Source: an uncultured Atribacterota bacterium
GTDB lineage: Bacteria; Atribacterota; Phoenicimicrobiia; Phoenicimicrobiales; Phoenicimicrobiaceae
Assembly: GCA_964438695.1 (NCBI GenBank)
Contig: CAYTKP010000003.1
Location: forward strand, 1-54,172
Length of the DNA: 54,172 bases
Reading direction: 5' to 3'
The notes beneath the pieces were generated by a model. The model did no database searches. It worked only from the letters and a program-made list of their open reading frames with translations, and had not been told where the DNA came from. This document shows, one piece after another, positions 1 through 54,172 of this stretch (positions are counted from its first letter, which is position 1; each line of letters begins with the position of its first letter). The translations under genes were made by a program, and so were the position numbers.

Positions 1-216
1 TATTTTCAGTTGCAATATTTCCCTTAAAAGTTCTGAACGTGTCCAATAGGGGGAGTCAGATTTGATTCTTTAATGAATTAAATCTGCAGCCAGAAGATAA
101 CCTGCTCTTTGACAACCAAACTGAGGGTTATTTGGATTTTTAGAAAAGAAGGATCTTTAAAAGATTTATCGTATAAATAAATATAGGTTAGTTAAGAGAA
201 GTAAGAGAGGATTATT

Positions 217-849
217 ATGATAAATATATTTAAACAAGAATTTCATGAGATAAATTCTTTATTTAAAAATAATTATAGAGAAGTAGTTGTTCTTTGTACA
301 GCTACACTCTTTTTTGTTCTGGTAATTTGTCGACCGATAAATTCATCTTTGGTGATAAACTACCTGATATACTATGTAATTCTTCCGTTTTTCACTATTT
401 TACTTATCTTGAAGAAGAATCCTCTTGATTTTGGACTTCGAATAGGAAATTATAGGTTATGGGGTTTTTATGTAGCCATAACGGTTATTATTGCTATTCC
501 AGTATTGTATTTTGGCTCTCTTTTTTCTTCAGTAAGCCACTATTATACTGATCGTTTTAATTTTTATGCTTTTTTCACCCAAATGGTTCCCCTTCTATTT
601 TTTTGGGAATTTATGCTTCGAGGTTTTCTTCTATTCGGGCTGAAGGAAAGATTTAAAGAATCAAGCATCCTTATACAGATGGTTCCCTTTGTGCTTCTCC
701 ATATCGGAAAACCGGAAATAGAGATATTGATGTGTATCCCCATGGGATTGTGGTTCGGATATATTGCCTACCGGGGAAAATCATTCTGGCCTGCCTTCAT
801 TAGTCATACTTTCATCAATTTTACTCTAAAATATTTCGTGAATTTTTAG
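217..849 (+). CDS. CPBP-family (CAAX/Abi) intramembrane glutamic protease
   Basis: Polytopic hydrophobic 210-aa ORF carrying the three family motifs: WEFMLRG (ExxxR), FVLLH (FxxxH) and HTFIN (HxxxN). Confidence 0.7.
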   Translation: MINIFKQEFHEINSLFKNNYREVVVLCTATLFFVLVICRPINSSLVINYLIYYVILPFFTILLILKKNPLDFGLRIGNYRLWGFYVAITVIIAIPVLYFGSLFSSVSHYYTDRFNFYAFFTQMVPLLFFWEFMLRGFLLFGLKERFKESSILIQMVPFVLLHIGKPEIEILMCIPMGLWFGYIAYRGKSFWPAFISHTFINFTLKYFVNF

Positions 850-929
850 CAGGTAATTCTGAACACTTAATAAGGATGGTGCTTTTAGATTATAAAAATA
901 AAAAGAATAATTCATAGGAGAGTTAGAAA

Positions 930-1460
930 ATGGAGAAAACATTGGTTTTAATAAAACCCGATGCATTTAAAAGAGGCCTGGTTGGAGAAATAATTTCCAG
1001 GTTGGAAAGAACAGGACTGAGATTGGAGGAAATAAAAATAGTAAATGCTACTATTAAAATTTTAGAAAACCATTATCCTGATGACAAAGATTGGATTAGA
1101 TCTGTCGGTAAAAAGACTGTAGATACTTATAAAAAATATAATTTAAATATTGCAAAGGACTTGGGCACTAAGGATGCTCTGAAAATTGGGAAATTAGTGA
1201 GAAAATGGTTGATTCGACATCTAACTTCTGGGCCTATAGTTGTTATTATATTAAGTGGAAACCATGCTGTTGAAATTGTACGAAAATTAGTAGGGAATAC
1301 CGTCCCTCTTTTTGCTGAACCGGGAACTATAAGAGGTGATTTTTCTGTAGATTCACCTGATATATCTACTAGAGAAGGACGAGCGTTACAAAATTTAATT
1401 CATGCTTCAGAAACTGTTGAAGAGGCAAAGAGAGAAATTTCTGTTTGGTTTGGAATTTGA
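930..1460 (+). CDS. ndk: nucleoside-diphosphate kinase (long form with an internal insertion)
   Basis: N-terminal TLVLIKPDAF, PGTIRGDF and the active-site region NLIHASE (NxxH[GA]S[DE]). About 30 extra residues follow ENHYP compared with ~145-aa NDKs. GGAG RBS upstream. Confidence 0.85.
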   Translation: MEKTLVLIKPDAFKRGLVGEIISRLERTGLRLEEIKIVNATIKILENHYPDDKDWIRSVGKKTVDTYKKYNLNIAKDLGTKDALKIGKLVRKWLIRHLTSGPIVVIILSGNHAVEIVRKLVGNTVPLFAEPGTIRGDFSVDSPDISTREGRALQNLIHASETVEEAKREISVWFGI

Positions 1461-1623
1461 GAATTTATGATAAAAAATATAAATTATAGTTAGGGTAAAT
1501 TTTGGTGGGCAAGTTGATATAGACAATATATAGAAAATATGCTAACATTACTTCAATAAGAAAAGAGATGCCTGATTTTGATAGTATTTTTGGTAATTAA
1601 TAATTTATATTGAGGAGGAAGAA

Positions 1624-1845
1624 ATGCAAAAAAGAGTAGAAGCTGCTTTGGAGAAAATAAGACCGTCTCTGCAGGCAGATGGTGGAGATGTTGAATTATT
1701 AGAAGTTACTTCTGATGGGATAGTGAAAGTGAAACTTACCGGTGCCTGTGCAGGTTGTCCAATGAGACAGATGACTTTACAGATGGGGATTGGTAGGGCA
1801 TTAAAGAAAGAAGTTCCTGAAATAAAGGATGTTGTAGCAGTATAA
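1624..1845 (+). CDS. NifU C-terminal-domain (Nfu-type) Fe-S cluster carrier
   Basis: 73 aa with IRPSLQADGGDVELLEV and the CxxC motif GACAGCPM, typical of Nfu/NifU-C. Strong GAGGAGG RBS. Confidence 0.8.
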   Translation: MQKRVEAALEKIRPSLQADGGDVELLEVTSDGIVKVKLTGACAGCPMRQMTLQMGIGRALKKEVPEIKDVVAV

Positions 1846-1877
1846 CCGCCATTCAATACATAAATATTATAATACAA

Positions 1878-1925
1878 AAAGGGCACAATATAACCGAGCA
1901 GTATAGTGCCCTTTAGTATTTTTAA
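1878..1925 (+). terminator. intrinsic terminator after nfu
   Basis: 9-bp stem AAAGGGCAC/GTGCCCTTT (1878-1886 / 1906-1914), followed by a T-rich tract. Confidence 0.55.
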
Positions 1926-1954
1926 GAAGAGTATTGGGTTATTTATCGACTAAA

Positions 1955-1984
1955 TTGAAAAATTTAATGATTTTCAGTTATAAT
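1955..1984 (+). promoter_or_regulatory. sigma70-like promoter for the giant ORF
   Basis: TTGAAA (1955-1960), 18-bp spacer, TATAAT (1979-1984). Such matches occur by chance in AT-rich DNA. Confidence 0.4.
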
Positions 1985-2030
1985 AATAAAAAGGAAGAAA
2001 TTTTATATACAAAAGATAGAGGTTCTTTTA

Positions 2031-5000
2031 ATGTTTAAAGCCACAAGTAGAGCATTATCAGAAGAGATATCAAGAAAGATTATGAATCCTGAAATATTGG
2101 ATATTGCTTCTCAGCAGAAAAATTTTGTCAAAAAATATATTGAAAGTCCTGAGTTTTCGAATAAATTATTATCTATAATAGAAAATAAAGATTATAGCTG
2201 CCAGGCAGTTTATGCTTTATGTCAGGACATACTTAATACAATAGACAAGAAACATAATTCCCATAATTGGCTTTATAAAGTATATCAATTTGCCTTATCT
2301 CAATCTTTTCCCGAGGCAGTGGAACTTTCTTTTGAAGATATCTCCGATAATTGTCGGAAGACTTTCTTATTATATTTAGAAGTTTTAAGAGTGATATCAG
2401 AGTACCAAAAGTCTTCTGATGATTCTACTTTTCAAAGTAAATATCCCCTAAATTTTCTGACTGCTGAAGAAAAATCTAAATTAGAAAAACCCGCTGAATA
2501 TAAAAGGTTTATAAAGGCATTTAAGGATGAATATATTTATGAGATGATGAAACTAAGTCAGGAAGTATTAAATTATAATACCCTTGACCATATATGTGGG
2601 GTTAACTGGATTGCTTTATTTATTGGTCGCCAATTATATAGTAGGGGTCTTCCAGTTGATTTAGCGAGAGTTTCAGGGGCAGCAGTGGGACACGATATAG
2701 GGAAATATGGGTGTAAAAGTATCGAAAGAGAGAGAACTCCTTATTTGCATTATTATTATACTGATATGTGGTTTAAAAAGCATAATATTCCTTACATCGG
2801 ACATATTGCGGTCAATCATTCCGTCTGGGATTTAGAATTAGAAAATCTACCTCTGGAATCTCTTATTTTAATCTATTCTGATTTTCGGGTAAAAAACGAA
2901 AATAATAATTCCAATATAAAGAAGATGAAGATTTTTACGCTTAAAGATTCTTTTCAAGTAATTTTGAGTAAATTAGATAATGTTGATGAAAAGAAGAGAA
3001 GAAGATATTACCGGGTATATGCAAAATTAAAGGATTTCGAAGATTATATGGTAAATTTGGGAATAAATGTTGATTTAGATCATAAAGAAATGCAGTTACC
3101 GCCAAAAAGTAGAAAATTATATTATTCACTTATGCATAGCCAGGAAGTTATACAAAATATAAAATATCTTGCAATAGAGCATAATATAAACTTAATGTAT
3201 GAACTTCGAGACGAATCTTCTCTAAATTCGCTGTTAGAATTAGCTCGAAGTGAAAAAGACTGGAACAACCTACGGGAATATTTACAAATATTTAATGAGT
3301 ATTCCACTTACTTAACTCAAAGACAGAAAATGATTACCTTGCGATTTTTATATGAACAATTGACTCATCCTGAAGATGAAATAAGGAGGAGAAGTGCAAA
3401 ACTCATCGGTCGATTAATTGCTACTTTTGACGAAGATTATCGCAAGGAAATTCCCTCGGATGTTAATATTGAACCTCCGGCTATTACCAGTTATGATTTA
3501 TTAAATAGATACTTAAAGTATTTTTTACAGCCAGACTACAAAAAAATCCCCCTCCACCAAAATCGAATCATAAATAGTACTGATATTATGATTTCTTCTC
3601 TTTTTGCAAATAGTCGAGATAATCAGGTAAGTCATTATAGAGAAATTATATTAAGACATTATAAAAGGGATTTATATGATAATGAAGTTGTTCAATTATG
3701 TTTAATAAAAGCTGCCAAATATATCCCTATATCTTCTGATGATAAAAAATCTTCACCGAGGCTATTTAATTATGTTTTAGAAATGCTGAAAAAGAAAAAT
3801 ACTAATTTGAGACTTTTAGCCCTGGAGACAACCCTGTATATGATATCTCAGCTTAATGGAAAATCAAAATTCTTGATTCCTTTGCGGCAGATCTTTACTA
3901 ATAATATTTCAAATTCGACAATTCCAGCGGAAAATTTTTTAAGAATGAAAATAGTCGAATCAATAGAATTAGATAACAAAATTATAGAAAAACATAGAGA
4001 ATTTCATCATAAAGATCTGGAAAAAATACAGTACATATTCTTGAGTAATCTCAAAACTTCGACGAGCTGGATAATCAAAAAAATACAGATACAACTATTG
4101 TTAGAATATACATTAAAGGCTAAGCAAGAAGAAATATACACAGCTTTACATTTTTGTAATATCTTAAAAGTGAGCGGCGTAGAAAGTATTAGAAACTTAG
4201 CCGGACAGACCTTGATAAATTTGATGCCTAGTCTATCGTTTGAACAACGAAATGATATTGCCATTGAGCTATTGCGAGCTTTGGAGATGGAAGATTATCA
4301 ATTTACTAAATATATCCCTTATTATTTAGGTCAGTTAATAAATTTTCTCCCTCCTAATGAGTTAGAAGAACTTATTGATGATTTAATAGAAAAGATAAAA
4401 CAATCAGATCCCAAATTAAGTTCTTTATTACTTAGAACTATCGGGATAACTATTGCTAATTATCCAAAATACAAAGAAAGATTTCAAGAAAGCAGAAAAT
4501 CATACGAAAATAAACTTAACAAAATGATTGGTATTCTTTTGAATGGTTTTGTGCATTACAGTTTTCAGGTTAAACAAGTAGCTTTTAGAGTTATTGGGAA
4601 GGAAATATTTGGTTCAAAACACCTTAGTTTAGAGGATAAAAACCATATATTTCAGCTCATTGCTAAAAAAATTCTAACCTTGCTTACTCCAATTAGTAAA
4701 GAGGGATTAATGTTTTTAAGTACCTGTAATGGACTTAACTATACATATAAATTTATCTCAGATTATAATTTCTTCAAAGGTAGAATAAACCTTAAGGCTC
4801 CATTGAAGATAGCTTTTTTCCCGGGTTCATTTGACCCTTTTTCTTTAAGCCACAAAGAAATAGTTAAGAAGATAGAGGCGCTTGGTTTTGAAGTATATTT
4901 AGCAGTTGATGAATTTTCCTGGTCTAAAAGAACTCAACCCCATCTTTTCAGGAAGAATATAATAAATATTTCTATTGCTGATGAACTTAAGGTATATTTA

Positions 5001-6959
5001 TATCCTGAGGATTTACCTGTTAATATTGCCAACCCGAATGATTTACGAGCTTTAAGAAGTAATTTTCCGTCTTCTGAGCTTTATATGGTAGTGGGGAGTG
5101 ATGTAATATTAAGTGCCTCTGCTTACCAAAAGGAAAAGACAGAAAATTCTATACACACCTTTCCTCATATTATATTTGATAGAGGAACTTCAAATATTAG
5201 CAACGAGAGAGAAAAAAATATTGAAGAAGCTATTAAAAATATTGAAAAAGAGATTATTATCCTTAATCTAACTCCCCAATATGAAGAGATAAGTTCAAGT
5301 CAAATAAGAGACAATATTGATGAAAATCGGGATATTTCTAAATTTATCGATCCTTTAGCCCAAAAATATATTTATGAGAATAATTTATATCAAAGAGAAC
5401 CACAATATAAGAGTATAATGCAGACGATTTCTATTGATGTGCAGGTAATTGAAGATATTACCTCACATTTAATAGAAGAGCTTTACTCTAAAATATTTTT
5501 TCAACATAATCGGGAATATATATTTAAAAAGTTTAATGAATTTTCTCATAAATTAAATCCCAGGTTTTTGCTTTTACGTGATCTTGAGCATAATGGGATG
5601 TTGTTGGGGTTTTCAGCTTTTCATTGGGTTCGCTCAAGTATTCTCTTCCAGGAGTTTAACAACAATATAATTTCTGAGTATATTAGAGAAAATGCAATTG
5701 GTCGCATAATAGTTATTGATGGAATTTTTACTATAAATGAGGCCGGAAATAAATCAGAATTTGAAAATCTTGAACAGATTATTCTTACCGAGACTATTTC
5801 TTATTGCATCCAAAAAGATTATAATTACACAATTTTTAGGAATATTTTGGATAATTATAGTTTAAATTCTCTGTATGAGAGTTTAGAATTGATGGGATTT
5901 TATCGCTTACCATTTAGTGAGGAAGATAATCCAGTATTTGTAGTAGATATGAGTAAACCCTGCATAATTAATCTGGAAACAGAGAGTGTGATAAAAGAAC
6001 CCTTTAACCAAAATTTAAATATTAAAAAATCAATTATTAAATCCCGAAGGAGATTATTGAAATCATTAACTTCCTTTTATTCTGGGAATATTGTGTTACC
6101 ATTTAACATAAATTTAATCAATCAGACCATTGTTAAGAAGATATGCAAATTAAATAATGTTCCAACAATACCTTTGACTCCTCGAGTTCTGGGAGAGTCA
6201 ATATGTGTGCCCTTTGGAAAGATACTGCATAAAATGGTGGTTCCAAATACGGTAACCAAATCTCTGCATACTGAAAAAATATTTTCTTCTGATATGAAAA
6301 GTTTTAAAATCGACGCTTTCCCTAATTATATGAATTTGGAAAACCAGGTAAAAGTTGTTAGTTCGTTTAATATGCCGGTGATTCTAATTGATGATTATCT
6401 ACATAAGGGTTATAGAATAAAGACCTTGGAACCTCTTTTCCAAAAGTATGATGTTAAAATCAAAAAGATAATTTTGGGGGCATTGTCTGGAAGCGGAAAA
6501 GAAATTGCTTCCCTCCTAAACAGAGATGTTGACTCTGCTTATTTTATCCCTAATCTCAGAATATGGTTTAACGAAAGTGAATTATATCCTTTTATTGGAG
6601 GAGATGCAATAAAGCGAAAAAGTAGATCTCAAGGGAATTTAGTTCGATCTATTAATTTAATCTTACCCTATACCTTTCCTTCATTTATAAAAAATGTTCC
6701 TGGGAAAATTATTTATAACTTTTCTAAGGTTTGCATGGAAGGCGCCTTGACTATTTTAGAAACCCTTGAAGATGAGTACCAATCAATTCAACAAAGAAAG
6801 TTAACTCTTAGTCGTTTAGGGGAAGTAATTATTTACCCTCGCTATCCTGATCAGGGAGAAAATATGGAATATAATTTAAGTCTTAGTCCCTCTCATTATT
6901 TGAAGAATGACCTTGAGCTTTTAGAACGGATGGGAGAAATGGTGGATAGGGAAATATAA
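2031..6959 (+). CDS. 1,642-aa multidomain protein: HD phosphohydrolase + HEAT/ARM-like repeats + NadD/NMNAT-like nucleotidyltransferase + possible GNAT-like region + PurF-like phosphoribosyltransferase domain
   Basis: Uninterrupted 4.9-kb ORF in AT-rich DNA. HD core at aa ~185-290 (LDHICG, VGHDIGKYG, IAVNHS, IYSDFRV). Helical repeats at aa ~300-900. Nucleotidyltransferase at aa ~925-1120 (FFPGSFDPFSLSH as the HxGH variant; EISSSQIR as the ISSTxxR-like motif). PRPP-loop-like VILIDDYLHKGYRI at aa ~1450-1463. Confidence 0.6.
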   Translation: MFKATSRALSEEISRKIMNPEILDIASQQKNFVKKYIESPEFSNKLLSIIENKDYSCQAVYALCQDILNTIDKKHNSHNWLYKVYQFALSQSFPEAVELSFEDISDNCRKTFLLYLEVLRVISEYQKSSDDSTFQSKYPLNFLTAEEKSKLEKPAEYKRFIKAFKDEYIYEMMKLSQEVLNYNTLDHICGVNWIALFIGRQLYSRGLPVDLARVSGAAVGHDIGKYGCKSIERERTPYLHYYYTDMWFKKHNIPYIGHIAVNHSVWDLELENLPLESLILIYSDFRVKNENNNSNIKKMKIFTLKDSFQVILSKLDNVDEKKRRRYYRVYAKLKDFEDYMVNLGINVDLDHKEMQLPPKSRKLYYSLMHSQEVIQNIKYLAIEHNINLMYELRDESSLNSLLELARSEKDWNNLREYLQIFNEYSTYLTQRQKMITLRFLYEQLTHPEDEIRRRSAKLIGRLIATFDEDYRKEIPSDVNIEPPAITSYDLLNRYLKYFLQPDYKKIPLHQNRIINSTDIMISSLFANSRDNQVSHYREIILRHYKRDLYDNEVVQLCLIKAAKYIPISSDDKKSSPRLFNYVLEMLKKKNTNLRLLALETTLYMISQLNGKSKFLIPLRQIFTNNISNSTIPAENFLRMKIVESIELDNKIIEKHREFHHKDLEKIQYIFLSNLKTSTSWIIKKIQIQLLLEYTLKAKQEEIYTALHFCNILKVSGVESIRNLAGQTLINLMPSLSFEQRNDIAIELLRALEMEDYQFTKYIPYYLGQLINFLPPNELEELIDDLIEKIKQSDPKLSSLLLRTIGITIANYPKYKERFQESRKSYENKLNKMIGILLNGFVHYSFQVKQVAFRVIGKEIFGSKHLSLEDKNHIFQLIAKKILTLLTPISKEGLMFLSTCNGLNYTYKFISDYNFFKGRINLKAPLKIAFFPGSFDPFSLSHKEIVKKIEALGFEVYLAVDEFSWSKRTQPHLFRKNIINISIADELKVYLYPEDLPVNIANPNDLRALRSNFPSSELYMVVGSDVILSASAYQKEKTENSIHTFPHIIFDRGTSNISNEREKNIEEAIKNIEKEIIILNLTPQYEEISSSQIRDNIDENRDISKFIDPLAQKYIYENNLYQREPQYKSIMQTISIDVQVIEDITSHLIEELYSKIFFQHNREYIFKKFNEFSHKLNPRFLLLRDLEHNGMLLGFSAFHWVRSSILFQEFNNNIISEYIRENAIGRIIVIDGIFTINEAGNKSEFENLEQIILTETISYCIQKDYNYTIFRNILDNYSLNSLYESLELMGFYRLPFSEEDNPVFVVDMSKPCIINLETESVIKEPFNQNLNIKKSIIKSRRRLLKSLTSFYSGNIVLPFNINLINQTIVKKICKLNNVPTIPLTPRVLGESICVPFGKILHKMVVPNTVTKSLHTEKIFSSDMKSFKIDAFPNYMNLENQVKVVSSFNMPVILIDDYLHKGYRIKTLEPLFQKYDVKIKKIILGALSGSGKEIASLLNRDVDSAYFIPNLRIWFNESELYPFIGGDAIKRKSRSQGNLVRSINLILPYTFPSFIKNVPGKIIYNFSKVCMEGALTILETLEDEYQSIQQRKLTLSRLGEVIIYPRYPDQGENMEYNLSLSPSHYLKNDLELLERMGEMVDREI

Positions 6960-6967
6960 AAAAATTG

Positions 6968-6994
6968 TATCTCATATCTCATAAATCGTATCTC
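6968..6994 (+). repeat. three direct TATCTC hexamers (start-to-start 7 and 14 nt)
   Basis: TATCTC at 6968, 6975 and 6989. The segment shares the 11-mer ATATCTCATAA and the 8-mer CGTATCTC with the reverse complement of 45991-46025. Confidence 0.3.
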
Positions 6995-7055
6995 CTTTTT
7001 TCGTGGAAATAACAGAGAACGTTTCAGAGATAGGGTGAAGGGGGGAAAATTAAAT

Positions 7056-8300
7056 ATGTTTTACTATAAAGTAAAAGATAAGATACTAATTTCCCAATCT
7101 AAATACAATGGATTAAAAAGAATATCGGAAAGTGAAGCAAAAGACAGTAAAGGTATAATCTATGCTCTTACTCAGATAAATCCTTTAAAGTCCAGAAGAA
7201 GTTTTAGCGTTACCGATTCATCTCTAATCTTTTTAAAAGAAGAGGGAATACACTTACTGCAAAAGTCTAAGAAGATTGATTATGATTTAGCAATATGGAT
7301 TAAAGAAAGAATTAAAGAAAAAAGAGTAAGTTCACTTAATACCGAATATCCTGATTGGCAAGATGTGATAACACATCAATTTCCTGGTTGTTGGAAGATT
7401 AATATTGTAGGACTGGGAGATGTGGGAGGAACTCTTCTTACTGGATTAAGATTATTGGGTGGGAAATATATCAAGAGTATTGGGATATATGATAAAAATG
7501 TTAAACTTGTAAAAAGATGGGAATTAGAAGCAAATCAGATATTTTATTCTTCTGGGTCTCAGATATATCCTGAAGTATATGCTTTAAAGGAAAAAGAAGT
7601 TTTTGATTGTGACTTATTTATCTTTTGCGCTACAGTAGGTGTTCCACCCGTGGGAGGAGACCAAAAAGATGTAAGAATGACTCAATTTGAAGGAAACTCT
7701 AAAATAATTTCTGATTATGCCCAGAAAGCTCGGGAAAAATCATTTAAGGGAATATTTGCAGTGATTTCGGACCCGGTTGATTTATTGTGTAAATATGCTT
7801 TTTTAGTTAGTAATAAAGATAAAAATGAAAAATTTGATTTTAAAGGATTAGCAGCAGAACAGATAAGGGGATATGGTTTAGGGGTTATGCATGCCCGAGC
7901 AGTATATTATTCTAAGCAAAATCCCAAGACTGCTAATTATTATCAAGAAGGTAGAGCATTTGGCCCTCATGGCAAAGGTTTAGTAATTGCCAATAATATA
8001 AAAAAGTACGATGAAAGACTTTCCGAGAGGCTTACCAATCAGACCTTAAAGGCAAATTTAGAAATAAGAAAGGTCGGCTTTAAACCTTATATTGCCCCCG
8101 CCTTGTCTTCAGCCTGTTTCCCAATTATCGCTACTATCAGAGGGAAGTGGCATTATAGTGCAACTTTTATGGGAGGAGTGTATATGGGTGCGAGAAATAG
8201 ATTACATAATTCTGGGATTGAAGTTGAAAGATTGGATATCCCCATTTTATTATTTGAAAAAATAAAGAAGAGTTATGAAGAATTAGGTAATATTTTGTGA
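7056..8300 (+). CDS. divergent lactate/malate dehydrogenase-superfamily protein with a ~110-aa N-terminal extension
   Basis: Rossmann KINIVGLGDVGGT, IYD acidic residue, FCATVGVPP, ISDPVDLLCKYA (cf. VSNPVD) and FGPHGKG (cf. GEHGDS). ATG 7056 follows a GAAGGGGGG RBS; the ORF track starts at GTG 7035. Confidence 0.6.
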   Translation: MFYYKVKDKILISQSKYNGLKRISESEAKDSKGIIYALTQINPLKSRRSFSVTDSSLIFLKEEGIHLLQKSKKIDYDLAIWIKERIKEKRVSSLNTEYPDWQDVITHQFPGCWKINIVGLGDVGGTLLTGLRLLGGKYIKSIGIYDKNVKLVKRWELEANQIFYSSGSQIYPEVYALKEKEVFDCDLFIFCATVGVPPVGGDQKDVRMTQFEGNSKIISDYAQKAREKSFKGIFAVISDPVDLLCKYAFLVSNKDKNEKFDFKGLAAEQIRGYGLGVMHARAVYYSKQNPKTANYYQEGRAFGPHGKGLVIANNIKKYDERLSERLTNQTLKANLEIRKVGFKPYIAPALSSACFPIIATIRGKWHYSATFMGGVYMGARNRLHNSGIEVERLDIPILLFEKIKKSYEELGNIL

Positions 8301-8341
8301 AAAATATAAAAATATAAATGATATATAGAGGAAATCAATTT

Positions 8342-9391
8342 ATGGAAAGTATTTATTTGCTAATTCCCGGAAAGATATCAAATAGTTTTTCTGATATTAT
8401 AAAAAAAGCTACAGCAGGCTATAATCAGATAATTATTAAAACATTTGAAGATATTACGGACCTAAAAAATAAGAAGATAGTTTTTGCTATAGAATTAGAT
8501 GAATGTGGATTTAATATTTCACTATTCGAGATACTTTTAAAATTACGAAAAAAAGGAAATGATTCTCTTCTTGGTTCAAGTGCAGTAATTATAATTCAAA
8601 GCCCCAGTGAATTATTTACAAAAAATATTGCTCAAAGAATAATTTTTTTAGCCAGCCTGATGGGTTGTAGGTTCCCAGGTCATCCAGTTGTAGAGGCAAC
8701 CAATAATCTCCACAATTTTATTACCTGGCAAAAAATCTACAATTTGTCCCTTAAGGAAATTTATCAAAAACAAGCAAAAGAACTAGTAGATAAATTAATG
8801 GATGAAAAGCCTATCTTGATTAAAAATCCTAAAATGTTAGTCCTTCACTCCAGCTCATTTAAAACTTCTAATACTCTGATGCTCTGGCAGATGGTTAAGG
8901 AAAATTTGAAAATAAAAAACTTAAGGGAATTACATGTGGAAAACGGCACTGTAGTAGACTGTAGAGGATGTTCTTATAAAACCTGTGTCCATTATAGTCA
9001 AGAAAAAAGTTGTTTTTATGGAGGAATAATGGTAAAAGAAATTCTTCCGGCAATTGAGGATGCAGATTGCACAATCTGGCTATGCCCTAATTATAACGAT
9101 GCTATATCTGCAAAACTTATGGCAGTAATAAATAGGCTGACGGTACTCTACAAGAGAGTGAGATTCTGGGACAAAAGTCTGTTTTCCATCATTGTTTCCG
9201 GAAATTCTGGTAGTGATTGTGTAGCTGAGCAATTATTAGGGGCTTTAAATATTAATAAGGGATTTAGATTACCTCCTTATTTTGTCTTAATGGCTACTGC
9301 TAATGACCCAGGTGCAATCAGGAAAATTAAGGGGATAGAGAAAAAAGCGGTAAAATTTGCCCGGAATATAATGAAAGAATTTAAAAATTAG
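8342..9391 (+). CDS. two-domain flavodoxin-fold protein; the C-terminal half resembles NADPH-dependent FMN reductase / iron-sulfur flavoprotein
   Basis: C-terminal domain MLVLHSSSFKTSNT...CRGCSYKTCVHYSQEKSC...DADCTIWLCPNYNDAISAKLMAVINR matches the flavodoxin-like FMN reductase pattern with a Cys cluster. ATG 8342 is preceded by AGAGGA; the ORF track starts at 8318. Confidence 0.5.
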   Translation: MESIYLLIPGKISNSFSDIIKKATAGYNQIIIKTFEDITDLKNKKIVFAIELDECGFNISLFEILLKLRKKGNDSLLGSSAVIIIQSPSELFTKNIAQRIIFLASLMGCRFPGHPVVEATNNLHNFITWQKIYNLSLKEIYQKQAKELVDKLMDEKPILIKNPKMLVLHSSSFKTSNTLMLWQMVKENLKIKNLRELHVENGTVVDCRGCSYKTCVHYSQEKSCFYGGIMVKEILPAIEDADCTIWLCPNYNDAISAKLMAVINRLTVLYKRVRFWDKSLFSIIVSGNSGSDCVAEQLLGALNINKGFRLPPYFVLMATANDPGAIRKIKGIEKKAVKFARNIMKEFKN

Positions 9392-9405
9392 AAGAGAATA
9401 AATCT

Positions 9406-10437
9406 ATGAAGAAGAAAGATATTAAAGATTTTACTTTAGATGAATTAAAGAAAAAATTTGAAGATTTAGGAGAAAAAAAATTTAGAGCAACTCAGTTATT
9501 TTTTTGGGTTTATAAAAAAGGTACAGAAGATTTTAATGATATGTCTGATCTTCCCGTAGTATTTAGAAAATTTCTTCACAACAACTTTTATCTTAGCAAT
9601 ATAGAATTATTAAAATTTGTTAAATCTAAAGACAAAACTGAAAAGTACCTGTTAAGATTAGAAGATGGAAGTGTAATAGAAACTGTTCTAATATTTTCAA
9701 GTAGGGGGAGGATAACTGAATGTATTTCCTCGCAAGTCGGGTGTAAATATAATTGCTTATTCTGTGAAAGTGGCAAAAAAGGTTTTACCAGAAACCTTAC
9801 GGTTAGCGAGATTTTAAATCAAGTTTTATTTGTTAAGAAAAAGATGCAGTCTAATCCTCACAATATTGTTTTTATGGGGATTGGGGAACCTTTAGATAAT
9901 TACGATAATGTTATAAAAGCAATTTGTATATTAAATTCCAAAGAGGCCTTTAATATTGGAGCAAGAAAAATCACTATTTCTACCTGTGGGATAATACCGG
10001 CAATAAGAAAGTTACAAGAATGTAATTGGCAGGTAGAATTATCAGTATCTCTTCATGCCTCCGAAAACAAATTAAGGTCTTATTTGATGCCAGTTAACAA
10101 TAAATACCCTTTATATGACTTAATAGAAGTTTGTAAAAATTATGTGAAGAAAACAAATAGGCAAATTACTTTCGAATATATTTTGATTAAAGGAATAAAC
10201 GATTCTCTTAATTATGCTGATAAATTAGCTAGACTAATTGGAGGATTTAATTTTAAGGTAAATTTAATCACTTTTAATCCTACTTCTGGTTCTCTGCTAC
10301 AATCGCCTGATATTTCACAAATTAAATCCTTCAAGGAAAAGTTATTAGTTAAAAAAATCCCTACTACTATAAGAATATCTAAGGGCAGTGATATATCTGC
10401 TGCCTGTGGTCAACTAAAGAGTCTTTATCTAAAATGA
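9406..10437 (+). CDS. rlmN: 23S rRNA/tRNA adenine-C2 methyltransferase, radical SAM
   Basis: FRATQLFFWVY N-terminus, radical-SAM CKYNCLFCESG, and C-terminal SAACGQL. Confidence 0.92.
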   Translation: MKKKDIKDFTLDELKKKFEDLGEKKFRATQLFFWVYKKGTEDFNDMSDLPVVFRKFLHNNFYLSNIELLKFVKSKDKTEKYLLRLEDGSVIETVLIFSSRGRITECISSQVGCKYNCLFCESGKKGFTRNLTVSEILNQVLFVKKKMQSNPHNIVFMGIGEPLDNYDNVIKAICILNSKEAFNIGARKITISTCGIIPAIRKLQECNWQVELSVSLHASENKLRSYLMPVNNKYPLYDLIEVCKNYVKKTNRQITFEYILIKGINDSLNYADKLARLIGGFNFKVNLITFNPTSGSLLQSPDISQIKSFKEKLLVKKIPTTIRISKGSDISAACGQLKSLYLK

Positions 10438-10573
10438 CTTTAAAAATATTGATTTATTTTATTATTTTTCTTATGTCTTATTGGATCGTCAAGTAAAAAA
10501 GAATAGCATTAATCATTATAATATTTTCTCTTTACATGATAAGAGGTACTGAATACACAATATTAAAATATTC

Positions 10574-10601
10574 TTGACTTTCTATGTATATCTGTTATAC
10601 T
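10574..10601 (+). promoter_or_regulatory. sigma70-like promoter for the tRNA gene
   Basis: TTGACT (10574-10579), 16-bp spacer, TATACT (10596-10601), about 26 nt upstream of the tRNA 5' end. Confidence 0.55.
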
Positions 10602-10627
10602 TTTAACGAAGATAATTACTTGATTAC

Positions 10628-10703
10628 GGGCCCATAGCTCAGCTGGTAGAGCAACCGGCTCATAACCGGTCGGTCCCTGGTTCGAATCCAGGTGGGCCCA
10701 CCA
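10628..10703 (+). tRNA. tRNA with CAU anticodon (elongator Met, or Ile2 if lysidine-modified), with encoded CCA
   Basis: Hand-folded cloverleaf: acceptor GGGCCCA/TGGGCCC, D arm GCTC-AGCTGGTA-GAGC, anticodon arm ACCGG-CTCATAA-CCGGT, T arm CCTGG-TTCGAAT-CCAGG, discriminator A, CCA. G1-C72 pairs, so it is not an initiator. Confidence 0.9.
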
Positions 10704-10770
10704 TTACTAACAAGGATAGTAAATTATATGAGTAAGTATATGAGAATAAAAAAATATTACTTTTTTTAAA

Positions 10771-10806
10771 ACCTTACTTCTGCCACATAAGAAGTAAGGT
10801 TTTTTT
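10771..10806 (+). terminator. intrinsic terminator after the tRNA
   Basis: 10-bp stem ACCTTACTTC/GAAGTAAGGT, followed by TTTTTT. Confidence 0.8.
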
Positions 10807-10854
10807 ATTATAAATTATAATGTTACGAATAAGAGCAGGGGGAGGAATAGTTAT

Positions 10855-11568
10855 TTGAAGAAACAGTTGGAAATGCTTTTAGAACTGCAAAGGATAGATA
10901 ATGATATAGATGAAGAAGAAAAGAAGAAAAGAAAATTACCCTCGAAATTAAATAAGATTACTATGGAAATTCAGGAATTACAAAATAATCTCATAATTAC
11001 AAAGAATACTTATAAAGAATTAAAGATTATGTTGAATAGAAAAGAATTAGATTTATCTGATAAATCTAATAAAATTAAAAAACATCAGGAGGATTTATAT
11101 GGGGGTAAGATAACCGATATTAAAGAACTTAGACAGTTGCAAGGAGTAATAGCAAACTATGAAGAAGAAAAAACTTTGATTGAAGATGAACTGTTAGATC
11201 TAATGGAAAAGATAGAAGAAAACGATAAATTGATTAATGAACTTGAAGAAGATTTAAAAGAGAAAGAAAAGCATTTACAAGATTGCCAACAAGAAATAAA
11301 ATTGATAGTCTCAAAGATAGAAGAAAAAATAAGTTCTTTTTATGATAAAAGAAAAGGGATATTAAGTAAAATAACTGATAATCATCTTCTCAAGGAGTAT
11401 GAATTATTGAGAAGGGAAAAAGATGGAAAAGCCATTGTTGAGGTTAATAGTTCTATATGTCCAGGTTGTTACCTTGATCTCCCCAGCGATACTATCTATC
11501 AATTAAAAAAGGGCCAAGTAGTGACCACTTGCCCTAATTGTAATAGAATTTTGGTTTGGAAAGGGTAA
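10855..11568 (+). CDS. coiled-coil C4 zinc-ribbon protein (COG1579-like)
   Basis: Long heptad-rich E/K/L region, then CPGC...CPNC zinc ribbon at the C-terminus. TTG start 9 nt after GGGGGAGG. Confidence 0.7.
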   Translation: MKKQLEMLLELQRIDNDIDEEEKKKRKLPSKLNKITMEIQELQNNLIITKNTYKELKIMLNRKELDLSDKSNKIKKHQEDLYGGKITDIKELRQLQGVIANYEEEKTLIEDELLDLMEKIEENDKLINELEEDLKEKEKHLQDCQQEIKLIVSKIEEKISSFYDKRKGILSKITDNHLLKEYELLRREKDGKAIVEVNSSICPGCYLDLPSDTIYQLKKGQVVTTCPNCNRILVWKG

Positions 11569-11692
11569 TTCAAATCAATTGACTTTTTTAAGATAAAATG
11601 CTATCTTTTTGGTAGCCTGAATTTCGTAAAAATCTACTGCTCTAAGATAATTTATCTTAACCGTTTTTGCTGGAATTCATTTCCCAGACTAT

Positions 11693-12150
11693 CTTATAAG
11701 TAGACCAGGTAATCGCGGAAGAAGAATAATTTCTTTCGAGGAAAGTCCGAGCTCCGTAGGGCAAAGTGCTGGGTAATCCCCAGTGAGGGTGACCTCAAGG
11801 AAAGTGCTACAGAAAATATACAGCCTGGTACCCAATCCCAAAATTAATTAGAAAAGATAGTTTTAAGTTTAAAAAATGAATAAAAAAGATTTTTTAAAAG
11901 TAATTTAATCTCAGGATTGAGTGCCGGGTAAAGGTGAAAAGGTAGGGTAAGAGCCTACCAGTTGTTAGGTGACTAACAAGCTTAGTAAACCCCACTTGGA
12001 GCAAGACCAAATAGGAAGAGTTGTGGTGGCCCGCTGAATCTTCGGGTAGGTCGCAAGAGGTGTAAAGTAATTTACATCCCAGAGAGATGATTACCGCCCC
12101 TATCATTAATAGATAAGGGAACAGAACTCGGCTTATGGTCTACTTATAAG
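11693..12150 (+). ncRNA. rnpB: RNase P RNA, bacterial type A
   Basis: P1 pairing CTTATAAGTAGACC / GGTCTACTTATAAG. Conserved P4 strands GAGGAAAGTCCGAGCTC and ACAGAACTCGGCTTA. GGTAAAGGTGAAAAGGTAGGGTAAGAGCCTACC module. AT-rich extension of ~75-95 nt in the P12 position. Confidence 0.92.
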
Positions 12151-12159
12151 AATAATATA

Positions 12160-12217
12160 GAAAAGAAAAAGAGACATACAACAGAATTCTTTTAATTGTA
12201 TGTCTCTTTTTCTTTTC
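12160..12217 (+). terminator. long hairpin after rnpB (terminator or processing stem)
   Basis: Perfect 21-bp stem GAAAAGAAAAAGAGACATACA / TGTATGTCTCTTTTTCTTTTC with a 16-nt loop. Confidence 0.6.
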
Positions 12218-12421
12218 TATATTCCAATTTCTTCTTCAATAGTATACCTCAAAGAATTAATTTTGTAGTTTTAACTCTATTTTCTTCGAGATCAAAAAAA
12301 TAAGAATTATGTATTTATGTGCTTATTATCTAAGACACACTAAATATGTGGTATTTATTACTTTTTTTAAAAAAAAGAAAAATATTTTTTTAAAAAAAGA
12401 GGATTTTTTAAAAAAATGTAG

Positions 12422-12466
12422 TATAATTAATATCAGAAAGTGGAGCAAAGTGGAGCAAAGTGGAGA
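12422..12466 (+). promoter_or_regulatory. Pmra -10 element plus three MraZ-box direct repeats
   Basis: TATAAT at 12422-12427. GTGGAG at 12440, 12450 and 12460 (AAAGTGGAGC repeated with exact 10-bp periodicity), about 25 nt upstream of mraZ. Confidence 0.65.
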
Positions 12467-12487
12467 ATTAGGTAAAAGAGGATATTT

Positions 12488-12919
12488 ATGTTTTTAGGGC
12501 AATATGAACATACTGTTGATGAAAAGGGAAGATTGATTGTACCTGCAAGATACCGAGAATCTTTGGGGAATAATTTTATAATTACTTTTGGTCTTGATAT
12601 ATGTCTTTTTGTATATCCTCTTGAAGAATGGAAAAATCTGTCAGAAAAATTAAAGTCGCTTCCTTTAGGTCAAAGAGATGCCCGAGCATTCAAAAGAATA
12701 CTTTTTTCTCGAGCAACCACTTGTTCATTAGATAGTCAAGGTAGAGTTGTCATTATGAAGTATCTGAGAGATTATGCACATATCAAGAGAGAAGTTATGG
12801 TTATCGGAGTTTTAGATAGGCTGGAGATCTGGAGTAAGGATATCTGGCAAGGATACTTTAAAAAGATTGAAGATTCATATGAAGATATTGCCGAAAGGTT
12901 ATATGAACAGGAGACTTAA
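12488..12919 (+). CDS. mraZ: transcriptional regulator MraZ
   Basis: FLGQYEHTVDEKGRLIVPARYR plus a second SpoVT/AbrB-like repeat DSQGRVVIMKYLR. First gene of the dcw cluster. Confidence 0.95.
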   Translation: MFLGQYEHTVDEKGRLIVPARYRESLGNNFIITFGLDICLFVYPLEEWKNLSEKLKSLPLGQRDARAFKRILFSRATTCSLDSQGRVVIMKYLRDYAHIKREVMVIGVLDRLEIWSKDIWQGYFKKIEDSYEDIAERLYEQET

Positions 12920-13070
12920 TTAGAAGGTCAGATTTTAAAATTTTTGTGCTCTAAATTAAGCTTCTTTTAGCTGTTTTTCAGGCATAAATCTGAATAAGGA
13001 ATAAATTTTAACAAGTTTATTAGGACAGGAAATAGTATTGTATAGAAGGGAAAGCAATAACAAAAAGCAT

Positions 13071-13108
13071 AGAGAGGTTTCAGGGGAGTTTATCCCCTTA
13101 GTAATCTT
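13071..13108 (+). repeat. dcw spacer hairpin motif, copy A (upstream of rsmH)
   Basis: AGAGAGGTTTCAGGGGAGTTTATCCCCTTAGTAATCTT, with hairpin GGGGA-GTTTA-TCCCC. Confidence 0.5.
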
Positions 13109-13111
13109 ATA

Positions 13112-14038
13112 ATGGATTCTTTTCATATACCCGTGCTCTTAAAAGAAGTTTTGCATTACTTAATTCCTAAAAAAGGAGGTGGTGTATATATTGATTGCAC
13201 CTTAGGAGGTGGGGGGCACTCAAAAGCTATCTTAGAAAGAATATATCCCGATGGCTTATTAATTGGTATAGATCGGGATATAGAAGCAATTAAGGCAGCA
13301 AGAAAAGAATTGAGCAATTTTCTTGATAGGGCTATATTGATTAGAGATAATTTTAAAAATTTAGAAGAAATCCTATCTAATTTAAAGATAAAGGTAATAG
13401 CGGGGGTACTGTTTGATTTAGGAGTGTCTTCTCACCAACTAAGAGAGAGGGAAAGAGGATTTAGCTTCCGAGAAGATGGTCATCTGGATATGCGAATGGA
13501 CCCAACCCAAAAGTTTAATGCAAGTACATTGATTAATAATTATACAGAGGAAGAATTAGTCAGAATATTTGGAAAATATGGAGAAGAACGCTTTTCAAAA
13601 AGAATTGCCCGATTGATTGTTTTAGAGCGACAGAAAAATCCTATAACTACTACCAAACAATTAGCTGATCTGGTTATAAGAGCTCTTCCAAAAGCTAAAA
13701 AGAGAGGGAGATGGAGAATCCATCCAGCTACCAGAGTTTTTCAGGCAATAAGGATAGAGGTGAATCAAGAGCTTGATCTTTTAGAAAAAAGTTTAAATCA
13801 GGTAATTAAGGTTTTAGAGGATAAGGGCAGAATTTGTGTAATTTCCTATCATTCATTAGAAGACAGGATTGTCAAGAATGTATTTAAAAAAGCGGAAAGA
13901 GAAAAAGTAGCAAAAGAAAATTATGGATTGAAAATTATAACCAAAAAACCGATTAGAGCCTCTCAAGAGGAGATAAAAAGAAATCCTAAAGCCAGAAGTG
14001 CTAAATTAAGGGTGGCAGAAAAGGCAATTATTCACTAA
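13112..14038 (+). CDS. rsmH: 16S rRNA m4C1402 methyltransferase
   Basis: HIPVLLKEV, DCTLGGGGHS, DLGVSSHQL and SYHSLEDRIVK motifs. Confidence 0.95.
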   Translation: MDSFHIPVLLKEVLHYLIPKKGGGVYIDCTLGGGGHSKAILERIYPDGLLIGIDRDIEAIKAARKELSNFLDRAILIRDNFKNLEEILSNLKIKVIAGVLFDLGVSSHQLRERERGFSFREDGHLDMRMDPTQKFNASTLINNYTEEELVRIFGKYGEERFSKRIARLIVLERQKNPITTTKQLADLVIRALPKAKKRGRWRIHPATRVFQAIRIEVNQELDLLEKSLNQVIKVLEDKGRICVISYHSLEDRIVKNVFKKAEREKVAKENYGLKIITKKPIRASQEEIKRNPKARSAKLRVAEKAIIH

Positions 14039-14047
14039 CCATTAATT

Positions 14048-14083
14048 TTTAGCATCAGAATTTTTTAAAATCCTGATGCTAAA
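14048..14083 (+). other. hairpin between rsmH and ftsL (possible attenuator)
   Basis: 11-bp stem TTTAGCATCAG / CTGATGCTAAA. The T-run begins only ~10 nt downstream, so it is not a canonical terminator. Confidence 0.3.
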
Positions 14084-14145
14084 AGACAAATTCTTTTTTG
14101 AATTATATATAACCAAAACCCTAAACATAATAAAGGGGTGAAAAG

Positions 14146-14604
14146 ATGGCAAGAAGAAGAAAAGAAGTAGAATATAAATATAATAGTAATAATTATCGCA
14201 AGGGTAAAAGTATTTTTGCTAACTGTGGTTTATTTTTGCTATTAATGTTTTTTATTACCTCTATAACTATTTTTTATATTTCTAACACTATTACTTTAAC
14301 AGAATTAGGCTATAAATTAATAGAATTAGAAAATTACAAAATAAAATTAGCTGAAGAGAACAAAAAACTCGAACTTATGGCAGAAACTCTTTCTTCCTTG
14401 GATAGAGTTGAAGAGATTGCTTGTAATCATTTAGGAATGATAAGGCCTAAAGAAGTTGAATTTATTGCTTCACTTCCTACTTCAAAAATTAATTCAGAGG
14501 AAAAGGTAGGGGAAATTAGCAACAATTATGAAGGAGAAAAATATTTTTGGGCAAGTTTTGATTTAAAAAAAATAAACAACTTGATTTTATCAGCGCTAAA
14601 ATAA
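14146..14604 (+). CDS. ftsL: cell division protein FtsL-like (single TM plus coiled coil)
   Basis: Basic N-terminus, one TM segment (LFLLLMFFITSITIFYI), coiled coil, and the conserved RVEEIACNHLGMIRP. Sits between rsmH and ftsI. Confidence 0.75.
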   Translation: MARRRKEVEYKYNSNNYRKGKSIFANCGLFLLLMFFITSITIFYISNTITLTELGYKLIELENYKIKLAEENKKLELMAETLSSLDRVEEIACNHLGMIRPKEVEFIASLPTSKINSEEKVGEISNNYEGEKYFWASFDLKKINNLILSALK

Positions 14605-14642
14605 TATACTTGTAGCAATGAGAGTAAAAAAGGTGGGAATAG

Positions 14643-16328
14643 TTGTTGCTTGTCAGAGAAAAGAAAAGACGAATTACTTTTTTATTTATACTGGCTATTA
14701 TCTTTTATTTTTTATTAATTTATAGATTATATAACATTCAGGTCATTCAAAGTAATAAATATAAAGAACTTGCTCAACAAGAGCATCTGACTTCGTTTTC
14801 TATTGAAGGAGAGCGAGGGAATATTTATGATAGAAATTTAAAAAAATTAGCCGTAAATGTTAATACAAAATCTTTATTTGCTATTCCCCCTCGTATACAA
14901 GATCCTCATAAAACTGCCCAACTACTTTCTTCTGTTTTAAATTTAGAAACAAAAGAAATATTAAGTAAATTAAACCAAAAAAACTCTTTTGTATGGATAA
15001 AAAGAAAATTAAATGACATAGAAGTGGAAGAAGTAAAGAAATTAAATTTGCCAGGTCTGGATTTTCTAGACGAAAATAAAAGATATTATCCACGAAAAAA
15101 ATTGGCTTCCAATCTGTTAGGTTTTGCAGGAATAGACAATCAGGGATTGGAGGGATTAGAATTATATTTCGAGAAAGAGTTGAAGGGTTTGCCTAGTTTG
15201 GTGATTTTAGAGAGAGACGCCTCTGGAGGTAAAATTCCTTTTGGTATTAAAAGGTTTAGCAATTATCAAGATGGTAATTCGATAGTTTTAACTATTGATG
15301 AAGTAATACAATATATTACTGAAGAAGCTCTGGATAAGGCTTTTTATCAATATAAAGCAAAAACTGGCGTTGCTATCGTAGTAAAACCTAAAACTGGTGA
15401 AATATTGGCAATGGCCGTAAGACCTTCTTTTGACCCCAATTATTTTAATAGATTTTCTCGAGATTTATGGAGAAATAGGGCAATTACTGACATTTATGAG
15501 CCTGGTTCGACTTTTAAAATAATCACTATAGCAACTGCCTTAGAAGAAGGGGTAGTAAAGTTAGATGATCAGTTTTATTGCAAGGGATGGATAAAATATA
15601 ACGGGAATATCTTTCACGATATTGAACCACATGGTGCACAAGATCTTACCGGTATAGTGAAAAATTCCTGTAATATCGGGGTCATTCAAGTTGGAACTAG
15701 ATTAGATGAAAAAGTTTTTGAGAAATCGATAAGAAGATTTGGATTTGGGTCACTTACTGAGATAAGCCTACCAGGGGAAGTAAATGGCCTGGTGAGAAGT
15801 GTAAAAGATTGGTCAAAAATTTCCTTGGCATCTTTGTCTATTGGCCAGGAAATTGCTGTAACCCCGATTCAGTTAATAATGGCTATTTCGGCTATAGCTA
15901 ATAGAGGGACCTTAATGAAACCAATGATAGTTAAAGAAATTGTAGATTCCCATCAAAATAGGGTTAAAGTATTTAAGCCAAAACCCGTAAGACAAGTGGT
16001 ATCGACTGAAACAGCCCTAACTATGACTAAAATATTAGAACAAGTTGTAATCGATGGAACTGGCAAAGGTGCCAAAGTTCCTGAATATAGAGTGGCAGGC
16101 AAAACTGGAACAGCCCAGAAATTTGATTTTTCTACCGGAAAATATTCTAAGAATAAATATAGCGCTCTATTTGTAGGTTATGCTCCTGTTGAAAATCCGC
16201 AAATAGCTATTTTGGTTTTATTGGATGAACCTCGAGGAAGTTATTATGGAGGAATAGTCGCAGCTCCAGTTTTTAAAGAAATTGCTTCCAAAGCCCTTCC
16301 TTATCTATCAATTCCTCCTAATGAATGA
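14643..16328 (+). CDS. ftsI: class B penicillin-binding protein (septal transpeptidase)
   Basis: N-terminal TM anchor and PBP dimerisation region. SxxK (GSTFK), SxN (NSCN) and KTG (GKTGTAQ) motifs. TTG start. Confidence 0.9.
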   Translation: MLLVREKKRRITFLFILAIIFYFLLIYRLYNIQVIQSNKYKELAQQEHLTSFSIEGERGNIYDRNLKKLAVNVNTKSLFAIPPRIQDPHKTAQLLSSVLNLETKEILSKLNQKNSFVWIKRKLNDIEVEEVKKLNLPGLDFLDENKRYYPRKKLASNLLGFAGIDNQGLEGLELYFEKELKGLPSLVILERDASGGKIPFGIKRFSNYQDGNSIVLTIDEVIQYITEEALDKAFYQYKAKTGVAIVVKPKTGEILAMAVRPSFDPNYFNRFSRDLWRNRAITDIYEPGSTFKIITIATALEEGVVKLDDQFYCKGWIKYNGNIFHDIEPHGAQDLTGIVKNSCNIGVIQVGTRLDEKVFEKSIRRFGFGSLTEISLPGEVNGLVRSVKDWSKISLASLSIGQEIAVTPIQLIMAISAIANRGTLMKPMIVKEIVDSHQNRVKVFKPKPVRQVVSTETALTMTKILEQVVIDGTGKGAKVPEYRVAGKTGTAQKFDFSTGKYSKNKYSALFVGYAPVENPQIAILVLLDEPRGSYYGGIVAAPVFKEIASKALPYLSIPPNE

Positions 16329-16424
16329 ATATCTCGTATTCCTGGAACTCTTTTTCAGGAATATATATTTCACGGGGAACAAGTCTTGTGAAACGAAGAT
16401 TTTTAGATAAGGAGATTGTTTGGA

Positions 16425-16453
16425 TTGAAAGGAAATAGACAATACTATATACT
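16425..16453 (+). promoter_or_regulatory. possible internal promoter ahead of murE
   Basis: TTGAAA (16425-16430), 17-bp spacer, TATACT (16448-16453), inside an unusually long 336-nt ftsI-murE spacer. Confidence 0.4.
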
Positions 16454-16664
16454 ATAATACGAAATTTAGAAAACATTTCAGATTATTAAAATTTTAAAAA
16501 ATTCGATAATCCTATAATGAATTTATGTAATCATTTTTATGGGCGTAAGTTTAAAAAATAATAGATTGTAAAAAGATTATTGAGAAAAATTTCTTATAAA
16601 ACCGGAATAAAATAAAAATGGAAAAGGAGTTTAGGAGGGATAGAGCCTCTGATTATCTTGTTTT

Positions 16665-18170
16665 ATGAAGTTGAGTGAATTAATTAACAATTTAGAGATT
16701 AAAGAAATTAATGGTGATTTAAATTTAGATATAAAAGGCATTAGTCACGACTCTCGAAATATAAAGAGAGGTTATTTATTTGTATGCATAAAAGGTTTTG
16801 TCTTTGATGGACATTGCTTTATTGACGAAGCTGTTAACAAAGGGGCTATTGCTTTAGTGGTAGAACAAGAAGTTTACGCACCGCCACATATTACTATAAT
16901 AAAAGTAGAGAACAGTCGTCAGGCTTTATCTCTTTTAGCTAATAAGTTTTATGAATTTCCTTCCCGAAAATTGAAATTAATCGGGGTTACTGGCACAAAT
17001 GGTAAAACTACAATAGCTTATATGTTAAGAGCTATTTTTTGTGAAGCAGGATACAAAACAGGATTGTTAAGTACTGCTCAAAACATAATAGGTAATAATA
17101 TTAATGTTTCCCATATGACTACTATGGAGTCAGTTGATCTCCAAAAGAGTCTTAAAGAAATGGTACTGCAAAAGAATGAGTATGCAGTAATAGAAGTATC
17201 TTCTCATGCGTTAGCACTCTCTAGAATAGTAGGATGCGACTTCGATGTGGCTGTTTTTACCAATATCAGCAATGAACATTTTGAAATCCATAAAAATTTT
17301 ACTAATTATTTAGAAGCAAAGAAGAAATTGTTCTTGTATTTAAATGACAGCAGTAAAGAAAAATCAAAAAAGTTTGCAGTAATTAATATTGATGAAAAAT
17401 ATAGTCAGGAATTTGTTAATTGTAATAGAGTAAATTTAATCACCTATGGCATAAAACAAAGAGCAGAAGTTAGAGCAACAAATATAGAAATTAACTTACA
17501 AAATTCTTCGTTTATTGCTGAAACTCCCTCAGGTAAGGTTAAGATATTTTTAAATTTTAGCGGAAAGTACAACATATATAATGCTTTAGCTGCTATAGCA
17601 GTGTCTATTACTCAGGGCATTTCTCTTGAGAAAATCTCTAAGGCTTTGAGTAAATTTAACGGAGCCCCGGGTAGATACAAGTTGCTTGATTTTGGGCAAA
17701 ATTATACTATTGTTGTAGATTTTGCCCATAATTATCACGGATTAGGGAATATACTGCGGAATTTACGCACCTTTACTGATCATCATATTATAACAGTGTT
17801 TGGACATGGTGGTGAAAAGTATAACAAAGTAAGAGCCATTATTGGAGAAGTCTTAGGTAGATACAGTGATTATGTTATCATAACTACGGATAACCCCAAA
17901 AGTGAAGATCCTTTAAAAATTGCTCAGGAGATTGAAGAAGGATTGAAAAGGACAGATAAAAACTATGTTATTATTGTTGACCGAGTGAAAGCAATTAGGC
18001 ATGCCCTGGAGAAAGCCAATCAGAGTGATATAGTTTTGATAGCTGGGAAAGGCCCTGAGAATGAGCAAATTTATCAGAATAAAGTGATACATCACAATGA
18101 TGAAGAGGTTGTGAAAAAAATATTAATGGAGAGAGAAAAAAATTGGAAGGACATAAAGTCAGAGAATTAA
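16665..18170 (+). CDS. murE: UDP-MurNAc-L-Ala-D-Glu:diamino-acid ligase
   Basis: GVTGTNGKTT P-loop and Mur ligase middle and C-terminal domains. The specificity motif reads DNPK rather than DNPR. Confidence 0.9.
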   Translation: MKLSELINNLEIKEINGDLNLDIKGISHDSRNIKRGYLFVCIKGFVFDGHCFIDEAVNKGAIALVVEQEVYAPPHITIIKVENSRQALSLLANKFYEFPSRKLKLIGVTGTNGKTTIAYMLRAIFCEAGYKTGLLSTAQNIIGNNINVSHMTTMESVDLQKSLKEMVLQKNEYAVIEVSSHALALSRIVGCDFDVAVFTNISNEHFEIHKNFTNYLEAKKKLFLYLNDSSKEKSKKFAVINIDEKYSQEFVNCNRVNLITYGIKQRAEVRATNIEINLQNSSFIAETPSGKVKIFLNFSGKYNIYNALAAIAVSITQGISLEKISKALSKFNGAPGRYKLLDFGQNYTIVVDFAHNYHGLGNILRNLRTFTDHHIITVFGHGGEKYNKVRAIIGEVLGRYSDYVIITTDNPKSEDPLKIAQEIEEGLKRTDKNYVIIVDRVKAIRHALEKANQSDIVLIAGKGPENEQIYQNKVIHHNDEEVVKKILMEREKNWKDIKSEN

Positions 18171-19594
18171 TTGAAGTTATTTCGGGTAGGTTAATTCAGG
18201 GTAACCAAAATACCATAATAAATAGTATTTCTATTGATAGCAGAACTTTGGTTTATGGTGATCTATTTTTTGCCCTAATTGGTCCCCATTTTGACGGGCA
18301 TAATTTTGTAATAGAAGCTTTTGATAAAGGTGCGGTTGGGGCAGTAATTTGTAAAAGTATTGATAGTTTATTCTATAACAAGAAAATAGATAAAAACAAA
18401 ATTATAATAGAAGTAAAGGATACACTATTGGCCTTGCAAAATTGGTCAAAATACTATAAAAATAAATTTAAAACTTTTAATATCTGTATAACCGGGAGCA
18501 ATGGAAAGACTACTACTAAAGAAATCATTGCTCATATATTATCTCAAAAATTTTCTCTTTTGAAAACATCCGGGAATTACAATAATGAAATTGGAATCCC
18601 TCTTACCTTGTTGCAACTTAGTAGATTATATAGAATATTAGTAGTGGAGATGGGAATGAGAGGATTGGGTGAAATAAAGAGACTTACTGATTTTGTTCCC
18701 CCCGATTTAGCGGTAATTACTAATATAGGAGAGGCCCATATAGGTTTATTAGGTTCCAAAGAAAATATTTTTAAAGCCAAAACTGAATTGTTACAATCAT
18801 TAGACCGGGGGGGGATAGCAGTTTTAAATAGTGATGATCCCTATTTTCCGAAGATGGCAGAAATAGTAAAAGACAAAAAGATAATTACCTTTGGCATTGA
18901 GAATAAAAGTGATATTATGGCTGATAATATCACTTTGGTGAATGACCGCGGAATGAGATTCACACTCAAAATAAAAAATACTGAATCTGCGGAGATATTC
19001 TTCCCTTTATTAGGTAGATACAATATTTATAATGCGCTTGCTGCCTCTGCAACTGCTTTTGCTTTGGAAATTGACTTAGATTTGATGAAAAGAGGATTAT
19101 CTAATTTTAAACCTTTAGCTATGCATATGCAATTAAATAGTTTTTATAAGGATATTAAAGTATTAAATGATTCTTATAATGCTAGTCCTCTGTCAGTTAA
19201 AAAGGCCTTAGAAACTTTGGTAGAAGTTGCTAAAAATTGCAGAAAAATAGCCATTTTGGGGGATATGCTTGAATTAGGTGAGAAAACAAACTTTTATCAC
19301 CAGGAAATTGGCAAAAAAATAGCAAAATTATCCTTTGATTTATTGATAACTGTTGGTGAAAGAGGTAAGATAATTGCTCAATCTTGTGAAGATGAAGGGA
19401 TGGCAAAAGAACAGATTTTTTCATTTGAGAGGAATGAGAAGAGATCTTTGGCTAAAAAATTATTGAGGTTAGTTAAACCGGGAGATTTTGTTTTGTTAAA
19501 AGGTTCACGAGATATGCAAATGGAAGATATTTTACAATTTTGGCAAGAAGAGTACATAAAGAGTGCACAAACTCAGGGAGGATATAATGATTAA
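18143..19594 (+). CDS. murF: UDP-MurNAc-tripeptide:D-Ala-D-Ala ligase
   Basis: ITGSNGKTTTKE P-loop, NYNNEIG and DSYNASP. TTG start overlaps the murE end by 28 nt. Confidence 0.9.
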   Translation: MEGHKVRELIEVISGRLIQGNQNTIINSISIDSRTLVYGDLFFALIGPHFDGHNFVIEAFDKGAVGAVICKSIDSLFYNKKIDKNKIIIEVKDTLLALQNWSKYYKNKFKTFNICITGSNGKTTTKEIIAHILSQKFSLLKTSGNYNNEIGIPLTLLQLSRLYRILVVEMGMRGLGEIKRLTDFVPPDLAVITNIGEAHIGLLGSKENIFKAKTELLQSLDRGGIAVLNSDDPYFPKMAEIVKDKKIITFGIENKSDIMADNITLVNDRGMRFTLKIKNTESAEIFFPLLGRYNIYNALAASATAFALEIDLDLMKRGLSNFKPLAMHMQLNSFYKDIKVLNDSYNASPLSVKKALETLVEVAKNCRKIAILGDMLELGEKTNFYHQEIGKKIAKLSFDLLITVGERGKIIAQSCEDEGMAKEQIFSFERNEKRSLAKKLLRLVKPGDFVLLKGSRDMQMEDILQFWQEEYIKSAQTQGGYND

Positions 19595-20537
19595 CTGGGT
19601 ATTAATAGCTTTGGCTTCTTTTTTGCTCCCCCTGGTTTTTTCACCATTTTTTATAAAATATTTAAAGAAATATAATATTGGGCAGAGGATTCGTCAGGAA
19701 GGACCAGATCTTCATCAGCATAAGATGGGCACACCTACTATGGGGGGAATAGTTATTATCCTTACTTTAATATTGGTTATTATATTTTTTGTTCCCCTTA
19801 ATAATTATATTTTTTGCTCATTAATTATTACTATTAGTTTTGGGTGTATTGGCCTAATAGATGATTTGATAAAGTTTTTTAAGAAAAGGTCTTTAGGGCT
19901 TTATACCTGGCAAAAATTATTTTTTCAACTTGTCTTTGCTCTTATAGTGATGTATTACATTCAAAAAGCCACTGGCCTGGGTACAGACATTTATCTTCCT
20001 TTTTTAGATGGCAGTTTCGATTTAGGTAAATTCTTTACCCCTTTTGCCATTTTAGTATTGATTAGCTCGGTTAATGCAGTAAATTTAACTGATGGCTTAG
20101 ATGGATTGGCTACGGGATTAATGTTTATTGCTATGATCAGTTTTGCTCTAATTGCTTATACTGAAAATATTTGGTCTATGAGTTTATTTGCTTTAATAAT
20201 TGCTTTTTCATCTCTTGGTTTTTTAATCTATAATTTTTTCCCAGCTCAGGTATTTTTAGGAGATGTAGGGTCTTTTGCTTTAGGAGGGGCGCTTGCCTCA
20301 GTGGCTATATTTACCAAAACAGAATTATTTCTACTATTAATTGGCGGAGTGTTTGTCATTGAGACTCTATCAGTGATTTTTCAGGTAATTTCGGTAAAAT
20401 TGAGAAAAAAATTGTTATTTAAAATGAGTCCGATTCACCATCATTTCGAAATTTGTGGATGGAGAGAACCGAAAATAATTATCAGATTCTGGATTACGGG
20501 AGTAATATTGGCTTTTATTGGGATAGCTAGCTTGTAA
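19587..20537 (+). CDS. mraY: phospho-MurNAc-pentapeptide translocase
   Basis: NAVNLTDGLDGLA, PTMGG and HHHFE motifs. ATG 19587 is preceded by GGGAGG; the ORF-track start at 19563 lies inside murF. Confidence 0.93.
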   Translation: MINWVLIALASFLLPLVFSPFFIKYLKKYNIGQRIRQEGPDLHQHKMGTPTMGGIVIILTLILVIIFFVPLNNYIFCSLIITISFGCIGLIDDLIKFFKKRSLGLYTWQKLFFQLVFALIVMYYIQKATGLGTDIYLPFLDGSFDLGKFFTPFAILVLISSVNAVNLTDGLDGLATGLMFIAMISFALIAYTENIWSMSLFALIIAFSSLGFLIYNFFPAQVFLGDVGSFALGGALASVAIFTKTELFLLLIGGVFVIETLSVIFQVISVKLRKKLLFKMSPIHHHFEICGWREPKIIIRFWITGVILAFIGIASL

Positions 20538-20587
20538 TGGATCATTAGCTAGAGTGAATTGATCAAGACTAACCAGCCAACTATTAT

Positions 20588-21727
20588 ATGATAGGAGTTA
20601 TGCTTAAAATGACAATAGAAAAAAAATATCCTGATTTATTGCTTTTTATAGTAGTGATTATTCTATTGTCTATTGGTATATGTGTGGTTTTTAGCTCAAG
20701 TTATGTTATGGCCTATAAATGGTACGGAGATAGCTATTTCTTTTTAAAAAAACAATTGCTTTATGCTATAATAAGTTTGATAATTTTCTTTTTGGCTACC
20801 TCTATTGATTATCATTATTATAAAAAACTTGTTCTGCCCCTTTTAATTCTATCTATTATTCTACTTACTATGGTATTTGTTTCCGGTGTTGGAAAGTCAG
20901 CTGGCGGGGCAAGAAGGTGGATTAAGATAGGCTTTTTTTCTTTTCAGCCTTCTGAAATTGCTAAATTTGCCTTAATTTTATATATAGCAGAATCATTAAC
21001 CAGGAAACATTCTAAAGAAATAAAAACTTTTATAAAAGGGATATTACCATCTCTTATTATTGTAATGGTGATATTCTTGTTAATTTTGAAAGAACCTGAT
21101 TTTAGCACATCTTTAATTATTCTAGGGATTTCTTTTATTATGTTATTTATTGGTGGGACTAGAATAATTCAACTTTTTACTTTGGGAATAGCAGCTATTC
21201 CTATAGGAATTTTAATTTTGTTAAAAGAAAATTATAGAAAAGTAAGATTATTTTCTTTTATAGACCCCTGGAGAGATCCTTTAGACAGTGGATTTCATAT
21301 TATTCAATCTTTAATAGCTTTAGGCAGTGGGGGAATTTCCGGTATCGGATTAGGGGAAAGTAGACAAAAATTTTTTTATCTTCCTGATCAACATACCGAT
21401 TTTATTTTTTCTATAATCGGTGAAGAATTGGGATTTATTGGGACTTTGGTAATAATTACTCTGTTTATTTTAATATTATGGCGGGGATTTAAAATAGCTA
21501 TTAATTCTGTAGATCAGTTCGGAGCTCTATTGGCTGCAGGTATTACAGCAATGATAACTTTTCAGAGTATTGTTAACATTGGAGTAGTTACTAAAATGAT
21601 TCCTACTACCGGTCTTACTTTACCTTTTGTCAGTTTTGGTGGCTCATCTTTAATTGTAAATATGTTTTGTGCAGGGGTCTTGTTAAATATTTCTAAGTAT
21701 CAGAATTCCAAAAATTTGATACTTTGA
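20588..21727 (+). CDS. ftsW: SEDS-family peptidoglycan glycosyltransferase FtsW
   Basis: 10-TM SEDS pattern (SEIAKF, PDFST, TDFIFS, LPFVSFGGSS) in the dcw position. The exact ATG among 20588/20600/20609 is uncertain. Confidence 0.85.
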   Translation: MIGVMLKMTIEKKYPDLLLFIVVIILLSIGICVVFSSSYVMAYKWYGDSYFFLKKQLLYAIISLIIFFLATSIDYHYYKKLVLPLLILSIILLTMVFVSGVGKSAGGARRWIKIGFFSFQPSEIAKFALILYIAESLTRKHSKEIKTFIKGILPSLIIVMVIFLLILKEPDFSTSLIILGISFIMLFIGGTRIIQLFTLGIAAIPIGILILLKENYRKVRLFSFIDPWRDPLDSGFHIIQSLIALGSGGISGIGLGESRQKFFYLPDQHTDFIFSIIGEELGFIGTLVIITLFILILWRGFKIAINSVDQFGALLAAGITAMITFQSIVNIGVVTKMIPTTGLTLPFVSFGGSSLIVNMFCAGVLLNISKYQNSKNLIL

Positions 21728-21756
21728 AATGAATTCTTTTTTTAAAAAAAGATAAT

Positions 21757-21794
21757 AGAGGAGTTTCAGGGAAGTTTATTTCTGTAAAAATCTT
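21757..21794 (+). repeat. dcw spacer hairpin motif, copy B (upstream of murG)
   Basis: AGAGGAGTTTCAGGGAAGTTTATTTCTGTAAAAATCTT. 28/38 ungapped identity to copy A; stem changes are compensatory or wobble-compatible. Confidence 0.5.
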
Positions 21795-21832
21795 GTGTTG
21801 TTATAGAATTAAAATAATATGGAGTAAAATAG

Positions 21833-22939
21833 ATGTCATTGAGAGTAATAATATCAGGGGGTGGGACAGGAGGTCATATATATCCAGGCATTTGTTTAGC
21901 TTATGAATTAAAAAATAGAAATAATAAGAATGAAGTACTATTTGTAGGCACTAAAAGAGGATTGGAAGCACAAATTATTCCTCGAGAAGGTTTTAAATTT
22001 ATTAGCATTAATGCAAAGGGTATACCAAGAAGAATATGTTGGGAGAGTTTTACAGCAATTATAGTATTTTTTATTTCATTATTCCAATCATATAAGATTA
22101 TTAGAAATTATAGGCCCGATATAGTTATTGGCACAGGTGGGTATGTAAGCGCTTCAGTTGTACTAATTGCTGCCTTGTTAGGAATCCCAACTTTTATTCA
22201 TGAACAAAATGTGATACCCGGAATTACCAATAGATTCTTATCTTGTATAGTAAAAGCGGTATTTTTAAGTTTTGATCAATCGAAAAAATATTTTAGACAT
22301 AGTTCAAGATTAATTTTTACTGGTAACCCGATTCGCTTTAAAAAAATATCATCCACAAAAAGCAGTGATTATCATAAATTTAAATTGGATCCGCAAAAAA
22401 AAACTATATTGGTATTTGGAGGTAGCAAGGGTGCAGCATCCATAAACAGAGCGGTTATAAAGGGTATTACCTCAATTAAAGATTCTATAAAAGATCAATG
22501 GCAAGTTTTGCTGATAAGTGGGAGTGATGATTACAAGGAAGTTATTGACATAATAGGGGAGGATAATAATATTTTCTCTGTTAAACCTTATCTTTATGAT
22601 ATTGAAAAAGCCTATGTTTTGGCTGATTTAGTAATTTGTCGAGCTGGGGCTACCACCCTGGCTGAGATTAGTGCTTATGGATTGCCTGCAATTTTAATTC
22701 CCTATCCCTTTGCCACTAATAATCATCAAGAATGCAATGCCAGAATTTTAGAAAATGAAAAAGCTGCAATATTAATTTTAGAAGAAAGTTTATCTGGCGA
22801 AAGATTAGCAAAAATATTGTATCAATTAATAAACGATAAAAAGAAATTAGAGATGATGTCTGAAAAGAGTAAAAAATTAGGCAATCTAAATTCTGCTAAA
22901 AAAATCATTGACTTTATCTTTAATTATACCAAAAAGTAG
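21833..22939 (+). CDS. murG: lipid II synthase, UDP-GlcNAc transferase
   Basis: GGGTGGHIYPG N-terminus and GT28 C-terminal RAGATTLAE. Confidence 0.93.
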   Translation: MSLRVIISGGGTGGHIYPGICLAYELKNRNNKNEVLFVGTKRGLEAQIIPREGFKFISINAKGIPRRICWESFTAIIVFFISLFQSYKIIRNYRPDIVIGTGGYVSASVVLIAALLGIPTFIHEQNVIPGITNRFLSCIVKAVFLSFDQSKKYFRHSSRLIFTGNPIRFKKISSTKSSDYHKFKLDPQKKTILVFGGSKGAASINRAVIKGITSIKDSIKDQWQVLLISGSDDYKEVIDIIGEDNNIFSVKPYLYDIEKAYVLADLVICRAGATTLAEISAYGLPAILIPYPFATNNHQECNARILENEKAAILILEESLSGERLAKILYQLINDKKKLEMMSEKSKKLGNLNSAKKIIDFIFNYTKK

Positions 22940-22990
22940 AAAAACAATTGCATAATACATAAAACGAATAAAGATAGGAGTTATTTTTTA

Positions 22991-24370
22991 ATGATTGAGA
23001 AGAAATTACATATACATTTCATAGGTATTGGTGGAATAGGCATGAGTGGTTTAGCTTCCATACTTCTTGATTTAGGTTATAAAATAAGTGGTTCTGATCT
23101 TATAAATTCGAAGATAACTAGGAGATTAGTAGAAAAAGGGGCAACTATTTTTAAGGGCCACAATAGAAGTAACATAGAAGGAGCGGATTTAATAGTAATT
23201 TCAACAGCAATACCTCAATCTAATCCTGAGGTTAAAGGAGCTTTAGAAAAAAATATCAGAGTGATTAGAAGGGCTGAAATGCTGGCAAAAATTGTGGAGG
23301 ATAAGTATTTAATAGCAATTTCGGGAACCCATGGCAAAACTACTACTACTTCAATGATAAGTCTTTTATTGGAAAAAGGTGGATTTGACCCCTTGGTGTT
23401 GGTAGGTGGAGAGGCAGATAATATTCGAGGAAATGCAAAATTGGGATTTGGGAAATATGCAGTCGCTGAAGCTGATGAGAGTGATGGCTCATTTTTAAAA
23501 TTAAATCCATTTTTAGCGGTAGTTACCAATATTGAAGATGATCATTTGGATTATTATGAAAACTTAGAAAACATTTCAAAAGATTTTAAAACATTTATTA
23601 GCAGAGTCCCAGATGATGGTAGGGTAGTATTGTGCAAAGATTGCGAAAATGCAAGGAGATTGATGTCAGATTGTAGAAAAAAATTTATTACTTATGCAAT
23701 ATCTGCTGATGCCGATATTGTTGCGAAAGAAATAAAATTAGATATATTAAGTTCTGAGTCGCAAATATATTGGCAGAATAAAAAAATGGGGAAGCTCAGA
23801 TTAAATGTTCCAGGATATCATAACATATCAAATGCTTTAGCGGCGATTTCCGTGGCAAAAGAATTAGGGATGAAATTTAGTGAAATTGTCGAAATACTAA
23901 AAACATATCAAGCAGTAGAAAGAAGAATGGAAATTATAGCTAACCTAGATAATGGAATATTAGTGCTAGATGACTACGCCCATCATCCCACTGAAATAAA
24001 GGTTACCTTAAAGGCTGTAAGAGAAAGTTGGAAAAATAGAAGGATAATAGTTGTCTTTCAGCCTCACAGGTACACTAGAACTAAAATGTTGGCTAAAAAA
24101 TTTGGTGAGGTATTTTTTAGTGCCGACAACGTAATTATCAATGATATTTATCCTGCAAATGAAATGCCAATTTCAGGTATTAGCGGTGAAACAATATTTA
24201 ATGAAATAAAAAAAACTAACCATGGTCATGTAAAATATATACCGGCCAAAAAGGACACTGTAGATTATCTCAGTAAAATTATAAGAGCAGAGGATATAAT
24301 AATAACTATGGGGGCTGGGGATGTATGGACAATTGGTCAGGAATTAGTTAAACGATTAAAAAGTAAGTAA
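22991..24370 (+). CDS. murC: UDP-MurNAc:L-alanine ligase
   Basis: HFIGIGGIGMSGLA, GTHGKTTTTSM and DDYAHHP. Confidence 0.93.
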   Translation: MIEKKLHIHFIGIGGIGMSGLASILLDLGYKISGSDLINSKITRRLVEKGATIFKGHNRSNIEGADLIVISTAIPQSNPEVKGALEKNIRVIRRAEMLAKIVEDKYLIAISGTHGKTTTTSMISLLLEKGGFDPLVLVGGEADNIRGNAKLGFGKYAVAEADESDGSFLKLNPFLAVVTNIEDDHLDYYENLENISKDFKTFISRVPDDGRVVLCKDCENARRLMSDCRKKFITYAISADADIVAKEIKLDILSSESQIYWQNKKMGKLRLNVPGYHNISNALAAISVAKELGMKFSEIVEILKTYQAVERRMEIIANLDNGILVLDDYAHHPTEIKVTLKAVRESWKNRRIIVVFQPHRYTRTKMLAKKFGEVFFSADNVIINDIYPANEMPISGISGETIFNEIKKTNHGHVKYIPAKKDTVDYLSKIIRAEDIIITMGAGDVWTIGQELVKRLKSK

Positions 24371-24390
24371 AATATTATTATTGATTAACT

Positions 24391-25317
24391 ATGAATATGA
24401 AAGTGAATATAAATACCATAATCAATGAATTTAAAAAAAAGGAAATTGATAAAATAGTTAAAATTAACGAACCATTAAGGAATCATACATCATTAAAAAT
24501 TGGTGGACCTGCGGATATATTCTGTTCTCCTAGCGATCTTGAAGAGTTAATGAAAATAATTTCTATTTCTCAGAAATTTAATATTCCTTTTTGGGTTATC
24601 GGGAATGGAACAAATTTATTAGTTTTGGACAGGGGATTAGGAGGGATAGTAATTAAATTAGGTAAAGGTTTTAAAAAAGTAAAATTTATTAATAAGACTA
24701 TCCAAGCAGGTGCAGGGATAAACTTATTATATTTAAGTAATATGGCTTTAAATAGGGGATTAAGTGGGTTAGAATTTGCCTGTAATATTCCAGGAACTTT
24801 AGGGGGGGCAATTATTAATAATGCCAGTTTTAATGGAAATTGTATAGCAGACATAGTAGAAAGTGTAACTTTCTTAACTAAAGAAAAAAAGATAGAAAGA
24901 CTTCATTCGTGTGATTTAAATTTTAGATATCGAGGATGTGATTTAAAGCATAAACTAATTGTAATTTTGGAGGCAAATTTACTATTAAAAAAGGAAGACA
25001 AAGAAAAAATAGAGGTAGTGATTAAAAAATATACTAGAATTAGAAAAAGTAAACAGCCTGTAGATAAATTAAGTGCAGGTAGTATATTTAAAAATCCTAC
25101 TGGTTATTATGCGGGAGAATTAATAGAAAAAGTAGGAGCAAAAGGATTATCTCAAGGGAAAGCTATGGTATCAGATAAACATGCAAATTTTATAATAAAT
25201 AAGGGGGGGGCTAAAGCCAGAGATGTTCTATATTTAATTGAAGAAATAGAAAAAAGGGTGAAAGGAAATTTTGGAATAGAATTAGAACGGGAAATAGAAA
25301 TTTTGGGAGAACCTTAA
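24391..25317 (+). CDS. murB: UDP-N-acetylenolpyruvoylglucosamine reductase
   Basis: FAD-binding PCMH pattern (LKIGGPAD, GNGTNLL), AGSIFKNP, and the C-terminal MurB domain. Confidence 0.9.
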   Translation: MNMKVNINTIINEFKKKEIDKIVKINEPLRNHTSLKIGGPADIFCSPSDLEELMKIISISQKFNIPFWVIGNGTNLLVLDRGLGGIVIKLGKGFKKVKFINKTIQAGAGINLLYLSNMALNRGLSGLEFACNIPGTLGGAIINNASFNGNCIADIVESVTFLTKEKKIERLHSCDLNFRYRGCDLKHKLIVILEANLLLKKEDKEKIEVVIKKYTRIRKSKQPVDKLSAGSIFKNPTGYYAGELIEKVGAKGLSQGKAMVSDKHANFIINKGGAKARDVLYLIEEIEKRVKGNFGIELEREIEILGEP

Positions 25318-25410
25318 TTTCCTATTTTGTATTTGTGTATTATAGAATATAGCGAATAGGGATTAGCTTAGAGTGTGTAGTTAGCAAAAGGAGTTTTAGT
25401 ATATCTAGCA

Positions 25411-26226
25411 ATGAAAATAATTGACGAAAATGAAGAAGAAATAGAATTAGAGAAGGATGACCAGGAGGAAGAGGAAGAAGAGGACCAAAAGAGTCAATCT
25501 CTGGGAATAAAGATAATTAGAATATTGATCTTTTATTTAATTATAGGTTTTATTGGGTGGAATTTTTTCAATTTTATATTTAATTCAAAATATTGTAATA
25601 TAAAAGATATTGTTATTAAAGGGAATGACCATTTAAGATATGAAGAAATATTGTATAAATCTCAGGTAAAATTAGGTGAAAACATTTTTAGATTAAATTT
25701 AAATAAAACTATAGAATTTTTAAAACAAGAACCCTGGATTAAAGAAATAGAAATAAAAAGGATAATACCTAACAAAATTATAATTTCTGTAGAAGAAAGA
25801 AAACCTTCTGCTGTTATATACATTGATGGAGAATACTTTATTTTAGATAAAGAAGGAATGCTATTATCTAAAATTGAAGACCCAGGAGGATTGAATTTAC
25901 CTCTTATAACCGGGTTAAAAATTGCAAAGGTAGAAATAGGAAGCATTATAATTGATCCTGAATTTAGAATAGCTTTAGAAATTATTAATTCTGCAAATAT
26001 GATATTACCAAATAAATTCTATAAGATAAAAATATTGGCCTTAGATGATTTTTTAATTTTAGGAGTAGTAGACAATTTAGTAGTTAGAGTGAGTAAAGCA
26101 GAGGAAATTATTAATAAGGGGACATTGTTGAAAGAGGCTTTCGAGAAAATCATTAAAGAAAATTTATTGGTAGATCATATAGATATGCGTTTTAAAGATA
26201 GCGTTATAATAAAAGTAAAAGAATAA
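25411..26226 (+). CDS. ftsQ: cell division protein FtsQ/DivIB (acidic N-terminus, TM, POTRA)
   Basis: E/D-rich tail, one TM segment, and a POTRA-like IKDIVIKGNDHLRYEEIL. Sits between murB and ftsA. Confidence 0.75.
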   Translation: MKIIDENEEEIELEKDDQEEEEEEDQKSQSLGIKIIRILIFYLIIGFIGWNFFNFIFNSKYCNIKDIVIKGNDHLRYEEILYKSQVKLGENIFRLNLNKTIEFLKQEPWIKEIEIKRIIPNKIIISVEERKPSAVIYIDGEYFILDKEGMLLSKIEDPGGLNLPLITGLKIAKVEIGSIIIDPEFRIALEIINSANMILPNKFYKIKILALDDFLILGVVDNLVVRVSKAEEIINKGTLLKEAFEKIIKENLLVDHIDMRFKDSVIIKVKE

Positions 26227-26302
26227 TTATTATCGAATTCGAATAAAAATTAATCAATTTATTTACTTTGATTAATTTGTGGTATATGATATTTAATAGT
26301 AT

Positions 26303-26334
26303 AGGAATTTCGGGGTGATACTCCCCTGATAATC
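26303..26334 (+). repeat. dcw spacer hairpin motif, copy E (upstream of ftsA)
   Basis: AGGAATTTCGGGGTGATACTCCCCTGATAATC. Same TTTC-GGGG...CCCC-T.A.TAATC layout as copy A. Confidence 0.4.
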
Positions 26335-26359
26335 CGGAAGTACGCGGGAGGTTATTAAT

Positions 26360-27598
26360 ATGGGCAAAGAGGAAATGTTGGTTGGCTTAGATATTGGCAC
26401 AAAGAAAGTTTGTACTATTATTGGCGAATTAGGTGAAGATGACCAAATTGAAATAATAGGAATGGGTGCAGCCCCCTCATTAGGAGTAAAAAAAGGAGTA
26501 ATTATAGATTTAGATGAAGCTATTCAGTCAGTAAAACAATCTATTGAAAGTTCAGAACGTATGGCAGGTGCACGAATAAATTCTGCTTTTGTTTCTATTT
26601 CGGGAAGCCATATAAGTTCAGTAAACAGTAAGGGAGTTATTGCGATTTCTGGGGAAGTTCCAGAAGTTACCGAGAAAGATATTGAGAAAGTTATTGAAGC
26701 CGCCAAAGCAGGGATTATTTCTCCCGATAAGGAATTAATTCATACTCTAAGTCGTGAATTTGTGGTAGATGGACAAAGCGGAATAACTGATCCTCTGGGA
26801 ATGACAGGTGCAAGATTGGAATGCAAGGTGCACATTATAACCGGTTCAAATACGGCAGTACAAAATTTAATTAAATGCATAGAAGGAGCAGGGATATTTA
26901 TCGATGAAATTATATTTGGGGCTCTGGCTTCCAGTAATGCGGTTTTGAGTGATGCGGAAAAAGAATTGGGGGCTGTATTAGTTGATATAGGTGCTGGCAC
27001 GACTGAAATAGCAATTTTTATTGAAGAAGCACTTGTCCACTCAGCAGTATTACCTGTAGGCGGTAATCATATTACAAATGACCTAGCTATTGGTTTAAGA
27101 ACTACTTTAGAAGAAGCAGAAAAGATTAAAATTAAATATGGAAGAGTGATTGAGAATAGTGTTTCTCCTGAAGAAGGGGTTGAAGTTTCCAGTCTTGATG
27201 GTAAGAATAAATATCCTGTTTCCCGGAAATATTTAGTAGAGATTATCGAACCTCGAGTAAGCGAAATATTTAGTTTGATTAAAAATGAAGTTAGAAGATC
27301 TGGTTATTATGATATGCTTTCTACAGGTGTTACTATTACTGGTGGAACTTCTTTATTGCCAGGTATTGTGGAAATTTCAGAAAAGATTCTCAATCTCCCT
27401 TCTCGAATAGGGAAACCCCATTACGAAGGGGAATTAGCTGATATGGTGAATGATCCTGAGTACTCTGCTGCTTTAGGATTATTGGGTTATGGGACTAAAA
27501 AATATTCTCTTGGAGGATCATATAATTTATCTTCAAAAAAACCGGGAGTCAAAAATGCTTTTGGAAAAATGGTTAGCTGGTTAAAAGATTTTTTCTAA
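26360..27598 (+). CDS. ftsA: cell division protein FtsA
   Basis: Actin-fold motifs LDIGTKKV and VDIGAGTTE, plus a C-terminal amphipathic helix MVSWLKDFF. Confidence 0.93.
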   Translation: MGKEEMLVGLDIGTKKVCTIIGELGEDDQIEIIGMGAAPSLGVKKGVIIDLDEAIQSVKQSIESSERMAGARINSAFVSISGSHISSVNSKGVIAISGEVPEVTEKDIEKVIEAAKAGIISPDKELIHTLSREFVVDGQSGITDPLGMTGARLECKVHIITGSNTAVQNLIKCIEGAGIFIDEIIFGALASSNAVLSDAEKELGAVLVDIGAGTTEIAIFIEEALVHSAVLPVGGNHITNDLAIGLRTTLEEAEKIKIKYGRVIENSVSPEEGVEVSSLDGKNKYPVSRKYLVEIIEPRVSEIFSLIKNEVRRSGYYDMLSTGVTITGGTSLLPGIVEISEKILNLPSRIGKPHYEGELADMVNDPEYSAALGLLGYGTKKYSLGGSYNLSSKKPGVKNAFGKMVSWLKDFF

Positions 27599-27801
27599 TT
27601 ATTTTAGTATTTTAGAGTATCAGAATTTCAAAAAGTAGATTTTCTAAAATAATTTTTTACCCGTTTTCACAGCACAAGTATTAATAAAGAATTATATTAT
27701 ATTAAATGAAACATAAAAATTACAAAAGATATAGAAGAGCTTTATTAGGAGGGGCAATTTACTCTCCTAACAATTTTGCTATTTTTTAAGGAGGGTATAA
27801 A

Positions 27802-28860
27802 TTGTTTAATATTACGAATAAAGTAGGACAATTAGTTGAAATAAAAGTTATTGGTATAGGCGGGGGTGGTGGTAACGCGGTTAACCGGATGATTGAGGCA
27901 AAATTACAGGGAGTAAAATATATTTCTGCTAATACTGATGCCCAAGTATTGGCTTTTTCTAATGCAGAACATAAGATACAAATTGGCAGTGGCATAACTA
28001 AGGGATTAGGCAGTGGATCGAACCCTGACATCGGTCGTAGGGCTGTAGAAGAGGATAAGGATAAGATTTCTAAAGCTTTGGAAGGAGCAGATATGGTATT
28101 TATTACTGCGGGTATGGGGGGAGGAACAGGAACAGGAGGAGCACCATTGGTAGCTCAAATAGCTAAGGATTTAGGGGCATTAACAGTGGGAGTAGTAACC
28201 AAACCTTTTTCCTTTGAAGGCCACAGAAGAATGAGACAAGCGGAGGAAGGAATTAAATTATTAAAAGAGAAAGTTGATACTTTAATTGTGATTCCCAATG
28301 ATAGGTTGCTTCAAGTAGTTGATGAAAATACTCCATTATTAGAAGCTTTTAAAGTTTCTGATGAAGTTTTATTACATGGGGTTCAAGGGATTACAGATAT
28401 TGTAGTTGAACCAGGTTTAATAAATGTAGATTTTGCTGATGTGAAAATGATTATAGAGAATGCTGGTTCAGCGATAATGGGCGTAGGACGAGCTGGTGGT
28501 GAAAACCGAGCAATTAAAGCAGCGGAAAGAGCTATAAACAGTCCAATTTTAGAAACAAATATCGAAGGAGCTAAAGGAATTTTATTTAATATAAGCGGAA
28601 GCCCAAATTTAACTTTACATGAAGTTAATAAAGCTGCAGAAATAATTGCCAAAGCAGCTAATCCCGAGGCAAATATAATTTTTGGGGCGGTAATAAATTC
28701 AGAACTGAATGATGAGATTAAGATTACAGTGATTGCTGCTGGATTTGAAACATTTGAGAAGAAAAGAGAAATTCACGAATTGGAGGAAGTTGACATAAGT
28801 GAGAAAAAGATAAGTTATGATGATTTAGAAATTCCTACATTTTTAAGAGAGAAAAAGTAA
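27802..28860 (+). CDS. ftsZ: cell division GTPase FtsZ
   Basis: [13 protein letters not shown] and the tubulin signature [13 protein letters not shown]-terminal [10 protein letters not shown] peptide. TTG start 6 nt after AAGGAGGG. Confidence 0.97.
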
Positions 28861-28922
28861 ATTAAAAGCTTAAAACGAAAAATTAAAAATCATAATCTAA
28901 AATTCAAAATTAGAGAAGAAGC

Positions 28923-28955
28923 TTTTGGTCCTCATTTTAATGAGGACAAAATTTT
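28923..28955 (+). terminator. hairpin after ftsZ
   Basis: 8-bp stem GTCCTCAT/ATGAGGAC with a 4-nt loop and flanking T/A runs. The T-tract is not immediately adjacent. Confidence 0.45.
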
Positions 28956-29191
28956 AAATTATAGTTGTGTCTTTTTCCCTTCTTATTTTCCGCTATCTTC
29001 TATATTGTAAACACTGTACGCTAAAATACAAGAGATGATTTATAAGGTCGGCCCCTATAAAGTATATACTCGGAAAACGGATAACAGGGATAGGGGATAC
29101 GAAATTATTCTAACTTTCTGTTTGCTAATTATGCGTTCTACGCTAAACGTTATCTTTCTCAATTTTCTACATTAGAAGTTTAAAGTTTTTC

Positions 29192-29220
29192 TTGACATTC
29201 CATATTTAGCGTATTATTAT
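29192..29220 (+). promoter_or_regulatory. near-consensus sigma70 promoter for nrdR-nrdD
   Basis: TTGACA (29192-29197), 17-bp spacer, TATTAT (29215-29220). Confidence 0.6.
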
Positions 29221-29243
29221 AAATATAAGCCTATATATGGGGG
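29197..29243 (+). promoter_or_regulatory. candidate tandem NrdR boxes
   Basis: ATTCCATATTTAGCGT (29197-29212) and AGCCTATATATGGGGG (29228-29243) each match the recalled NrdR-box consensus acaCwAtATaTwGtgt at about 11/16. Centres are 31 bp apart, overlapping the promoter spacer and the 5'UTR. Confidence 0.4.
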
Positions 29244-29249
29244 TAAAAA

Positions 29250-29696
29250 ATGAAATGCCCATTTTGTGATTATGGCGATACCGGAGTTATTGAATCCAGG
29301 CAAATAGAAAATGAATCTGTAGTCAGAAGGAGAAGGATTTGTAAGAAATGCAATAGGAGATTTACTACTTATGAGAGAATAGAATTAATTCCTTTAATGG
29401 TAGTAAAAAAAGATGGACGTAGAGAGCCTTTTTCTCGCGAGAAGATTACTAATGGCATTATTAAGGCCTGCGAAAAGAGACCTATTAGTATAGAAACTAT
29501 TAATAAATTAGTAAATAAGATTGAAGAAAAATTAAAAAATGAAACTCCAGATGAAGTAAGTAGTAGTATTATTGGAGAATTAGTTATCTCTGAATTACGA
29601 ACATTAGATGAAGTAGCCTATGTGAGATTTGCTTCTGTATATAGACAATTTAAAGACGTAAATAGTTTTGTAAAAGAGATAAATAAGCTTACCTAA
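29250..29696 (+). CDS. nrdR: transcriptional repressor NrdR
   Basis: MKCPFC...CKKC zinc ribbon followed by an ATP-cone (VVKKDGRREPFSREKI). Confidence 0.95.
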   Translation: MKCPFCDYGDTGVIESRQIENESVVRRRRICKKCNRRFTTYERIELIPLMVVKKDGRREPFSREKITNGIIKACEKRPISIETINKLVNKIEEKLKNETPDEVSSSIIGELVISELRTLDEVAYVRFASVYRQFKDVNSFVKEINKLT

Positions 29697-29749
29697 CCAT
29701 AAAATATTAATTCAATATTGCAACTGCATTTAGAATTGGGGGATACAAG

Positions 29750-32194
29750 GTGCTAAAATCAATTATAAAAAGAGAAGGCAATATCGTAGAGTTCAATGAA
29801 AATAAGATAACTTATGCAGTATTAGCCGCGATGCAATCAGTTGGGGAGAAAGATCAGGATGTTGCAAAAAAAATTACTGAACAAGTAGTTAATAAATTAG
29901 AAGAAATTTATAAAGATAAAATTCCTCAGGTGGAAGAAGTTCAAGATGTAGTAGAAGAGACTTTGATTAGGGGAGGAATGGCAAAAGTTGCCAAAGCCTA
30001 CATATTATATCGAGATAAGAGACGTAGAATTCGAGAAAAATTAAAAGTGAGGAAAAAAATACAAAATCATAGAAGTACAACTGATATCTCTTTATTAGTT
30101 TCCACAACAACTTCTGAAAATATTTCCCCTTGGAATAGACAGAAAATCATTCAAGCTCTGACAAAAGAAGCGGAGTTGCCCTTAAATATTTCCAGAAGTA
30201 TTGCCAAAGCAGTAGAAGAAAAAATATTTGACTTAGATTTAAATGAGATATCTACTTCCTTGATTAGGGAATTAGTGGATAATGAATTGTTTATTCGAGG
30301 ATATGAACATAAATGGAAAAAACAAAAGGTTATAGGAATGCCTACTTATGATTTGACCCAGCTCTTTTTCTCTAAAACTAAAGAGAATAGTAATATAGGA
30401 AATAATAATCCAGAAGCTATTAATTTAGCTATCGCTGAAAATACTATTAAGCAATATATGTTACAAGAAGTATTTTCGCGGGAAGTAGCTCAAGCTCATT
30501 TAAAAGGCTGGATTCATATTCATGATTTAGGTTACCCCCGAATTTATTGTTCCGGTCATTCACTTGAATATTTAAAAAAATATGGTCTTGAGTTAGATAA
30601 TCTGGATACCTCTTCCGCACCAGCAAAACATACCCGAACTTTAACTGGGCACTTGAATACGTTTCTAGCTTCAATGCAGGCGTATTATGCAGGTGCATTG
30701 GGCATTGGGTATTTGAATATTATGTATGCCCCCTTTTTAGTAAATTTATCTTTTAAGGAGATAAAACAGGAAGCCCAATATTTAATTTTTAGTGGCTCAC
30801 AAAATGCTTTTTCCAGAGGGGGGCAAAGTCTTTTTCTTGATTTCAATGTCCATCTTGGTATCCCGGACTACCTTAAAGATGTTCCGGCAATTGGACCTGG
30901 AGGAAAGTATACTGGAAAGAATTATGGGGAATATGAGAAGGAATCTCAATTATTTTTAAAGGCTTTAATGGAGGTCTGGAGAGAAGGTGATTGCCACGGA
31001 AAGGTATTTGCTTTTCCCAAAATGGACTTGCATATTGATAATGATTCTTTTCGGGACCCTGAGCAGAAAAAATTATTAAAATATGCTTGTCAGATAGCTT
31101 CGGAAAATGGATCGCCATATTTTATTTTTGACAGAGATGATATAAGTATGGCAGCCTGTTGTAGGTTGAAAACCAAAATAACAGACAAAGAAATGATATT
31201 AAAACCTGAAAAATTAAGATTTGCAGGGATACAAAATGTTACTATTAATTTACCTCAGTGTGCCTATAGAGCCTTTTGCAATGTAGAAGCTGTTGAAGAG
31301 AACTTTAAGGATAATGGTCAAAAAAAGAGTCTTGATTTATTTTTTAAAAAAGTTGATCAAGCCATTAAATTAGCAATTCAAGCACATCTAGAGAAAAAAG
31401 ATTTTTTGAAAGCGATGATGAAAAATCCAAATGGTCCTTTATGGCAGATAGGTAAGATAGCAAAAGATGGAAGTCCTTATGTAGATTTAGATAAGGGAAC
31501 TTACTTAGTAGGCTTGATTGGACTAAATGAGGCTGTTCAATATCTTATAGGTGAGGAATTACATGAGAGTGAAAATGCCTATAAACTAGGATTAAAGATT
31601 ATATCATTTATGAGTTTAAAATGTAGCGAATATAGTGAGAAGTATAATTTAAAATTGTCTTTAGAAGAATCTCCTGCTGAAAGCGCAGCTGGAAGATTAG
31701 CTAAAATTGATTTACAAGAGTTTCCGGAAAGCAGAAAAGTTATAAAAGGCAATCCTGAAATTGATGAATGTTATTATACTAATAGCATTCATTTTGCTGC
31801 TTCAGCTCAGATAGATTTAATAACTCGAATCATTAAACAAAGTAAATTTCATCCCTTGATTAAAAGTGGGGCAATAATTCATGCTTTTGTAGGGGAACAC
31901 CAACCTTCCCCCGAAAGCATATATAATTTAGTCAAAAAAGTTTGGGAGCATACTCAATGTTCGCAACTTACTATTTCCCCTGAATTTACCGTATGTAATT
32001 TATGTAATAAAGTAAGCAGAGGGCTAATAGAGAATTGTAGTAATTGTGGGAGCCAGGATGTGTATGGAATTACCAGGATAGTGGGTTATTTTAGTAAAAT
32101 ATACAATTGGAATAAAAATAAAATTGGTGAACTAAAAGATCGACATTCTGGAAATTATAGAGTAGATACACAAAAAAAAGAAATTTATTTATAA
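29750..32194 (+). CDS. nrdD: anaerobic (class III) ribonucleoside-triphosphate reductase
   Basis: Two N-terminal ATP-cone-like segments. C-terminal Zn ribbon CNLCNK...CSNCGS, followed by the glycyl-radical motif TRIVGYFS. GTG start after GGGGGA. Confidence 0.9.
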   Translation: MLKSIIKREGNIVEFNENKITYAVLAAMQSVGEKDQDVAKKITEQVVNKLEEIYKDKIPQVEEVQDVVEETLIRGGMAKVAKAYILYRDKRRRIREKLKVRKKIQNHRSTTDISLLVSTTTSENISPWNRQKIIQALTKEAELPLNISRSIAKAVEEKIFDLDLNEISTSLIRELVDNELFIRGYEHKWKKQKVIGMPTYDLTQLFFSKTKENSNIGNNNPEAINLAIAENTIKQYMLQEVFSREVAQAHLKGWIHIHDLGYPRIYCSGHSLEYLKKYGLELDNLDTSSAPAKHTRTLTGHLNTFLASMQAYYAGALGIGYLNIMYAPFLVNLSFKEIKQEAQYLIFSGSQNAFSRGGQSLFLDFNVHLGIPDYLKDVPAIGPGGKYTGKNYGEYEKESQLFLKALMEVWREGDCHGKVFAFPKMDLHIDNDSFRDPEQKKLLKYACQIASENGSPYFIFDRDDISMAACCRLKTKITDKEMILKPEKLRFAGIQNVTINLPQCAYRAFCNVEAVEENFKDNGQKKSLDLFFKKVDQAIKLAIQAHLEKKDFLKAMMKNPNGPLWQIGKIAKDGSPYVDLDKGTYLVGLIGLNEAVQYLIGEELHESENAYKLGLKIISFMSLKCSEYSEKYNLKLSLEESPAESAAGRLAKIDLQEFPESRKVIKGNPEIDECYYTNSIHFAASAQIDLITRIIKQSKFHPLIKSGAIIHAFVGEHQPSPESIYNLVKKVWEHTQCSQLTISPEFTVCNLCNKVSRGLIENCSNCGSQDVYGITRIVGYFSKIYNWNKNKIGELKDRHSGNYRVDTQKKEIYL

Positions 32195-32219
32195 TAAATT
32201 AGAAAGGGCTAAAAGTATT

Positions 32220-32483
32220 ATGAAAGTAAAAATATTCTGGCAAAAAAATTGCCCTAATTGTCCAAAGGCTAAAAAATTAGGAAAACAGTTAGAAGAAAAA
32301 AATATATTAGTACAATATTTTGATGTAAATACAGTCGATGGATTAACTGAGGCTTGTTTATATGATATTTTATCTACCCCTTCTTTGGTAATTACCGACA
32401 AAGATGATAATGAGATTAAAGCATGGAAAGGTCAGGTTCCTTTTTTAGAAGAGATTGTAAAGGAAGTAGTTTATCAAAAATGA
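32220..32483 (+). CDS. small thioredoxin/glutaredoxin-fold protein (CPNC active site)
   Basis: 87 aa with the pattern KIFWQKNCPNCPKAK...STPSLVI, as in thioredoxin-fold redoxins. Wedged between nrdD and nrdG. Confidence 0.6.
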   Translation: MKVKIFWQKNCPNCPKAKKLGKQLEEKNILVQYFDVNTVDGLTEACLYDILSTPSLVITDKDDNEIKAWKGQVPFLEEIVKEVVYQK

Positions 32484-33190
32484 TAATAAAGAGAATGATT
32501 GATACTTCGCTAATCGATTGGGAGGGTAAAATTGTATCCACCTTATATGTATCTTCTTGTAATTTTCGCTGCCCCTTTTGCTATAATTATGATTTAGTAT
32601 TAAATCCTAATAATTTCTCCAATATCTCCTCCAAAGAAATAGATAGTTCTCTCCTGGAGAGAAAAAAATTTATCGATGGTATATGTATGAGTGGTGGAGA
32701 GCCTACATTATATCCAGATTTACCTACATATTTTAAAGGAATCAAGGAAAAAGGATTTTTAATTAAGTTAGATACTAATGGTACGAATCCTAAATTATTA
32801 GAAGAACTTTTAAATGATGAGTTAATAGATTATATTGCTATGGATATCAAGTCCTCACTGAATTTTAGTGATTATGCCAGGGCAGCTGGCATCAAAGATA
32901 AAATATTATTAGAGAGAGTAAAAGATAGTATTAGATTAATTATGAGCTCGCAAATTGAATATGAATTTCGTACTACTGTTGTTCCTTTGTTACATACGGA
33001 AAAGACTATTATAGAAATTGCTAAATATATTTCAGGGGCAAAGAAGTATGTCTTGCAGAATTTTTCTCCTTCAGAAAGTACCCTTGAACCTTCTTTTCAA
33101 AAGATGAAGCCTTATTCCAGTGAAAAGCTCGTAGAACTGTCTGAGAAGGCTAAAGAGTACGTTCCTAATTGTTATTATAGATTAAGTTAG
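32480..33190 (+). CDS. nrdG: anaerobic RNR activating enzyme (radical SAM)
   Basis: SLIDWEGKIVSTLYVSSCNFRCPFCYN (CxxxCxxC) and GGEPTL. ATG 32480 forms an ATGA overlap with the upstream stop; the ORF-track start at 32423 was rejected. Confidence 0.85.
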   Translation: MIIKRMIDTSLIDWEGKIVSTLYVSSCNFRCPFCYNYDLVLNPNNFSNISSKEIDSSLLERKKFIDGICMSGGEPTLYPDLPTYFKGIKEKGFLIKLDTNGTNPKLLEELLNDELIDYIAMDIKSSLNFSDYARAAGIKDKILLERVKDSIRLIMSSQIEYEFRTTVVPLLHTEKTIIEIAKYISGAKKYVLQNFSPSESTLEPSFQKMKPYSSEKLVELSEKAKEYVPNCYYRLS

Positions 33191-33379
33191 AAAATTTAGT
33201 AATTAATAAATCGTTAGTGAATATTGTTTAGAGTTGAATACGAGTTTTCAGTTAGCAGTTTTGGTTTTTTATTTCATTAGTAGTCGAATTTATCTGACCA
33301 GTATTTTGCGAATTTTATAAATTAAATTCTTGCAACAAACTGATCCTTACTGTTAAGCTTAAGCTGAAATTTAATAGCG

Positions 33380-33543
33380 GTCTTTATTGAGAAAAAAATA
33401 AAGAAGTCGAAGAGGTAAAATGCTAAAGTATCTAAACTATAAGGTAAAGCGAACATTACCTTATAGAAGGCTGGAAAGTTTTTTAATAAACACCGAAGGG
33501 GTAATTTTCAATATTTTGGAAAAATCTCTCAGGTAAAAAGATA
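33380..33543 (+). promoter_or_regulatory. glycine riboswitch: one well-conserved aptamer preceded by a degenerate or ghost aptamer
   Basis: Aptamer at ~33467-33543: CTGGAAAG (33471), CACCGAAGGGGTAA (33491-33504), P3 hairpin TTTTC/GAAAA, and CTCTCAGGTAAAAAGA (33526-33541). These match the GGAGAG / CACCGAAGGGGCAA / CUCUCAGGCAAAAGGAC core. Upstream there is a degenerate copy (GTCGAAGAGGTAA 33406-33418; CTATAAGGTAAAGCGAAC 33437-33454) and an 11-bp hairpin (33437-33466). Confidence 0.7.
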
Positions 33544-33581
33544 GGGTAAAGAAATTTTGTGGAAATTTCTTTACCCTTTTT
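33544..33581 (+). terminator. riboswitch expression-platform terminator
   Basis: Perfect 14-bp stem GGGTAAAGAAATTT/AAATTTCTTTACCC plus TTTTT. Its 5' arm abuts or overlaps the 3' end of the aptamer, consistent with a glycine-ON design. Confidence 0.75.
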
Positions 33582-33614
33582 AATTTAAAAAATTTTTAGA
33601 AAGGAAGAGATAGT

Positions 33615-34442
33615 TTGAACCGAAATTTTAAGTTAGAAGAATCTGGACAAATAAAATATCTAAAATGTAGACCATTAGATAACACCGACTTGGTAATCAA
33701 TGCTTTTACCACTCGCTTGGGTGGAGTAAGTAAATATCCCTTTGATAGCTTGAATTTATCTTATAATATTGGCGATAAAGAGAGTTGTGTTGTAGAGAAC
33801 AGAGAGATAATTGCTAATATTTTGGGTATCAGTTATCGAAATATTGTATCTGCACAACAAATTCACAGAGATAAAATAACTGTGGTTAGAGAAGAAGATA
33901 AAGGAAGAGGAGCTTTCAAATATACTAAGGCTTTAGCAGAAACTGATGCTTTAATTACCAATGTCTCTAGAATTCCGCTTTTAATGTGTTATGCTGATTG
34001 TGTACCAATTTTTATCTTAGATCCCATCAAGAAAGTTATTGGATTAATCCATAGTGGAAGGAGAGGGACGGAACTGCAAATAACTTCAAAGACCTTAAAT
34101 AAGATGCAAGAAATATTTGACACAAATCCTCAATCTTGCTTAGCTGCTATTTTTCCTTCCATTGGTCCGTGTTGTTACAAGATTAAAAATCAAAGTCGAA
34201 TTAATGATTATTGGATGAACAAGAATAATTTTAGCCATAAAATAGTCTCTATACAAAACGAAAATGAACTAAGCCTTGATTTAAAAAAAGCAAATTATTT
34301 ACAGCTAATCAAAGGTGGAATAGAAAAAAAGAATATTTTTGTTAATGAAATTTGTACAGCAGATTATCCAAAACTTTTCTTCTCTTACCGAAGAGATAAA
34401 GGAAATACAGGCCGTATGGCTGCTATCTTTATGTTAAAATAA
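33615..34442 (+). CDS. pgeF: YfiH/PgeF (YlmD) family protein: peptidoglycan editing factor / purine nucleoside phosphorylase-laccase domain
   Basis: FTTRLGGVS, SLNLS, AQQIHRDK, DALITN, CYADCVPI and IHSGRRG motifs of DUF152/YfiH. TTG start after AGGAAGAG. Confidence 0.8.
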   Translation: MNRNFKLEESGQIKYLKCRPLDNTDLVINAFTTRLGGVSKYPFDSLNLSYNIGDKESCVVENREIIANILGISYRNIVSAQQIHRDKITVVREEDKGRGAFKYTKALAETDALITNVSRIPLLMCYADCVPIFILDPIKKVIGLIHSGRRGTELQITSKTLNKMQEIFDTNPQSCLAAIFPSIGPCCYKIKNQSRINDYWMNKNNFSHKIVSIQNENELSLDLKKANYLQLIKGGIEKKNIFVNEICTADYPKLFFSYRRDKGNTGRMAAIFMLK

Positions 34443-34467
34443 ATTTATAAAAATAGGGGGATAGAGT

Positions 34468-34773
34468 ATGCGAATAAAAGAACATCCTATCTTAGAGTTT
34501 AATCCAGGGAGAAAAATAAGATTTTATTTAGACGGAAAAGAGATGGAAGGCTACGAAGGAGAACCAATTGCTTCCGCCATAGTTGCTGCTGGAGTAAAGG
34601 TATTAAGTAGGAGTATTAAGTATCATCGACCTCGAGGATTCTTTTGTGCTATAGGCAAATGTTCATCTTGTCTAATGAAAGTAAATGGCATCCCTAACGT
34701 AAGGACTTGCGTAACTAAATTGGAAGAAGGGATGAAGATTGAGACTCAAAAAGGGAAAGGTGATTTCAATTGA
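34468..34773 (+). CDS. (2Fe-2S)-binding subunit (SoxA N-terminal / HcnA-like)
   Basis: 101 aa with YHRPRGFFCAIGKCSSCLMKVNGIPNVRTCVT, the Fer2_4-type cysteine pattern. Confidence 0.7.
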   Translation: MRIKEHPILEFNPGRKIRFYLDGKEMEGYEGEPIASAIVAAGVKVLSRSIKYHRPRGFFCAIGKCSSCLMKVNGIPNVRTCVTKLEEGMKIETQKGKGDFN

Positions 34774-35873
34774 AAGAGACTGATATATTAATTATCGGAG
34801 GAGGCCCAGCAGGATTATCGTCAGCAATTTATGCAGCCTCTTTAGGAGCGAAAATAACCTTAATTGATGACGGTTTAGAATTGGGTGGTCAATTGATCAA
34901 GCAGACCCATAAATTTTTTGGTTCGGAGGCACAGTTTGCGGGGATTAGAGGAATAGAGATTGCTAAAAAATTGATTCAGGAAATCGAAAAATATGGAAAT
35001 ATTGAACTGATTACCAATTCAACTGTCACTGGATATTACGAAGATGAGGTTATTACCATTGTCCAGGGAATCGATGGCAGTGTATTAAAAAAACTAAAAG
35101 CCAAAAGAATTATTGTCGCTACTGGTGCCTCAGAAAATATGCTACCTTTTTTAAATAATGATTTGCCAGGAGTCTATGGAGCTGGGGCTGTCCAAACTCT
35201 AATGAATCTTTACGGGGTAGTCCCAGGGAATAATGTTTTGATGATAGGAGCAGGTAATATAGGTTTAATTGTCAGTTATCAACTTTTGCAAGCAGGGATT
35301 AAAGTAGCAGCAGTTGTGGAGGCTCTCCCCCGGATAGGTGGTTATCTGGTTCATGCCTCCAAAATCAGGCGTTTAGGGGTGCCTATATATACTTCTTGTA
35401 CCTTAAAAGAAGTGTATGGAACAAATTGTGTAGAAAAGGCAGTAATTTCTGAGATTAACAAAAATTATGAATTTATACCGGGAACAGAAAGAGAGCTCGA
35501 AGTAGATACTATTTGCCTGGCTGTGGGGCTATCTCCGCTTTCTGATCTCCTCTGGCAGGCTGGTTGTCAGATGAAGTATATTCCTGAGCTCGGTGGTTAT
35601 GTTGCTCTAAGGGATGAAAATATGAAAACAACCAAAGATAACATTTATATTGCCGGTGATGTTGCCGGGATTGAAGAAGCTAGCAGTGCTATGTTAGAAG
35701 GGCAAATTGCTGGCTTGAATGCAGCTGTTAGCTTAGGATTAAAATGTGGTAATTATCTAGAGCGAAATAGAAAATTAAAGGAAGAATTAGGGGCATTGCG
35801 GGCTAACCCTTTAAGCAAGAAGATAAAGGTAGGAATAAAAAAAGCTTTAATTAAGGGGGAGGGGGATTGGTAA
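34770..35873 (+). CDS. FAD/NAD(P)-binding pyridine nucleotide-disulfide-family oxidoreductase subunit
   Basis: DILIIGGGPAGLSSA (FAD), VLMIGAGNIGL (NAD) and IYIAGDVAG. TTG start overlaps the upstream stop (TTGA). Confidence 0.75.
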   Translation: MKETDILIIGGGPAGLSSAIYAASLGAKITLIDDGLELGGQLIKQTHKFFGSEAQFAGIRGIEIAKKLIQEIEKYGNIELITNSTVTGYYEDEVITIVQGIDGSVLKKLKAKRIIVATGASENMLPFLNNDLPGVYGAGAVQTLMNLYGVVPGNNVLMIGAGNIGLIVSYQLLQAGIKVAAVVEALPRIGGYLVHASKIRRLGVPIYTSCTLKEVYGTNCVEKAVISEINKNYEFIPGTERELEVDTICLAVGLSPLSDLLWQAGCQMKYIPELGGYVALRDENMKTTKDNIYIAGDVAGIEEASSAMLEGQIAGLNAAVSLGLKCGNYLERNRKLKEELGALRANPLSKKIKVGIKKALIKGEGDW

Positions 35874-36370
35874 TGTTAGAAAGAACTGGAATTCCTACTG
35901 AGGATGATTTAAAGAAAGTAATTCCAGATAAAGAAAGATTGGCGAAAGGACCAGTAGTTATAGTAGAATGTTTCCAGAAGATACCCTGTAATCCTTGTGC
36001 CATATCCTGTAAATTTGGGGCAATAAAACCATTTGAGGACATTAATGATTTACCTCAGGTTGATTTTGATAAATGTACTGGTTGCGGAATCTGCATTAGT
36101 TCTTGTCCCGGTCTTGCCATATTTGTGATAGATGAAAATTATTCAGACAAAGAAGCTTTAATTAAATTGCCATATGAAATGTTACCCTTACCCCAAGAAG
36201 GAGAAGAGGTTTATGCTTTAGATAGAGCTGGGGAAGTAGTTGATAAGGTTAAAGTAGTAAAGGTTCAAAAGATTAAAAATAAGACCAACATAATTTCTAT
36301 ATTAGTTCCCAAAAATATGTCAATGACAGTTAGGAGTATAAAAGTGGAGGGTAAAAATAATGAAGGATGA
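35867..36370 (+). CDS. 4Fe-4S ferredoxin-domain subunit
   Basis: CNPCAISC and CTGCGICISSCP cysteine motifs. Overlaps both neighbours, suggesting translational coupling. Confidence 0.65.
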   Translation: MVMLERTGIPTEDDLKKVIPDKERLAKGPVVIVECFQKIPCNPCAISCKFGAIKPFEDINDLPQVDFDKCTGCGICISSCPGLAIFVIDENYSDKEALIKLPYEMLPLPQEGEEVYALDRAGEVVDKVKVVKVQKIKNKTNIISILVPKNMSMTVRSIKVEGKNNEG

Positions 36371-36632
36371 TGTCATAATTTGCCGATGTGAAGATATAAC
36401 CTGGGGGGAAATAAGAAGGGCATTAGAAAAAGGTTATACTACTCTCGATGAAATAAAAAGAATTACTCGAGCTGGTATGGGAAGGTGTCAGGGTAAAACT
36501 TGTCAGAGGATCATACTTAATGAAATTGCCAAATTCTGTCATAAAAAAATAGACGAATTGCCTATATCTACCTTTAGACCTCCTACCAAACCAGTGAAAT
36601 TAGGAACCTTGGCAGGTGATGATGATGATTAA
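36360..36632 (+). CDS. BFD-like (2Fe-2S)-binding small subunit
   Basis: ICRCEDIT ... GMGRCQGKTC pattern of BFD-like [2Fe-2S] domains. Confidence 0.7.
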   Translation: MKDDVIICRCEDITWGEIRRALEKGYTTLDEIKRITRAGMGRCQGKTCQRIILNEIAKFCHKKIDELPISTFRPPTKPVKLGTLAGDDDD

Positions 36633-37770
36633 AAATGCTGATATAGTTATAATTGGCGGTGGAGTAATCGGTTGTAGTATTGCCTATAACTTATCTAAAT
36701 TAGGGGCTGAAGATATAGTATTATTAGAAAAGAATACTTTAGCCAGTGGTTCAACCGGCAGATGTGGAGCAGGAATCAGACAACAGTTTGGTACTGAAAT
36801 GAACTGTATCCTGGCCCGAGAGAGTATTAAGATTTTTGAGAATTTAAGTGAAGAACTGGATTATGATATTGAACTTAATCAGGGGGGTTATTTAATCTTG
36901 GCTTATACTGAAAAAGAAGTTAATCAATTTAAGAAAAATGTAGCCCTGCAACAATCTTTAGGTATAGATTCCAAATTTATTACAGTTAAAGAAGCCAAAG
37001 AGATTGCTCCACCTCTAGATACAGAAGGTGTATTGGCTGCGACTTTTTGTTCTACTGATGGTCATGCAGATCCCTTTAAAACCAACTTTGCCTATGCGGA
37101 AGCAGCTAAGAGGTTGGGGGTAAAGATATATACCTTTACTGAAGTAAAAGAGATTGATACAAAGAACAACAGGATAGTGGCAGTTAATACAAATAAAGGG
37201 AAGATATTTACTTCAATTGTAGTAAATGCGGCTGGAGGATATTCAGGAGTAATCGGAAAAATGGCAGGATTGGATTTACCAGTCTATTCCCAACGACATC
37301 AAATATTAATTACTGAACCAGTCGATCCCTTATTTCAGCCAATGTTAATGTCTTTTTCTCATAATTTCTATTGTCAGCAGACCCCTCACGGGAGTATAAT
37401 AATGGGTTTTGGTGACCCGAATGAACCTAAAGGATATAATATAAGCTCGAGTTGGCAGTTCGCTCGAGAGATGGCTCAAAAAATGACTGCAGTAGTACCT
37501 TTATTAAAAGAGGTGAGTATGGTAAGACAATGGGCTGGTCTATATAATGTTAGTCCTGATGCCCAACCAATCTTGGGAGAACATCCTAAAATGAACGGTT
37601 TTTATATGGCAATAGGATTTAGCGGACACGGATTTATGTTAGCCCCGATAACTAGTAAGTTAATTGCAGAATTAATATTAAACGGTAGGACATCTTTATC
37701 TATTGAAGATAAATTAGATATTGGGAGATTTGAAAGAGGAGAACTAATTCTTGAACCTTCAGTAGTTTAA
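36616..37770 (+). CDS. DAO-family FAD-dependent amino-acid dehydrogenase/oxidase subunit (SoxB / HcnC / ThiO / PDH-beta-like)
   Basis: DIVIIGGGVIGCSIAYNL dinucleotide fold and GFSGHGFMLAP near the C-terminus. 384 aa. Confidence 0.8.
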   Translation: MMMMIKNADIVIIGGGVIGCSIAYNLSKLGAEDIVLLEKNTLASGSTGRCGAGIRQQFGTEMNCILARESIKIFENLSEELDYDIELNQGGYLILAYTEKEVNQFKKNVALQQSLGIDSKFITVKEAKEIAPPLDTEGVLAATFCSTDGHADPFKTNFAYAEAAKRLGVKIYTFTEVKEIDTKNNRIVAVNTNKGKIFTSIVVNAAGGYSGVIGKMAGLDLPVYSQRHQILITEPVDPLFQPMLMSFSHNFYCQQTPHGSIIMGFGDPNEPKGYNISSSWQFAREMAQKMTAVVPLLKEVSMVRQWAGLYNVSPDAQPILGEHPKMNGFYMAIGFSGHGFMLAPITSKLIAELILNGRTSLSIEDKLDIGRFERGELILEPSVV

Positions 37771-37998
37771 AAGTGCACAAAATAGTAATTTACTAGGAAG
37801 ACAATGTATAACCTATTAAAAATATTTTTGACTTTTGAGAAATATTCATCCTGTGAATTTGTAGAAAAGATAAAAAATTTTATATTTATATATGGGTAAA
37901 AAGAAGGATTTTTTAATTTTTTATAGAACTAATAATATGTTATATAATATAAGATTGGTGATTTTAATAGAAAGTCACCAAGAAAAAAGGTTTCTCGC

Positions 37999-38042
37999 AT
38001 TTTGCAAGATTCTTAATTAACAAGGAATAATATTTTGCAAGA
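37999..38042 (+). repeat. two direct ATTTTGCAAGA 11-mers, 33 bp apart, upstream of the Liv transporter
   Basis: Copies at 37999-38009 and 38032-38042, flanking a TTAATTAA palindrome. Confidence 0.35.
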
Positions 38043-38174
38043 AACTAATGATAAAAAAGAAGGAGGTGAAGTATTTACTAAAATAACTTAAAAGAAAATA
38101 TAATTATCAGATAGTTTATCAAGCCTATAGGTTTTAGTAATTTTTTATTTTAAAAAATAAAAGGAGGATTAAAG

Positions 38175-39341
38175 ATGAAAAGTATTAAATATTTATTAGT
38201 TATTAGTTTGTTAATATTCGCTTTTAGTGTAACTTGTTCAGGTGTAATGGCGGCAGATAAGCCACCAGTTGTAATTGGGCTTCAGGGACCGATAACTGGA
38301 GCCTGGGCATATGAAGGTCAAATGGCGAAACAATCTTGTGAGATAGCAGCCCAATTAATTAATGAAAAAGGTGGTATTTTAGGTGGTAGAATGATTGAAC
38401 TTAGAGTAGCTGATGACGCCTGTGAACCAAAAGCAGGAGCTTTAGCAGCAATGAAGCTAATTTCTCAGAAGGATGTAGTAGCTGCTATTTCGACTTATGG
38501 TTCATCAGTATGCGAACCTGCTTCTAATCTTTATGAAAAGTTTAAGAAAGTTAATATTGCTTATGGGGCAACTGCTGTTCGTTTAACTGAAAGAGGATTG
38601 AAGTACTTTTTCCGAACTTGTGGTATTGATAGTGCCCAGGGTATTTTCTTTGCGGATTATGTTCCCAGAGTTTTTGGAGCAAAGAGAATAGCTATTATAC
38701 ATGATAATACTACCTTTGCTAAAGGAGTTGCCGAAGAGACTAAAAAAGCATTGCAATCAAAGGTTGATGCGGGAGAAGTAGAGATAGTATATTATGATGC
38801 TATTACTCCAGGTGAGAAGGATTTCTCTGTTCCTTTAACTAAAGTTAGAGAGACCAATCCAGATGTCCTCTACTTTACTGGTTATTATCCCGAAGCTGCC
38901 TTAATAGTATCTCAAGCTCGAGATATAGGTATTACTTGTCCCTTTGTCGGGGGTAACGCGGCTATCAATGATGAATTTGTAAAAATTGCTGGGATAGAGA
39001 AGGCAAAAGGATGTTTTATGACTCAAGAACCTATGCCAGCAGAACTTCCCTACCCAGAATCAAAGGTATTTTTAAAAGCATATAAAGCGAAATATGGAGA
39101 AATACCTTCCAGCCCCTGGCCAGTATATGCTGCTGATGCCTTAAATATTATTGCTTACGTAATTGATAAAACCGGTTCTACCGATTCTGATATTTTGGCA
39201 GAGTATCTGAGAAATGAAGTTGATGGTGTTCCAGGAGTTACTGGTTCAATCGGTTTTACGGAAAAAGGAGATAGGGAAGGAGTTCCGTATCTAATGTATG
39301 TAGTAAACGAAGAAGGTGGCTTCGATATTTACAATAAATAA
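38175..39341 (+). CDS. ABC transporter substrate-binding lipoprotein, LivJ/LivK (branched-chain/amino-acid) family
   Basis: Signal peptide with a lipobox-like FSVTCSG, and type I periplasmic-binding fold motifs (VVIGLQGPITG, YFTGYYPE). Confidence 0.85.
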   Translation: MKSIKYLLVISLLIFAFSVTCSGVMAADKPPVVIGLQGPITGAWAYEGQMAKQSCEIAAQLINEKGGILGGRMIELRVADDACEPKAGALAAMKLISQKDVVAAISTYGSSVCEPASNLYEKFKKVNIAYGATAVRLTERGLKYFFRTCGIDSAQGIFFADYVPRVFGAKRIAIIHDNTTFAKGVAEETKKALQSKVDAGEVEIVYYDAITPGEKDFSVPLTKVRETNPDVLYFTGYYPEAALIVSQARDIGITCPFVGGNAAINDEFVKIAGIEKAKGCFMTQEPMPAELPYPESKVFLKAYKAKYGEIPSSPWPVYAADALNIIAYVIDKTGSTDSDILAEYLRNEVDGVPGVTGSIGFTEKGDREGVPYLMYVVNEEGGFDIYNK

Positions 39342-39360
39342 AAAAGTAAAGGGGTAAAAG

Positions 39361-40272
39361 ATGAGAATTTTTTTGGAGCAGATGATAAATGGACTAACAA
39401 TCGGGTCTTTTTATGCTTTAATTGCCTTAGGGTATTCTATGGTATATGGAGTAATGAAACTAATTAATTTTGCTCATGGAGATTTATTTGCTCTAGGTTC
39501 TTACCTCGGATTTACCCTTCTTGTATGGGGAAATGCCTATGTGACCACAAATTTTGGCTTAGCAGGAGGAATGATTGCGGCTATATTAATAGCCGCAATC
39601 GGCATAGGTGTGGCTGGAATATTGGTTGAGCGGATAGCCTACCGCCCGATTTATCCAGCAGGGCGGCTTCCCGCAGTCGTTTCTGCTTTAGGTGTATCAA
39701 TTATTTTAGAAAATATGATTATGGTAATCTGGGGTCCACGTTATCAGGCTTATCCTGTAGATGTTGTACCTGCAGCACGTTTTGAAATAGGTGGAATTCA
39801 TATCACACTTCTTCAAATAATTATTTTAATTCTGTCTTTTGCATTATTAGCTTTCTTATATTATGTAATTCAAAAGACAACTTTTGGGGCAGCTATTAGG
39901 GCTTCAGCTCTGGATAGGGATACTGCTGCCTTAATGGGAATAAATATAAATACTGTAATATTTTTTATTTTTGCTTTAGGTCCTGCTTTAGGTGGAGTGG
40001 CTGGAGTTATGGTAGGAATGTATTATCGTCAAATAAGTTTTACTATGGGTTGGAACTACGGATTAAAAGCTTTTACTGCTACAATTTTAGGGGGTATTGG
40101 CAATATCCCAGGGGCAATGGTGGGAGGACTTCTTTTAGGAATCTTTGAAATGTTAGGTTCTGCCTATATTTCCACAGCTTATAAGGATGTCTTTGTGTTT
40201 TTAATCCTGATATTAGTTTTAATCTTTCGTCCCAGAGGTCTTTTGGGTGAAAAAGTTGCGGAAAAGGTGTAA
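39361..40272 (+). CDS. livH: branched-chain amino acid ABC permease LivH-type
   Basis: LNGLTIGSFYALIALGYSMVYGV..INFAHG N-terminus typical of LivH. Confidence 0.88.
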   Translation: MRIFLEQMINGLTIGSFYALIALGYSMVYGVMKLINFAHGDLFALGSYLGFTLLVWGNAYVTTNFGLAGGMIAAILIAAIGIGVAGILVERIAYRPIYPAGRLPAVVSALGVSIILENMIMVIWGPRYQAYPVDVVPAARFEIGGIHITLLQIIILILSFALLAFLYYVIQKTTFGAAIRASALDRDTAALMGININTVIFFIFALGPALGGVAGVMVGMYYRQISFTMGWNYGLKAFTATILGGIGNIPGAMVGGLLLGIFEMLGSAYISTAYKDVFVFLILILVLIFRPRGLLGEKVAEKV

Positions 40273-40284
40273 GGGGGTAAATAA

Positions 40285-41268
40285 ATGAAATTAAATGGAA
40301 ATACTATTTTTAAGAACTGGCCTATTTTTATAGTAGTATTATTATTAGCAGTGTCCCCTTTTATAATGAATAATTATTGGATTGATGTCTTCTTTTTCTT
40401 CGGAATTTATGCTCTTTTAGGCTTAAGTTTGAATATTGTTTTAGGAGAAGTAGGGTTATTTGATTTGGGGCATATGGGATTTATGGCTATTGGTGCCTAT
40501 GCTACTGCTATTCTTAATACTCATTTTGGTATTCCCATAATATTTTTAATGCCAGTTAGTGCTCTGGCAGCAGCTGGTTTTGCCTGGTTAGTCTGTTCCC
40601 CTATCATTCATTTGCGAGGGGATTATCTTTGCATTGTTACTATTGGTATGGGAGAAATTGTAAGATTAACTCTTATCAATAATCCCTTTGGTATTACTGG
40701 AGGGCCAAATGGAGTTTTTGGAATAGATTTTCTTTCTTTTGGAGGCCCTTTAGTAATTGATACTTCTATTGAATCTTACTTTGTAATTTGGATAATAGTA
40801 GGATTGACCGTTCTCGCTCTTATTAATTTACAGCGTTCCCGAATAGGCCGAGCATGGAATTGTATTCGAGAAGATGAAATCGCTGCTGAATCAACTGGAA
40901 TCGATGTCAGACACTATAAACTGTTGGCTTTTATTTTAGGCGCGGGCTTAGCCGGAGTAGCTGGCAATATATATGCCAGTAAATTAATGATTGTATCTCC
41001 CGAGAGTTTTACTTTTATGGAATCCTGTATGCTTTTCTGTATAGTTCTTATTGGAGGAATGGGATCTATCCCCGGGGTATTGATAGGTTCTGCAGCTGTC
41101 AGTCTTTTCCCCGAAGTATTTCGAACATTTGCCCAGTATCGGATGTTGATATTTGGGGTAGCAATGGTGGTTATGATGATCTTTAGGCCCGGTGGCATCT
41201 GGCCCAGGAAGAGGGGAGCAATTGAATTTAAATCACTTTTACCAAAGGCAGGAGAAGACAATGTCTAA
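40285..41268 (+). CDS. livM: branched-chain amino acid ABC permease LivM-type
   Basis: GEVGLFDLGHMGFMAIGAY and ITGGPNG motifs. Confidence 0.88.
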   Translation: MKLNGNTIFKNWPIFIVVLLLAVSPFIMNNYWIDVFFFFGIYALLGLSLNIVLGEVGLFDLGHMGFMAIGAYATAILNTHFGIPIIFLMPVSALAAAGFAWLVCSPIIHLRGDYLCIVTIGMGEIVRLTLINNPFGITGGPNGVFGIDFLSFGGPLVIDTSIESYFVIWIIVGLTVLALINLQRSRIGRAWNCIREDEIAAESTGIDVRHYKLLAFILGAGLAGVAGNIYASKLMIVSPESFTFMESCMLFCIVLIGGMGSIPGVLIGSAAVSLFPEVFRTFAQYRMLIFGVAMVVMMIFRPGGIWPRKRGAIEFKSLLPKAGEDNV

Positions 41269-42115
41269 GGATAGTAATTGCAATATTGAAATAGTAAACA
41301 AAGCTGAAAACGAAATTAAAGAGATTAATGAACTTAATGAAGTTATTTTGCAAACTGTAAAATTAACTAAAAAATTTGGCGGCTTAATTGCAGTAAATAA
41401 TTTTGATTTAAAAGTAAATCGGGGAGAAATTAGTAGTCTGATAGGTCCTAATGGAGCGGGGAAAACCACTGTTTTTAATGTGGTTACTGGTATATATCAA
41501 GCTGATGGAGGGAAAGTCGTATTTAAAGGGGAAGACCTTGCCGGGAAAAAACCCCACCAAATCGTTGAAAAGGGCATTGCTCGTACTTTCCAAAATATTA
41601 GGTTATTTAATAATATGACTTGCTTAGAAAATGTAATGGCTGGCAAGCACTGTCGAAGTAAAGAAGGTGTAGGGTCTTCTATTTTTAGAACTTTTTCGCA
41701 GAGGAAGGAAGAATCAGAAATTCGAGAAATTGCCAAAAGACGCCTTCAACAGGTAGGGCTATGGAAATATCGAGATGAGTTAGCAAAAAATATTGCTTAT
41801 GGCAATCAAAGGATGTTGGAAATTGCCCGAGCTTTAGCTTCTAATCCTAATTTATTGATTTTAGATGAACCAAGTAGTGGTCTAAATGATAAAGAATCGG
41901 AAGATCTGGTAAAATTTCTTAGAGATTTATTAAAAGAAAATCTGACTATTTTACTTATTGAGCATGATATGAATGTGGTTATGGGGATTTCTGACTGGGT
42001 AACAGTAATGGACGAAGGAAAGAAAATTGCCGAAGGTAAACCAGAAGAAGTTTACCATAATCCAATTGTAATTGAGGCATATCTTGGTAAAGAGGAAGAA
42101 GAGGAGGAGGGCTAA
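41261..42115 (+). CDS. livG: ABC ATPase LivG-type
   Basis: Walker A GPNGAGKTT, signature YGNQRMLEIARAL, Walker B LLILDEPSSG. ATG 41261 is preceded by AGGAGAAG; the ORF-track start at 41192 was rejected. Confidence 0.88.
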   Translation: MSKDSNCNIEIVNKAENEIKEINELNEVILQTVKLTKKFGGLIAVNNFDLKVNRGEISSLIGPNGAGKTTVFNVVTGIYQADGGKVVFKGEDLAGKKPHQIVEKGIARTFQNIRLFNNMTCLENVMAGKHCRSKEGVGSSIFRTFSQRKEESEIREIAKRRLQQVGLWKYRDELAKNIAYGNQRMLEIARALASNPNLLILDEPSSGLNDKESEDLVKFLRDLLKENLTILLIEHDMNVVMGISDWVTVMDEGKKIAEGKPEEVYHNPIVIEAYLGKEEEEEEG

Positions 42116-42120
42116 AAGAT

Positions 42121-42858
42121 ATGAGTGTGCTGTTTAAGGTTAATGATTTACATATATTCTATGGTTCTATTGAAGCACTTAAAGGTATTTCTCTGGAAGT
42201 TAATAAAGGTGAAATAGTGACAGTTTTAGGGGCAAATGGTGCAGGAAAGAGTACTCTTTTGAGGGCAATTTCTGGTTTATTACCTATAAAAAAAGGAAAA
42301 ATCCAATTTGAGGGAAAAGAGCTCAATAATGTTTCAGCCTTTAAAATAGTTATGAGAGGTATTTCTCATGTCCCCGAAGGTCGAAAAGTATTTGCAACTC
42401 TTACTGTAGAGGAAAATCTTAATTTAGGAGCCTTTATCGATAGAAAAAATATAAAATTGGTTAAGGAAAGAAAAGAAAGAGTATATAATCTATTCCCAAT
42501 TTTAGAAAAAAGAAAGAACCAATTATCTGGGACGCTTTCTGGTGGAGAACAACAAATGTTGGCTATTGGAAGAGGTTTAATGAGTAATCCCAAGATGCTG
42601 CTTTTAGATGAGCCTTCTCTGGGTTTAGCTCCCTTATTGGTGAAACAAATTTTTAAAATAATCTATGAAATAAATAGCCAGGGTATTGCAATATTATTAG
42701 TAGAACAGAATGCCCGTAAAGCACTTAGTATAGCTCACCGAGGATATATTTTGGAAACTGGAAATATTTCAATTAGCGGATTATCTTCAGAATTAAAAAA
42801 TAACCAAAAAGTTCAAGAGGCTTATTTGGGAGGCGCTGCTCTGAAAAATATTAAATAG
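42121..42858 (+). CDS. livF: ABC ATPase LivF-type
   Basis: Walker A GANGAGKST, signature LSGGEQQMLAIGRGL, Walker B LLLDEPSLG. Confidence 0.88.
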   Translation: MSVLFKVNDLHIFYGSIEALKGISLEVNKGEIVTVLGANGAGKSTLLRAISGLLPIKKGKIQFEGKELNNVSAFKIVMRGISHVPEGRKVFATLTVEENLNLGAFIDRKNIKLVKERKERVYNLFPILEKRKNQLSGTLSGGEQQMLAIGRGLMSNPKMLLLDEPSLGLAPLLVKQIFKIIYEINSQGIAILLVEQNARKALSIAHRGYILETGNISISGLSSELKNNQKVQEAYLGGAALKNIK

Positions 42859-43288
42859 TGACCAAAATTACTAAAAATAATAAGGTATTGAAATCATATA
42901 TACTACTACCTTCCCTGATAATCGTATCAAAATATTATCCTTTTTCTCATCTACCTGAGGACAAACTTCTATCTTTTTCTCTTTCTTAACTCGGATCCCA
43001 TTTTATTATATACTTGATATTTTTTGCAAATAATTGAAAAAATATAAAAATTTTGATATATTAAGCACAAACTAAGTTAGTATTTAATATATAATATGTG
43101 TAGTGTATCCTTTATAAAACATTATTTGCTTATTTAGTTCAGAAAAAGACCCAATAACTGAAAGCTATTAATGGGAAATTATTTAAAATAACGATTATAT
43201 AAAAACAGCTAATTTAACTGTTAAACAGAAAAATTGATAATAAATATACAAAAGTAAACACAAATAAAATGTAAGGGAAAAACAAATT

Positions 43289-43987
43289 ATGATAAAGAAA
43301 ACGAATATAAAAGATAAAAAAATATATTTTGATGAGGAGCTTGCGGATTTAAAAGAAAATTTGATAAAGATGTCGAATCTGGTTAAAGAAGCAATTGAAA
43401 TGTCAATAAGGTCTTTAGTTGAACAAAATTTAGATTTAGCTGCGAAAGTAATAGAAAATGATGATGTAATTGATAAGATGGAAGTTGATATTGAGGAACA
43501 ATGTTTACAGATGATTGCTTTACGTCATCCAATTGCCAAAACCCTGAGAATCATTGGGTGTGGATTTAAGACTATTTCTGATTTGGAGAGAGTTGCAGAT
43601 CATGCAGTAAATATAGCTAAGGCAAGCCAATATTTATCTACCAAACCAATGGTAAAACCTTTAGTAGATATTCCTCGGATGGCTGAAATTGCTCAAAATA
43701 TGTTAAGGGATGGTTTAACTGCGTATTTTAATGGAGATGTGGAAATGGCAAAGGAAGTATGGCTAAGAGATAAAACAGTTGACAACCTGAATGAGCAAAT
43801 ATTTCGAGAACTATTAACCTTTATGATGGAGGATCCTCATACCATTAGCCGGGCAATCTATTTAATTTTTGTTTCAGATAATATTGAACGGATTGCAGAC
43901 CATGCCACAAATCTAGCAGAGCGAGTAGCCTATATTGTTAATGGTGAGAGACTAAATAAATACTTCAAAAATAGCAATAAGGAGTAA
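43289..43987 (+). CDS. phoU: phosphate signalling regulator PhoU
   Basis: Two PhoU repeats ending in ERVADHAVNIA and ERIADHATNLAE. Confidence 0.9.
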   Translation: MIKKTNIKDKKIYFDEELADLKENLIKMSNLVKEAIEMSIRSLVEQNLDLAAKVIENDDVIDKMEVDIEEQCLQMIALRHPIAKTLRIIGCGFKTISDLERVADHAVNIAKASQYLSTKPMVKPLVDIPRMAEIAQNMLRDGLTAYFNGDVEMAKEVWLRDKTVDNLNEQIFRELLTFMMEDPHTISRAIYLIFVSDNIERIADHATNLAERVAYIVNGERLNKYFKNSNKE

Positions 43988-44012
43988 TAATTTTGGGGTA
44001 GTTAAAGATAAT

Positions 44013-44684
44013 CTGGAGATAATAAATAAAAGAATAAAAGAAGCAGCTTTAAGAGTAAATAGAAATCCCGATGGAATTAAGTTAGTAGCAGTTACTAAAA
44101 CTGCTACTATAGAACAGATAAAAGAAGCAATAGATGCAGGAGTAAAAATTATTGGTGAGAATAGAGTGCAGGAAGCGAAGGAAAAATATCAAATGCTAAC
44201 TGATGATATAGAATACCACTTAGTAGGTCACTTGCAAACTAATAAAGCAAAATATGCTGTGGAATTGTTTGATTTAATTCATTCTGTAGATAGTGTGAAA
44301 TTAGCTAAAGAAATAGAGAGGCGGTCCATACAGTGTAATAGAATTGTGGATATATTAGTTGAGGTAAATGTATCTGGTGAAGAAACTAAATATGGAATTA
44401 GACCTGAAGAAGTGGAACTTTTTATAAGAGAGATTTCTAGATTTTCTGGAATAAGGGTAAAAGGTTTAATGACTATTGCACCTATTGCCCAAAATCAGGA
44501 GAAAGTCCGTCCTTATTTTAGAAAACTTAGGGAATTAAGTGAGCAGATAAATGATATGAATATAGAAAATATAAAGATGGAATACCTTTCCATGGGAATG
44601 ACAGATGATTTTGAGGTTGCCATTGAGGAGGGTTCTAATATGGTTAGAATCGGCAGAGGGATATTTAGTTTAAAGAAAAATTGA
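44013..44684 (+). CDS. yggS: YggS/YlmE PLP-homeostasis protein (start codon unresolved)
   Basis: KLVAVTKT (PLP lysine), GENRVQE, HLVGHLQTNK and LSMGMTDD. The frame is open from 43956, but the first ATG/GTG/TTG is GTG 44166, downstream of the PLP lysine. 44013 is a CTG; TTG 43993 with a good RBS is one base out of frame. Confidence 0.75.
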   Translation: MEIINKRIKEAALRVNRNPDGIKLVAVTKTATIEQIKEAIDAGVKIIGENRVQEAKEKYQMLTDDIEYHLVGHLQTNKAKYAVELFDLIHSVDSVKLAKEIERRSIQCNRIVDILVEVNVSGEETKYGIRPEEVELFIREISRFSGIRVKGLMTIAPIAQNQEKVRPYFRKLRELSEQINDMNIENIKMEYLSMGMTDDFEVAIEEGSNMVRIGRGIFSLKKN

Positions 44685-44705
44685 AAGCAAACGGAAGGAA
44701 TATTT

Positions 44706-44975
44706 ATGTTTTTACTAATTCGGATAGTTGATATATTTTTTAGAGTTTATAGTTATTTTATTTTGGCGAGAATATTTTTATCTTGGATACCAGTGGATCA
44801 CTATAACCCAATAGTACAATTCATATATAGAATTACCGAACCTATTTTAGCACCTTTTAGAGTAATTTTACCTTTGGGAAGTGTGGGGTTAGACCTATCA
44901 CCGATAATTGTCTTTTTTTTATTGAATCTACTTCATAGTTCAATAATTAATATACTTGTAAGATTAGCACTTTAG
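44706..44975 (+). CDS. yggT: YggT/YlmG family membrane protein
   Basis: 89 aa with two TM segments and the pattern FILARIFLSW...NPIVQFIYRITEPILAPFR. Confidence 0.8.
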   Translation: MFLLIRIVDIFFRVYSYFILARIFLSWIPVDHYNPIVQFIYRITEPILAPFRVILPLGSVGLDLSPIIVFFLLNLLHSSIINILVRLAL

Positions 44976-45061
44976 CATAGATATTTAAAAATTTACTTAT
45001 GTTTGTAGAAGTGGGCAAAGAATTAGTTGGATTGAATTATTAAATGAGGGGGAATGATTGA

Positions 45062-45622
45062 ATGAGAATTACGCCAATGGATATTGAACAGCAGGAGTTT
45101 AGTAGATCTTTTCGAGGATACAACGAGGAAGAGGTAGATGATTTCTTAGACAAGATTGTGAAAGACTATGAGGAATTAATAAATGAAAATAACAAACTTA
45201 ATGAAGAAATCGAAAGAATGAAAGAACGACTGAAAGAATATAGTGAGATTGAAGAAACCTTAAGAAGTGCTTTGTTAAATGCCCAAAAATCAGCCGAAGA
45301 AATGAAAAAGAAGGTAGAAAATGAGGCTAAGATGATTATAGAAAAAGCAAAGATGGAAGCAGAAATGATAAAACAGCAAGCTTCTCAAAAGGGAGATGAA
45401 ATAAAAAATGAAATTGATAATCTTAGAAGATATAAATTCATTTTTAAAGAAAGACTTAAGTCTATGTTGAACTTATATCTAAACATGATAGAAACTGAAG
45501 AATTTGAAGAACAGGGAGGTTATGAGTTTACTAAGAAAAGCACAAATGATATAAAAATAGATGAAGCGAAAGTAGAAAAAAATCTTAAAGGTCTTGATGA
45601 AGAAGTACCGAAAAATGGATAA
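45062..45622 (+). CDS. divIVA: DivIVA-domain cell-division/polarity protein
   Basis: MRITPMDIEQQEFSRSFRGYNEEEVDDFLDKIVKDYE N-terminal DivIVA domain plus a coiled coil. Confidence 0.88.
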   Translation: MRITPMDIEQQEFSRSFRGYNEEEVDDFLDKIVKDYEELINENNKLNEEIERMKERLKEYSEIEETLRSALLNAQKSAEEMKKKVENEAKMIIEKAKMEAEMIKQQASQKGDEIKNEIDNLRRYKFIFKERLKSMLNLYLNMIETEEFEEQGGYEFTKKSTNDIKIDEAKVEKNLKGLDEEVPKNG

Positions 45623-45923
45623 TAACATAAATGATTTTTTTAAAATAGTGGGGAATAATATTATAATTAAATCTAAAATTATTCCCAATTCATCCAAAGA
45701 TAGGATTATGGGCATATATAATAATGCTTTAAAGATTGCTATTGCTGCGCCACCAGTTGAAGGAAAAGCAAATAAAAAATGCATATCTTTTTTAGCCAAA
45801 TATTTTGATATCGCAAAATCAAAAATTAAAATAATTTCAGGAATAAACAGTAAAGGCAAACTTATTAAGATTAATGATATTAACCCAAAAGAATTTTTCA
45901 ATAAAATAGAGAAAATTGTTTAA
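45615..45923 (+). CDS. DUF167 (YggU) family protein
   Basis: IIPNSSKDRIMG...LKIAIAAPPVEGKANKKCISFLAKYF matches the YggU pattern. ATG 45615 overlaps the divIVA stop. Confidence 0.7.
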   Translation: MDNNINDFFKIVGNNIIIKSKIIPNSSKDRIMGIYNNALKIAIAAPPVEGKANKKCISFLAKYFDIAKSKIKIISGINSKGKLIKINDINPKEFFNKIEKIV

Positions 45924-45996
45924 GAACTTAGAATTTAAAATTCCGGCGTCAGAATATTGTTAACGTACATAGTTATACTGTTTGCCAGTTACTTAT

Positions 45997-46025
45997 GAGA
46001 TATGCGAGATACGATATGCGAGAAT
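45997..46025 (+). repeat. GAGATA-N3-GAGATA-N8-GAGAAT direct repeats abutting the ileS leader -35
   Basis: GAGATA at 45997 and 46006, GAGAAT at 46020. The 11-mer GATATGCGAGA occurs twice (45999, 46013). Confidence 0.3.
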
Positions 46026-46027
46026 GA

Positions 46028-46057
46028 TTGACATAAACTAAATTAATATGATATTAT
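46028..46057 (+). promoter_or_regulatory. promoter of the ileS T-box leader
   Basis: TTGACA (46028-46033), 18-bp spacer, TATTAT (46052-46057). Confidence 0.5.
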
Positions 46058-46089
46058 TACGTAGATTTAAAATAAAAAATATTTGTTTA

Positions 46090-46364
46090 TTTTGTACGAG
46101 AAAGAGTAGGTAGATGCAATTTAATAGCGAACAGGGATAGTGCAAGCCTGTAATTTTTATCTATCGAAAATCTTCTCTGTATTTCTAATTGAAATTAAAT
46201 AAAGAGTAAATTAGAACGGTAAATATCGTTAAAATGGGGAGTAAATTTATTGGCAAATCTAAATATATTTACTTCTTGAGTTCATTATCGTGAGATAATG
46301 AAAAATATTAGGTGGTATCACAAGAAATTTAGACCTCTTGTCCTTTTAAGTGACAAGGGGTTTT
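46090..46364 (+). promoter_or_regulatory. T-box riboswitch, Ile specifier (AUC)
   Basis: Stem I with AGAGTA. Specifier-loop GAAA-ATC at 46166-46172, F-box-like CGTTA, and T-box ATTAGGTGGTATCACAAG (46307-46324, UGGU complementary to ACCA). ACAAG/CTTGT antiterminator alternates with the terminator CCTCTTGTC/GACAAGGGG + TTTT (46334-46364). Confidence 0.85.
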
Positions 46365-46562
46365 ATTATAATGTAATTAATATCACGCAATTTAAAAGAA
46401 AATCCGAAGTTAAAAGGCGAATTATTTTAGAAAAGAATAAATTTTAACATAATTACTAAGGGAGACATTATAATAAGAACAAAAAATACCAAAAGGTAGA
46501 AAGGTTTTATGGTGTAGACTTACTATCTTTTGACAATCTTAATGCTATAAGGAGAGATTTCT

Positions 46563-49382
46563 ATGGAAATAGAATATAAAGACACTTTAAATTTACCTAA
46601 AACAAAATTTAAAATGAAAGCCAATTTAGCACAAGAAGAACCTAAAATGCTAAAATTTTGGGAAGAAGAAGAAGTATACAAAAAAATATTGAAAAAAAAG
46701 AAAGGTCTAAAAAAATATATTTTACATGATGGCCCTCCCTATGCTAATGGTAATATTCATATAGGAACTGCCTATAATAAAATATTAAAAGACATAATTC
46801 CTAAATATAAATCAATGAATAATTTTAATGCTTATTATGTACCCGGTTGGGATACCCATGGACTGCCCATAGAATATCAAGTTATAAAGAATCAAAAATT
46901 ATCCTTAAGTGAGATTAACCCAGTTGAACTAAGGAGAAAGTGTAAAGAATATGCTCAACATTATATTAATGAACAGAGAGAAGAATTTAAACGTTTAGGG
47001 GTAATGGGTGATTGGGAGAACCCTTATTTAACCTTTAATCCAGCTTATGAAGCAGAACAGATAGATATTTTTGGAAAAATGTATTCTAAAGGATACATAT
47101 ATAAGGGATTGAAACCCATTTATTGGTGTACTAATTGTGAAACAGCTTTAGCTGCTGCAGAAATTGAATATCACGATAAAGAATCTTTTTCTATTTACGT
47201 AAAATTTTTAGTCAAGGATAATCTGGAGAAAATATTTCCTGAAGCTAATTCAGGAGAAAACTATGTAGTTATCTGGACTACTACTCCCTGGACTATTCCA
47301 GGAAATATGGCCATTGCCCTCAATCCAAATATTGAATACAGTTTGCTCAAGACAGAAAAAGGGAATCTCTTGTTAGCTTCTGGCTTAGTAGAAAGAGTGA
47401 TGAAAGAAGTTGGAATTAAAAATTACCAAATTATTGGAAAAGAAAAAGGTAAGTTATTAGAAGGTATAAAATGTAAGCACCCTATTTTTGAAAGAGATTC
47501 TGTAATTATACTAGGTGATCATGCTACTTTAGAAGAAGGGACTGGTTGTGTTCATACTGCACCAGGACATGGACAAGAGGATTATGAGATAGGAATGAAA
47601 TACAAAATTCCGATATTTACCACTCTCAATAGTCAGGGAAAATTTAACCAGGAAGGTGGAAAATTTGAGGGATTGACTTACCGGGAAGGCAATACCGCTG
47701 TAATAGAAGAACTGGAAGAAAACGGAAATTTATTAAAAGTTGCTAAAATAACCCATTCTTACCCTCATTGTTGGCGTTGTAAAAAACCAGTAGTATTTCG
47801 GGCTACCGAACAGTGGTTTGTTTCGATAGAAGCTTTTCGTGATTTAGCTTTATCTGAAATAAAAAAAGTTCAATGGGTTCCTGAATGGGGAGAAGAAAAA
47901 ATTTATGGTATGGTTCAAAATAGAAGCGATTGGTGTATTTCTCGCCAAAGGGTATGGGGAGTGCCTATACCTGTTTTTTATTGTAAAAAATGTAGAGAGA
48001 TTATTGTAAATAACGAAACTATTAATAGAGTTAAAGAGTTATTTCTAAAAAAGGGTTCAAATTCTTGGTTTGCTATGTCTGCTAGTGAAATATTACCCAA
48101 AGGCTATCGGTGCCCCTATTGCAAAGGTCAGGAATTTGAAAAAGAAAAGGATATAATGGATGTCTGGTTTGACTCGGGATGTAGTCATGCTGCCGTACTA
48201 AAGAAAAGAGAGGAACTTCATTGGCCAGCAGAGTTATATTTAGAAGGGACAGATCAACATAGAGGATGGTTCCAGACTTCTCTTTTAACTTCAGTGGCAG
48301 CTTTTAAAAAAGCTCCTTACAAAACTGTTTTAACTCATGGATTCATTGTTGATGCTGAAGGCAAGAAAATGTCCAAATCATTGGGAAATGTCATTGCTCC
48401 CCAGGAGATAATTAAAAAATACGGAGCAGATATATTAAGATTATGGGTTGCTTCTTCTGACTATCAGACCGATATCAGGATTTCTAATAGGATATTAGAA
48501 CAGTTAGTAGAAATATATCGGAGAATTAGAAATACTGCTCGCTTTATCTTGGGGAATCTATATGACTTTAATCCTGAGACCGATATAATTTCTTATGATA
48601 AACTTACAGAATTAGATAGATTGCTTTTAAGTAATTTTCAAGGTTTAATTAAAAGAGTGAATGAAGATTATGAAAAATTTGAATTTCATTCTCTTTATCA
48701 TGAAATTCATAATTTTTGTACTATCAATCTTAGTTCATTTTATTTAGATATAATTAAGGATAGGTTGTATACTGCTTTTTCTAATTCCATAGAACGTCGA
48801 TCAGCTCAAACGGTCTTATATCAGATATTAGATGATTTAGTTAAGCTGATTGCTCCGGTATTAAGTTTTACTGCAGAAGAGATCTGGCAGCACTTAACAG
48901 AGATCAAAAAAGATGAAATAAGCGTTTTTCTTACTTCCTGGCCTAAAATAAAAGAAGAATATATTGATAAAGATTTAGAACAAAAATGGGAAGATATTTT
49001 AAAGATCAGGAAAGATGTATTAAAGGCATTAGAATTAAAAAGACAGAAGGGCTATATAGGTAATTCTTTAGAAGCACAAGTAAATATCTATACTGAAGAC
49101 CAGGAAATATATGATTACTTGAAATCCTTTAAAGGACAATTAGAAACAATCTTTATTGTCTCTAAAGTGAAGTTAGTCTATGGGAAAAAAGATCTGATAT
49201 CTGATATCTATCAAGGAGAAGAAATGCCTGTTATTAAAGTACTAATAACTAAAGCCCCAGGTAATAAATGTGAAAGATGTTGGGGTTATAGTGAAACAGT
49301 AGGAGAAGACCAAGAGTATCCTACCATTTGCTGTAAATGTGCCAAGGTAATGCACAGTCACTTTAATGAGCAAAATGCTTAA
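46563..49382 (+). CDS. ileS: isoleucyl-tRNA synthetase (type 1, C-terminal zinc finger)
   Basis: HIGH motif (PPYANGNIHIGT), KMSKS (KKMSKSLGN), CP1 editing insertion, and C-terminal CERCW...CCKC. Confidence 0.97.
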   Translation: MEIEYKDTLNLPKTKFKMKANLAQEEPKMLKFWEEEEVYKKILKKKKGLKKYILHDGPPYANGNIHIGTAYNKILKDIIPKYKSMNNFNAYYVPGWDTHGLPIEYQVIKNQKLSLSEINPVELRRKCKEYAQHYINEQREEFKRLGVMGDWENPYLTFNPAYEAEQIDIFGKMYSKGYIYKGLKPIYWCTNCETALAAAEIEYHDKESFSIYVKFLVKDNLEKIFPEANSGENYVVIWTTTPWTIPGNMAIALNPNIEYSLLKTEKGNLLLASGLVERVMKEVGIKNYQIIGKEKGKLLEGIKCKHPIFERDSVIILGDHATLEEGTGCVHTAPGHGQEDYEIGMKYKIPIFTTLNSQGKFNQEGGKFEGLTYREGNTAVIEELEENGNLLKVAKITHSYPHCWRCKKPVVFRATEQWFVSIEAFRDLALSEIKKVQWVPEWGEEKIYGMVQNRSDWCISRQRVWGVPIPVFYCKKCREIIVNNETINRVKELFLKKGSNSWFAMSASEILPKGYRCPYCKGQEFEKEKDIMDVWFDSGCSHAAVLKKREELHWPAELYLEGTDQHRGWFQTSLLTSVAAFKKAPYKTVLTHGFIVDAEGKKMSKSLGNVIAPQEIIKKYGADILRLWVASSDYQTDIRISNRILEQLVEIYRRIRNTARFILGNLYDFNPETDIISYDKLTELDRLLLSNFQGLIKRVNEDYEKFEFHSLYHEIHNFCTINLSSFYLDIIKDRLYTAFSNSIERRSAQTVLYQILDDLVKLIAPVLSFTAEEIWQHLTEIKKDEISVFLTSWPKIKEEYIDKDLEQKWEDILKIRKDVLKALELKRQKGYIGNSLEAQVNIYTEDQEIYDYLKSFKGQLETIFIVSKVKLVYGKKDLISDIYQGEEMPVIKVLITKAPGNKCERCWGYSETVGEDQEYPTICCKCAKVMHSHFNEQNA

Positions 49383-49395
49383 TAAAGGAAAGATA

Positions 49396-49848
49396 ATGAA
49401 ATTTATTGGCTGGGCAATATTGGTAATACTGTTAGATCAAGGTAGTAAGTTTTTTATTCAACAAAAAATGAAAATTGGAGAGTCTATACCTATAATTAAA
49501 GGGATATTTCATATTACTTATATAGAAAATCCTCGAACTGCCTTTGGAATTTTTCAATATCAAACTATATTTTTCGTAATAGCAATTTTAATTTCGGTAA
49601 TTTTGATTATTTTAATTTCCAGAAAGATGGTTTTTAAGAAGGACTCTCTTGTGTATATTCCTTTAACCCTGGTTTTGGGTGGGGCGATAGGCAATCTTAT
49701 TGATCGGCTGAGAACTGGTCGAGTTACAGATTTTTTAGATTTTCGAATTTGGCCAATCTTTAACTTTGCTGATACAGCAATAGTATGCGGTATGTTAATA
49801 TTAGTAGTTTATTTTTTGTTTTATGCCAAAGAAGAGAATAAGGAGTAG
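49396..49848 (+). CDS. lspA: lipoprotein signal peptidase II
   Basis: LLDQGSK, NPRTAFG and FNFADTAI catalytic-Asp motifs. The start could instead be 49366, overlapping ileS. Confidence 0.9.
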   Translation: MKFIGWAILVILLDQGSKFFIQQKMKIGESIPIIKGIFHITYIENPRTAFGIFQYQTIFFVIAILISVILIILISRKMVFKKDSLVYIPLTLVLGGAIGNLIDRLRTGRVTDFLDFRIWPIFNFADTAIVCGMLILVVYFLFYAKEENKE

Positions 49849-49854
49849 AATATA

Positions 49855-50658
49855 ATGTATAGAATTTTATTCCACATTGGTTCATTTCCTATTTATTCTT
49901 ATGGAGTAATGATTGCTTTAGCCTTTGTAACAGGAATATTGTTTGCTATGAGAGAAGCAAAAAGATATGAAGAAGATCCGGAGAGAATTTTAGATATAAG
50001 CTTGTATATTATTATAGGTGCTCTAATAGGAGGTAGATTAGGATATGTAATATTTCATCTTGATTATTATACAAAAAGCCCTTTGGAAATATTTTATTTC
50101 AGGCAAGGAGGATTGTCTTTTTTAGGAGCTTTTATTTTGGCTTATATTCTTAGTTTGTGGTATGTCAAAAGAAGTAAGCTTTCATTTTGGAAATATACTG
50201 ATATTATTGCCCCATCTATTGCTCTTGGTTTAGGAATTGGGAGAATAGGTTGTTTTTTGAATGGATGTTGTTTTGGTGTGGTATCGGAAAAATATGGAAT
50301 CAAATTTCCTGCTTTAAATATGCCTCCTGTATATCTGCAACAGTTAAAAGATGGATTAATTGCTTCTGGAAGTTCCCACAGTTTACCGGTAATTCCCACT
50401 CAACTTTGTTCTTCCCTGTATGGATTTTTAATTTTTATTATTCTTATCTGGATAAAAAAGTATAAAAAATATGATGGGTTTATTTTCTTGATTTTCTTGA
50501 TATTGTATTCTATATCTCGTTTTATCATAGAATTTTTTAGATTCCATGAAGATGATTATATATTTTTAAATTTAACTGTTACCCAAGCTATTTGTATTAT
50601 TATTGCCTTTTGTTCATTAATTTTTATGCGTATTTTAAATAAAGATAAAGCTAAATAA
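49855..50658 (+). CDS. lgt: prolipoprotein diacylglyceryl transferase
   Basis: GGRLGYV, GRIGCFLNGCCFG and PTQL motifs. Confidence 0.92.
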   Translation: MYRILFHIGSFPIYSYGVMIALAFVTGILFAMREAKRYEEDPERILDISLYIIIGALIGGRLGYVIFHLDYYTKSPLEIFYFRQGGLSFLGAFILAYILSLWYVKRSKLSFWKYTDIIAPSIALGLGIGRIGCFLNGCCFGVVSEKYGIKFPALNMPPVYLQQLKDGLIASGSSHSLPVIPTQLCSSLYGFLIFIILIWIKKYKKYDGFIFLIFLILYSISRFIIEFFRFHEDDYIFLNLTVTQAICIIIAFCSLIFMRILNKDKAK

Positions 50659-50698
50659 GTAAGATAAAACATAAAGCTAAAGGTGTAAAACCATAATT

Positions 50699-50741
50699 CA
50701 AAACCTAAAGTTTTTATCTTAGCTTTAGATTTTAGGTTTTG
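50699..50741 (+). terminator. hairpin after lgt
   Basis: 11-bp stem CAAAACCTAAA/TTTAGGTTTTG with a 21-nt loop. The downstream T-tract is weak. Confidence 0.45.
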
Positions 50742-50832
50742 GTATTAAGTTTTGCATTTTGTGCTTTTAGTTATAAGAATAATGGAGAGGTATAATGTAT
50801 TGGGCCTCTACAGTAAAGGATATTCCTGATAA

Positions 50833-51759
50833 ATGGAAGAAAGAGAAAAAACTATTTTTTATGATGGTGAAGATAAGATTAGAATCGATACTTATCTAAC
50901 CAGGGAAGGAATGCTCCCTTCCAGATCTCAAGTCCAGAACCTAATCACTCAAGGCAAGATAAAAGTAAATAATAACCTGATTAAACCAAGTTATCTATTA
51001 AGAAATGGAGATAAAATTGATCTATATTTACCAGAAGTTAAAGAATTAGAAATTAAGGCAGAAAAAATCCTTTTAGACATTGTCTATGAAGATGAATATC
51101 TAATTGTGATTAACAAGCCACCAGGAATGATAGTTCATCCAGCTGGGAAAATACGTTCTGGTACTTTAGTCAATGCCTTATTATATCATTGTCAAGGTTC
51201 TCTATCAGGGATAGGTGGGATAATTAGACCAGGAATTGTTCATCGGTTAGATAAAAATACTTCAGGTATAATGGTAGTTGCCAAAAATGACTTTGCCCAT
51301 CTTGATTTGTCTCGTCAAATAAAAAATCGTCAGATAACTAAAAAATATATTGCTTTAGTTTATGGAAAGGTAGAAAATGAATCGGGGATTATCGATGCGC
51401 CAATCGGTAGAAATTTAAGAGACCGAAAAAAAATGGCAGTGATTGAAGGGAAGAGCAGAGCTGCCTTAACTAAATTTAAAGTATTGAAGAGATTTTTAGA
51501 TTACACTTTGCTTGAAATAGAGATCTACACTGGTAGAACTCATCAGATAAGGGTTCACTTGTCTTTTATTGGCTATCCTGTGGTAGGTGATAAAGTATAT
51601 AGCCGCAAAAAGCAGGTATTAGATATAAATAGACAAGCCTTGCATTCATACATTTTAGGCTTTGTCCATCCTTTTATCAAAAGATATATGGAATTTCATG
51701 CTCCTTTACCGAATGATATGCAGAAACTGATTAATTATTTAGAAAAACGCGAGAGGTAA
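50833..51759 (+). CDS. rluD: 23S rRNA pseudouridine synthase, RluA family (RluD-like, S4 domain)
   Basis: N-terminal S4 domain (RIDTYL...SRSQVQNLI), catalytic HRLDKNTSG, and GRTHQIRVH. Confidence 0.88.
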   Translation: MEEREKTIFYDGEDKIRIDTYLTREGMLPSRSQVQNLITQGKIKVNNNLIKPSYLLRNGDKIDLYLPEVKELEIKAEKILLDIVYEDEYLIVINKPPGMIVHPAGKIRSGTLVNALLYHCQGSLSGIGGIIRPGIVHRLDKNTSGIMVVAKNDFAHLDLSRQIKNRQITKKYIALVYGKVENESGIIDAPIGRNLRDRKKMAVIEGKSRAALTKFKVLKRFLDYTLLEIEIYTGRTHQIRVHLSFIGYPVVGDKVYSRKKQVLDINRQALHSYILGFVHPFIKRYMEFHAPLPNDMQKLINYLEKRER

Positions 51760-51888
51760 AAAATAATTTAGAATTTAGATGAAATGTTTTCAGTTTTTAA
51801 TTTTTGCCCGTGAAAAGAGATAGGAGTTTTAGCTTGTCCGCTTTTGGGGAAATAAGTTTAGGGTTAAGGGATAAGGGAGTTTACTTTC

Positions 51889-53721
51889 CTAACTACTATG
51901 GGAAATTATATCTTTAATAGCCTGGGGATCTATTTTAATTAAAAGACTTTTTTCATGAGAATAAGTGACCATACCAGGTTTGGCATTTTTGGGTTTTTTT
52001 ACATATTTTTTCAGAGTATAATCAACTAGTACTTTTTTTTCATTTCTAGCCTTACTGAAATAAGCAGCTAATTGGGCAGCTTGAAGTAAGGTGCTTAGTG
52101 GTGGAGTCTGGTAGCCACCTCTATTTTTAATAATTACATGGGAACCATGAATAGTTTTTGTATGTAACCAGATATCATTTCCTGATGCAAGTTTTAGAGT
52201 TAAAAAATCATTCTGTTGGTTGTTTTTACCTACATAAATTTCCCAACCATCTTTAGAAACATATTTTGTCGGTTTTAATTTATTTCTTTCTTTTTTCTGC
52301 TTTTTGACAGGGGCAATTACTTTCTTGGCCAATCCCAATTTTACTAATTTATTATAAATTTCTTGCAGATTAGAAAGAGAATTACTATTCTGCTTATATA
52401 ATTTTTGGAGGTCTTCTAATTGGGAGAGTTTTTCCTGGTTACTATTTAATTGTTCAGAAATTATTTTTAGACTATCTTTTGTTTTTCTATATTTTTTGAA
52501 ATATGACTGAGCATTCTGTAAGGGAGTTAGACTCTTATTTAAGGGAATGGTTATAACTTCTTGTTGAGGAGAGTAATAGTTAATAGTGGTGATTTTTGCC
52601 TCCCCCCTTTTAATATTCCCAAGATTTGATTTTATCAATTCACCCATCAATTTGTATCTATCACAGTTTTTCACTTCTAAGATTTTATTCTGGTAAATAT
52701 TTATCTTTTCATTTAGTTTGGCCATATTTTTATTGATTATGCGTTTTAATTTATTCTTTAAAGAAATAATTTCTCTTTCTTTTTCTTCTTCCGTAAAAAA
52801 ATATTTTAAGCAGGAGTTTGTATCATTAAATGATAATTTGTTACAGCGCGGGGATTTCCTGGATTCAATTAGTGAATAAGTCTTTATCTTTCTAGATTGT
52901 GGATCTAAAAAGATAGTGGGATTAAAATGTTGGTGTTTAATGTTTTCTATAATCCTGTTTAAAGAAGACCATAAAAATTCTAATTCCCTAGATGATACTT
53001 CTAAAATTTTCTTATCTGGAAGTAAATTTGCTTGGAAAATTATTTCTTTTGCACTTTGGGGGCTTATCCCTTTAAGTTTATTTTTTAAAAGGTGTCCGAG
53101 ACTAAGTTCTTTATCACTACAGGAATAAAAGATATTAAAGAAATTTTCTTTACTTATTTCTAAGGGGTTCAATTTATTCTGAGAGGGAGGAGGAGTGTAT
53201 AATTTACCAGGAATTACCTCTCTGTATCTATTGATTTTTGAAGTTATCGATTTAATGCTTCCTTCTATTATATTGTTTTCGTTAAGAAGAATCATGTTGC
53301 TATGTTTACCCATGAATTCTACAACCAGAGTTATATTTTTAGTTTTACCAAATTTAAGATATGGCTGGATAATAAAATGTAATATTCGGTCAAAATCGAG
53401 GTGTTTTATATCTAAAATTTTTCCTCCGATAAACTGGCTTTGTAATAAAGCTAAAAAGGGAGAGTTAGTAGTTTCTTTAATATTTTCTGCCTCTGAAAAA
53501 TAAATTTCCATCTTTGAGGGATCTGTCGAAATATGAATATGAAATAATTTCTTACTTTTAGTTATCTTATCAGTACTATAAGAGGGCAAAGCTCTAACAG
53601 GTTTTATTTCAAAAATAATTTTGTATTTTTTAACTTGAAATATGTTTACTATCTTCGCATCTTTAAACATATTGATGAGTTCTTTTCTGATTGCTGTTAG
53701 AGTAATGCTATCTAAAGACAT
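51889..53721 (-). CDS. rqcH: NFACT-family ribosome quality-control protein (FbpA/RqcH-like)
   Basis: N-terminal NFACT-N pattern, central coiled coil, and C-terminal NFACT-R/DUF814 (SKDGWEIYVGKNNQQND...DIWLHTKTIHGSHVII). Confidence 0.8.
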   Translation of the reverse strand: MSLDSITLTAIRKELINMFKDAKIVNIFQVKKYKIIFEIKPVRALPSYSTDKITKSKKLFHIHISTDPSKMEIYFSEAENIKETTNSPFLALLQSQFIGGKILDIKHLDFDRILHFIIQPYLKFGKTKNITLVVEFMGKHSNMILLNENNIIEGSIKSITSKINRYREVIPGKLYTPPPSQNKLNPLEISKENFFNIFYSCSDKELSLGHLLKNKLKGISPQSAKEIIFQANLLPDKKILEVSSRELEFLWSSLNRIIENIKHQHFNPTIFLDPQSRKIKTYSLIESRKSPRCNKLSFNDTNSCLKYFFTEEEKEREIISLKNKLKRIINKNMAKLNEKINIYQNKILEVKNCDRYKLMGELIKSNLGNIKRGEAKITTINYYSPQQEVITIPLNKSLTPLQNAQSYFKKYRKTKDSLKIISEQLNSNQEKLSQLEDLQKLYKQNSNSLSNLQEIYNKLVKLGLAKKVIAPVKKQKKERNKLKPTKYVSKDGWEIYVGKNNQQNDFLTLKLASGNDIWLHTKTIHGSHVIIKNRGGYQTPPLSTLLQAAQLAAYFSKARNEKKVLVDYTLKKYVKKPKNAKPGMVTYSHEKSLLIKIDPQAIKDIISHSS

Positions 53722-53801
53722 AGATATTATCTCCCCTTTGCTGCTAAATTGGTCGTTAAAATTCTAGAAAAGAAAAATTTCCTGTATAATAATATAATCT
53801 A

Positions 53802-54137
53802 TTAGACAAATATATTCAAGAAAATAAAAAAAGCGGTATGTGTTAAATTTTTGTAGGTACTTTTTTCTATTACAAAAGATCCTCTGCTTTCAGGTAGACC
53901 TAAAACGACTACCCAGGGTTTATCCTGATGTGGCCCATCTAAGGCTGGGATTCTGGCCTGGATTATCGGGGAAGAGTAACCCTCCTGGGTAAAACAGGAA
54001 GCAGATAAAGCTGGTTTAGGTGGTGTTAGCTTGATAGGATGATTCCTCTGTTTCTTCCAGTAGGAGTCCCACTTACCATTGAGAATAGTTTCTTTTACCT
54101 TTTTTAAAGCGTGAGCAAATGTAATATTATTTGACAT
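53802..54137 (-). CDS. hypothetical protein, no recognisable family
   Basis: 111-aa ORF upstream of rqcH on the same strand. The C-terminal ~15 residues run into AT-rich promoter-like sequence, so the end may be artefactual. Confidence 0.3.
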   Translation of the reverse strand: MSNNITFAHALKKVKETILNGKWDSYWKKQRNHPIKLTPPKPALSASCFTQEGYSSPIIQARIPALDGPHQDKPWVVVLGLPESRGSFVIEKSTYKNLTHTAFFIFLNIFV

Positions 54138-54172
54138 CCCTTAACTATTACCATAAAATTAATGTGAAGTTT

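Follow-up and report, generated by a model that had tools for sequence, protein, structure and literature searches.

NadD and YqeK occur in Firmicutes and mycoplasmas as a pair and as a fusion, which join a NaMN adenylyltransferase to an HD diphosphatase/Ap4A hydrolase (PMC9426524; PMC7186459). In the mycoplasma fusion, the HD domain hydrolyses the NaAD analogues that NadD makes (PMC9426524). This is the only relevant work that literature searches retrieved for the protein described here; no paper on its family and no characterised member were found. Moreover, neither Pfam nor NCBIfam has a full-length curated model for it, and searches of the PDB gave domain-level relatives only. The claim of a preliminary description of this DNA, that no characterised protein has such an architecture, thus holds with respect to Pfam, NCBIfam, the PDB and the literature.

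The window, i.e. the whole stretch of 54,172 nucleotides that was analysed, comes from an uncultured Atribacterota bacterium. The protein is encoded there by a single open reading frame with an ATG start:

2031..6959, + strand: coding sequence for the multidomain protein of type A architecture, 1,642 aa (searches gave an identical protein, P0001, and 2,955 relatives)

At the region's own base composition, stops are expected at 8.4% of codons, which gives a probability of about 1e-63 that 1642 codons stay open by chance, and the remaining five frames contain 81-203 stops over the same interval. Therefore, the frame is not open by chance, as the preliminary description had maintained. Atribacterota and Clostridia together comprise at least 550 species with a full-length relative, and metagenomic members number in the thousands. 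Full-length relatives are about 1,630 aa long and share 42-57% identity between phyla; in the databases they are labelled only "cytidyltransferase", "NadD" or "nicotinate-nucleotide adenylyltransferase".

Residue conservation was counted in 199 full-length relatives, and Pfam scans were carried out on 29 diverse relatives and 10 C-terminal fragments. AF2 models were obtained as two separate halves from a shallow alignment (41 sequences). When these half-models were compared to the PDB with Foldseek, the results were dominated by the strongest domain (NadD, HEAT), and the HD, GNAT and PRTase folds were masked. For this reason, the folds of the C-terminal half were searched with Foldseek against a viral structure library. 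The protein carries five folded domains: an HD domain, a HEAT solenoid, a NadD/NMNAT-like nucleotidyltransferase (NTase), a GNAT fold and a type-I-PRTase-like fold. This is the set and the order given in the preliminary description, now recovered with Pfam and NCBIfam, Foldseek and family profiles:

2448..3065, + strand: HD phosphohydrolase domain, aa ~140-345 (Pfam, profile, motif residues, AF2)
3123..4775, + strand: HEAT/ARM-type alpha-solenoid, aa ~365-915, about 550 aa (AF2, Foldseek, Pfam HEAT)
4803..5399, + strand: NadD/NMNAT-like nucleotidyltransferase of the (H/T)xGH superfamily, aa 925-1123 (Pfam, NCBIfam, Foldseek)
5433..5975, + strand: GNAT-fold domain without conserved acyl-CoA motif, aa ~1135-1315 (AF2, Foldseek)
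5979..6956, + strand: type-I-PRTase-like domain and C-terminal helices, aa ~1317-1642 (Pfam, Foldseek, profile, conservation)

Ahead of the HD domain, aa 1-139 form a helical N-terminal region. The metal ligands of the domain are H187, H221-D222, H240, H263 and D284, a set (H..HD..H..H..D) typical of binuclear phosphodiesterases and diphosphatases, and the motifs LDHICG (H187), VGHDIGKYG (H221-D222), NHS (H263) and YSDFRV (D284) are located where they had been reported. The H..HD..H..D residues are present in the 1,642-aa protein itself and intact in 191/199 relatives. Pfam HD (PF01966) matched the protein alone with an E-value of 0.04 and 14.6 bits, as compared to a cut-off of 22, and was matched by 19 of the 29 diverse relatives, with a best E-value of 2e-5. 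A family profile of the region found HD proteins in the PDB, namely 1xx7 (0.008) and the HD-GYP protein 4mcw (0.014). HD-type matches in NCBIfam were limited to TIGR00295 (0.03) and the DVU_1551 family (0.004), and the NCBIfam scan of the protein gave no match to YqeK (COG1713/TIGR00488) at E<=1. The domain was consequently rejected as a YqeK equivalog.

The NTase shows the motifs GSFDPFSLSH (H941) and ISSSQIR (R1093), with S-L-S-H941 where the family consensus reads S-L-G-H; both had been placed correctly before, as FFPGSFDPFSLSH (aa 929-941) and EISSSQIR (aa 1086-1093). The ATP motif residues are kept in 189/199 (H941) and 194/199 (R1093) relatives. Pfam CTP_transf_like (PF01467) matched aa 929-1094 with 26.8 bits, above the cut-off of 21. 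The best NCBIfam match was the NadD model TIGR00482 (E 2e-13), and the top 50 PDB matches in Foldseek were all NadD/NMNAT, with E-values down to 3e-8 and a TM of about 0.7. On the basis of these matches, and of the names "nicotinate-nucleotide adenylyltransferase" or "cytidyltransferase" in many database records, the protein might be taken as the organism's plain NaMN adenylyltransferase NadD, the other domains being accessory. We regard this as very unlikely. In fact, the score against TIGR00482 was 50.7 bits, less than half of the equivalog cut-off (112.45), so that NadD equivalog status was rejected; other NadD models likewise gave scores far below their cut-offs. About 1,450 extra residues with four more conserved domains would remain to be accounted for, some genomes contain two copies of the gene, and part of the family can do without the catalytic residues of the NTase. 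An NTase-domain HMM did not find a canonical nadD in the window or in any of the fetched loci, to which this search was confined. Since these results mark the "NadD" label as probably wrong, the public records with EC 2.7.7.18 likely represent a systematic mis-annotation.

The HEAT solenoid was modelled by AF2 within aa 1-925 (pLDDT 88), where aa 365-915 are all-helical. PP2A-A, importins, SF3B1 and CAND1 were the top Foldseek matches of this model, and Pfam HEAT was matched by 12 of the 29 relatives. Conservation in the solenoid is highest in one patch, whose H707 is kept in 199/199 full-length relatives:

4128..4340, + strand: most conserved solenoid patch, aa 700-770, TALHFCNILKVS...VRN.AG...EQRND...YIPYYLGQ (family conservation)

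In the AF2 model, the domain that follows the NTase has the order of secondary structure elements of the GNAT fold (b1-a1-a2-b2-b3-b4-a3-b5-a4-b6), and more than 15 GNAT acetyltransferases were matched among the viral structures (E 7e-5 to 8e-3, probability ~1.0). The acyl-CoA pyrophosphate motif (Q/R-x-x-G-x-G/A, b4-a3) is absent, the loop after b4 (aa ~1235-1247) being variable in the family consensus, and Pfam acetyltransferase families were not matched by any of 29 family members.

As to the C-terminal PRTase-like domain, the 1,642-aa protein itself does not match Pfam Pribosyltran (PF00156); matches below the cut-off were obtained with 7/29 relatives and 5/10 C-terminal fragments, the best one reaching 21.9 bits with respect to 26.3 (E 1.2e-4). 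The C-terminal profile found two PDB sequences only at E<=10, HPRT (4rqa) and PRPP synthetase (1u9y), both aligned at the PRPP loop. Foldseek matches to PRTases among the viral structures (E 4e-3 to 1e-2) included the OPRT domain of a UMP synthase (E 3.6e-3, probability 1.0) and a Tupanvirus PRTase (7.9e-3, 0.99); their support is moderate, both named targets being predicted structures. The loop had been correctly located in the preliminary description as VILIDDYLHKGYRI (aa 1450-1463, nt 6378-6419):

6375..6416, + strand: PRPP-loop-like motif PVILIDDYLHKGYR, with D1454, D1455, G1460 and R1462 (aligned to the HPRT and PRPP synthetase loops)

A PRPP loop consists of four hydrophobic and two acidic residues followed by x-x-T-G-x-T. 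Here, VILIDD represents the first half and can be aligned with HPRT and Prs, the phosphate-binding T-G-x-T half is replaced by K-G-Y-R, and the DDGR pattern is kept in 177/199 relatives. The description of the domain as "PurF-like" had to be dropped, considering this replacement, that no Ntn glutaminase/GATase domain was matched in Pfam and NCBIfam scans (a GNAT fold precedes the domain instead), and that the nearest PRTases are HPRT, Prs, OPRT and UPRT. Since the loop lacks T-G-x-T and no member reaches the Pribosyltran cut-off, the domain might bind a ligand rather than act as a catalyst. It is hardly a dead spacer, because no other part of the protein is so densely conserved. As judged from the residues present, the catalytic signatures of the HD domain and of the NTase and the acidic pair of the PRPP loop are intact in the protein.

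The gene is the first of a three-gene module, conserved in at least 550 species, in which it is followed by those of an LDH-like dehydrogenase and of an Fe-S flavoprotein:

1955..1984, + strand: best sigma-70-like promoter match, TTGAAA-18-TATAAT, 11/12 (consensus match only; 47 nt 5' of the start codon)
7056..8300, + strand: partner 1, LDH/MDH-superfamily dehydrogenase, 414 aa (profile; directly downstream in 76/85 loci)
8318..9391, + strand: partner 2, two-domain flavodoxin-like/FMN_red protein, 357 aa (downstream in 67/85 loci)

In keeping with these frequencies, the two downstream genes to which the preliminary description had pointed belong to one unit with the large gene. Partner 1 has an N-terminal extension of about 110 aa, and homologues favour ATG 7056 over the GTG at 7035 chosen by the ORF finder. 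Its family profile matched L-LDH/MDH at 5e-9 over both domains, and the NAD site pattern GxGxxG...D is present. In an alignment mapped by eye, GLGDVGG and R207, R281 and H305, the equivalents of Arg109, Arg171 and His195, are invariant, and the equivalent of Asp168 is an invariant Met. Partner 2 contains an invariant CxxCx4Cx8C motif (C215, C218, C223, C232); PDB sequence searches with it gave nothing useful. When all ORFs of the 85 loci were clustered, no further conserved neighbour was found, the next family being present in 9 loci; a "family" seen in 17 loci was rejected as an antisense shadow within the large gene. The setting of the family includes small-molecule proteins, namely the LDH-like and 4-Cys FMN_red partners, an APH-type kinase next to a paralogue and a PPDK_N protein next to type B.

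The 570-nt gap upstream of the gene contains a 73-aa NifU-like ORF, after which there is a terminator-like hairpin (~1880-1915). A riboswitch or leader RNA was rejected, since Rfam gave no match in the gap and the gap holds this ORF with its own terminator. The neighbourhood is of the housekeeping type (ndk, rlmN, RNase P RNA, mraZ/dcw). This, and the fact that the three module proteins matched no PADLOC defence model at E<=0.01, led us to reject a defence system. In the window, the operon runs on into rlmN and a tRNA gene, and helical-repeat solenoids are able to bind nucleic acids. Both points are circumstantial evidence for an RNA-directed function, where the solenoid would bind RNA, the NMNAT-like domain would link a mononucleotide to the 5'-triphosphate end of an RNA, or do the opposite, to give NAD-type caps, and the HD domain would decap. 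This function appears extremely improbable, considering that the rlmN/tRNA neighbourhood is limited to Atribacterota and not conserved among the loci, that no RNA-binding domain was detected in the protein, and that the redox partners would be left unexplained.

In a second architecture, type B, the HD domain is missing and the ATP motifs of the NTase are degenerate, while the HEAT and PRTase-like motifs are kept. H941 is replaced by D in 7 of 11 members, and the arginine of ISSTxxR is mostly absent. The type B gene is translationally coupled to that of a PPDK_N ATP-grasp protein, which shows no similarity to the HD region absent from type B and with which a PDB sequence search gave nothing useful. 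Among full-length relatives, the HD and NTase residue sets are both kept in 185 and both lost in 5, and one of them is lost in 7 and 3 (raw counts that ignore kinship). In some lineages every catalytic residue is gone and the architecture is kept. H707 and the PRTase-like domain, which are the most conserved elements of the superfamily, persist where the HD and NTase residues are lost. This suggests that the core function of the superfamily may not be HD/NTase chemistry. That the protein forms and breaks down a nucleotide or dinucleotide on its own, as envisaged in the preliminary description, is an inference. The fact that HD and NTase residues are lost together lends it indirect support, and the composition of the conserved core (HEAT patch and PRTase-like domain instead of the HD/NTase pair) complicates it.

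Joint loss would also be expected of an opposing pair that writes and erases a mark on a protein, as in systems of the GlnD/GlnE type. In such a case, the NTase would nucleotidylylate a protein, possibly one of the redox partners while it is docked on the solenoid, and the mark would be removed by the HD domain. The PRTase-like and GNAT-like domains would be sensors (of PRPP, nucleotides or (p)ppGpp, and of acyl-CoA, respectively) rather than catalysts. GlnD, with its transferase and HD removase, and PurR and PyrR, where PRTase folds act as PRPP/nucleotide sensors, are precedents. The large size of the HEAT scaffold and its invariant surface patch (H707) suit protein docking, and the non-canonical PRPP loop, the GNAT domain devoid of a CoA motif and the lineages with the architecture but no catalytic residues are in line with regulation as well. 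However, we know of no (H/T)xGH member of the NadD/PPAT/CCT superfamily that modifies proteins, the known ones all acting on small molecules; the conservation of the C-terminal domain exceeds the usual level of a sensor, and the kinase and dikinase partners of other architectures suggest small-molecule phosphorylation. We therefore hold a regulatory writer and eraser to be unlikely.

The same partners bring in a pathway of NDP-activation, in which the LDH-like enzyme would form a 2-hydroxy acid, a kinase (APH- or PPDK_N-type in variant operons) would phosphorylate this hydroxy acid or an alcohol, the NTase would convert it into an NDP-linked intermediate, and the GNAT-like or PRTase-like domain would transfer it to an acceptor. 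Intermediates of this kind are LPPG of F420 synthesis, CDP-choline and ADP-heptose, and the NTase superfamily includes CCT, TagD and the adenylyltransferase domain of HldE. PPAT scores near NadD in profile searches with the NTase; a gene of the APH/choline-kinase family adjoins the paralogous copy in two loci (L003 and L023), the PPDK_N protein coupled to type B is of the phosphotransferase type, and the LDH-like partner retains the equivalents of the substrate-binding Arg residues. Nevertheless, NadD/NMNAT, enzymes with mononucleotide acceptors, are clearly the closest to the NTase, and the type A operon has no conserved kinase (85 loci). Type B has a dikinase yet degenerate NTase ATP motifs, which argues that kinase and NTase do not work in series there. 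This pathway is, in our view, quite unlikely.

We tentatively favour, as a plausible reading that falls somewhat short of probable, a cytosolic multifunctional enzyme that both forms and hydrolyses a nucleotide metabolite of the ADP-linked kind, alongside the two redox partners. The PRTase-like domain would bind, and probably make, a 5-phosphoribosyl compound. The NTase would adenylylate a small phosphate-bearing molecule (ATP + X-5'-phosphate -> ADP-X, of the dinucleotide type, + PPi); this step is proposed because, to our knowledge, all characterised members of the (H/T)xGH superfamily carry out chemistry of the ADP-X type from ATP and X-5'-phosphate. The HD domain would cleave ADP-X or mis-made analogues, as the HD domain of YqeK does for NadD. 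The HEAT solenoid would hold the catalytic domains and probably dock both redox partners, which would either act on the metabolite by oxidation or reduction, at its base or its side chain, or take it as a cofactor. A more detailed version of this reading, which we consider rather doubtful, is that the module makes and turns over an undescribed ADP-linked metabolite that only strictly anaerobic Clostridia and Atribacterota would have and that would be either a redox cofactor or a signalling dinucleotide. The PRTase-like domain would supply a base-ribose-5'-phosphate, by forming or by holding it, for adenylylation by the NMNAT-like domain, editing or degradation would fall to the HD domain, the partners would tailor the product by redox chemistry or use it, and the sister architecture would have swapped HD domain and NTase for the PPDK_N ATP-grasp protein.

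Within the conserved dark matter of anaerobe genomes, the family is one of the larger pieces. Should the enzymatic reading be correct, it would point to an unknown nucleotide cofactor or signal in Clostridia, a class with pathogens and industrial strains. Should the regulatory reading be correct, this would be the first member of the NadD/PPAT superfamily that regulates a protein or pathway. Handles for experiments are offered by the presence of two architectures, by the concurrent loss of HD and NTase residues and by the invariant histidine of the solenoid.

When compared to known systems, the C-terminal fold resembles that of type I PRTases and PRPP synthetase (HPRT, OPRT, UPRT, Prs) by Foldseek, and the hydrophobic strand and acidic pair of the PRPP loop align with HPRT and Prs. 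Unlike type I PRTases, it has K-G-Y-R for T-G-x-T, no member at the Pfam cut-off, and the family invariants CVPFG, NTVTKxLHTEK, SGRGK and WFNE..YPFIGGD, which have no mappable counterpart. The only characterised chain known to us that combines a GNAT fold with an HxGH adenylate-forming domain is citrate lyase ligase, CitC, and the present protein shares this combination. However, the two domains come in the opposite order, there is only marginal similarity (Pfam Citrate_ly_lig was weakly matched by one family member, E 0.019), NadD models score much higher, and no citrate-lyase genes were found near the family among 85 loci. RelA/SpoT homologues, GlnD and bacterial CCA-adding enzymes also hold, in each chain, a nucleotidyl- or pyrophosphoryl-transferring domain, an HD domain that undoes or edits the product, and ligand-binding domains. 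Their transferase folds are of the Pol-beta or RelA type, whereas the one described here is Rossmann-like HxGH, and they lack the HEAT solenoid and the GNAT and PRTase-like domains.

With NadD-YqeK, the protein shares the combination of a NadD/NMNAT-type (H/T)xGH adenylyltransferase with an HD phosphohydrolase, in one chain or operon. It differs in size (1,642 aa as compared to about 400), in the reversed order, with the HD domain first and the solenoid of about 550 aa in between, in the lack of a YqeK match and the NTase score under the NadD cut-off, and in the addition of a GNAT domain, a PRTase-like domain and the genes of two redox partners. In the known system, the HD domain of YqeK hydrolyses dinucleotides made by the transferase; here, the HD and NTase residue sets are kept or lost together.

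The long open frame at 2031..6959 (hereafter the big gene) lies in a window of about 30% G+C. Given the local base composition, 8.4% of random codons should be stops; the probability of an open frame of this length is about 1e-63, and the remaining five frames contain 81-203 stops. The ATG has a Shine-Dalgarno-like GAGG upstream. Public data hold one identical protein and 2,955 relatives, and all motifs quoted in the preliminary description were found where it had placed them. The open frame, the motifs, the start signals and the proteins in public data establish that the gene is real, as that description had claimed. An opposite-strand ORF of about 125-150 aa was observed inside the big gene at 17 loci (8737-9114, minus strand, in locus L008, and 16 others); most simply, it is a shadow ORF held open by the conserved coding strand and not a gene. 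The big gene and two downstream genes form a module flanked by housekeeping genes (ndk, a NifU-like ORF, rlmN, a tRNA gene, RNase P RNA and the mraZ/dcw cluster), as follows.

Features of the window
930-1460, plus strand, nucleoside diphosphate kinase gene (ndk), 176 aa, NDK profile
1605-1886, minus strand, 93-aa ORF, antisense shadow of the NifU-like ORF
1624-1845, plus strand, NifU-like ORF of 73 aa, between ndk and the big gene (Pfam NifU, E 1e-28)
~1880-1915, terminator-like hairpin of the NifU-like ORF
1955-1984, promoter-like match TTGAAA-18-TATAAT, the best consensus match of the region
2031..6959, plus strand, big gene, ATG start, 1,642 codons
7056..8300, plus strand, LDH/MDH-like dehydrogenase gene
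8318..9391, plus strand, FMN_red-like flavoprotein gene
9406-10803, region downstream of the module: rlmN, tRNA, terminator
10628-10700, tRNA gene
10768-10803, strong terminator after the tRNA gene
11697-12150, RNase P RNA, class A (299 bits)
from 12488, mraZ-mraW-ftsL-PBP division cluster
33461-33554, glycine riboswitch aptamer (45.5 bits), upstream of the ORF at 33615-34442

The NifU-like ORF is shorter than the 80-aa limit for ORF listing. The NDK profile matches the ndk product in two separate stretches, a pattern suggesting that a few dozen residues have been inserted with respect to canonical NDK. Since no terminator was detected between the module and rlmN, and the tRNA gene and the strong terminator come next, the three genes may be co-transcribed with rlmN in the window organism. 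Only L005, L007 and the window, the three closest loci, show this linkage; it is absent from the Clostridia and the more distant Atribacterota loci.

The sole part of the single sequence above a curated threshold was the NadD-like nucleotidyltransferase (NTase) domain, aa 925-1123 (26.8 bits with Pfam CTP_transf_like, cut-off 21). Its top NCBIfam model was NadD, TIGR00482 (E 2e-13), with a score of 50.7 bits that lies far below the equivalog cut-off of 112; that the protein is a plain NadD appears very improbable. The structure was predicted in two separate halves from a shallow alignment of 41 relatives (aa 1-925, pLDDT 88, pTM 0.85; aa 916-1642, pLDDT 82, pTM 0.82), and each whole half-model was used as a Foldseek query. 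The C-terminal half gave NadD/NMNAT structures as all of its top 50 PDB matches (E to 3e-8, TM ~0.7); among viral predicted structures, it matched NMNATs and, with probability 1.0, many GNAT acetyltransferases (E 7e-5 to 1e-3). The N-terminal half recovered HEAT/ARM solenoids (PP2A-A, importins, SF3B1 and CAND1). The NadD-like domain, the helical scaffold and the weak GNAT flavour that had been read from the sequence by eye were all supported. So was the HD domain: the single sequence gives a poor match (E 0.04), 19 of the 29 diverse relatives hit the model (best 2e-5), and a profile of the region finds HD and HD-GYP structures (1xx7, 0.008; 4mcw, 0.014).

The assignment of the C-terminal domain as PRTase-like is based on four lines of evidence. 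Pfam PRTase matches were sub-threshold (7/29 members and 5/10 fragments, best 1.2e-4). A C-terminal profile searched against 177,635 PDB sequences retrieved only HPRT and PRPP synthetase at E<=10, and in both the alignment falls exactly on the PRPP loop. In Foldseek, the C-terminal half matched the OPRT domain of UMP synthase (3.6e-3) and a Tupanvirus PRTase (7.9e-3) among viral predicted structures, and the predicted alpha/beta topology agrees. The loop reads VILVDD-LLHKGYR as compared to VLIIED-ILETGTT in HPRT, so that the acidic pair is retained and the T-G-x-T phosphate clamp is replaced. The PRTase-like fold of the preliminary description is supported; its label "PurF-like" is not.

Scanning a single genome for each species revealed relatives (~1,600-1,650 aa, 41-76% identity to the query) in at least 550 genomes, belonging to Atribacterota and many Clostridia (Clostridium, Peptostreptococcales, Tissierellia, Sedimentibacter, Fusibacter, Anaerovorax, Alkaliphilus, Tepidibacter, Caloramator). 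When every ORF of 85 loci was clustered, only two conserved neighbours emerged, each directly downstream on the same strand: the LDH/MDH-like protein of ~414 aa (76/85 loci) and the FMN_red-like protein of ~350 aa (67/85). These are the two genes singled out for profiling in the preliminary description; the next commonest family occurs at 9/85 loci. The LDH-like partner matches L-LDH/MDH across both domains (5e-9), and retains both an NAD-type site (GxGxxG...D) and residues equivalent to Arg109, Arg171 and His195, with an invariant Met at the Asp168 position. Mechanical ORF calling starts its gene at GTG 7035 (421 aa); a length of 414 aa in nearly all homologues points instead to ATG 7056 as the real start. 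The flavoprotein carries an invariant CxxCx4Cx8C motif, suggestive of an Fe-S cluster. None of the three proteins matched a defence-system model.

Conservation was examined in 273 family proteins aligned to the family HMM, 199 of which span all three catalytic regions. The HD ligands (H187, H221, D222, H263, D284) are intact in 191/199, NTase H941 and R1093 are kept in 189/199 and 194/199, and the DDGR pattern of the PRPP-like loop in 177/199; solenoid H707 is present in 199/199. The most densely conserved part is the C-terminal domain. Among full-length relatives, 185 have both the HD and NTase sets, five have neither, and seven and three lack only one (counts uncorrected for phylogeny). Five full-length proteins (P0152, P0157, P0160, P0190, P0249) retain the whole ~1,550-1,590-aa architecture and H707. 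With the HD ligands, H941/R1093 and the PRPP-loop arginine (DDGE/DDCE) gone, they are candidate pseudoenzymes.

This module, searched for exhaustively with the C-terminal 518 aa, was almost confined to ~1,600-aa proteins; the search also revealed a distinct clade, type B (1,050-1,290 aa), which lacks the HD domain and starts with the solenoid. In all four fetched contexts the type B gene overlaps the stop of the upstream gene, and neither an LDH-like nor a flavoprotein gene is present. The upstream gene was cut by the contig end in one context; in the other three it encodes a PPDK_N protein (ATP-grasp, dikinase-type) of ~860-895 aa, translationally coupled to type B:

5317-8004, PPDK_N gene of locus L085
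5426-8008, PPDK_N gene of L086/L087
633-3227, PPDK_N gene of L088

The N-terminal ~290 aa and C-terminal ~190 aa of this protein gave no Pfam or PDB sequence match. Type B keeps the solenoid patch and all C-terminal motifs; its NTase ATP motifs are degenerate (H941 to D in 7/11, ISSTxxR arginine lost in 7/11). The type B architecture, together with the residue-loss counts of full-length relatives, indicates, at the level of sequence, a functional coupling between the HD and NTase activities and an association of the two redox partners with this pair. The invariant core of the superfamily is the solenoid plus the NTase-like/GNAT-like/PRTase-like block. A paralogous subclade (L003, L015, L023; 64-72% mutual identity) also occurs without the LDH-like and flavoprotein genes. 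Instead, a kinase gene of the APH/choline-kinase family (L003 5060-5986, L023 5016-5963) lies directly upstream in two of these loci, abutting the start of the big gene, and OB-fold, small HD and GGDEF genes follow the L003 paralogue. Crassaminicella has both a paralogous and a standard copy.

To our knowledge, every characterised NadD/NMNAT/PPAT/CCT member transfers NMP from NTP to the phosphate (or carboxylate) of a small molecule. Type-I-PRTase-like domains act on 5-phosphoribosyl compounds, and HD ligand sets like this one belong to phosphodiesterases and diphosphatases. The nearest models of the NTase are mononucleotide adenylyltransferases. In NadD-YqeK, the one characterised HD-NadD combination, the HD domain hydrolyses dinucleotides made by NadD (PMC9426524). 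On these grounds, and starting from the established folds, motifs, conservation and gene linkage of the module, we tentatively favour a multifunctional enzyme as the most economical reading. Its PRTase-like domain would form or bind a ribonucleotide-type intermediate, which would then be adenylylated to an ADP-linked product and, by the NadD-YqeK precedent, hydrolysed or edited by the HD domain; the NAD-type dehydrogenase and the Fe-S flavoprotein may use the solenoid as a platform. This reading leaves unexplained the invariant H707 and the lineages that preserve the architecture without catalytic residues. Both keep alive a regulatory or scaffold idea. The regulatory rival, a writer/eraser of proteins in the manner of GlnD whose PRTase-like and GNAT-like domains would be sensors, we consider unlikely. 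An NDP-activation route for a hydroxy acid or alcohol seems rather improbable, and an RNA-end-modifying enzyme very improbable.

No curated Pfam or NCBIfam model covers the big protein, PDB structures come no nearer than domain level, and no published study of the family was found in the literature, in line with the earlier view that no characterised protein has this architecture. Database names such as "nicotinate-nucleotide adenylyltransferase" (EC 2.7.7.18) are probably over-annotations. We classify the protein, from its sequence, as a putative multidomain nucleotide-metabolising enzyme built on a NadD-type transferase and an HD hydrolase; that it represents a new metabolite pathway is doubtful. 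The echo of nadD-yqeK, the closest known system, holds for the shared logic of an HxGH adenylyltransferase with an HD hydrolase. It does not extend to family membership or layout: the protein falls outside both the YqeK and NadD equivalogs, its domain order is reversed, and its solenoid, GNAT fold, non-canonical PRTase-like domain and two redox partners are additions.

Follow-up and report, generated by a model that had tools for sequence, protein, structure and literature searches.

A giant NadD-like protein, a divergent LDH-like protein and a two-domain flavoprotein are encoded together in many strictly anaerobic bacteria

In this work we describe a set of three genes, encoding a giant multidomain protein, a divergent LDH-like protein and a two-domain flavoprotein, whose linkage is preserved in many strictly anaerobic bacteria and which, judging from gene order, spacing and sequence divergence, is a real operon inherited as a unit. 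It lies in a window of 54,172 nucleotides from an uncultured Atribacterota bacterium (contig CAYTKP010000003.1 of assembly GCA_964438695.1), where it takes up 7.4 kb; the whole assembly amounts to only 1.03 Mb. None of the parts of the three proteins reaches the equivalog cut-off of its family, and we have found no paper on this operon. The reading that we prefer, to which we give somewhat less than an even chance, is that the three proteins form an auxiliary machine for the turnover of pyridine-type dinucleotides, apart from housekeeping NAD synthesis.

The giant gene (2031-6959, an ORF of 1642 aa) is followed by the LDH-like gene (7056-8300, 414 aa; longest ORF from 7035) and by the flavoprotein gene (8342-9391, 349 aa; longest ORF from 8318); these genes, and the domains, signals and downstream genes located below, lie on the forward strand. 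The ORFs and start sites agree with the initial annotation of three co-directional genes separated by ~96 and ~41 nt. The gaps are 96 and 41 nt because the ATG codons at 7056 and 8342 are the correct starts: Shine-Dalgarno-like sequences precede them (AAGGGGGG ~9 nt and AGAGGAAA ~7 nt upstream, respectively) and the family consensus begins at the same Met in both cases ('MxYY...' for the LDH-like protein and 'MxxLxxIxP' for the flavoprotein). No terminator hairpin had been noticed inside the operon, and neither a site scan nor folding revealed any terminator-like site in the two gaps (z = 0.12 and -0.27 against shuffles). The upstream edge of the unit is marked by the previously noticed terminator at 1878-1925, which closes a NifU-like gene (1624-1845) and whose hairpin (1878-1915) plus T-run is clearly more stable than expected (-17.4 kcal/mol, z = -6.2; none of 200 shuffled sequences folded as well). 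The promoter-like site TTGAAA-18-TATAAT at 1955-1984, 46 nt upstream of the ATG of the giant gene, was also recovered, with 11 of 12 matches and as the best site within 1400-11000; this AT-rich DNA shows no overall enrichment of such sites (56 versus 46 +/- 7 expected), and this one is to be taken as a consensus match only.

Downstream, rlmN (9406-10437; TIGR00048, 394.7 bits versus a cut-off of 290) begins 14 nt past the stop codon of the flavoprotein gene, and the co-directional, terminator-free run extends past 9391 through rlmN and a tRNA-Met (CAT; 10628-10703). The first strong intrinsic terminator is found at 10768-10803 (14-bp stem plus T-run, -18.2 kcal/mol, z = -6.6), and these signals suggest that the unit in this genome probably continues through both genes to this likely end. 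Four Atribacterota loci (L001, L002, L004 and L005) have rlmN 3' of the operon, whereas none of the Clostridia loci does, and it is probably co-transcribed with the operon in this lineage only.

Evidence for the unit also comes from other genomes. A comparison of gene neighbourhoods, in which lost synteny would speak against an operon, had been suggested initially, and synteny proved to be very strong in the 80 homologous loci that we retrieved with the giant protein from Atribacterota and many Clostridia families. The giant gene is present in 77 of them, the LDH-like gene in 70, directly after the giant gene, and the flavoprotein gene, downstream as well, in 66, while any other flanking gene recurs in at most 11. 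All three genes are full length in 63 loci, with median ORF-based gaps of 9 and 0 nt, and there the three proteins have diverged in step, their pairwise distances being correlated at r = 0.84-0.86. Of the 86 Atribacterota genomes compared, 43 carry the giant gene and 42 the LDH-like gene, both confined to the same two families; neither was found in the 34 genomes of five other families. The operon is present in several hundred species and in ~7% of the sampled Clostridia genomes, and cultivated carriers include Geosporobacter subterraneus DSM 17957, Sedimentibacter saalensis DSM 13558, Clostridium tagluense and Alkaliphilus pronyensis. Conservation of the three proteins matches that of core enzymes, with ~50-55% identity between Atribacterota and Clostridia. 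Synteny, tight gaps, correlated distances and phyletic pattern thus bear out the proposal of a dedicated module rather than three unrelated genes. That the genes are functionally unrelated and adjacent by chance in this genome is extremely improbable: its sole support is that the superfamilies to which the three proteins belong are broad and serve many independent roles, and it is already contradicted by an order, orientation and tight spacing conserved in two phyla (63-70 of the 80 loci) together with correlated distances and a common phyletic pattern.

Even where the operon is split, in one complete Clostridiaceae genome, the two partner genes are still found with each other elsewhere in the genome, in keeping with a module. 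The association has exceptions: the giant gene is also found as a second copy without partners, and the flavoprotein gene is absent from some giant-carrying genomes. The LDH-like gene is kept without the giant gene in two Atribacterota genomes and is otherwise always encoded with it. The losses of the flavoprotein and the giant-less LDH-like genes indicate that the three proteins are not strictly obligate partners. In one Atribacterota family, the operon has a divergent nnr gene, for NAD(P)HX repair, on one side and a nicotinamidase-like gene on the other, a neighbourhood limited to this lineage and not found in ~70 Clostridia loci. We also considered an anti-phage defence system or a phage gene, and none of the three proteins matched PADLOC or PHROGs models.

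The giant protein has more than 5,800 homologues of ~1,630 aa, and a 12-sequence alignment gives a mean column identity of 67%. Its domain order is HD, helical (HEAT-like) scaffold, NadD-like adenylyltransferase, GNAT-like domain and a family-specific C-terminal domain, possibly PRTase-like; the C-terminal half (743 residues) is predicted to fold into a single compact body of three domains (pTM 0.87). In the HD phosphohydrolase domain (2478-2930, residues ~150-300), His187, His221-Asp222, His240, His263 and Asp284 are invariant, so that the H...HD...D metal ligands are conserved. The Pfam HD model (PF01966) gives 15.2 bits on this protein, below its cut-off of 22; across the family, 34 of 46 members match it (best E = 1.4e-7). 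Homology of this domain to YqeK (COG1713) was not detected: hhalign against the YqeK of this genome gave a probability of 0.2%, and the motif order is alike by eye only. The helical repeat region (3228-4730, ~500 residues), a presumed scaffold, has weak HEAT matches (E = 0.01 and 4e-4), and PF02985 is precomputed on several homologues.

The NMNAT-like domain noticed in the giant protein (4803-5399, residues 925-1123) was confirmed by CTP_transf_like (PF01467), which matches residues 929-1094 with 26.8 bits versus a cut-off of 21. It has the two ATP-binding motifs of the family, (H/T)xGH and ISSTxxR, as FPGSFDPFSLSH and EISSSQIR: FDPFSLSH corresponds to the (S)xxH motif, with invariant His941 and a Ser in the first position as in the TxGH variants, and EISSSQIR to the ISSxxIR motif, with invariant S1088, S1089 and R1093. 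All the NadD equivalog models score far below their cut-offs and the superfamily model PF01467 alone passes; TIGR00482, for example, gives E = 2.2e-13 but 50.7 bits versus a cut-off of 112.45. The domain aligns over its full length with the NadD of this genome by hhalign (probability 89.5), and Foldseek finds 5lm3 at E = 8.3e-8 and many NadD structures (target TM 0.7-0.77). The NaMN-binding segment 'PSYSIDT' of the genome's own NadD aligns to 'NIANPNDL' in the giant protein, with invariant N998 and N1001. As this acceptor segment is unlike that of NadD, the substrate cannot be deduced from it, which counts against our preferred reading. We discarded the giant protein as the NaMN adenylyltransferase of this genome, since a separate canonical nadD (184.2 bits, above cut-off) lies beside yqeK on contig C4. 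Together with NadC, NadE and a nicotinate PRTase (470.8 bits), it completes a canonical NAD set elsewhere in the genome, indicating that the module does not serve housekeeping NAD synthesis.

The fourth domain (5433-6068, residues ~1135-1346) is poorly conserved (0.42-0.5), and its AF2 model (pLDDT 88.4) matches FeeM (2g0b, E = 1e-4) and viral GNATs (~4e-4, target TM ~0.6) by Foldseek, which agrees with a GNAT fold. No Pfam GNAT model matches the giant protein. GNATs bind acyl-CoA through a Q/RxxGxG/A-type motif, and no such motif is visible in this domain, where conservation is low. The C-terminal alpha/beta domain (6087-6950, residues ~1353-1640) contains VILIDDYLHKGYR, and in this stretch, VILIDD-YLHKGYR, the residues D1454, D1455, G1460 and R1462 are invariant and sit on a strand-loop-helix. 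The PRPP loop of type I PRTases comprises a hydrophobic strand, a pair of acidic residues and a turn that binds phosphate. Its motif and weak fold matches to PRTases (E = 4e-3 to 1.4e-2, probabilities 0.25-0.91) hint at a PRTase-like domain. PF00156 matches four other genes of this genome and not the giant gene, the domain profile retrieved the giant family alone among 1.84 billion representatives, and its sole PDB match is the PRPP loop of HPRT (E = 0.66), so the PRTase identity is weakly supported.

The combination of synthetase-type and hydrolase-type domains in one polypeptide with a long helical scaffold would also suit a regulator comparable to the GlnD/GlnE type of control, in which the giant protein would act as a sensor and adenylylate a target reversibly, the NadD-like domain writing the mark and the HD domain erasing it. 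The two partner enzymes are a possible target, with extra N-terminal modules that might be docking or modification sites, while the GNAT-like and PRTase-like domains would sense ligands, a binding role to which the poor GNAT-like conservation is suited, and the helical region would be a docking platform. However, nucleotidyltransferases with a HIGH motif (NadD-type) are not known to modify proteins, the Ser-Lys-Arg and aromatic positions that are conserved look like a site for a small-molecule nucleotide, and the giant protein also occurs as a second copy without partners. We consider such a regulatory role improbable.

The LDH/MDH Rossmann fold ascribed to the second gene was corroborated by Ldh_1_N (34.6 bits versus a cut-off of 27), and the closest PDB relatives are L-LDHs (E = 1.3e-9). 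This protein scores far below the cut-offs of the L-LDH/MDH family models (TIGR01771, 30.9 versus 303.55 bits; NF004863, 26.4 versus 283) and it carries an N-terminal extension of ~110 aa. In the register of the HMMER alignment to L-LDH, R207 (LDH R109), R281 (R171) and H305 (H195) are invariant in 60 sequences, as is GxGxxG, and the NAD-specifying Asp146 is present in at least 90% of them. In place of LDH Asp168, which pairs with the catalytic His, stands an invariant Met278 (GLGVMxAR), and in place of Asn140, Asp239. The conserved Arg171 and His195 equivalents suggest that the substrate is a 2-oxo acid; where such a compound would enter NAD chemistry is not obvious, and this argues against our preferred reading.

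The flavoprotein consists of a conserved N-terminal alpha/beta domain (~160 residues) followed by an FMN_red domain with four Cys. The proposed NAD(P)H:FMN reductase-like fold was supported by PF03358 (61.4 bits versus a cut-off of 24), by an AF2 model of high confidence (pLDDT 93.4, pTM 0.92) and by Foldseek matches to azoreductase, NQO1 and FMN reductase at E = 1e-6; there was no NCBIfam match and no PDB sequence match. The C-x2-C-x4-C-x8-C cluster at 8960-9013, a presumed Fe-S site, indeed reads DCRGCSYKTCVHYSQEKSC, and its four Cys (207, 210, 215 and 224 from the Met at 8342) are invariant in 60 of 60 homologues, as is the FMN loop.

According to these domains, the label of a cofactor or redox module given to the three genes seems a plausible one. 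In the dinucleotide turnover that we prefer, the NadD-like domain would adenylylate a phosphorylated acceptor other than ordinary NaMN and the HD domain would cleave the same or a related dinucleotide, as YqeK proofreads NadD. The GNAT-like and C-terminal domains may bind a substrate or effector, and the helical region and the extra N-terminal modules of the partners would position the LDH-like NAD-dependent dehydrogenase and the Fe-S flavoprotein. These two would carry out hydride steps and ferredoxin-type electron steps, acting either on the base or on a group that resembles a 2-oxo or 2-hydroxy acid. Overall, such a machine would salvage, repair or edit an NAD-like nucleotide in strict anaerobes. 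The conservation of the catalytic motif residues of the HD, NadD-like, LDH-like and flavoprotein parts argues for catalytic competence and for this reading; the nnr and nicotinamidase-like neighbours in one Atribacterota family provide a link to NAD, and the NadD-YqeK fusion is a precedent (PMC9426524). Against it stand the lack of HD/YqeK similarity, the weak PRTase case, the restriction of those neighbours to one lineage and the losses of partners, besides the acceptor segment and the 2-oxo-acid site.

These last two features, together with an NAD pathway that is complete without the module, speak for a different possibility, namely that the operon makes an undescribed dinucleotide-type redox cofactor or signalling nucleotide of strict anaerobes, assembled on the giant scaffold enzyme. 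If the C-terminal domain is a PRTase, it would use PRPP to convert an unusual base or acid into a mononucleotide, which the NadD-like domain would then adenylylate. The part of the molecule that is not a nucleotide, such as a 2-hydroxy-acid, would be produced or modified by the rewired LDH-fold protein and the ferredoxin-type Fe-S flavoprotein, and trimming or recycling of the product would fall to the HD domain. F420 or methanopterin acquires a lactyl or hydroxyglutaryl group in an analogous way. The conservation of all three proteins like core enzymes (~53% identity between phyla), the conserved LDH Arg109 and the retention of the operon in such a small assembly fit this possibility. However, the PRTase identity that it needs is not established, no further biosynthetic genes are linked in the 80 loci, and the flavoprotein is dispensable in some carriers; the presence in so few Clostridia would be odd for a general cofactor, although compatible with a niche one. 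On balance, we regard the synthesis of a new nucleotide as possible, with a chance somewhat below that of our preferred reading.

The operon thus appears to encode three enzymes with intact catalytic residues, none of which scores as high as the trusted cut-off of the enzyme family nearest to it. If the operon repairs or recycles pyridine nucleotides without O2, as we prefer, it would supply a missing piece of the metabolite damage control of anaerobes, and if it makes a new nucleotide, a cofactor or signal would be added to anaerobic metabolism. Under either of the two, the database names 'cytidyltransferase', 'nicotinate-nucleotide adenylyltransferase' and 'lactate dehydrogenase', which are being propagated, are probably misleading.

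Several known systems resemble parts of this module. NadD-YqeK pairs a nicotinate-mononucleotide adenylyltransferase with an HD diphosphatase, either by fusion or by gene clustering. In the NadD-YqeK fusion, which proofreads NaAD analogues, the hydrolase cleaves (mis)products of the transferase (PMC9426524). Like the giant protein, it joins a NadD-fold adenylyltransferase to an HD-superfamily hydrolase, but the domain order is reversed, the giant's HD domain has no detectable similarity to the YqeK of this genome, and the giant protein has ~1,100 more residues (helical scaffold, GNAT-like and C-terminal domains) and two dedicated redox partners. A salvage module combining phosphoribosyltransferase, adenylyltransferase and pyrophosphohydrolase steps is also found in NadM-Nudix with NadV. 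This is a bifunctional NMN adenylyltransferase/ADP-ribose pyrophosphatase beside a nicotinamide PRTase, and it differs in that its hydrolase is Nudix instead of HD and in that it has no redox partners; moreover, the putative PRTase-like domain of the giant protein does not have the fold of NadV/PncB (PF04095 is absent). The second protein shares with the L-LDH/MDH family (PF00056, TIGR01771) the Rossmann GxGxxG, the NAD-specifying Asp and the equivalents of Arg109, Arg171 and His195, whereas the Asp168 to Met and Asn140 to Asp replacements, the N-terminal extension and the low score set it apart. Finally, the flavoprotein has the FMN_red, flavodoxin-like fold of Isf, FMN reductase, azoreductase and NQO1, and, like Isf, it has four closely spaced Cys shortly after the FMN phosphate loop. 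The compact Cys motif of Isf, C-x2-C-x2-C-x4-7-C, binds a 4Fe-4S cluster; the spacing of 2, 4 and 8 in the flavoprotein differs from it, and the protein carries an extra N-terminal domain of 160 residues.

Homologs of the giant 1642-aa protein encoded at 2031-6959 (+ strand) number more than 5,800 and are of nearly equal length, with 65-90% identity in Atribacterota and 52-57% in Clostridia; judged by them, the window belongs to an Atribacterota genome. Scanning one genome per species gave at least 568 confirmed stretches, and 80 loci were taken with 10-kb flanks and their neighbors counted by tblastn and ORF clustering. Loss of synteny had been named beforehand as what would refute the three-gene operon proposed in the initial annotation, but synteny was found: the giant gene was recovered in 77 of the 80 loci, the LDH-like gene lay directly downstream in 70 and the flavoprotein gene came next in 66. 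Of the unrelated families in the flanks, the most frequent appeared in just 11/80 loci, no further neighbor being conserved in more than that number, and the loci without partner genes were mostly truncated contigs. All three genes were full length in 63 loci, where the median ORF-based gaps were 9 and 0 nt (≤50 nt in 52/63 and 48/63, respectively), the three proteins had correlated pairwise distances (r = 0.84-0.86) and their mean divergence was equal (0.53). The three genes thus form a conserved set that is passed on as one unit. The order and tight spacing in 63-70 of 80 loci, together with the correlated distances, bear out the proposal of a dedicated module rather than three unrelated genes.

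The LDH-like ORF (7035/7056-8300, + strand) starts at ATG 7056 and the flavoprotein ORF (8318/8342-9391, + strand) at ATG 8342, as initially annotated, because each ATG has a purine-rich Shine-Dalgarno-like run upstream and the alignments of 60 homologs per protein open at the same Met, which leaves gaps of 96 and 41 nt. Neither gap contains a terminator-like site or folds better than shuffled sequence, and searching the 5' UTR and both gaps against Rfam for riboswitches or leader RNAs gave no match at E ≤ 0.1. Upstream, the proposed terminator was recovered as a hairpin at 1878-1915 with a T-run (-17.4 kcal/mol, z = -6.2), preceded by a NifU-like gene. The promoter-like TTGAAA-18-TATAAT (1955-1984) is the top-scoring such site within 1400-11000, although the class as a whole shows no enrichment in this AT-rich sequence (56 sites vs 46 ± 7 expected).

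The co-directional run extends beyond 9391, as rlmN (9406 onward, + strand; TIGR00048, 394.7 bits) begins 14 nt after the third stop. It is followed by a tRNA-Met (CAT) at 10628-10703, and no terminator was found from rlmN through this tRNA until a hairpin at 10768-10803, the first strong one (z = -6.6). In the four nearest Atribacterota loci rlmN is also downstream of the operon, and in none of the Clostridia loci. A TG-extended promoter-like TTGACT-16-TATACT (10574-10601) lies immediately 5' of the tRNA-Met gene. Further downstream, the region 11697-12221 contains an RNase P RNA of bacterial class A (299 bits), which spans 454 nt vs the 367 positions of the model and therefore has inserts; it is followed at once by a strong hairpin (12156-12221) to which microRNA models match by chance. 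At the other end, a nucleoside diphosphate kinase gene (930-1460, 176 aa) aligns to Pfam NDK as two segments, suggesting that it has an insertion that typical NDKs lack.

The unit is sometimes broken or partially decayed. In one complete Clostridiaceae genome the giant gene is alone at 3.82 Mb and both partners are together at 2.29 Mb, and two genomes carry two giant genes, with the partners beside one copy in each. The giant and LDH-like genes are found without the flavoprotein gene in two genomes and one Atribacterota contig, and two Atribacterota genomes of one genus have kept the LDH-like gene without the other two. One Clostridia genome carries, in addition to its normal copy, a giant-like ORF of 1694 aa (G218:C9:45678-48002) that is far more divergent (31-48% identity over the C-terminal half), a possible sign that the family has a deeper branch of paralogs.

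Among 86 Atribacterota genomes, the giant gene was present in 43 and the LDH-like gene in 42, solely in two families of one order; the few mismatches in their co-occurrence were mostly at contig ends, and neither gene was found in the 34 genomes of five other Atribacterota families. In the case of Clostridia, 27 of 399 genomes (an even sample, ≥90% complete) carry the giant gene. In a FastTree of the C-terminal half of the giant, Atribacterota formed one clade (support 100) nested among Clostridia branches, beside Tepidibacter and Alkalithermobacter (support 94; unrooted tree). This placement and the absence from the other Atribacterota families suggest one ancient transfer of the module, whose direction is not given by the unrooted tree. 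The full operon was also present in a record titled 'Calditrichales bacterium MX18-03' (L015), whose giant nests within Clostridia, next to that of locus L012 (support 99), pointing to gene transfer or to a mislabelled or contaminated assembly.

Some neighbors hint at function. One Atribacterota family has the operon between a divergently transcribed nnr, the gene for NAD(P)HX epimerase/dehydratase, and a 179-aa isochorismatase-family gene whose best NCBIfam match is nicotinamidase/pyrazinamidase (132.8 bits, below the cut-off of 174). The gene order of this family (loci L088, 6266-12196, and L090-L093) is nnr (divergent), giant, LDH-like, flavoprotein and nicotinamidase-like isochorismatase, and it continues with a 150-aa ORF without Pfam match, an Impact_N/UPF0029 protein and a small flavodoxin. 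The giant and flavoprotein genes have been lost in L088 and L089, and the flavoprotein gene alone in L093, with the rest of the order intact; the nnr/nicotinamidase-like neighborhood survives loss of the giant gene. This arrangement is limited to one Atribacterota family, as neither gene was found within 10 kb in any of ~70 Clostridia loci. In nine Clostridium loci, a co-directional gene for a PHP phosphoesterase directly follows that of the flavoprotein (e.g., L026, 17315-18151), with RNase RNM and 3',5'-nucleoside bisphosphate phosphatase as best NCBIfam matches, both below cut-offs. A defence system or phage origin was also considered and discarded, since no PADLOC or PHROGs match was obtained.

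The three fold assignments previously made from sequence were supported by profile searches. The LDH-like protein has the LDH/MDH Rossmann fold (Pfam Ldh_1_N, 34.6 bits; best PDB relatives L-LDHs, E = 1.3e-9), with an invariant GxGxxG, Asp146 at the NAD-specifying position in ≥90% of sequences, and invariant R207, R281 and H305 that correspond to LDH Arg109, Arg171 and His195. In contrast to LDH, an invariant Met occupies the Asp168 position and an Asp that of Asn140; the protein also has a conserved N-terminal extension of ~110 aa and scores at ~1/10 of the cut-offs set for the LDH and MDH equivalogs. The flavoprotein has the NAD(P)H:FMN reductase-like fold (FMN_red, 61.4 bits), with no NCBIfam match or PDB sequence match, and four Cys, an SNT loop and PNYND are invariant. 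In its AF2 model (pLDDT 93.4, pTM 0.92) two alpha/beta domains are seen, the N-terminal one being beta-alpha-beta, and the closest folds were those of azoreductase, NQO1 and FMN reductases (E = 1e-6). An internal duplication was not supported, as hhalign of the N- vs the C-terminal half was not significant (probability 0.7%); therefore, the description as two flavodoxin-like domains rests on the predicted model topology.

In the giant protein, the HD metal ligands (H187, H221-D222, H240, H263 and D284) are invariant and 34 of 46 family members match Pfam HD (best E = 1.4e-7), the window's giant alone being below cut-off; a profile of the domain itself gave just non-significant HD matches in PDB (4mcw, E = 0.076; 1xx7, E = 0.12). 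A helical region with weak HEAT matches (residues 400-900) precedes the NMNAT-like domain (925-1123), which matches TIGR00482 at E = 2e-13, yet with 50.7 bits vs a cut-off of 112, and the NadD of the same genome with hhalign probability 89.5. The AF2 model of residues 900-1642 (pLDDT 88.4, pTM 0.87) matches NadD structures (E = 8e-8). The ATP motifs FDPFSLSH (His941 invariant) and ISSSQIR are retained, and a Tyr replaces the Trp of the 'IESW' segment of the genome's own NadD. Because the NadD segment 'PSYSIDT' aligns with 'NIANPNDL' in the giant, the acceptor is probably not NaMN.

Residues 1135-1346 resemble GNATs in fold (FeeM, E = 1e-4; viral GNATs, E ~ 4e-4) and are poorly conserved. The C-terminal domain (~1353-1640) is strongly conserved, with VILIDD-YLHKGYR on a strand-loop-helix, and gave PRTase-type matches in BFVD (E = 4e-3 to 1.4e-2). 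PRTase identity was unsupported by sequence: PF00156 did not match, hhalign against the genome's PrsA, PyrE, Apt and ComFC was not significant, and the profile found in PDB a sole match, to an HPRT loop (E = 0.66). Over 1.84 billion representatives, this profile matched 416 proteins at E ≤ 0.001, the best 150 of which all belong to the giant family. Given these weak fold matches and failed searches, we treat 'PRTase-like' as unproven.

The assembly carrying the window (1.03 Mb, 77 contigs, estimated 93% complete) encodes a canonical nadD (184 bits) adjoining yqeK on contig C4, NadC (228.7 bits), NadE (265.8 bits) and an NF006415 nicotinate PRTase (C15:240-1298; 470.8 bits vs a cut-off of 243), and PF04095 had no match in it or in any of the 86 Atribacterota genomes. 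A same-genus genome has ~1.7 Mb at 91% completeness; the small size reflects either strong genome reduction or an overestimate of completeness. As the canonical genes are present, we reject that the giant supplies a missing NadD, or that its C-terminal domain stands in for a missing nicotinate PRTase (PncB). The module is independent of the canonical NAD pathway.

Conservation is shown for the HD motif residues, for the ATP motifs of the NadD-like domain and for the equivalents of LDH Arg109/Arg171/His195, although LDH Asp168 is changed to Met and no active site is established in the GNAT-like or the C-terminal domain. The module could make, break and redox-edit an NAD-like dinucleotide. Our tentative preference, held at somewhat short of even odds, is an auxiliary role in salvage, repair or editing; that the module makes a nucleotide cofactor or signal not yet described is rated somewhat less likely, and a regulatory adenylylation cycle seems improbable. 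A full-text literature search found no published study of the giant family, and hhalign found no match of its HD domain to the YqeK type. The nearest precedent for the proposed dinucleotide chemistry is the NadD-YqeK proofreading pair (PMC9426524).

Follow-up and report, generated by a model that had tools for sequence, protein, structure and literature searches.

The window analyzed here, a 54,172-nt stretch of DNA from an uncultured Atribacterota bacterium with a JS1-type genome, carries a division and cell wall (dcw) cluster, in which the peptidoglycan editing factor gene pgeF lies behind a structured leader and in front of a predicted flavoenzyme cluster. The features are listed below.

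33330..33365 (+), conserved leader 5' of the riboswitch by homology with sister loci; possible promoter
33360..33466 (+), pseudo-aptamer, a decayed aptamer-1 homologue by column alignment with aptamer 1 of tandem relatives
33437..33466 (+), hairpin H1 of 11 bp (CUAUAAGGUAA / UUACCUUAUAG) with loop AGCGAACA, from minimum-free-energy and centroid folds
33461..33554 (+), glycine aptamer, aptamer-2 homologue (RF00504, 45.5 bits), with P2, P3, P3a, and P3b intact
33543..33581 (+), intrinsic terminator with a 16-pair stem, GUG loop, and U-tract, homologous to the relatives' terminator
33582..33614 (+), spacer with ribosome-binding site GGAAGAG, 33 nt, too short for a promoter
33615..34442 (+), pgeF (YfiH/YlmD family, peptidoglycan editing factor), TTG start (TIGR00726, PF02578)
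34468-34773 (+), Fer2_4 gene (fer2), domain match
34770-35873 (+), Pyr_redox_2 gene, domain match
35867-36370 (+), 4Fe-4S gene, domain match
36360-36632 (+), SO_alpha_A3/BFD gene, domain match
36616-37770 (+), DAO-family SoxB-like beta subunit gene (SoxB/ThiO family)
38175..42858 (+), LivKHMGF-type amino-acid ABC transporter, domain matches

The initial annotation had named pgeF as the first gene downstream of the leader, and this proved right. PgeF scored 181.4 bits against TIGR00726 (cut-off, 141.15) and 245 bits against Pfam Cu-oxidase_4 (PF02578; E = 8e-73), and its best solved structures were YfiH (6DZD) and YlmD (6T0Y and 1T8H). QQIH, YADCVP, and IHSGRRG aligned with the Cys and two His motifs of solved YfiH and YlmD and are predicted to be catalytic; the same motifs aligned in BLASTP with an E. 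coli YfiH sequence. The catalytic residues in E. coli are C107, H71, and H124 (PMC12280929). Bacterial PgeF cleaves Gly or Ser, but not Ala, from UDP-MurNAc-amino acid, thereby removing Gly or Ser wrongly ligated to UDP-MurNAc by MurC, and for the authors it "remains to be seen" whether PgeF is under any regulation at the level of expression (Garde et al. 2025, PMC12280929). A literature search found no paper linking a glycine riboswitch to pgeF, yfiH, or ylmD, which accords with the earlier remark that pgeF is not a recognized member of the glycine regulon.

The same annotation treated pgeF as the controlled gene. It does come first, but it does not stand alone, as a five-gene cluster (34468..37770, plus strand) begins 25 nt on, with no terminator-like site in the gap between pgeF and fer2. 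The five genes overlap or abut, and the few weak intragenic terminator matches in a scan of the operon were no more common than in shuffled sequences. A DAO-family beta subunit is found side by side with alpha-type NAD/FAD, 2Fe-2S, and A3 modules, as expected of the split proline-dehydrogenase/sarcosine-oxidase-like complex that the cluster is predicted to encode, although the assignment reaches only superfamily membership because all NCBIfam scores were under the equivalog cut-offs. Among solved structures, the beta subunit came closest to 1Y56_B of Pyrococcus horikoshii (328 bits) and next to sarcosine oxidase beta, dimethylglycine dehydrogenase, and glycine oxidase. The nearest characterized homologue, 1Y56_B, is an L-proline, not a glycine, dehydrogenase. 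Homologues act on sarcosine, dimethylglycine, glycine, and proline, and the sequence assigns no one substrate. All of the best 120 protein matches of the dehydrogenase were from Atribacterota, and the literature searched reported no such flavoenzyme cluster under a glycine riboswitch. Since pgeF heads an operon with this complex, it may not be the sole target, and for the classical logic of glycine catabolism the five-gene cluster is no worse a fit than pgeF.

The SoxB-like gene and the Liv genes are separated by 405 nt with promoter-like sites and no clear terminator, and it is uncertain whether the transporter belongs to the same transcript. The gene order was conserved wherever an Atribacterota locus was long enough to reveal it, bar three deletion variants. 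In relatives with pgeF-fer2 gaps of 230 to 310 nt, REP-like palindromes were the only elements seen in these gaps, and neither an Rfam match nor a clear terminator on the plus strand was found; no REP-like elements were found in the window. A suspected truncation of yggS was dismissed, as 43998-44684 is an intact 228-codon frame.

Glycine aptamer and upstream leader

The covariance model of the glycine riboswitch (RF00504) matched 33461-33554 (+) with 45.5 bits, compared with a gathering score of 32. The E value was 3.6e-6 for both strands of the whole 54-kb window and 3.3e-8 for a 501-nt region, and this was the only riboswitch match in the whole window. The aptamer strings from which the element had been recognized (CTGGAAAG, CACCGAAGGGGTAA, and CTCTCAGGTAAAAAGA) are all present, and the RF00504 score bears out that recognition. 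The score, together with conservation in 54 loci, rules out a chance match, and by its sequence the element is confirmed as truly belonging to the class of glycine riboswitches.

All 18 P2, P3, P3a, and P3b pairs of the three-way junction in 47 relatives are retained in the window aptamer, and its bulges (GUAA and GGAAAAAU) are the same as theirs. P1 consists of CUG (33471-73) with UAG (33542-44), i.e., three contiguous canonical pairs; four of the eight P1 pairs of the RF00504 model are canonical and four are non-canonical, and a closing helix of 5 to 8 bp communicating with the expression platform is absent from this copy. When the conserved junction nucleotides of RF00504 (GGAGAG, CCGAAGG, CUCUCAGG, and AAAGGAC) were compared, CCGAAGG and CUCUCAGG were exact in the window, GGAGAG was changed to GGAAAG, and GGAC was changed to AGAU. 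Two conserved junction purines are off consensus in aptamer 2 clade-wide (GGAGAG to GGAAAG; GGAC to AGAC or AGAU), and because these changes are present in aptamer 2 of all 47 relatives, they represent a clade trait.

No second RF00504 match was found within 33150-33650 even at E<=10; two adjacent aptamers sharing one expression platform are present in the 54 related loci, not in the window. The "degenerate aptamer-like segment" reported upstream of the aptamer is thus invisible to the covariance model, but it is homologous to aptamer 1 by alignment. Of its helices, remnants of P2 (a hairpin of 33381-88 with 33397-404) and of P3b persist. Its core strings are mutated (GGGAGAG to TAGCGG, CTCTCAGGC to CTATAAGGT, and AAAGGACC to AAGCGAAC), and the old aptamer-1 P1 (GUAAUGG/CCAUUGC) is down to four A-U pairs. 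The P0 columns read AAGCUG...UAGAAGG, between which pairing is impossible, and P0 and the kink-turn are absent.

An 11-bp hairpin claimed in front of the aptamer was found as H1, formed by 33437-33447 with 33456-33466 (-12.4 kcal/mol). It derives from what in aptamer 1 were the P3 3' strand and J3/1, the 3' strand of P1, and the linker, and only 9 of the 11 positions pair in the equivalent columns of the relatives. The 3' end of H1 lies 4 nt before P1, so that a stem-loop stands directly 5' of a single aptamer, as in type-2 singlets. By the definition used for these singlets (PMC5066625), a ghost helix is the lost aptamer's own P1 stem, kept with conserved length and top base pairs and positioned by a conserved kink-turn, and H1 does not fit this description. 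Thus, the resemblance to the singlet-plus-ghost class noted initially extends to the stem-loop before the single aptamer, but the pseudo-aptamer with H1 is not a canonical ghost aptamer, because P1, the P0 leader-linker helix, and the kink-turn have been lost. The leader as a whole (33380-33600) had a fold z-score of -5.65 compared with shuffled sequences.

Farther upstream, TTGCAA (33330-35) and TAAGCT (33354-59), separated by an 18-nt spacer, form a candidate promoter; the TAAGCT hexamer is repeated at 33360-65. Two sister loci without the riboswitch, L001 and L081, retain a homologue of this leader that directly adjoins pgeF. The promoter is putative, and a sigma-70 consensus scan gave no match at 33330..33365.

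Tandem relatives and selection on the leader

Using the leader of one relative (L004) as an nhmmer query, we found a full-length tandem leader 5' of pgeF in 54 related loci (47 distinct sequences), whereas only aptamer 2 and the terminator were matched in the window and in L126. The relatives scored 58 to 66 bits with RF00504, and their aptamer 1 scored 62 to 66 bits with an exact canonical core (GGGAGAG, GCCGAAGGGGCAA, and CUCUCAGGCAAAAGGAC). RNAalifold analysis of the 47 distinct leaders recovered P0, the kink-turn region, both aptamers, and the terminator, with compensatory changes in 5 of 65 predicted pairs, e.g., an A-U to G-C change in the terminator of three sequences. In these relatives, P0 is formed by UUCUG with CAGAA, flanked by GAUGA and GGAC, and the aptamer-2 P1 has 6 bp (ACUCUG/CAGGGU). 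Based on this comparison, the ancestral form of the clade is taken to be a canonical tandem, of which the window holds a derived form with a decayed aptamer 1.

The element is dispensable, since about 29 related loci lack it and the closest sister lineage (L001, L081, and L082; 85% PgeF identity) has deleted it entirely. The association is not limited to this genome, recurring in 54 loci of the phylum, and an Rfam scan of 22 pgeF loci outside Atribacterota found no glycine aptamer. The clear homology of all copies and their restriction to one phylum make the link to pgeF a single evolutionary event rather than a recurrent one.

The 47 leaders have 92% identity by column. Between the window and those relatives, about 50% of the 4-fold sites of pgeF are identical, compared with 90 to 95% in aptamer 2 and about 61% in the aptamer-1 homologue. 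Compared with L161 (94% PgeF identity), the window differs at 39 of 710 4-fold sites and at none of the 78 positions of aptamer 2, where 4.3 changes were expected (P = 0.012). Judging from these substitution patterns, aptamer 2 of the window is clearly under purifying selection, and the divergence of the pseudo-aptamer appears almost as great as that of neutral sites.

Terminator, proposed switching, and possible regulatory target

An intrinsic terminator directly 3' of the aptamer had been predicted as a perfect 14-bp stem. The terminator is there, but its stem has 16 pairs, 15 Watson-Crick and one G-U, between a 5' arm at 33543-33558 and a 3' arm at 33562-33577 around the loop GTG. The stem contains four G-C pairs and is followed by UUUU after the paired U, i.e., TTTT(AA), as expected of a Rho-independent terminator; RNAfold gave -18.6 kcal/mol, and the U-tract is shorter than UUUUUUAUUUU of the relatives. 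The GGAAGAG motif in the spacer is conserved 5' of pgeF in all Atribacterota loci. Because the start codon is only 33 nt away, transcription of pgeF must cross the terminator.

In the relatives, the architecture points to an ON switch. The 3' strand of the aptamer-2 P1 (CAGGGU) is the base of the terminator stem in the ancestral form, and blocking it left the L004 terminator with -6.1 kcal/mol instead of -18.1; a glycine-stabilized P1 would therefore prevent termination. An OFF switch, as is usual in type-2 singlets, was rejected, because in the relatives the terminator 5' arm is formed by the P1 3' strand, and none of the aptamer segments made a convincing antiterminator partner. The "typical glycine-ON architecture" described initially thus probably applies to the relatives, but the window copy departs from it: its P1 of 3 bp overlaps the terminator by 2 nt, which makes canonical glycine-dependent antitermination doubtful. 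With UAG sequestered, the window terminator still has -14.2 kcal/mol, and the state with H1, aptamer, and terminator lies 20 kcal/mol below the best antiterminated state. Ligand binding adds only 2 to 3 kcal/mol, as measured in a glycine singlet (PMC6239177). In truncated-transcript folds, P1 formed in L126, but not in the window. The 3' arm of H1 is also able to pair with the terminator 5' arm. Two alternative antiterminators, 33456-64 with 33541-49 (9 bp) and UUACC/GGUAA stacked on the 3-bp P1, gave -15.9 and -8.5 kcal/mol, respectively, energetically far above H1 plus terminator (-39.8 kcal/mol), and were set aside as a speculative idea; covariation cannot inform on them because L161, L163, and L164 are identical there.

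These energies would also be accounted for if the window element were a non-switching relic. With aptamer 1 dead and the aptamer-2 P1 crippled, the 16-pair hairpin would serve as an attenuator or insulator, leaky and constitutive, that separates the nrd genes from the pgeF operon. The window lineage would then be heading for the total loss that its sister lineage has undergone, and losses are frequent across the phylum. On the other hand, a pure terminator would have no need of a conserved aptamer core, aptamer 2 has been preserved far beyond the level of neutral sites and shows no change from L161, and minimum-free-energy arguments leave out tertiary contacts and co-transcriptional kinetics. 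We consider this a serious possibility that falls somewhat short of being probable. A different ligand is quite unlikely. The two junction-purine changes could suggest one, glycine-like variants that reject glycine or have changed specificity are on record (PMC9481103, citing Weinberg 2017), and the L004 tandem aligned end to end with the tandem model of a variant family, RF03166, at 85.8 bits. This score is, however, under the cut-off of 110 and reflects the common tandem architecture, whereas the relatives' aptamer 1 has the exact canonical core and the window aptamer itself is above the RF00504 cut-off. It is very improbable indeed that a promoter 3' of the terminator uncouples pgeF from the element: the relatives' terminator-pgeF spacer of about 60 nt contains a weak sigma-70-like pair of boxes (TTGATA, 17-nt spacer, AATATT; 9/12), but such 9/12 matches are no commoner than in shuffled sequence, the window spacer lacks the TTGATA box, and the riboswitch-less sisters have retained the leader 5' of the riboswitch rather than a separate downstream promoter.

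A further alternative, compatible with the glycine riboswitch assignment, concerns the purpose of the element: its selected target may be the downstream dehydrogenase, acting in the catabolism of glycine or imino acids, and perhaps the Liv transporter as well, and pgeF may be a passenger co-regulated only through its ancestral place after ftsZ at the head of the transcript. Glycine catabolism and transporters dominate the published glycine regulons (PMC6239177), and the solved relatives of the SoxB/ThiO-family beta subunit include sarcosine, dimethylglycine, and glycine oxidases. Besides, pgeF directly follows ftsZ in L012, L016, L019, and L141-145, the dcw-cluster pgeF of Firmicutes is without any riboswitch, and the dehydrogenase genes are more conserved than pgeF (81 to 97% versus 68 to 99% identity among top hits). 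Against this stand the identity of 1Y56_B as a proline dehydrogenase and the position of the riboswitch, which is 5' of pgeF in 54 of 54 loci and never between pgeF and fer2; moreover, L092 has kept the riboswitch and an intact pgeF after deletion of the dehydrogenase and liv blocks. Besides, it is excess glycine that gives rise to the substrate of PgeF (PMC12280929). We find the evidence on the two sides evenly balanced.

Taken as a whole, the locus is probably best explained by a glycine riboswitch in the 5' leader of an operon of pgeF and the five-gene flavoenzyme cluster. Its ancestral form would be a tandem of aptamers 1 and 2, with a P0 helix and kink-turn joining leader and linker and the terminator at the end; the window would be a derived singleton in which aptamer 1 decayed and was partly remodeled into H1, and in which purifying selection would have kept aptamer 2 and the terminator. 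High glycine would then lead to more PgeF, removing Gly or Ser wrongly ligated to UDP-MurNAc, and also to more of the candidate glycine/imino-acid dehydrogenase. The rationale would be that more glycine causes more misligation and calls for more editing. For the window copy itself, a glycine response is uncertain, with the chances about even, because P1 is reduced to 3 bp, and the missing P0, kink-turn, and aptamer-1 P1 weigh against it because they scaffold glycine binding in tandems and type-2 singlets. More tentatively still, and doubtful as a combined proposal, glycine sensing may be wired to cell wall fidelity in Atribacterota, with the riboswitch inducing both PgeF and a glycine-removing dehydrogenase and the window lineage carrying an unusual ON-type aptamer-2 singleton in which H1 replaces the canonical ghost aptamer and P1.

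If this is true, PgeF would have its first known case of ligand-dependent regulation, and a riboswitch conserved 5' of pgeF within a phylum offers a concrete, testable case. In an uncultured subsurface phylum, it would also extend the glycine riboswitch regulon to a cell wall gene and a split proline-dehydrogenase/sarcosine-oxidase-like complex, and the riboswitch context hints at the substrate of that complex. A known riboswitch class is thus found in a new, physiologically suggestive gene context. Furthermore, the loci form a natural series from the intact tandem through the aptamer-1-decayed singleton of the window and the aptamer-1-deleted singleton of L126 to total loss (L001 and L081), which illustrates the proposed pathway of tandem-to-singleton degradation.

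Comparison with known systems

The window shares the aptamer fold and core with the tandem gcvT-type riboswitches of Bacillus subtilis, Vibrio cholerae, and Fusobacterium nucleatum (RF00504), and its relatives share the full tandem, the P0/kink-turn leader-linker, and the terminator overlapping the aptamer-2 P1 that suggests ON logic. It differs in having, by sequence, one working aptamer, in lying inside a dcw cluster, and in the genes downstream, which are pgeF and a proline-dehydrogenase-like complex instead of gcvT/gcvP or transporters. Like the type-2 singlet of Desulfitobacterium hafniense (Ruff 2016, Torgerson 2018), the window has a single aptamer-2 homologue, 5' of which stands a stable stem-loop left by the degradation of aptamer 1, and it fits the degradation model of Crum 2019 (PMC6944388). 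Its ghost helix, however, is not a retained aptamer-1 P1, and P0 and the kink-turn are lost. Besides, type-2 singlets are almost all (99%) OFF switches on transporter genes (PMC6239177), whereas the window platform appears to be of the ON type and precedes catabolic and cell wall genes. An ON-type terminator platform, induced by high glycine, is shared with the type-1 singlets of Listeria monocytogenes and Clostridium tetani, but these keep aptamer 1 with the ghost 3' of it, whereas the window keeps aptamer 2; an ON-type window form would contradict the rule reported for ON switches, by which aptamer 1 is the one kept.

The window PgeF belongs to the same family as YfiH and YlmD of E. coli, B. 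subtilis, and Geobacillus stearothermophilus (Garde 2025), with the Cys and two His conserved and with a dcw-cluster location, as for ylmD in Firmicutes. In contrast to these proteins, the regulation of which is undescribed, it stands behind a predicted ligand-sensing leader in an operon with a flavoenzyme complex. That complex shares its type of beta subunit with the archaeal dye-linked L-proline dehydrogenase complexes, such as P. horikoshii PDH1 (PDB 1Y56), and the heterotetrameric sarcosine oxidase SoxABDG, and its alpha-like functions are likewise represented, as Fer2_4, Pyr_redox_2, and A3/BFD pieces with a ferredoxin-like subunit, although in the window the alpha subunit is split into separate genes.

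Glycine aptamer, terminator and operon at pgeF

The forward-strand region 33461-33554 of the window matched the Rfam glycine aptamer RF00504 with 45.5 bits, above the gathering score of 32; the E-value was 3.6e-6 when all 54 kb were scanned and 3.3e-8 when the scan was confined to a 501-nt region. The match bears out the glycine aptamer that the initial annotation had placed before pgeF, and the aptamer strings quoted there are present; by sequence, the element is assigned to the glycine riboswitch class. The 11-bp hairpin described ahead of the aptamer (H1) was likewise recovered, as was the terminator hairpin with a U-tract directly after it, with 16 pairs in place of the proposed 14-bp stem and an energy of -18.6 kcal/mol. 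The first downstream gene is indeed pgeF (PgeF/YfiH/YlmD family).

Hairpins and first gene of the element
33437-33447 with 33456-33466, forward strand: hairpin H1, 11 bp, 5' of the aptamer
33543-33558 with 33562-33577, forward strand: terminator hairpin, 16 pairs, loop GUG, short U-tract, directly 3' of the aptamer
33615-34442, forward strand: pgeF ORF, TIGR00726 181 bits (cut-off 141), PF02578 E = 8e-73

The Cys and both His motifs of the window PgeF align with solved YfiH/YlmD structures, and its homologues carry names from Atribacterota/Caldatribacteriota. The window holds a complete division/cell-wall (dcw) cluster, in the order RsmH, PBP, MurE, MurF, MraY, FtsW, MurG, MurC (22991-24370), MurB, FtsQ, FtsA and FtsZ; then NrdR, NrdD, a thioredoxin-like protein, NrdG, the riboswitch and PgeF; then Fer2_4, Pyr_redox_2, 4Fe-4S, A3/BFD and a DAO-family beta subunit; and finally LivKHMGF, PhoU, YggS, DivIVA, YggU and IleRS. 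In this order pgeF holds its usual dcw place, the same as ylmD in Firmicutes, flanked by insertions of the nrd genes on its upstream side and of the dehydrogenase and liv blocks downstream. The first dehydrogenase gene lies 25 nt from pgeF, the other four overlap or adjoin their neighbours, and the pgeF-fer2 gap of the window holds no terminator-like site, which indicates that pgeF heads an operon of six genes or more. The five genes after pgeF are predicted to encode a split proline-dehydrogenase/sarcosine-oxidase-like complex. Among solved structures, the beta subunit is closest to 1Y56_B of Pyrococcus horikoshii (328 bits), from the L-proline dehydrogenase complex, followed by sarcosine oxidase beta, dimethylglycine dehydrogenase and glycine oxidase; sequence alone points to no single substrate.

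In most lineages the nrdR-nrdD-thioredoxin-nrdG block (window 29250-33190) lies between ftsZ and pgeF; loci L012, L016, L019, L130-133 and L141-145 are without it, and their pgeF leader directly follows ftsZ. A ~35-nt motif (TTAAAAAATATTnnnAAAAAGnAGAGATAATTTG, window 33582-33617) and the TTG start of pgeF occur in all Atribacterota loci, riboswitch present or not. In MFE folds, the 5' leader at 33366-33378 (GAAAUUUAAUAGC) pairs with P1, J1/2 and P2 of aptamer 2 at 33470-33482 (GCUGGAAAGUUUU), a possible rival to aptamer folding that would be relevant only for a transcript beginning upstream of 33366. Compared with the tandem-bearing relatives, the leader has an insertion at a tandem hexamer (TAAGCT TAAGCT, 33354-33365), and this repeat may overlap the -10 region of the promoter. 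Elsewhere in the window, a class A RNase P RNA (11697-12150; 299 bits) is 454 nt long against 367 nt for the model, with an AU-rich insertion of ~85 nt in one of its hairpins (model positions 126-147), and a 1642-aa ORF lies at the window start (2031-6959). Upstream of ileS (45924-46562) the window showed no T-box leader; in 12 of the 14 scanned Bacillaceae/Bacillales/Staphylococcus pgeF loci, one follows pgeF at a distance of ~3.7 kb, matching the place of ileS in the window gene order.

Tandem relatives and decay of aptamer 1

Scanning genome and metagenome collections with PgeF gave ~90 Atribacterota loci of the same synteny. Using a profile of the leader of one of them (L004), we found that 54 loci carry a full-length homologous leader ~60 nt ahead of pgeF, comprising 47 distinct sequences that are 92% identical by column. 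RNAalifold recovered from them a textbook tandem glycine riboswitch: a P0 leader-linker helix (UUCUG/CAGAA) with a kink-turn region, aptamer 1 with P1 GUAAUGG/CCAUUGC and a canonical core, aptamer 2, and a terminator with compensatory changes. The tandem relatives scored 58-66 bits in Rfam, and the L004 leader aligned end to end with the tandem-type model RF03166 at 85.8 bits, below its cut-off of 110.

Alignments placed the homologue of aptamer 1 at window 33360-33466. Its core is destroyed (GGGAGAG to TAGCGG, CUCUCAGGC to CUAUAAGGU, AAAGGACC to AAGCGAAC), and P0, the kink-turn and P1 are lost; some local helices remain, including a P2 remnant (33381-88 with 33397-404) with two double changes. 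The perfect H1 helix is newly formed, its parts being the former P3 3' strand/J3/1, the P1 3' strand and the linker.

Identity of window segments to tandem relatives
4-fold sites of pgeF: ~50%
5' flank: ~55%
aptamer-1 homologue: ~61%
aptamer 2: 90-95%
terminator: ~70%

Within the singleton lineage (window, L161, L162, L163 and L164), the window and L161 differ at 0 of 78 aptamer-2 positions and at 39 of 710 4-fold sites (P = 0.012), and the terminator differs by one inserted C. Together with the segment identities, the L161 comparison indicates that aptamer 1 has long been near-neutral and aptamer 2 constrained throughout, a pattern that argues for a one-aptamer switch having been functional through most of the lineage's history.

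The element is absent, as confirmed with Rfam, from ~29 loci with enough upstream sequence, including the window's closest sister lineage (L001, L081 and L082; 85% PgeF identity), in which a clean deletion from ~33378 to 33590 (window coordinates) removed the whole riboswitch and kept the upstream leader. At the deletion sites (L001 6725-7003, L081 239-489) the kept leader adjoins the pgeF ribosome-binding site. Locus L126 is an independent singleton with P1 intact and a REP-like palindrome in place of aptamer 1. GC-rich palindromes of this kind (e.g., GTAGGGGCAGACCTTGTGTCTGCCCGTAGG, GGGCACGATGCATCGTGCCC) are scattered through intergenic spacers of related Atribacterota (L126 2290-2320, L117 3370-3450, L001 7870-8030, and upstream of pgeF in L003 and L014); none was found in the window. 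In L138 (1668-2481) pgeF is apparently interrupted, with an ORF of just 206 aa. Masked N runs lie exactly upstream of pgeF in L006 (~6880-6980) and L019 (~6900-7000), which makes L019 uninformative on riboswitch presence.

Switching competence and candidate target

In the relatives, the base of the terminator is CAGGGU, the 3' strand of aptamer-2 P1, and the terminator drops in stability from -18.1 to -6.1 kcal/mol once this strand is blocked; we infer that their riboswitch would follow ON logic. The glycine-ON architecture initially proposed for the window thus holds for the P1/terminator overlap of the relatives and not for the window copy, where P1 has changed from ACUCUG/CAGGGU to GGCUG/UAGGG, leaving 3 contiguous pairs and 2 nt in common with the terminator. 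With UAG sequestered, the window terminator retains -14.2 kcal/mol. Relative to the state combining H1, aptamer and terminator, even the best antiterminated one costs 20 kcal/mol; the ligand stabilisation measured in a glycine singlet by Torgerson et al. is just 2-3 kcal/mol (PMC6239177). The sole other complement of the terminator 5' arm is the H1 3' arm, UUACCUUAU (33456-64), able to pair with AUAGGGUAA (33541-49), and in the singleton lineage the 5' arms of H1 and the terminator are now nearly identical (CUAUAAGGUAAAG, GAUAGGGUAAAG). Such pairing would require H1 to open; L161, L163 and L164 are identical there. Whether the window copy still responds to glycine is an even call. We regard the window element as a partly decayed singleton derivative of uncertain present regulatory competence.

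Garde et al. 2025 (PMC12280929) showed that bacterial PgeF cleaves UDP-MurNAc-amino acid when the residue is Gly or Ser and not when it is Ala; in their words, whether PgeF expression is under regulation "remains to be seen". The gene first behind the switch is pgeF in all 54 loci. L092 retains the switch and pgeF despite deletion of the dehydrogenase and liv blocks. Against a dedicated pgeF role, all copies stem from one origin in one phylum, the element is often lost, and it is equally plausible that the selected target is the co-transcribed SoxB/ThiO-family complex. Both the pgeF and the complex reading fit a "glycine excess" module. L092, L102 and L138 are without the dehydrogenase and liv block and have phoU next after pgeF; in L092 (3360-3420) the Fer2_4 gene survives as its first ~20 codons.

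Comparison with known glycine riboswitches

Our literature search found no paper tying glycine riboswitches to yfiH, pgeF or ylmD, in line with the initial view that pgeF is not a recognised member of this regulon. As for the survey upstream of YfiH-family genes envisaged there, the leader profile picked out the 54 Atribacterota loci, and no glycine aptamer was found in 22 pgeF loci of other phyla. The element is best described as a real glycine riboswitch of known class in a new context, a predicted pgeF and proline-dehydrogenase-like operon inside the dcw cluster.

A second aptamer was tested for in the window element and not found, and the element is therefore not a tandem. Type-2 singlets with a ghost aptamer are defined by the retained P1 helix and kink-turn of the lost aptamer (Ruff 2016, PMC5066625); having lost both in aptamer 1, the window element falls outside this definition, and its proposed resemblance to the singlet-plus-ghost-aptamer class is partial. 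Type-2 singlets are almost all OFF switches at transporter genes (99%; PMC6239177). The degradation model of Crum 2019 (PMC6944388) accommodates the window element, yet the element opposes the reported trend that ON switches and catabolic contexts usually retain aptamer 1 (PMC6239177).

Follow-up and report, generated by a model that had tools for sequence, protein, structure and literature searches.

Which substrate does a five-gene Fe-S/flavoprotein cassette oxidize when it lies behind a glycine riboswitch, and which gene does that riboswitch serve? This question arises from a window of 54,172 nt (the whole stretch of DNA analyzed) of an uncultured Atribacterota bacterium, for which an earlier note had proposed a new anaerobic glycine dehydrogenase, with glycine or sarcosine as its substrate. 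The features of the locus are listed in Table 1. Pfam and family matches confirmed the five tightly packed genes and the domains described for them, and adjacent open reading frames overlap by 4–17 nt. The gap of 25 nt between pgeF and the first cassette gene, likewise noted before, carries an AGGGGG ribosome-binding site, and the terminator scan detected no terminator-like site between position 33577 and a weak 6-bp site at 35523, inside the second cassette gene. S2 comprises two dinucleotide-binding folds with two GxGxxG motifs in its translation and matches PDB 1y56_A (PH1363) as well as SoxA, and the cysteines of S3 are enough for two 4Fe-4S clusters. Because the homologs of S5 are 381–382 aa long, its true start is probably at 36622.

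Table 1. Features of the riboswitch, pgeF and cassette locus (window coordinates)
Feature	Coordinates	Strand	Evidence
Decayed aptamer 1 of the ancestral tandem glycine riboswitch	~33380..33460	+	Aligned with tandem riboswitches of relatives
Glycine riboswitch aptamer (second aptamer of the ancestral tandem)	33461..33554	+	RF00504, 45.5 bits (gathering score 32)
Intrinsic terminator (expression platform)	33543..33582	+	Terminator scan: 15–16 bp hairpin (33543–33577), then TTTTT
pgeF (ylmD/yfiH), peptidoglycan editing factor	33615..34442	+	TIGR00726 equivalog, 181 bits (cutoff 141); Pfam Cu-oxidase_4, 245 bits
S1, N-terminal piece of alpha subunit, 2Fe-2S, 101 aa, 4 Cys	34468..34773	+	Fer2_4, 115 bits; SoxA residues 14–99
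S2, main piece of alpha subunit, FAD/NAD(P)H oxidoreductase, 367 aa	34770..35873	+	Pyr_redox_2, 132 bits; SoxA model positions 169–486
S3, gamma subunit (PdhF-like), ferredoxin-type, 167 aa, 8 Cys	35867..36370	+	Fer4 family matches
S4, delta subunit (PdhX-like), BFD-like 2Fe-2S, 90 aa	36360..36632	+	SO_alpha_A3, 60 bits; Fer2_BFD, 49 bits
S5, beta subunit (PdhB-like), DAO-family flavoprotein	36616..37770	+	DAO, 261 bits
LivKHMGF-type amino-acid ABC transporter	38175..42858	+	Peripla_BP_6 and ABC_tran matches

The best solved-structure match to the catalytic (beta) subunit S5 was the beta subunit of the Pyrococcus horikoshii L-proline dehydrogenase (PDB 1y56_B; 328 bits, E 6e-97, 44% identity). 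SoxB (159 bits), dimethylglycine dehydrogenase (148 bits) and glycine oxidases (116–132 bits) gave weaker matches, and the beta subunit of the Ti-plasmid opine oxidase was only 25% identical (75 bits), in a direct comparison that took in SoxB, dimethylglycine dehydrogenase, the glycine oxidases and the opine oxidase. Among the look-alikes named earlier, the archaeal alpha-beta-gamma-delta L-proline dehydrogenase stood, whereas SoxB and the opine oxidase proved far weaker. In the tree, S5 was placed in one clade with beta subunits linked to pyrroline-5-carboxylate (P5C) dehydrogenase, with SoxB outside on a long branch; the P5C dehydrogenase-linked loci are scattered over the whole clade and the Atribacterota are nested within it. 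We then compared 103 columns, each at least 90% conserved in the cassette beta-subunit family. S5 retains 99 of them and, of the four positions at which it differs, two (F58 and D152) carry the residue of the characterized archaeal enzyme. These columns gave no sign of altered specificity; SoxB deviates at 54. The 1y56 beta subunit deviates at 28 of these columns conserved in the bacterial family, indicating that the P. horikoshii alpha4-beta4 beta subunit is a sister type and not an orthologue. The SoxB motif AKHDHVAW has two histidines, and a histidine in this region is the covalent-FMN attachment site of SoxB; the corresponding stretch is HADPFKTN in S5, and the archaeal proline enzyme has KADPFEAT.

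The cassette as a whole has the same four modules, in the same order, as the dye-linked alpha-beta-gamma-delta L-proline dehydrogenase of Thermococcales (Thermococcus profundus; the second complex of P. horikoshii), for which the gene order pdhA(alpha)-pdhF(gamma)-pdhX(delta)-pdhB(beta) was described in T. profundus and T. litoralis (PMC4364671). As in the window, beta is a DAO-fold flavoprotein in that enzyme, alpha a SoxA-N-terminal-like FAD/NAD(H) protein, gamma a ferredoxin-type protein of ~19 kDa and delta a protein of ~8–10 kDa. The same series at a Thermococci locus (L071) is 62%, 52%, 47% (over 154 aa), 44% and 55% identical to S1–S5, respectively. There, S1 (matching residues 1–100) and S2 are fused in a single alpha subunit of 475 aa, in agreement with the earlier view that alpha-type functions are split over small proteins. 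The window differs from the Thermococcales enzyme in this split, with a 4-nt overlap between the Fer2_4 protein and the flavoprotein, in its mesophilic or psychrophilic anaerobic bacterial host and in its position behind a riboswitch-controlled pgeF. The P. horikoshii alpha4-beta4 enzyme (PDB 1Y56; PH1363/PH1364), with a related alpha subunit (73 bits), has two subunit types only and, unlike the window, neither gamma nor delta. Relative to SoxABGD, S1, S2 and S4 correspond to approximately the first 600 residues of SoxA and S5 is SoxB-like (TIGR01373, 221 bits, under the cutoff of 529), but the window has no C-terminal folate-binding GcvT-like domain, SoxG or SoxD and has an additional ferredoxin-type subunit. 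Since the cassette hosts are anaerobes, an oxidase of this kind is unlikely.

Outside Atribacterota, all five functions occur in the window order at 64 of 75 genome loci, and 45 of these 64 complete loci encode alpha in two open reading frames, making the split the rule in bacteria. A P5C (L-glutamate gamma-semialdehyde) dehydrogenase was found in 27 of 80 genome loci (TIGR01236, 779 bits; cutoff 614); at 22 of these loci it is on the same strand and no more than 300 nt away. Further neighbors include a PrdR-like sigma-54 activator (12 loci), aldehyde:ferredoxin oxidoreductase with ferredoxin (9 loci) and the Xaa-Pro dipeptidase PepQ (5 loci), together with dipeptidases and oligopeptide transporters in other phyla. 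No RF00504 match was detected at the 24 outside loci to which the Rfam model was applied. For the remaining loci, the evidence comes from a motif search and a narrow custom model, both run on all 75; neither found a glycine riboswitch, although the custom model did not pick up even aptamer 1 of an Atribacterota tandem riboswitch (L002). Orthologous cassettes that are linked to proline catabolism and free of the riboswitch thus speak against the proposed glycine or sarcosine substrate. The cassette is part of a proline-to-glutamate operon in most bacteria, and L-proline is most likely its substrate, judging from the 44–55% identity to archaeal enzymes and the gene neighborhoods. We found no bacterial member of the cassette family characterized in the literature.

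By analogy, the beta subunit, with its DAO fold and FAD, would oxidize L-proline to pyrroline-5-carboxylate; Fe-S clusters in delta, gamma and alpha-N would then carry the electrons on to alpha-C, with its flavin and NAD(P)-binding site. Passing electrons from proline to NAD+ is thermodynamically unfavorable. Neither P5C dehydrogenase nor aldehyde oxidoreductase was found beside any Atribacterota cassette, and the rest of the window also lacks both, so the route from proline to glutamate is incomplete in the visible sequence.

The glycine riboswitch proposed upstream was recovered, with a terminator hairpin before pgeF. Its aptamer core, CACCGAAGGGGTAA...CTCTCAGGTAAAAAGA, is intact in the alignment with relatives, and the P1 stem is weakened and contains non-canonical pairs. 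The preceding segment gave no match in the Rfam scan. Aligned with the tandem riboswitches of relatives, it has lost the conserved core of the first aptamer (GCCGAAGGGGCAA to GTCGAAGAGGTAA; CTCTCAGGCAAAAGGAC to CTATAAGGTAAAGCGAAC), and it now folds mostly into an 11-bp hairpin, possibly a "ghost aptamer". By this alignment, the window riboswitch is a worn-down form of the tandem riboswitch of its relatives, which itself matches RF03166 at 88.8 bits, under the gathering score of 110. The terminator is present in both the minimum free energy and centroid folds (z-score −5.5) and is conserved in relatives. The 5′ arm of this hairpin shares sequence with the 3′ strand of aptamer stem P1, a layout typical of terminator-based ON switches. 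The aptamer family, this terminator-based ON logic and the response to excess glycine are shared with known glycine riboswitch regulons (gcvT/gcvP, glycine transporters), whereas the first controlled gene here is pgeF, encoding a peptidoglycan proofreading amidase, and not a gene for glycine degradation or transport. A literature search found no paper tying glycine riboswitches to pgeF, yfiH or ylmD.

Within Atribacterota, the distribution of the riboswitch goes with that of pgeF and not with that of the cassette. It lies directly before pgeF in the window and in all riboswitch-bearing Atribacterota loci found, and directly before the cassette in none. Riboswitch, pgeF and cassette occur together in 36–37 Atribacterota loci (~70% of those assessable), riboswitch and pgeF without the cassette in two (L092 and L138, which could be recent deletions), and the riboswitch is missing from 12–13 loci that carry both pgeF and the cassette. 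At L001, the riboswitch is lost and pgeF is a remnant with an internal deletion beside an intact cassette; at L005, the cassette is present without pgeF or riboswitch; and the closest relatives of the window (L081 and L082) keep the cassette without the riboswitch. In this lineage, the cassette and an amino-acid ABC transporter sit between pgeF (ylmD) and the remaining ylm/divIVA genes. The transporter follows the cassette in L001, L004, L005, L082, L085 and other loci; in the window, it lies beyond a 404-nt spacer with conserved blocks. With only 25 nt and no terminator after pgeF, and with the arrangement recurring in Atribacterota, transcription probably reads through into the cassette, as the earlier assignment to the riboswitch operon implied: high glycine would turn the riboswitch ON, pgeF would be expressed and the cassette would be read through. 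Overall, we consider it likely that the cassette encodes a bacterial five-polypeptide L-proline dehydrogenase of the Thermococcales type, with the riboswitch belonging primarily to pgeF and read-through probably extending to the cassette.

The alternative that survives best, although we regard it as rather unlikely, accepts the same proline dehydrogenase and holds that glycine control of the cassette was itself selected, pgeF and the cassette forming one functional glycine regulon. Glycine may then act as a signal of Gly/Pro-rich peptides or collagen-like substrates, or as a Stickland-type acceptor for electrons from proline oxidation. That ~70% of the loci keep the three elements together, across pgeF identities of 65–86% and often with a spacer of ~30 nt, suggests that such control may be selected and not accidental, and the amino-acid ABC transporter, always present 3′ of the cassette, is also consistent with it. 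However, pgeF and the cassette also stand together without a riboswitch at the 12–13 loci above, the window riboswitch is decaying, and the distance between pgeF and the cassette varies (4–476 nt), which could accommodate separate cassette promoters. A search for evidence of glycine reductase in the genomes of these loci returned nothing, and none of the 75 outside cassettes searched is linked to a riboswitch.

The original proposal, an anaerobe-type glycine or sarcosine dehydrogenase that converts glycine to glyoxylate, reduces NAD(P) or ferredoxin via its Fe-S clusters and is induced by the riboswitch to clear excess glycine, is improbable. It would account for a cassette downstream of a glycine-ON switch with no intervening terminator, an order retained in ~37 Atribacterota loci, and the DAO family does include glycine and sarcosine enzymes (ThiO, SoxB and HcnC). 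S5 is, however, orthologous to the proline dehydrogenase beta subunit and shares its 99 conserved positions with P5C dehydrogenase-linked members, while glycine oxidases score low, the SoxB motif with its two histidines reads differently and the folate-binding domain, SoxG and SoxD are missing. Moreover, Atribacterota cassettes persist without the riboswitch, including in the closest relatives, and no riboswitch was found at the 75 outside cassettes by motif search and custom model, or at the 24 of them scanned with Rfam.

Two further readings are more improbable still. HCN synthase HcnABC, opine oxidases and D-hydroxyproline dehydrogenase are three-subunit flavoenzymes grouped in the literature as relatives of archaeal proline dehydrogenases (PMC4575208). 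They have in common with the cassette a DAO flavoprotein, a Pyr_redox_2 flavoprotein that includes a BFD-like domain, and a small 2Fe-2S protein, but the cassette is hardly a more fragmented form of one of these or of a heterotetrameric sarcosine oxidase. The three genes of these relatives stand in another order (beta-gamma-alpha in the Ti-plasmid opine oxidase) and include no Fer4 subunit, whereas the window has a separate ferredoxin-type gamma subunit like the archaeal enzyme, and SoxB and the opine oxidase beta subunit are as distant as described above. Equally remote is operation in reverse, from pyrroline-5-carboxylate to proline with NAD(P)H or reduced ferredoxin, for example for an osmolyte, which the uphill reduction of NAD+ and the absence of an adjoining P5C dehydrogenase in Atribacterota would favor, but which conflicts with the catabolic neighbors in other phyla, the uptake transporter downstream and the characterization of the archaeal enzymes as dehydrogenases (PMC4364671, PMC8704557).

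The cassette thus most likely represents a kind of enzyme already known from archaea and not a new glycine dehydrogenase. The link between riboswitch and pgeF is a more interesting by-product than the cassette itself. PgeF acts on UDP-MurNAc precursors, from which it cleaves Gly or L-Ser (PMC12280929), and is required for glycine tolerance in Staphylococcus aureus (bioRxiv 10.64898/2026.06.08.730841); glycine control of pgeF makes sense because its product cleaves misincorporated glycine off peptidoglycan precursors.

The five-gene cassette described in the earlier note is present in the sequence, with its redox-protein domains, the short gap after pgeF and no terminator before it. Its ORFs, S1 to S5, overlap consecutively by 4-17 nt and follow pgeF after 25 nt that contain a ribosome-binding site. 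The host genome is Atribacterota of the JS1 type: the beta subunit (S5) is 95-97% identical to 'Candidatus Atribacteria' MAG proteins, and Atribacterota MAGs were the nearest genome loci in a genome scan with this subunit; an exact-sequence look-up of S5 in the contig index returned no match. The cassette stands in a cell-division cluster with the order ftsA, ftsZ, nrdR, nrdD, a small redoxin-like ORF, nrdG, riboswitch, pgeF, the five genes, livKHMGF, phoU, ylmE, divIVA and ileS, in which pgeF occupies the ylmD position of an ftsZ...ylmE-divIVA cluster. Because ylmD (= pgeF) of Bacillus normally lies immediately 5' of ylmE, the cassette, transporter and phoU look like an insertion between pgeF and ylmE.

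Features of the window and of related loci
Locus	Feature	Positions	Strand	Details
Window	tRNA gene	10628-10700		
Window	RNase P RNA	11697-12150		bacterial class A, 299 bits
Window	nrdR-nrdD-(87-aa ORF)-nrdG	29250-33190		anaerobic ribonucleotide reductase block inserted between ftsZ and pgeF
Window	glycine riboswitch directly 5' of pgeF, with pgeF	33380-34442		same pairing in L002, L092, L105, L138 and about 45 other Atribacterota loci
Window	glycine aptamer (RF00504)	33461-33554		45.5 bits (gathering score 32); single aptamer by Rfam
Window	terminator hairpin	33543-33582		15-16 bp plus U-run; 5' arm overlaps 3' side of aptamer P1
Window	pgeF	33615-34442	+	TIGR00726 equivalog, 181.4 bits (cutoff 141.15)
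Window	cassette S1-S5	34468-37770	+	in order: Fer2_4 (4 Cys); Pyr_redox_2 (two GxGxxG motifs); Fer4 (8 Cys); BFD-like / SoxA-A3; DAO
Window	beta-livK spacer blocks	37771-38174		
Window	ylmE (YggS-type)	43992-44684		first ATG/GTG/TTG at 44166
L001	pgeF remnant	5290-5760		internal deletion of about 400 nt; aptamer 2 and terminator deleted too
L001	beta-livK spacer blocks	9150-9499		
L082	palindromic repeats	5870-5960 and 9450-9800		GGGCACGATGCATCGTGCCC-type, in both cassette-flanking spacers
L085	beta-livK spacer blocks	4725-5023		
L133	beta-livK spacer blocks	6634-6984		

Two gene starts in this cluster probably differ from the calls. The 87-aa ORF of the nrd block is thioredoxin/glutaredoxin-like as judged by its translation alone, and since the 255-aa nrdG call overlaps it by about 60 nt, the true nrdG start is probably further downstream. 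Some 58 codons of open ylmE frame precede its first ATG/GTG/TTG, and this stretch aligns to the full-length homologue in L092, an Atribacterota locus; ylmE probably begins further 5', using an unusual start codon or overlapping phoU.

Among solved structures, S5 is nearest to 1y56_B, the beta subunit of Pyrococcus horikoshii L-proline dehydrogenase (328 bits, 44% identity), a score about twice that of SoxB (159 bits), with dimethylglycine dehydrogenase at 148 bits and glycine oxidases at 116-132 bits. It is 55% identical to the beta subunit of L071, a homologous locus from Thermococci, and 25% identical (75 bits) to that of the Ti-plasmid opine oxidase. The models for ThiO (TIGR02352, 155 bits, cutoff 251) and SoxB (TIGR01373, 221 bits, cutoff 529) both scored S5 below membership. 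In a neighbour-joining tree, SoxB fell on a long branch outside the proline-dehydrogenase-type beta clade, in which the Atribacterota sequences are nested and over the whole of which loci linked to L-glutamate gamma-semialdehyde dehydrogenase (P5C dehydrogenase) are scattered. Specificity was judged by family-wide column conservation, taking the 103 columns with conservation of 90% or more across the other 76 beta family members. The window subunit retains 99 of these, and where it deviates the characterised archaeal enzyme has the same residue in two of the four cases (F58 and D152); SoxB departs from 54 of the 103. The SoxB motif AKHDHVAW, in which a histidine serves for covalent FMN attachment, aligns to HADPFKTN in the window; the archaeal proline enzyme has KADPFEAT at this place. 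At the level of sequence, then, there is no sign of a substrate change in the Atribacterota beta subunit. A GlpA-type glycerol-3-phosphate dehydrogenase complex was also considered and ruled out, the GlpA models giving just 69-83 bits on the beta subunit.

The alpha-beta-gamma-delta L-proline dehydrogenase of Thermococcus is encoded in the order pdhA (alpha), pdhF (gamma), pdhX (delta), pdhB (beta) (PMC4364671; PMC8704557), and L071 shows the same series as the window cassette. The first 100 residues of the 475-aa L071 alpha subunit are 62% identical to S1 and the remainder is 52% identical to S2, while its gamma and delta subunits, in the same positions between alpha and beta, are 47% and 44% identical to S3 and S4; the five genes therefore correspond to alpha(N), alpha(C), gamma, delta and beta. 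In the PDB, S1 and S2 together match PH1363, the P. horikoshii alpha subunit, and SoxA, as expected of a SoxA-N-terminal-like alpha subunit with FAD and NAD(H) folds. The window differs from the archaeal complex in that alpha is split over two ORFs.

Other complexes fit less well. As to heterotetrameric SoxABGD, S1, S2 and S4 match positions 14-99, 169-486 and 522-599 only of the 996-position SoxA model; the C-terminal folate-binding aminomethyltransferase-like domain of SoxABGD alpha is absent, no GcvT-type domain being found in the five ORFs, which argues against a sarcosine-demethylating enzyme. None of the five belongs to SoxG or SoxD by family matches; for the small ORFs the matches were to Fer2_4, Fer4 and BFD/A3. 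The opine oxidase/HcnABC type was compared through the Ti-plasmid opine oxidase, a three-gene system that runs beta-gamma-alpha and lies next to an arginase gene. By beta orthology, alpha folds and alpha-gamma-delta-beta order, the cassette groups with the alpha-beta-gamma-delta L-proline dehydrogenases; it falls outside SoxABGD, the glycine oxidase ThiO and the opine oxidase/HcnABC type, the last, judged by the Ti-plasmid system, set apart by its three-gene beta-gamma-alpha layout and by beta relatedness. We consider it likely that the cassette is a bacterial, split-alpha member of the archaeal-type L-proline dehydrogenase complexes. No published characterisation of such a bacterial counterpart was found in the literature.

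A scan of one genome per species with a 12-sequence beta-subunit alignment yielded 80 loci whose beta subunits are 50-85% identical to S5, hosted by anaerobes across many phyla; strict anaerobes with the bacterial cassette include Bacillota, Thermotogota, Atribacterota, Izemoplasmatales and Zixibacteria. The complete five functions occur in the same order in 64 of the 75 non-Atribacterota loci, as five separate ORFs in 45, with gamma and delta fused in 9, alpha(C) and gamma in 7, alpha(C), gamma and delta in 2, and the alpha pieces in 1, an archaeon. In five loci (L034, L056, L059, L066 and L069) the beta subunit belongs to this family (53-56% identity) and there are no alpha or gamma genes upstream; a sole delta-like ORF precedes beta in four of them and none does so in L034, and these may represent a different complex type.

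Neighbouring ORFs were clustered and the commonest clusters identified. The most frequent neighbour was P5C dehydrogenase (TIGR01236, 779 bits, over the cutoff), found at 27 loci and on the same strand within 300 nt in 22 of them, followed by a PrdR-like sigma-54 activator (12 loci, mostly just upstream of the cassette), aldehyde:ferredoxin oxidoreductase with a small ferredoxin (9 loci) and the Xaa-Pro dipeptidase PepQ (5 loci). Half of the loci carry at least one of P5C dehydrogenase, PrdR-like activator, aldehyde:ferredoxin oxidoreductase and PepQ; dipeptidases and ABC transporters for oligopeptides or amino acids also occur. Genes for glycine cleavage or glycine reductase were not among the recurrent neighbours. 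This neighbourhood is the signature of a proline-to-glutamate pathway. The 27 loci with P5C dehydrogenase lend indirect support to a predicted L-proline:acceptor oxidoreductase activity of beta and NADH dehydrogenase activity of alpha. No P5C dehydrogenase was found near the cassette in Atribacterota, and literature searches linking Atribacteria with sarcosine oxidase, proline dehydrogenase, glycine reductase, glycine cleavage or Stickland metabolism returned nothing relevant.

The aldehyde:ferredoxin oxidoreductase lies up- or downstream of the cassette (L008, L009, L014, L016, L020, L032, L063, L065 and L072), usually preceded by the small ferredoxin gene, and P5C dehydrogenase is missing from the fetched flanks in seven of these nine loci. 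It may represent ferredoxin-dependent oxidation of glutamate semialdehyde.

Downstream of the cassette, a Liv-type transporter begins after a 404-nt spacer with conserved blocks, one of which reads AAGAAGGATTTTTTAATTTTTT; an invariant GGAGGTGA lies about 110 nt 5' of the livK start. No Rfam matches were obtained in this spacer, which could be a promoter plus leader or a novel regulatory element. The transporter is probably transcribed from a promoter of its own and would take up the substrate. In L082, the closest relative of the window, the spacers flanking the cassette are longer because of palindromic repeats that look like REP or MITE-type elements.

Because of the glycine riboswitch, the cassette is easily mistaken for a new glycine dehydrogenase, and the earlier note had proposed an anaerobic glycine (or sarcosine) dehydrogenase on that ground. 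The relationship of the beta subunit to 1y56_B and the P5C dehydrogenase at 27 orthologous loci leave this proposal unsupported. Rfam scans at gathering score found no glycine riboswitch near the cassette in 24 non-Atribacterota loci, and a motif search found none in all 75. A custom covariance model, R1, likewise gave no confirmed glycine riboswitch over the 75 loci; it is a weak model built from Atribacterota aptamers, with a poor consensus structure (10 pairs) biased to aptamer 2, and was used as a supplement to Rfam only. R1 failed to report the first aptamer of the Atribacterota locus L002, and its weak match in the homologous locus L057 (27.9 bits) was unconfirmed by Rfam. Outside Atribacterota, then, the cassette was not found with a glycine riboswitch in the loci scanned and is proline-linked, a pattern that the earlier note itself had named as refuting its glycine reading. 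A literature search for links between glycine riboswitches and sarcosine oxidase or Atribacteria found nothing.

Judged from its sequence, the overlap of aptamer and terminator in the window corresponds to the usual terminator-type ON design. Alignment with relatives revealed a decayed tandem riboswitch, with the core of aptamer 1 mutated, P1 of aptamer 2 weakened and the terminator intact. Past the riboswitch terminator, a terminator scan found no further terminator-like site ahead of the cassette. Promoter-like matches within the cassette and its surroundings (37, with 38 expected) were at chance level and have no bearing on whether it has a promoter of its own.

We then counted assessable Atribacterota loci in a pgeF-centred scan of metagenome contigs, in which genes and aptamers were tagged and negatives rechecked with Rfam. 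Riboswitch, pgeF and cassette occur together in 36-37 loci. The riboswitch is tandem in most of these and a singlet in L126, as in the window; L126 looks like a singlet intermediate. Two loci (L092 and L138) have a tandem riboswitch and pgeF followed directly by phoU-ylmE-divIVA, without cassette or transporter. A further 12-13 loci have pgeF and cassette without riboswitch, among them L081 and L082, where the cassette proteins share 93-98% identity with those of the window, and one locus has pgeF alone. The genome locus L001 has no riboswitch and a pgeF remnant with the cassette intact, and in L005 the cassette directly follows nrdG. Across the Atribacterota loci the riboswitch is always immediately 5' of pgeF and never immediately 5' of the cassette, and its position before pgeF may be a more notable point than the cassette itself. 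PgeF cleaves off glycine or L-serine that has been misincorporated into UDP-MurNAc precursors (PMC12280929), and S. aureus needs it to tolerate glycine (bioRxiv 10.64898/2026.06.08.730841), so glycine induction of pgeF is mechanistically sensible. Neither of these papers mentions a riboswitch, and no report of a glycine riboswitch-pgeF pairing was found in the literature.

At high glycine, the aptamer would form and the terminator would not, allowing transcription to enter pgeF. Read-through into the five cassette genes would be very probable, since the 25-nt gap holds no terminator. In the encoded complex, L-proline would be oxidised at the FAD of the beta subunit. If the archaeal enzyme is a guide, the 2Fe-2S and 4Fe-4S clusters would relay the electrons to the alpha flavoprotein with its NAD(P)-type fold. 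A fuller scheme, in which one tandem glycine riboswitch of JS1-type Atribacterota switches on both PgeF and the Fe-S/flavin proline dehydrogenase so that glycine gates proline oxidation, seems to us improbable; its rationale may be a Stickland-type acceptor signal or a glycine/sarcosine side activity that the complex gained in this lineage. If true, it would be the first known case of peptidoglycan proofreading under riboswitch control.

Public records label the cassette genes 'sarcosine oxidase subunit beta' or 'FAD-dependent oxidoreductase', and identification as a proline dehydrogenase prevents wrong annotation. The archaeal alpha-beta-gamma-delta proline dehydrogenase has a widespread bacterial counterpart, usually in a proline-to-glutamate operon, and this makes it a useful starting point for work on how anaerobes break down amino acids and on the actual electron acceptor of the enzyme. 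The riboswitch directly before pgeF fits, and is independent natural evidence for, a role of PgeF in removing misincorporated glycine and in glycine tolerance.
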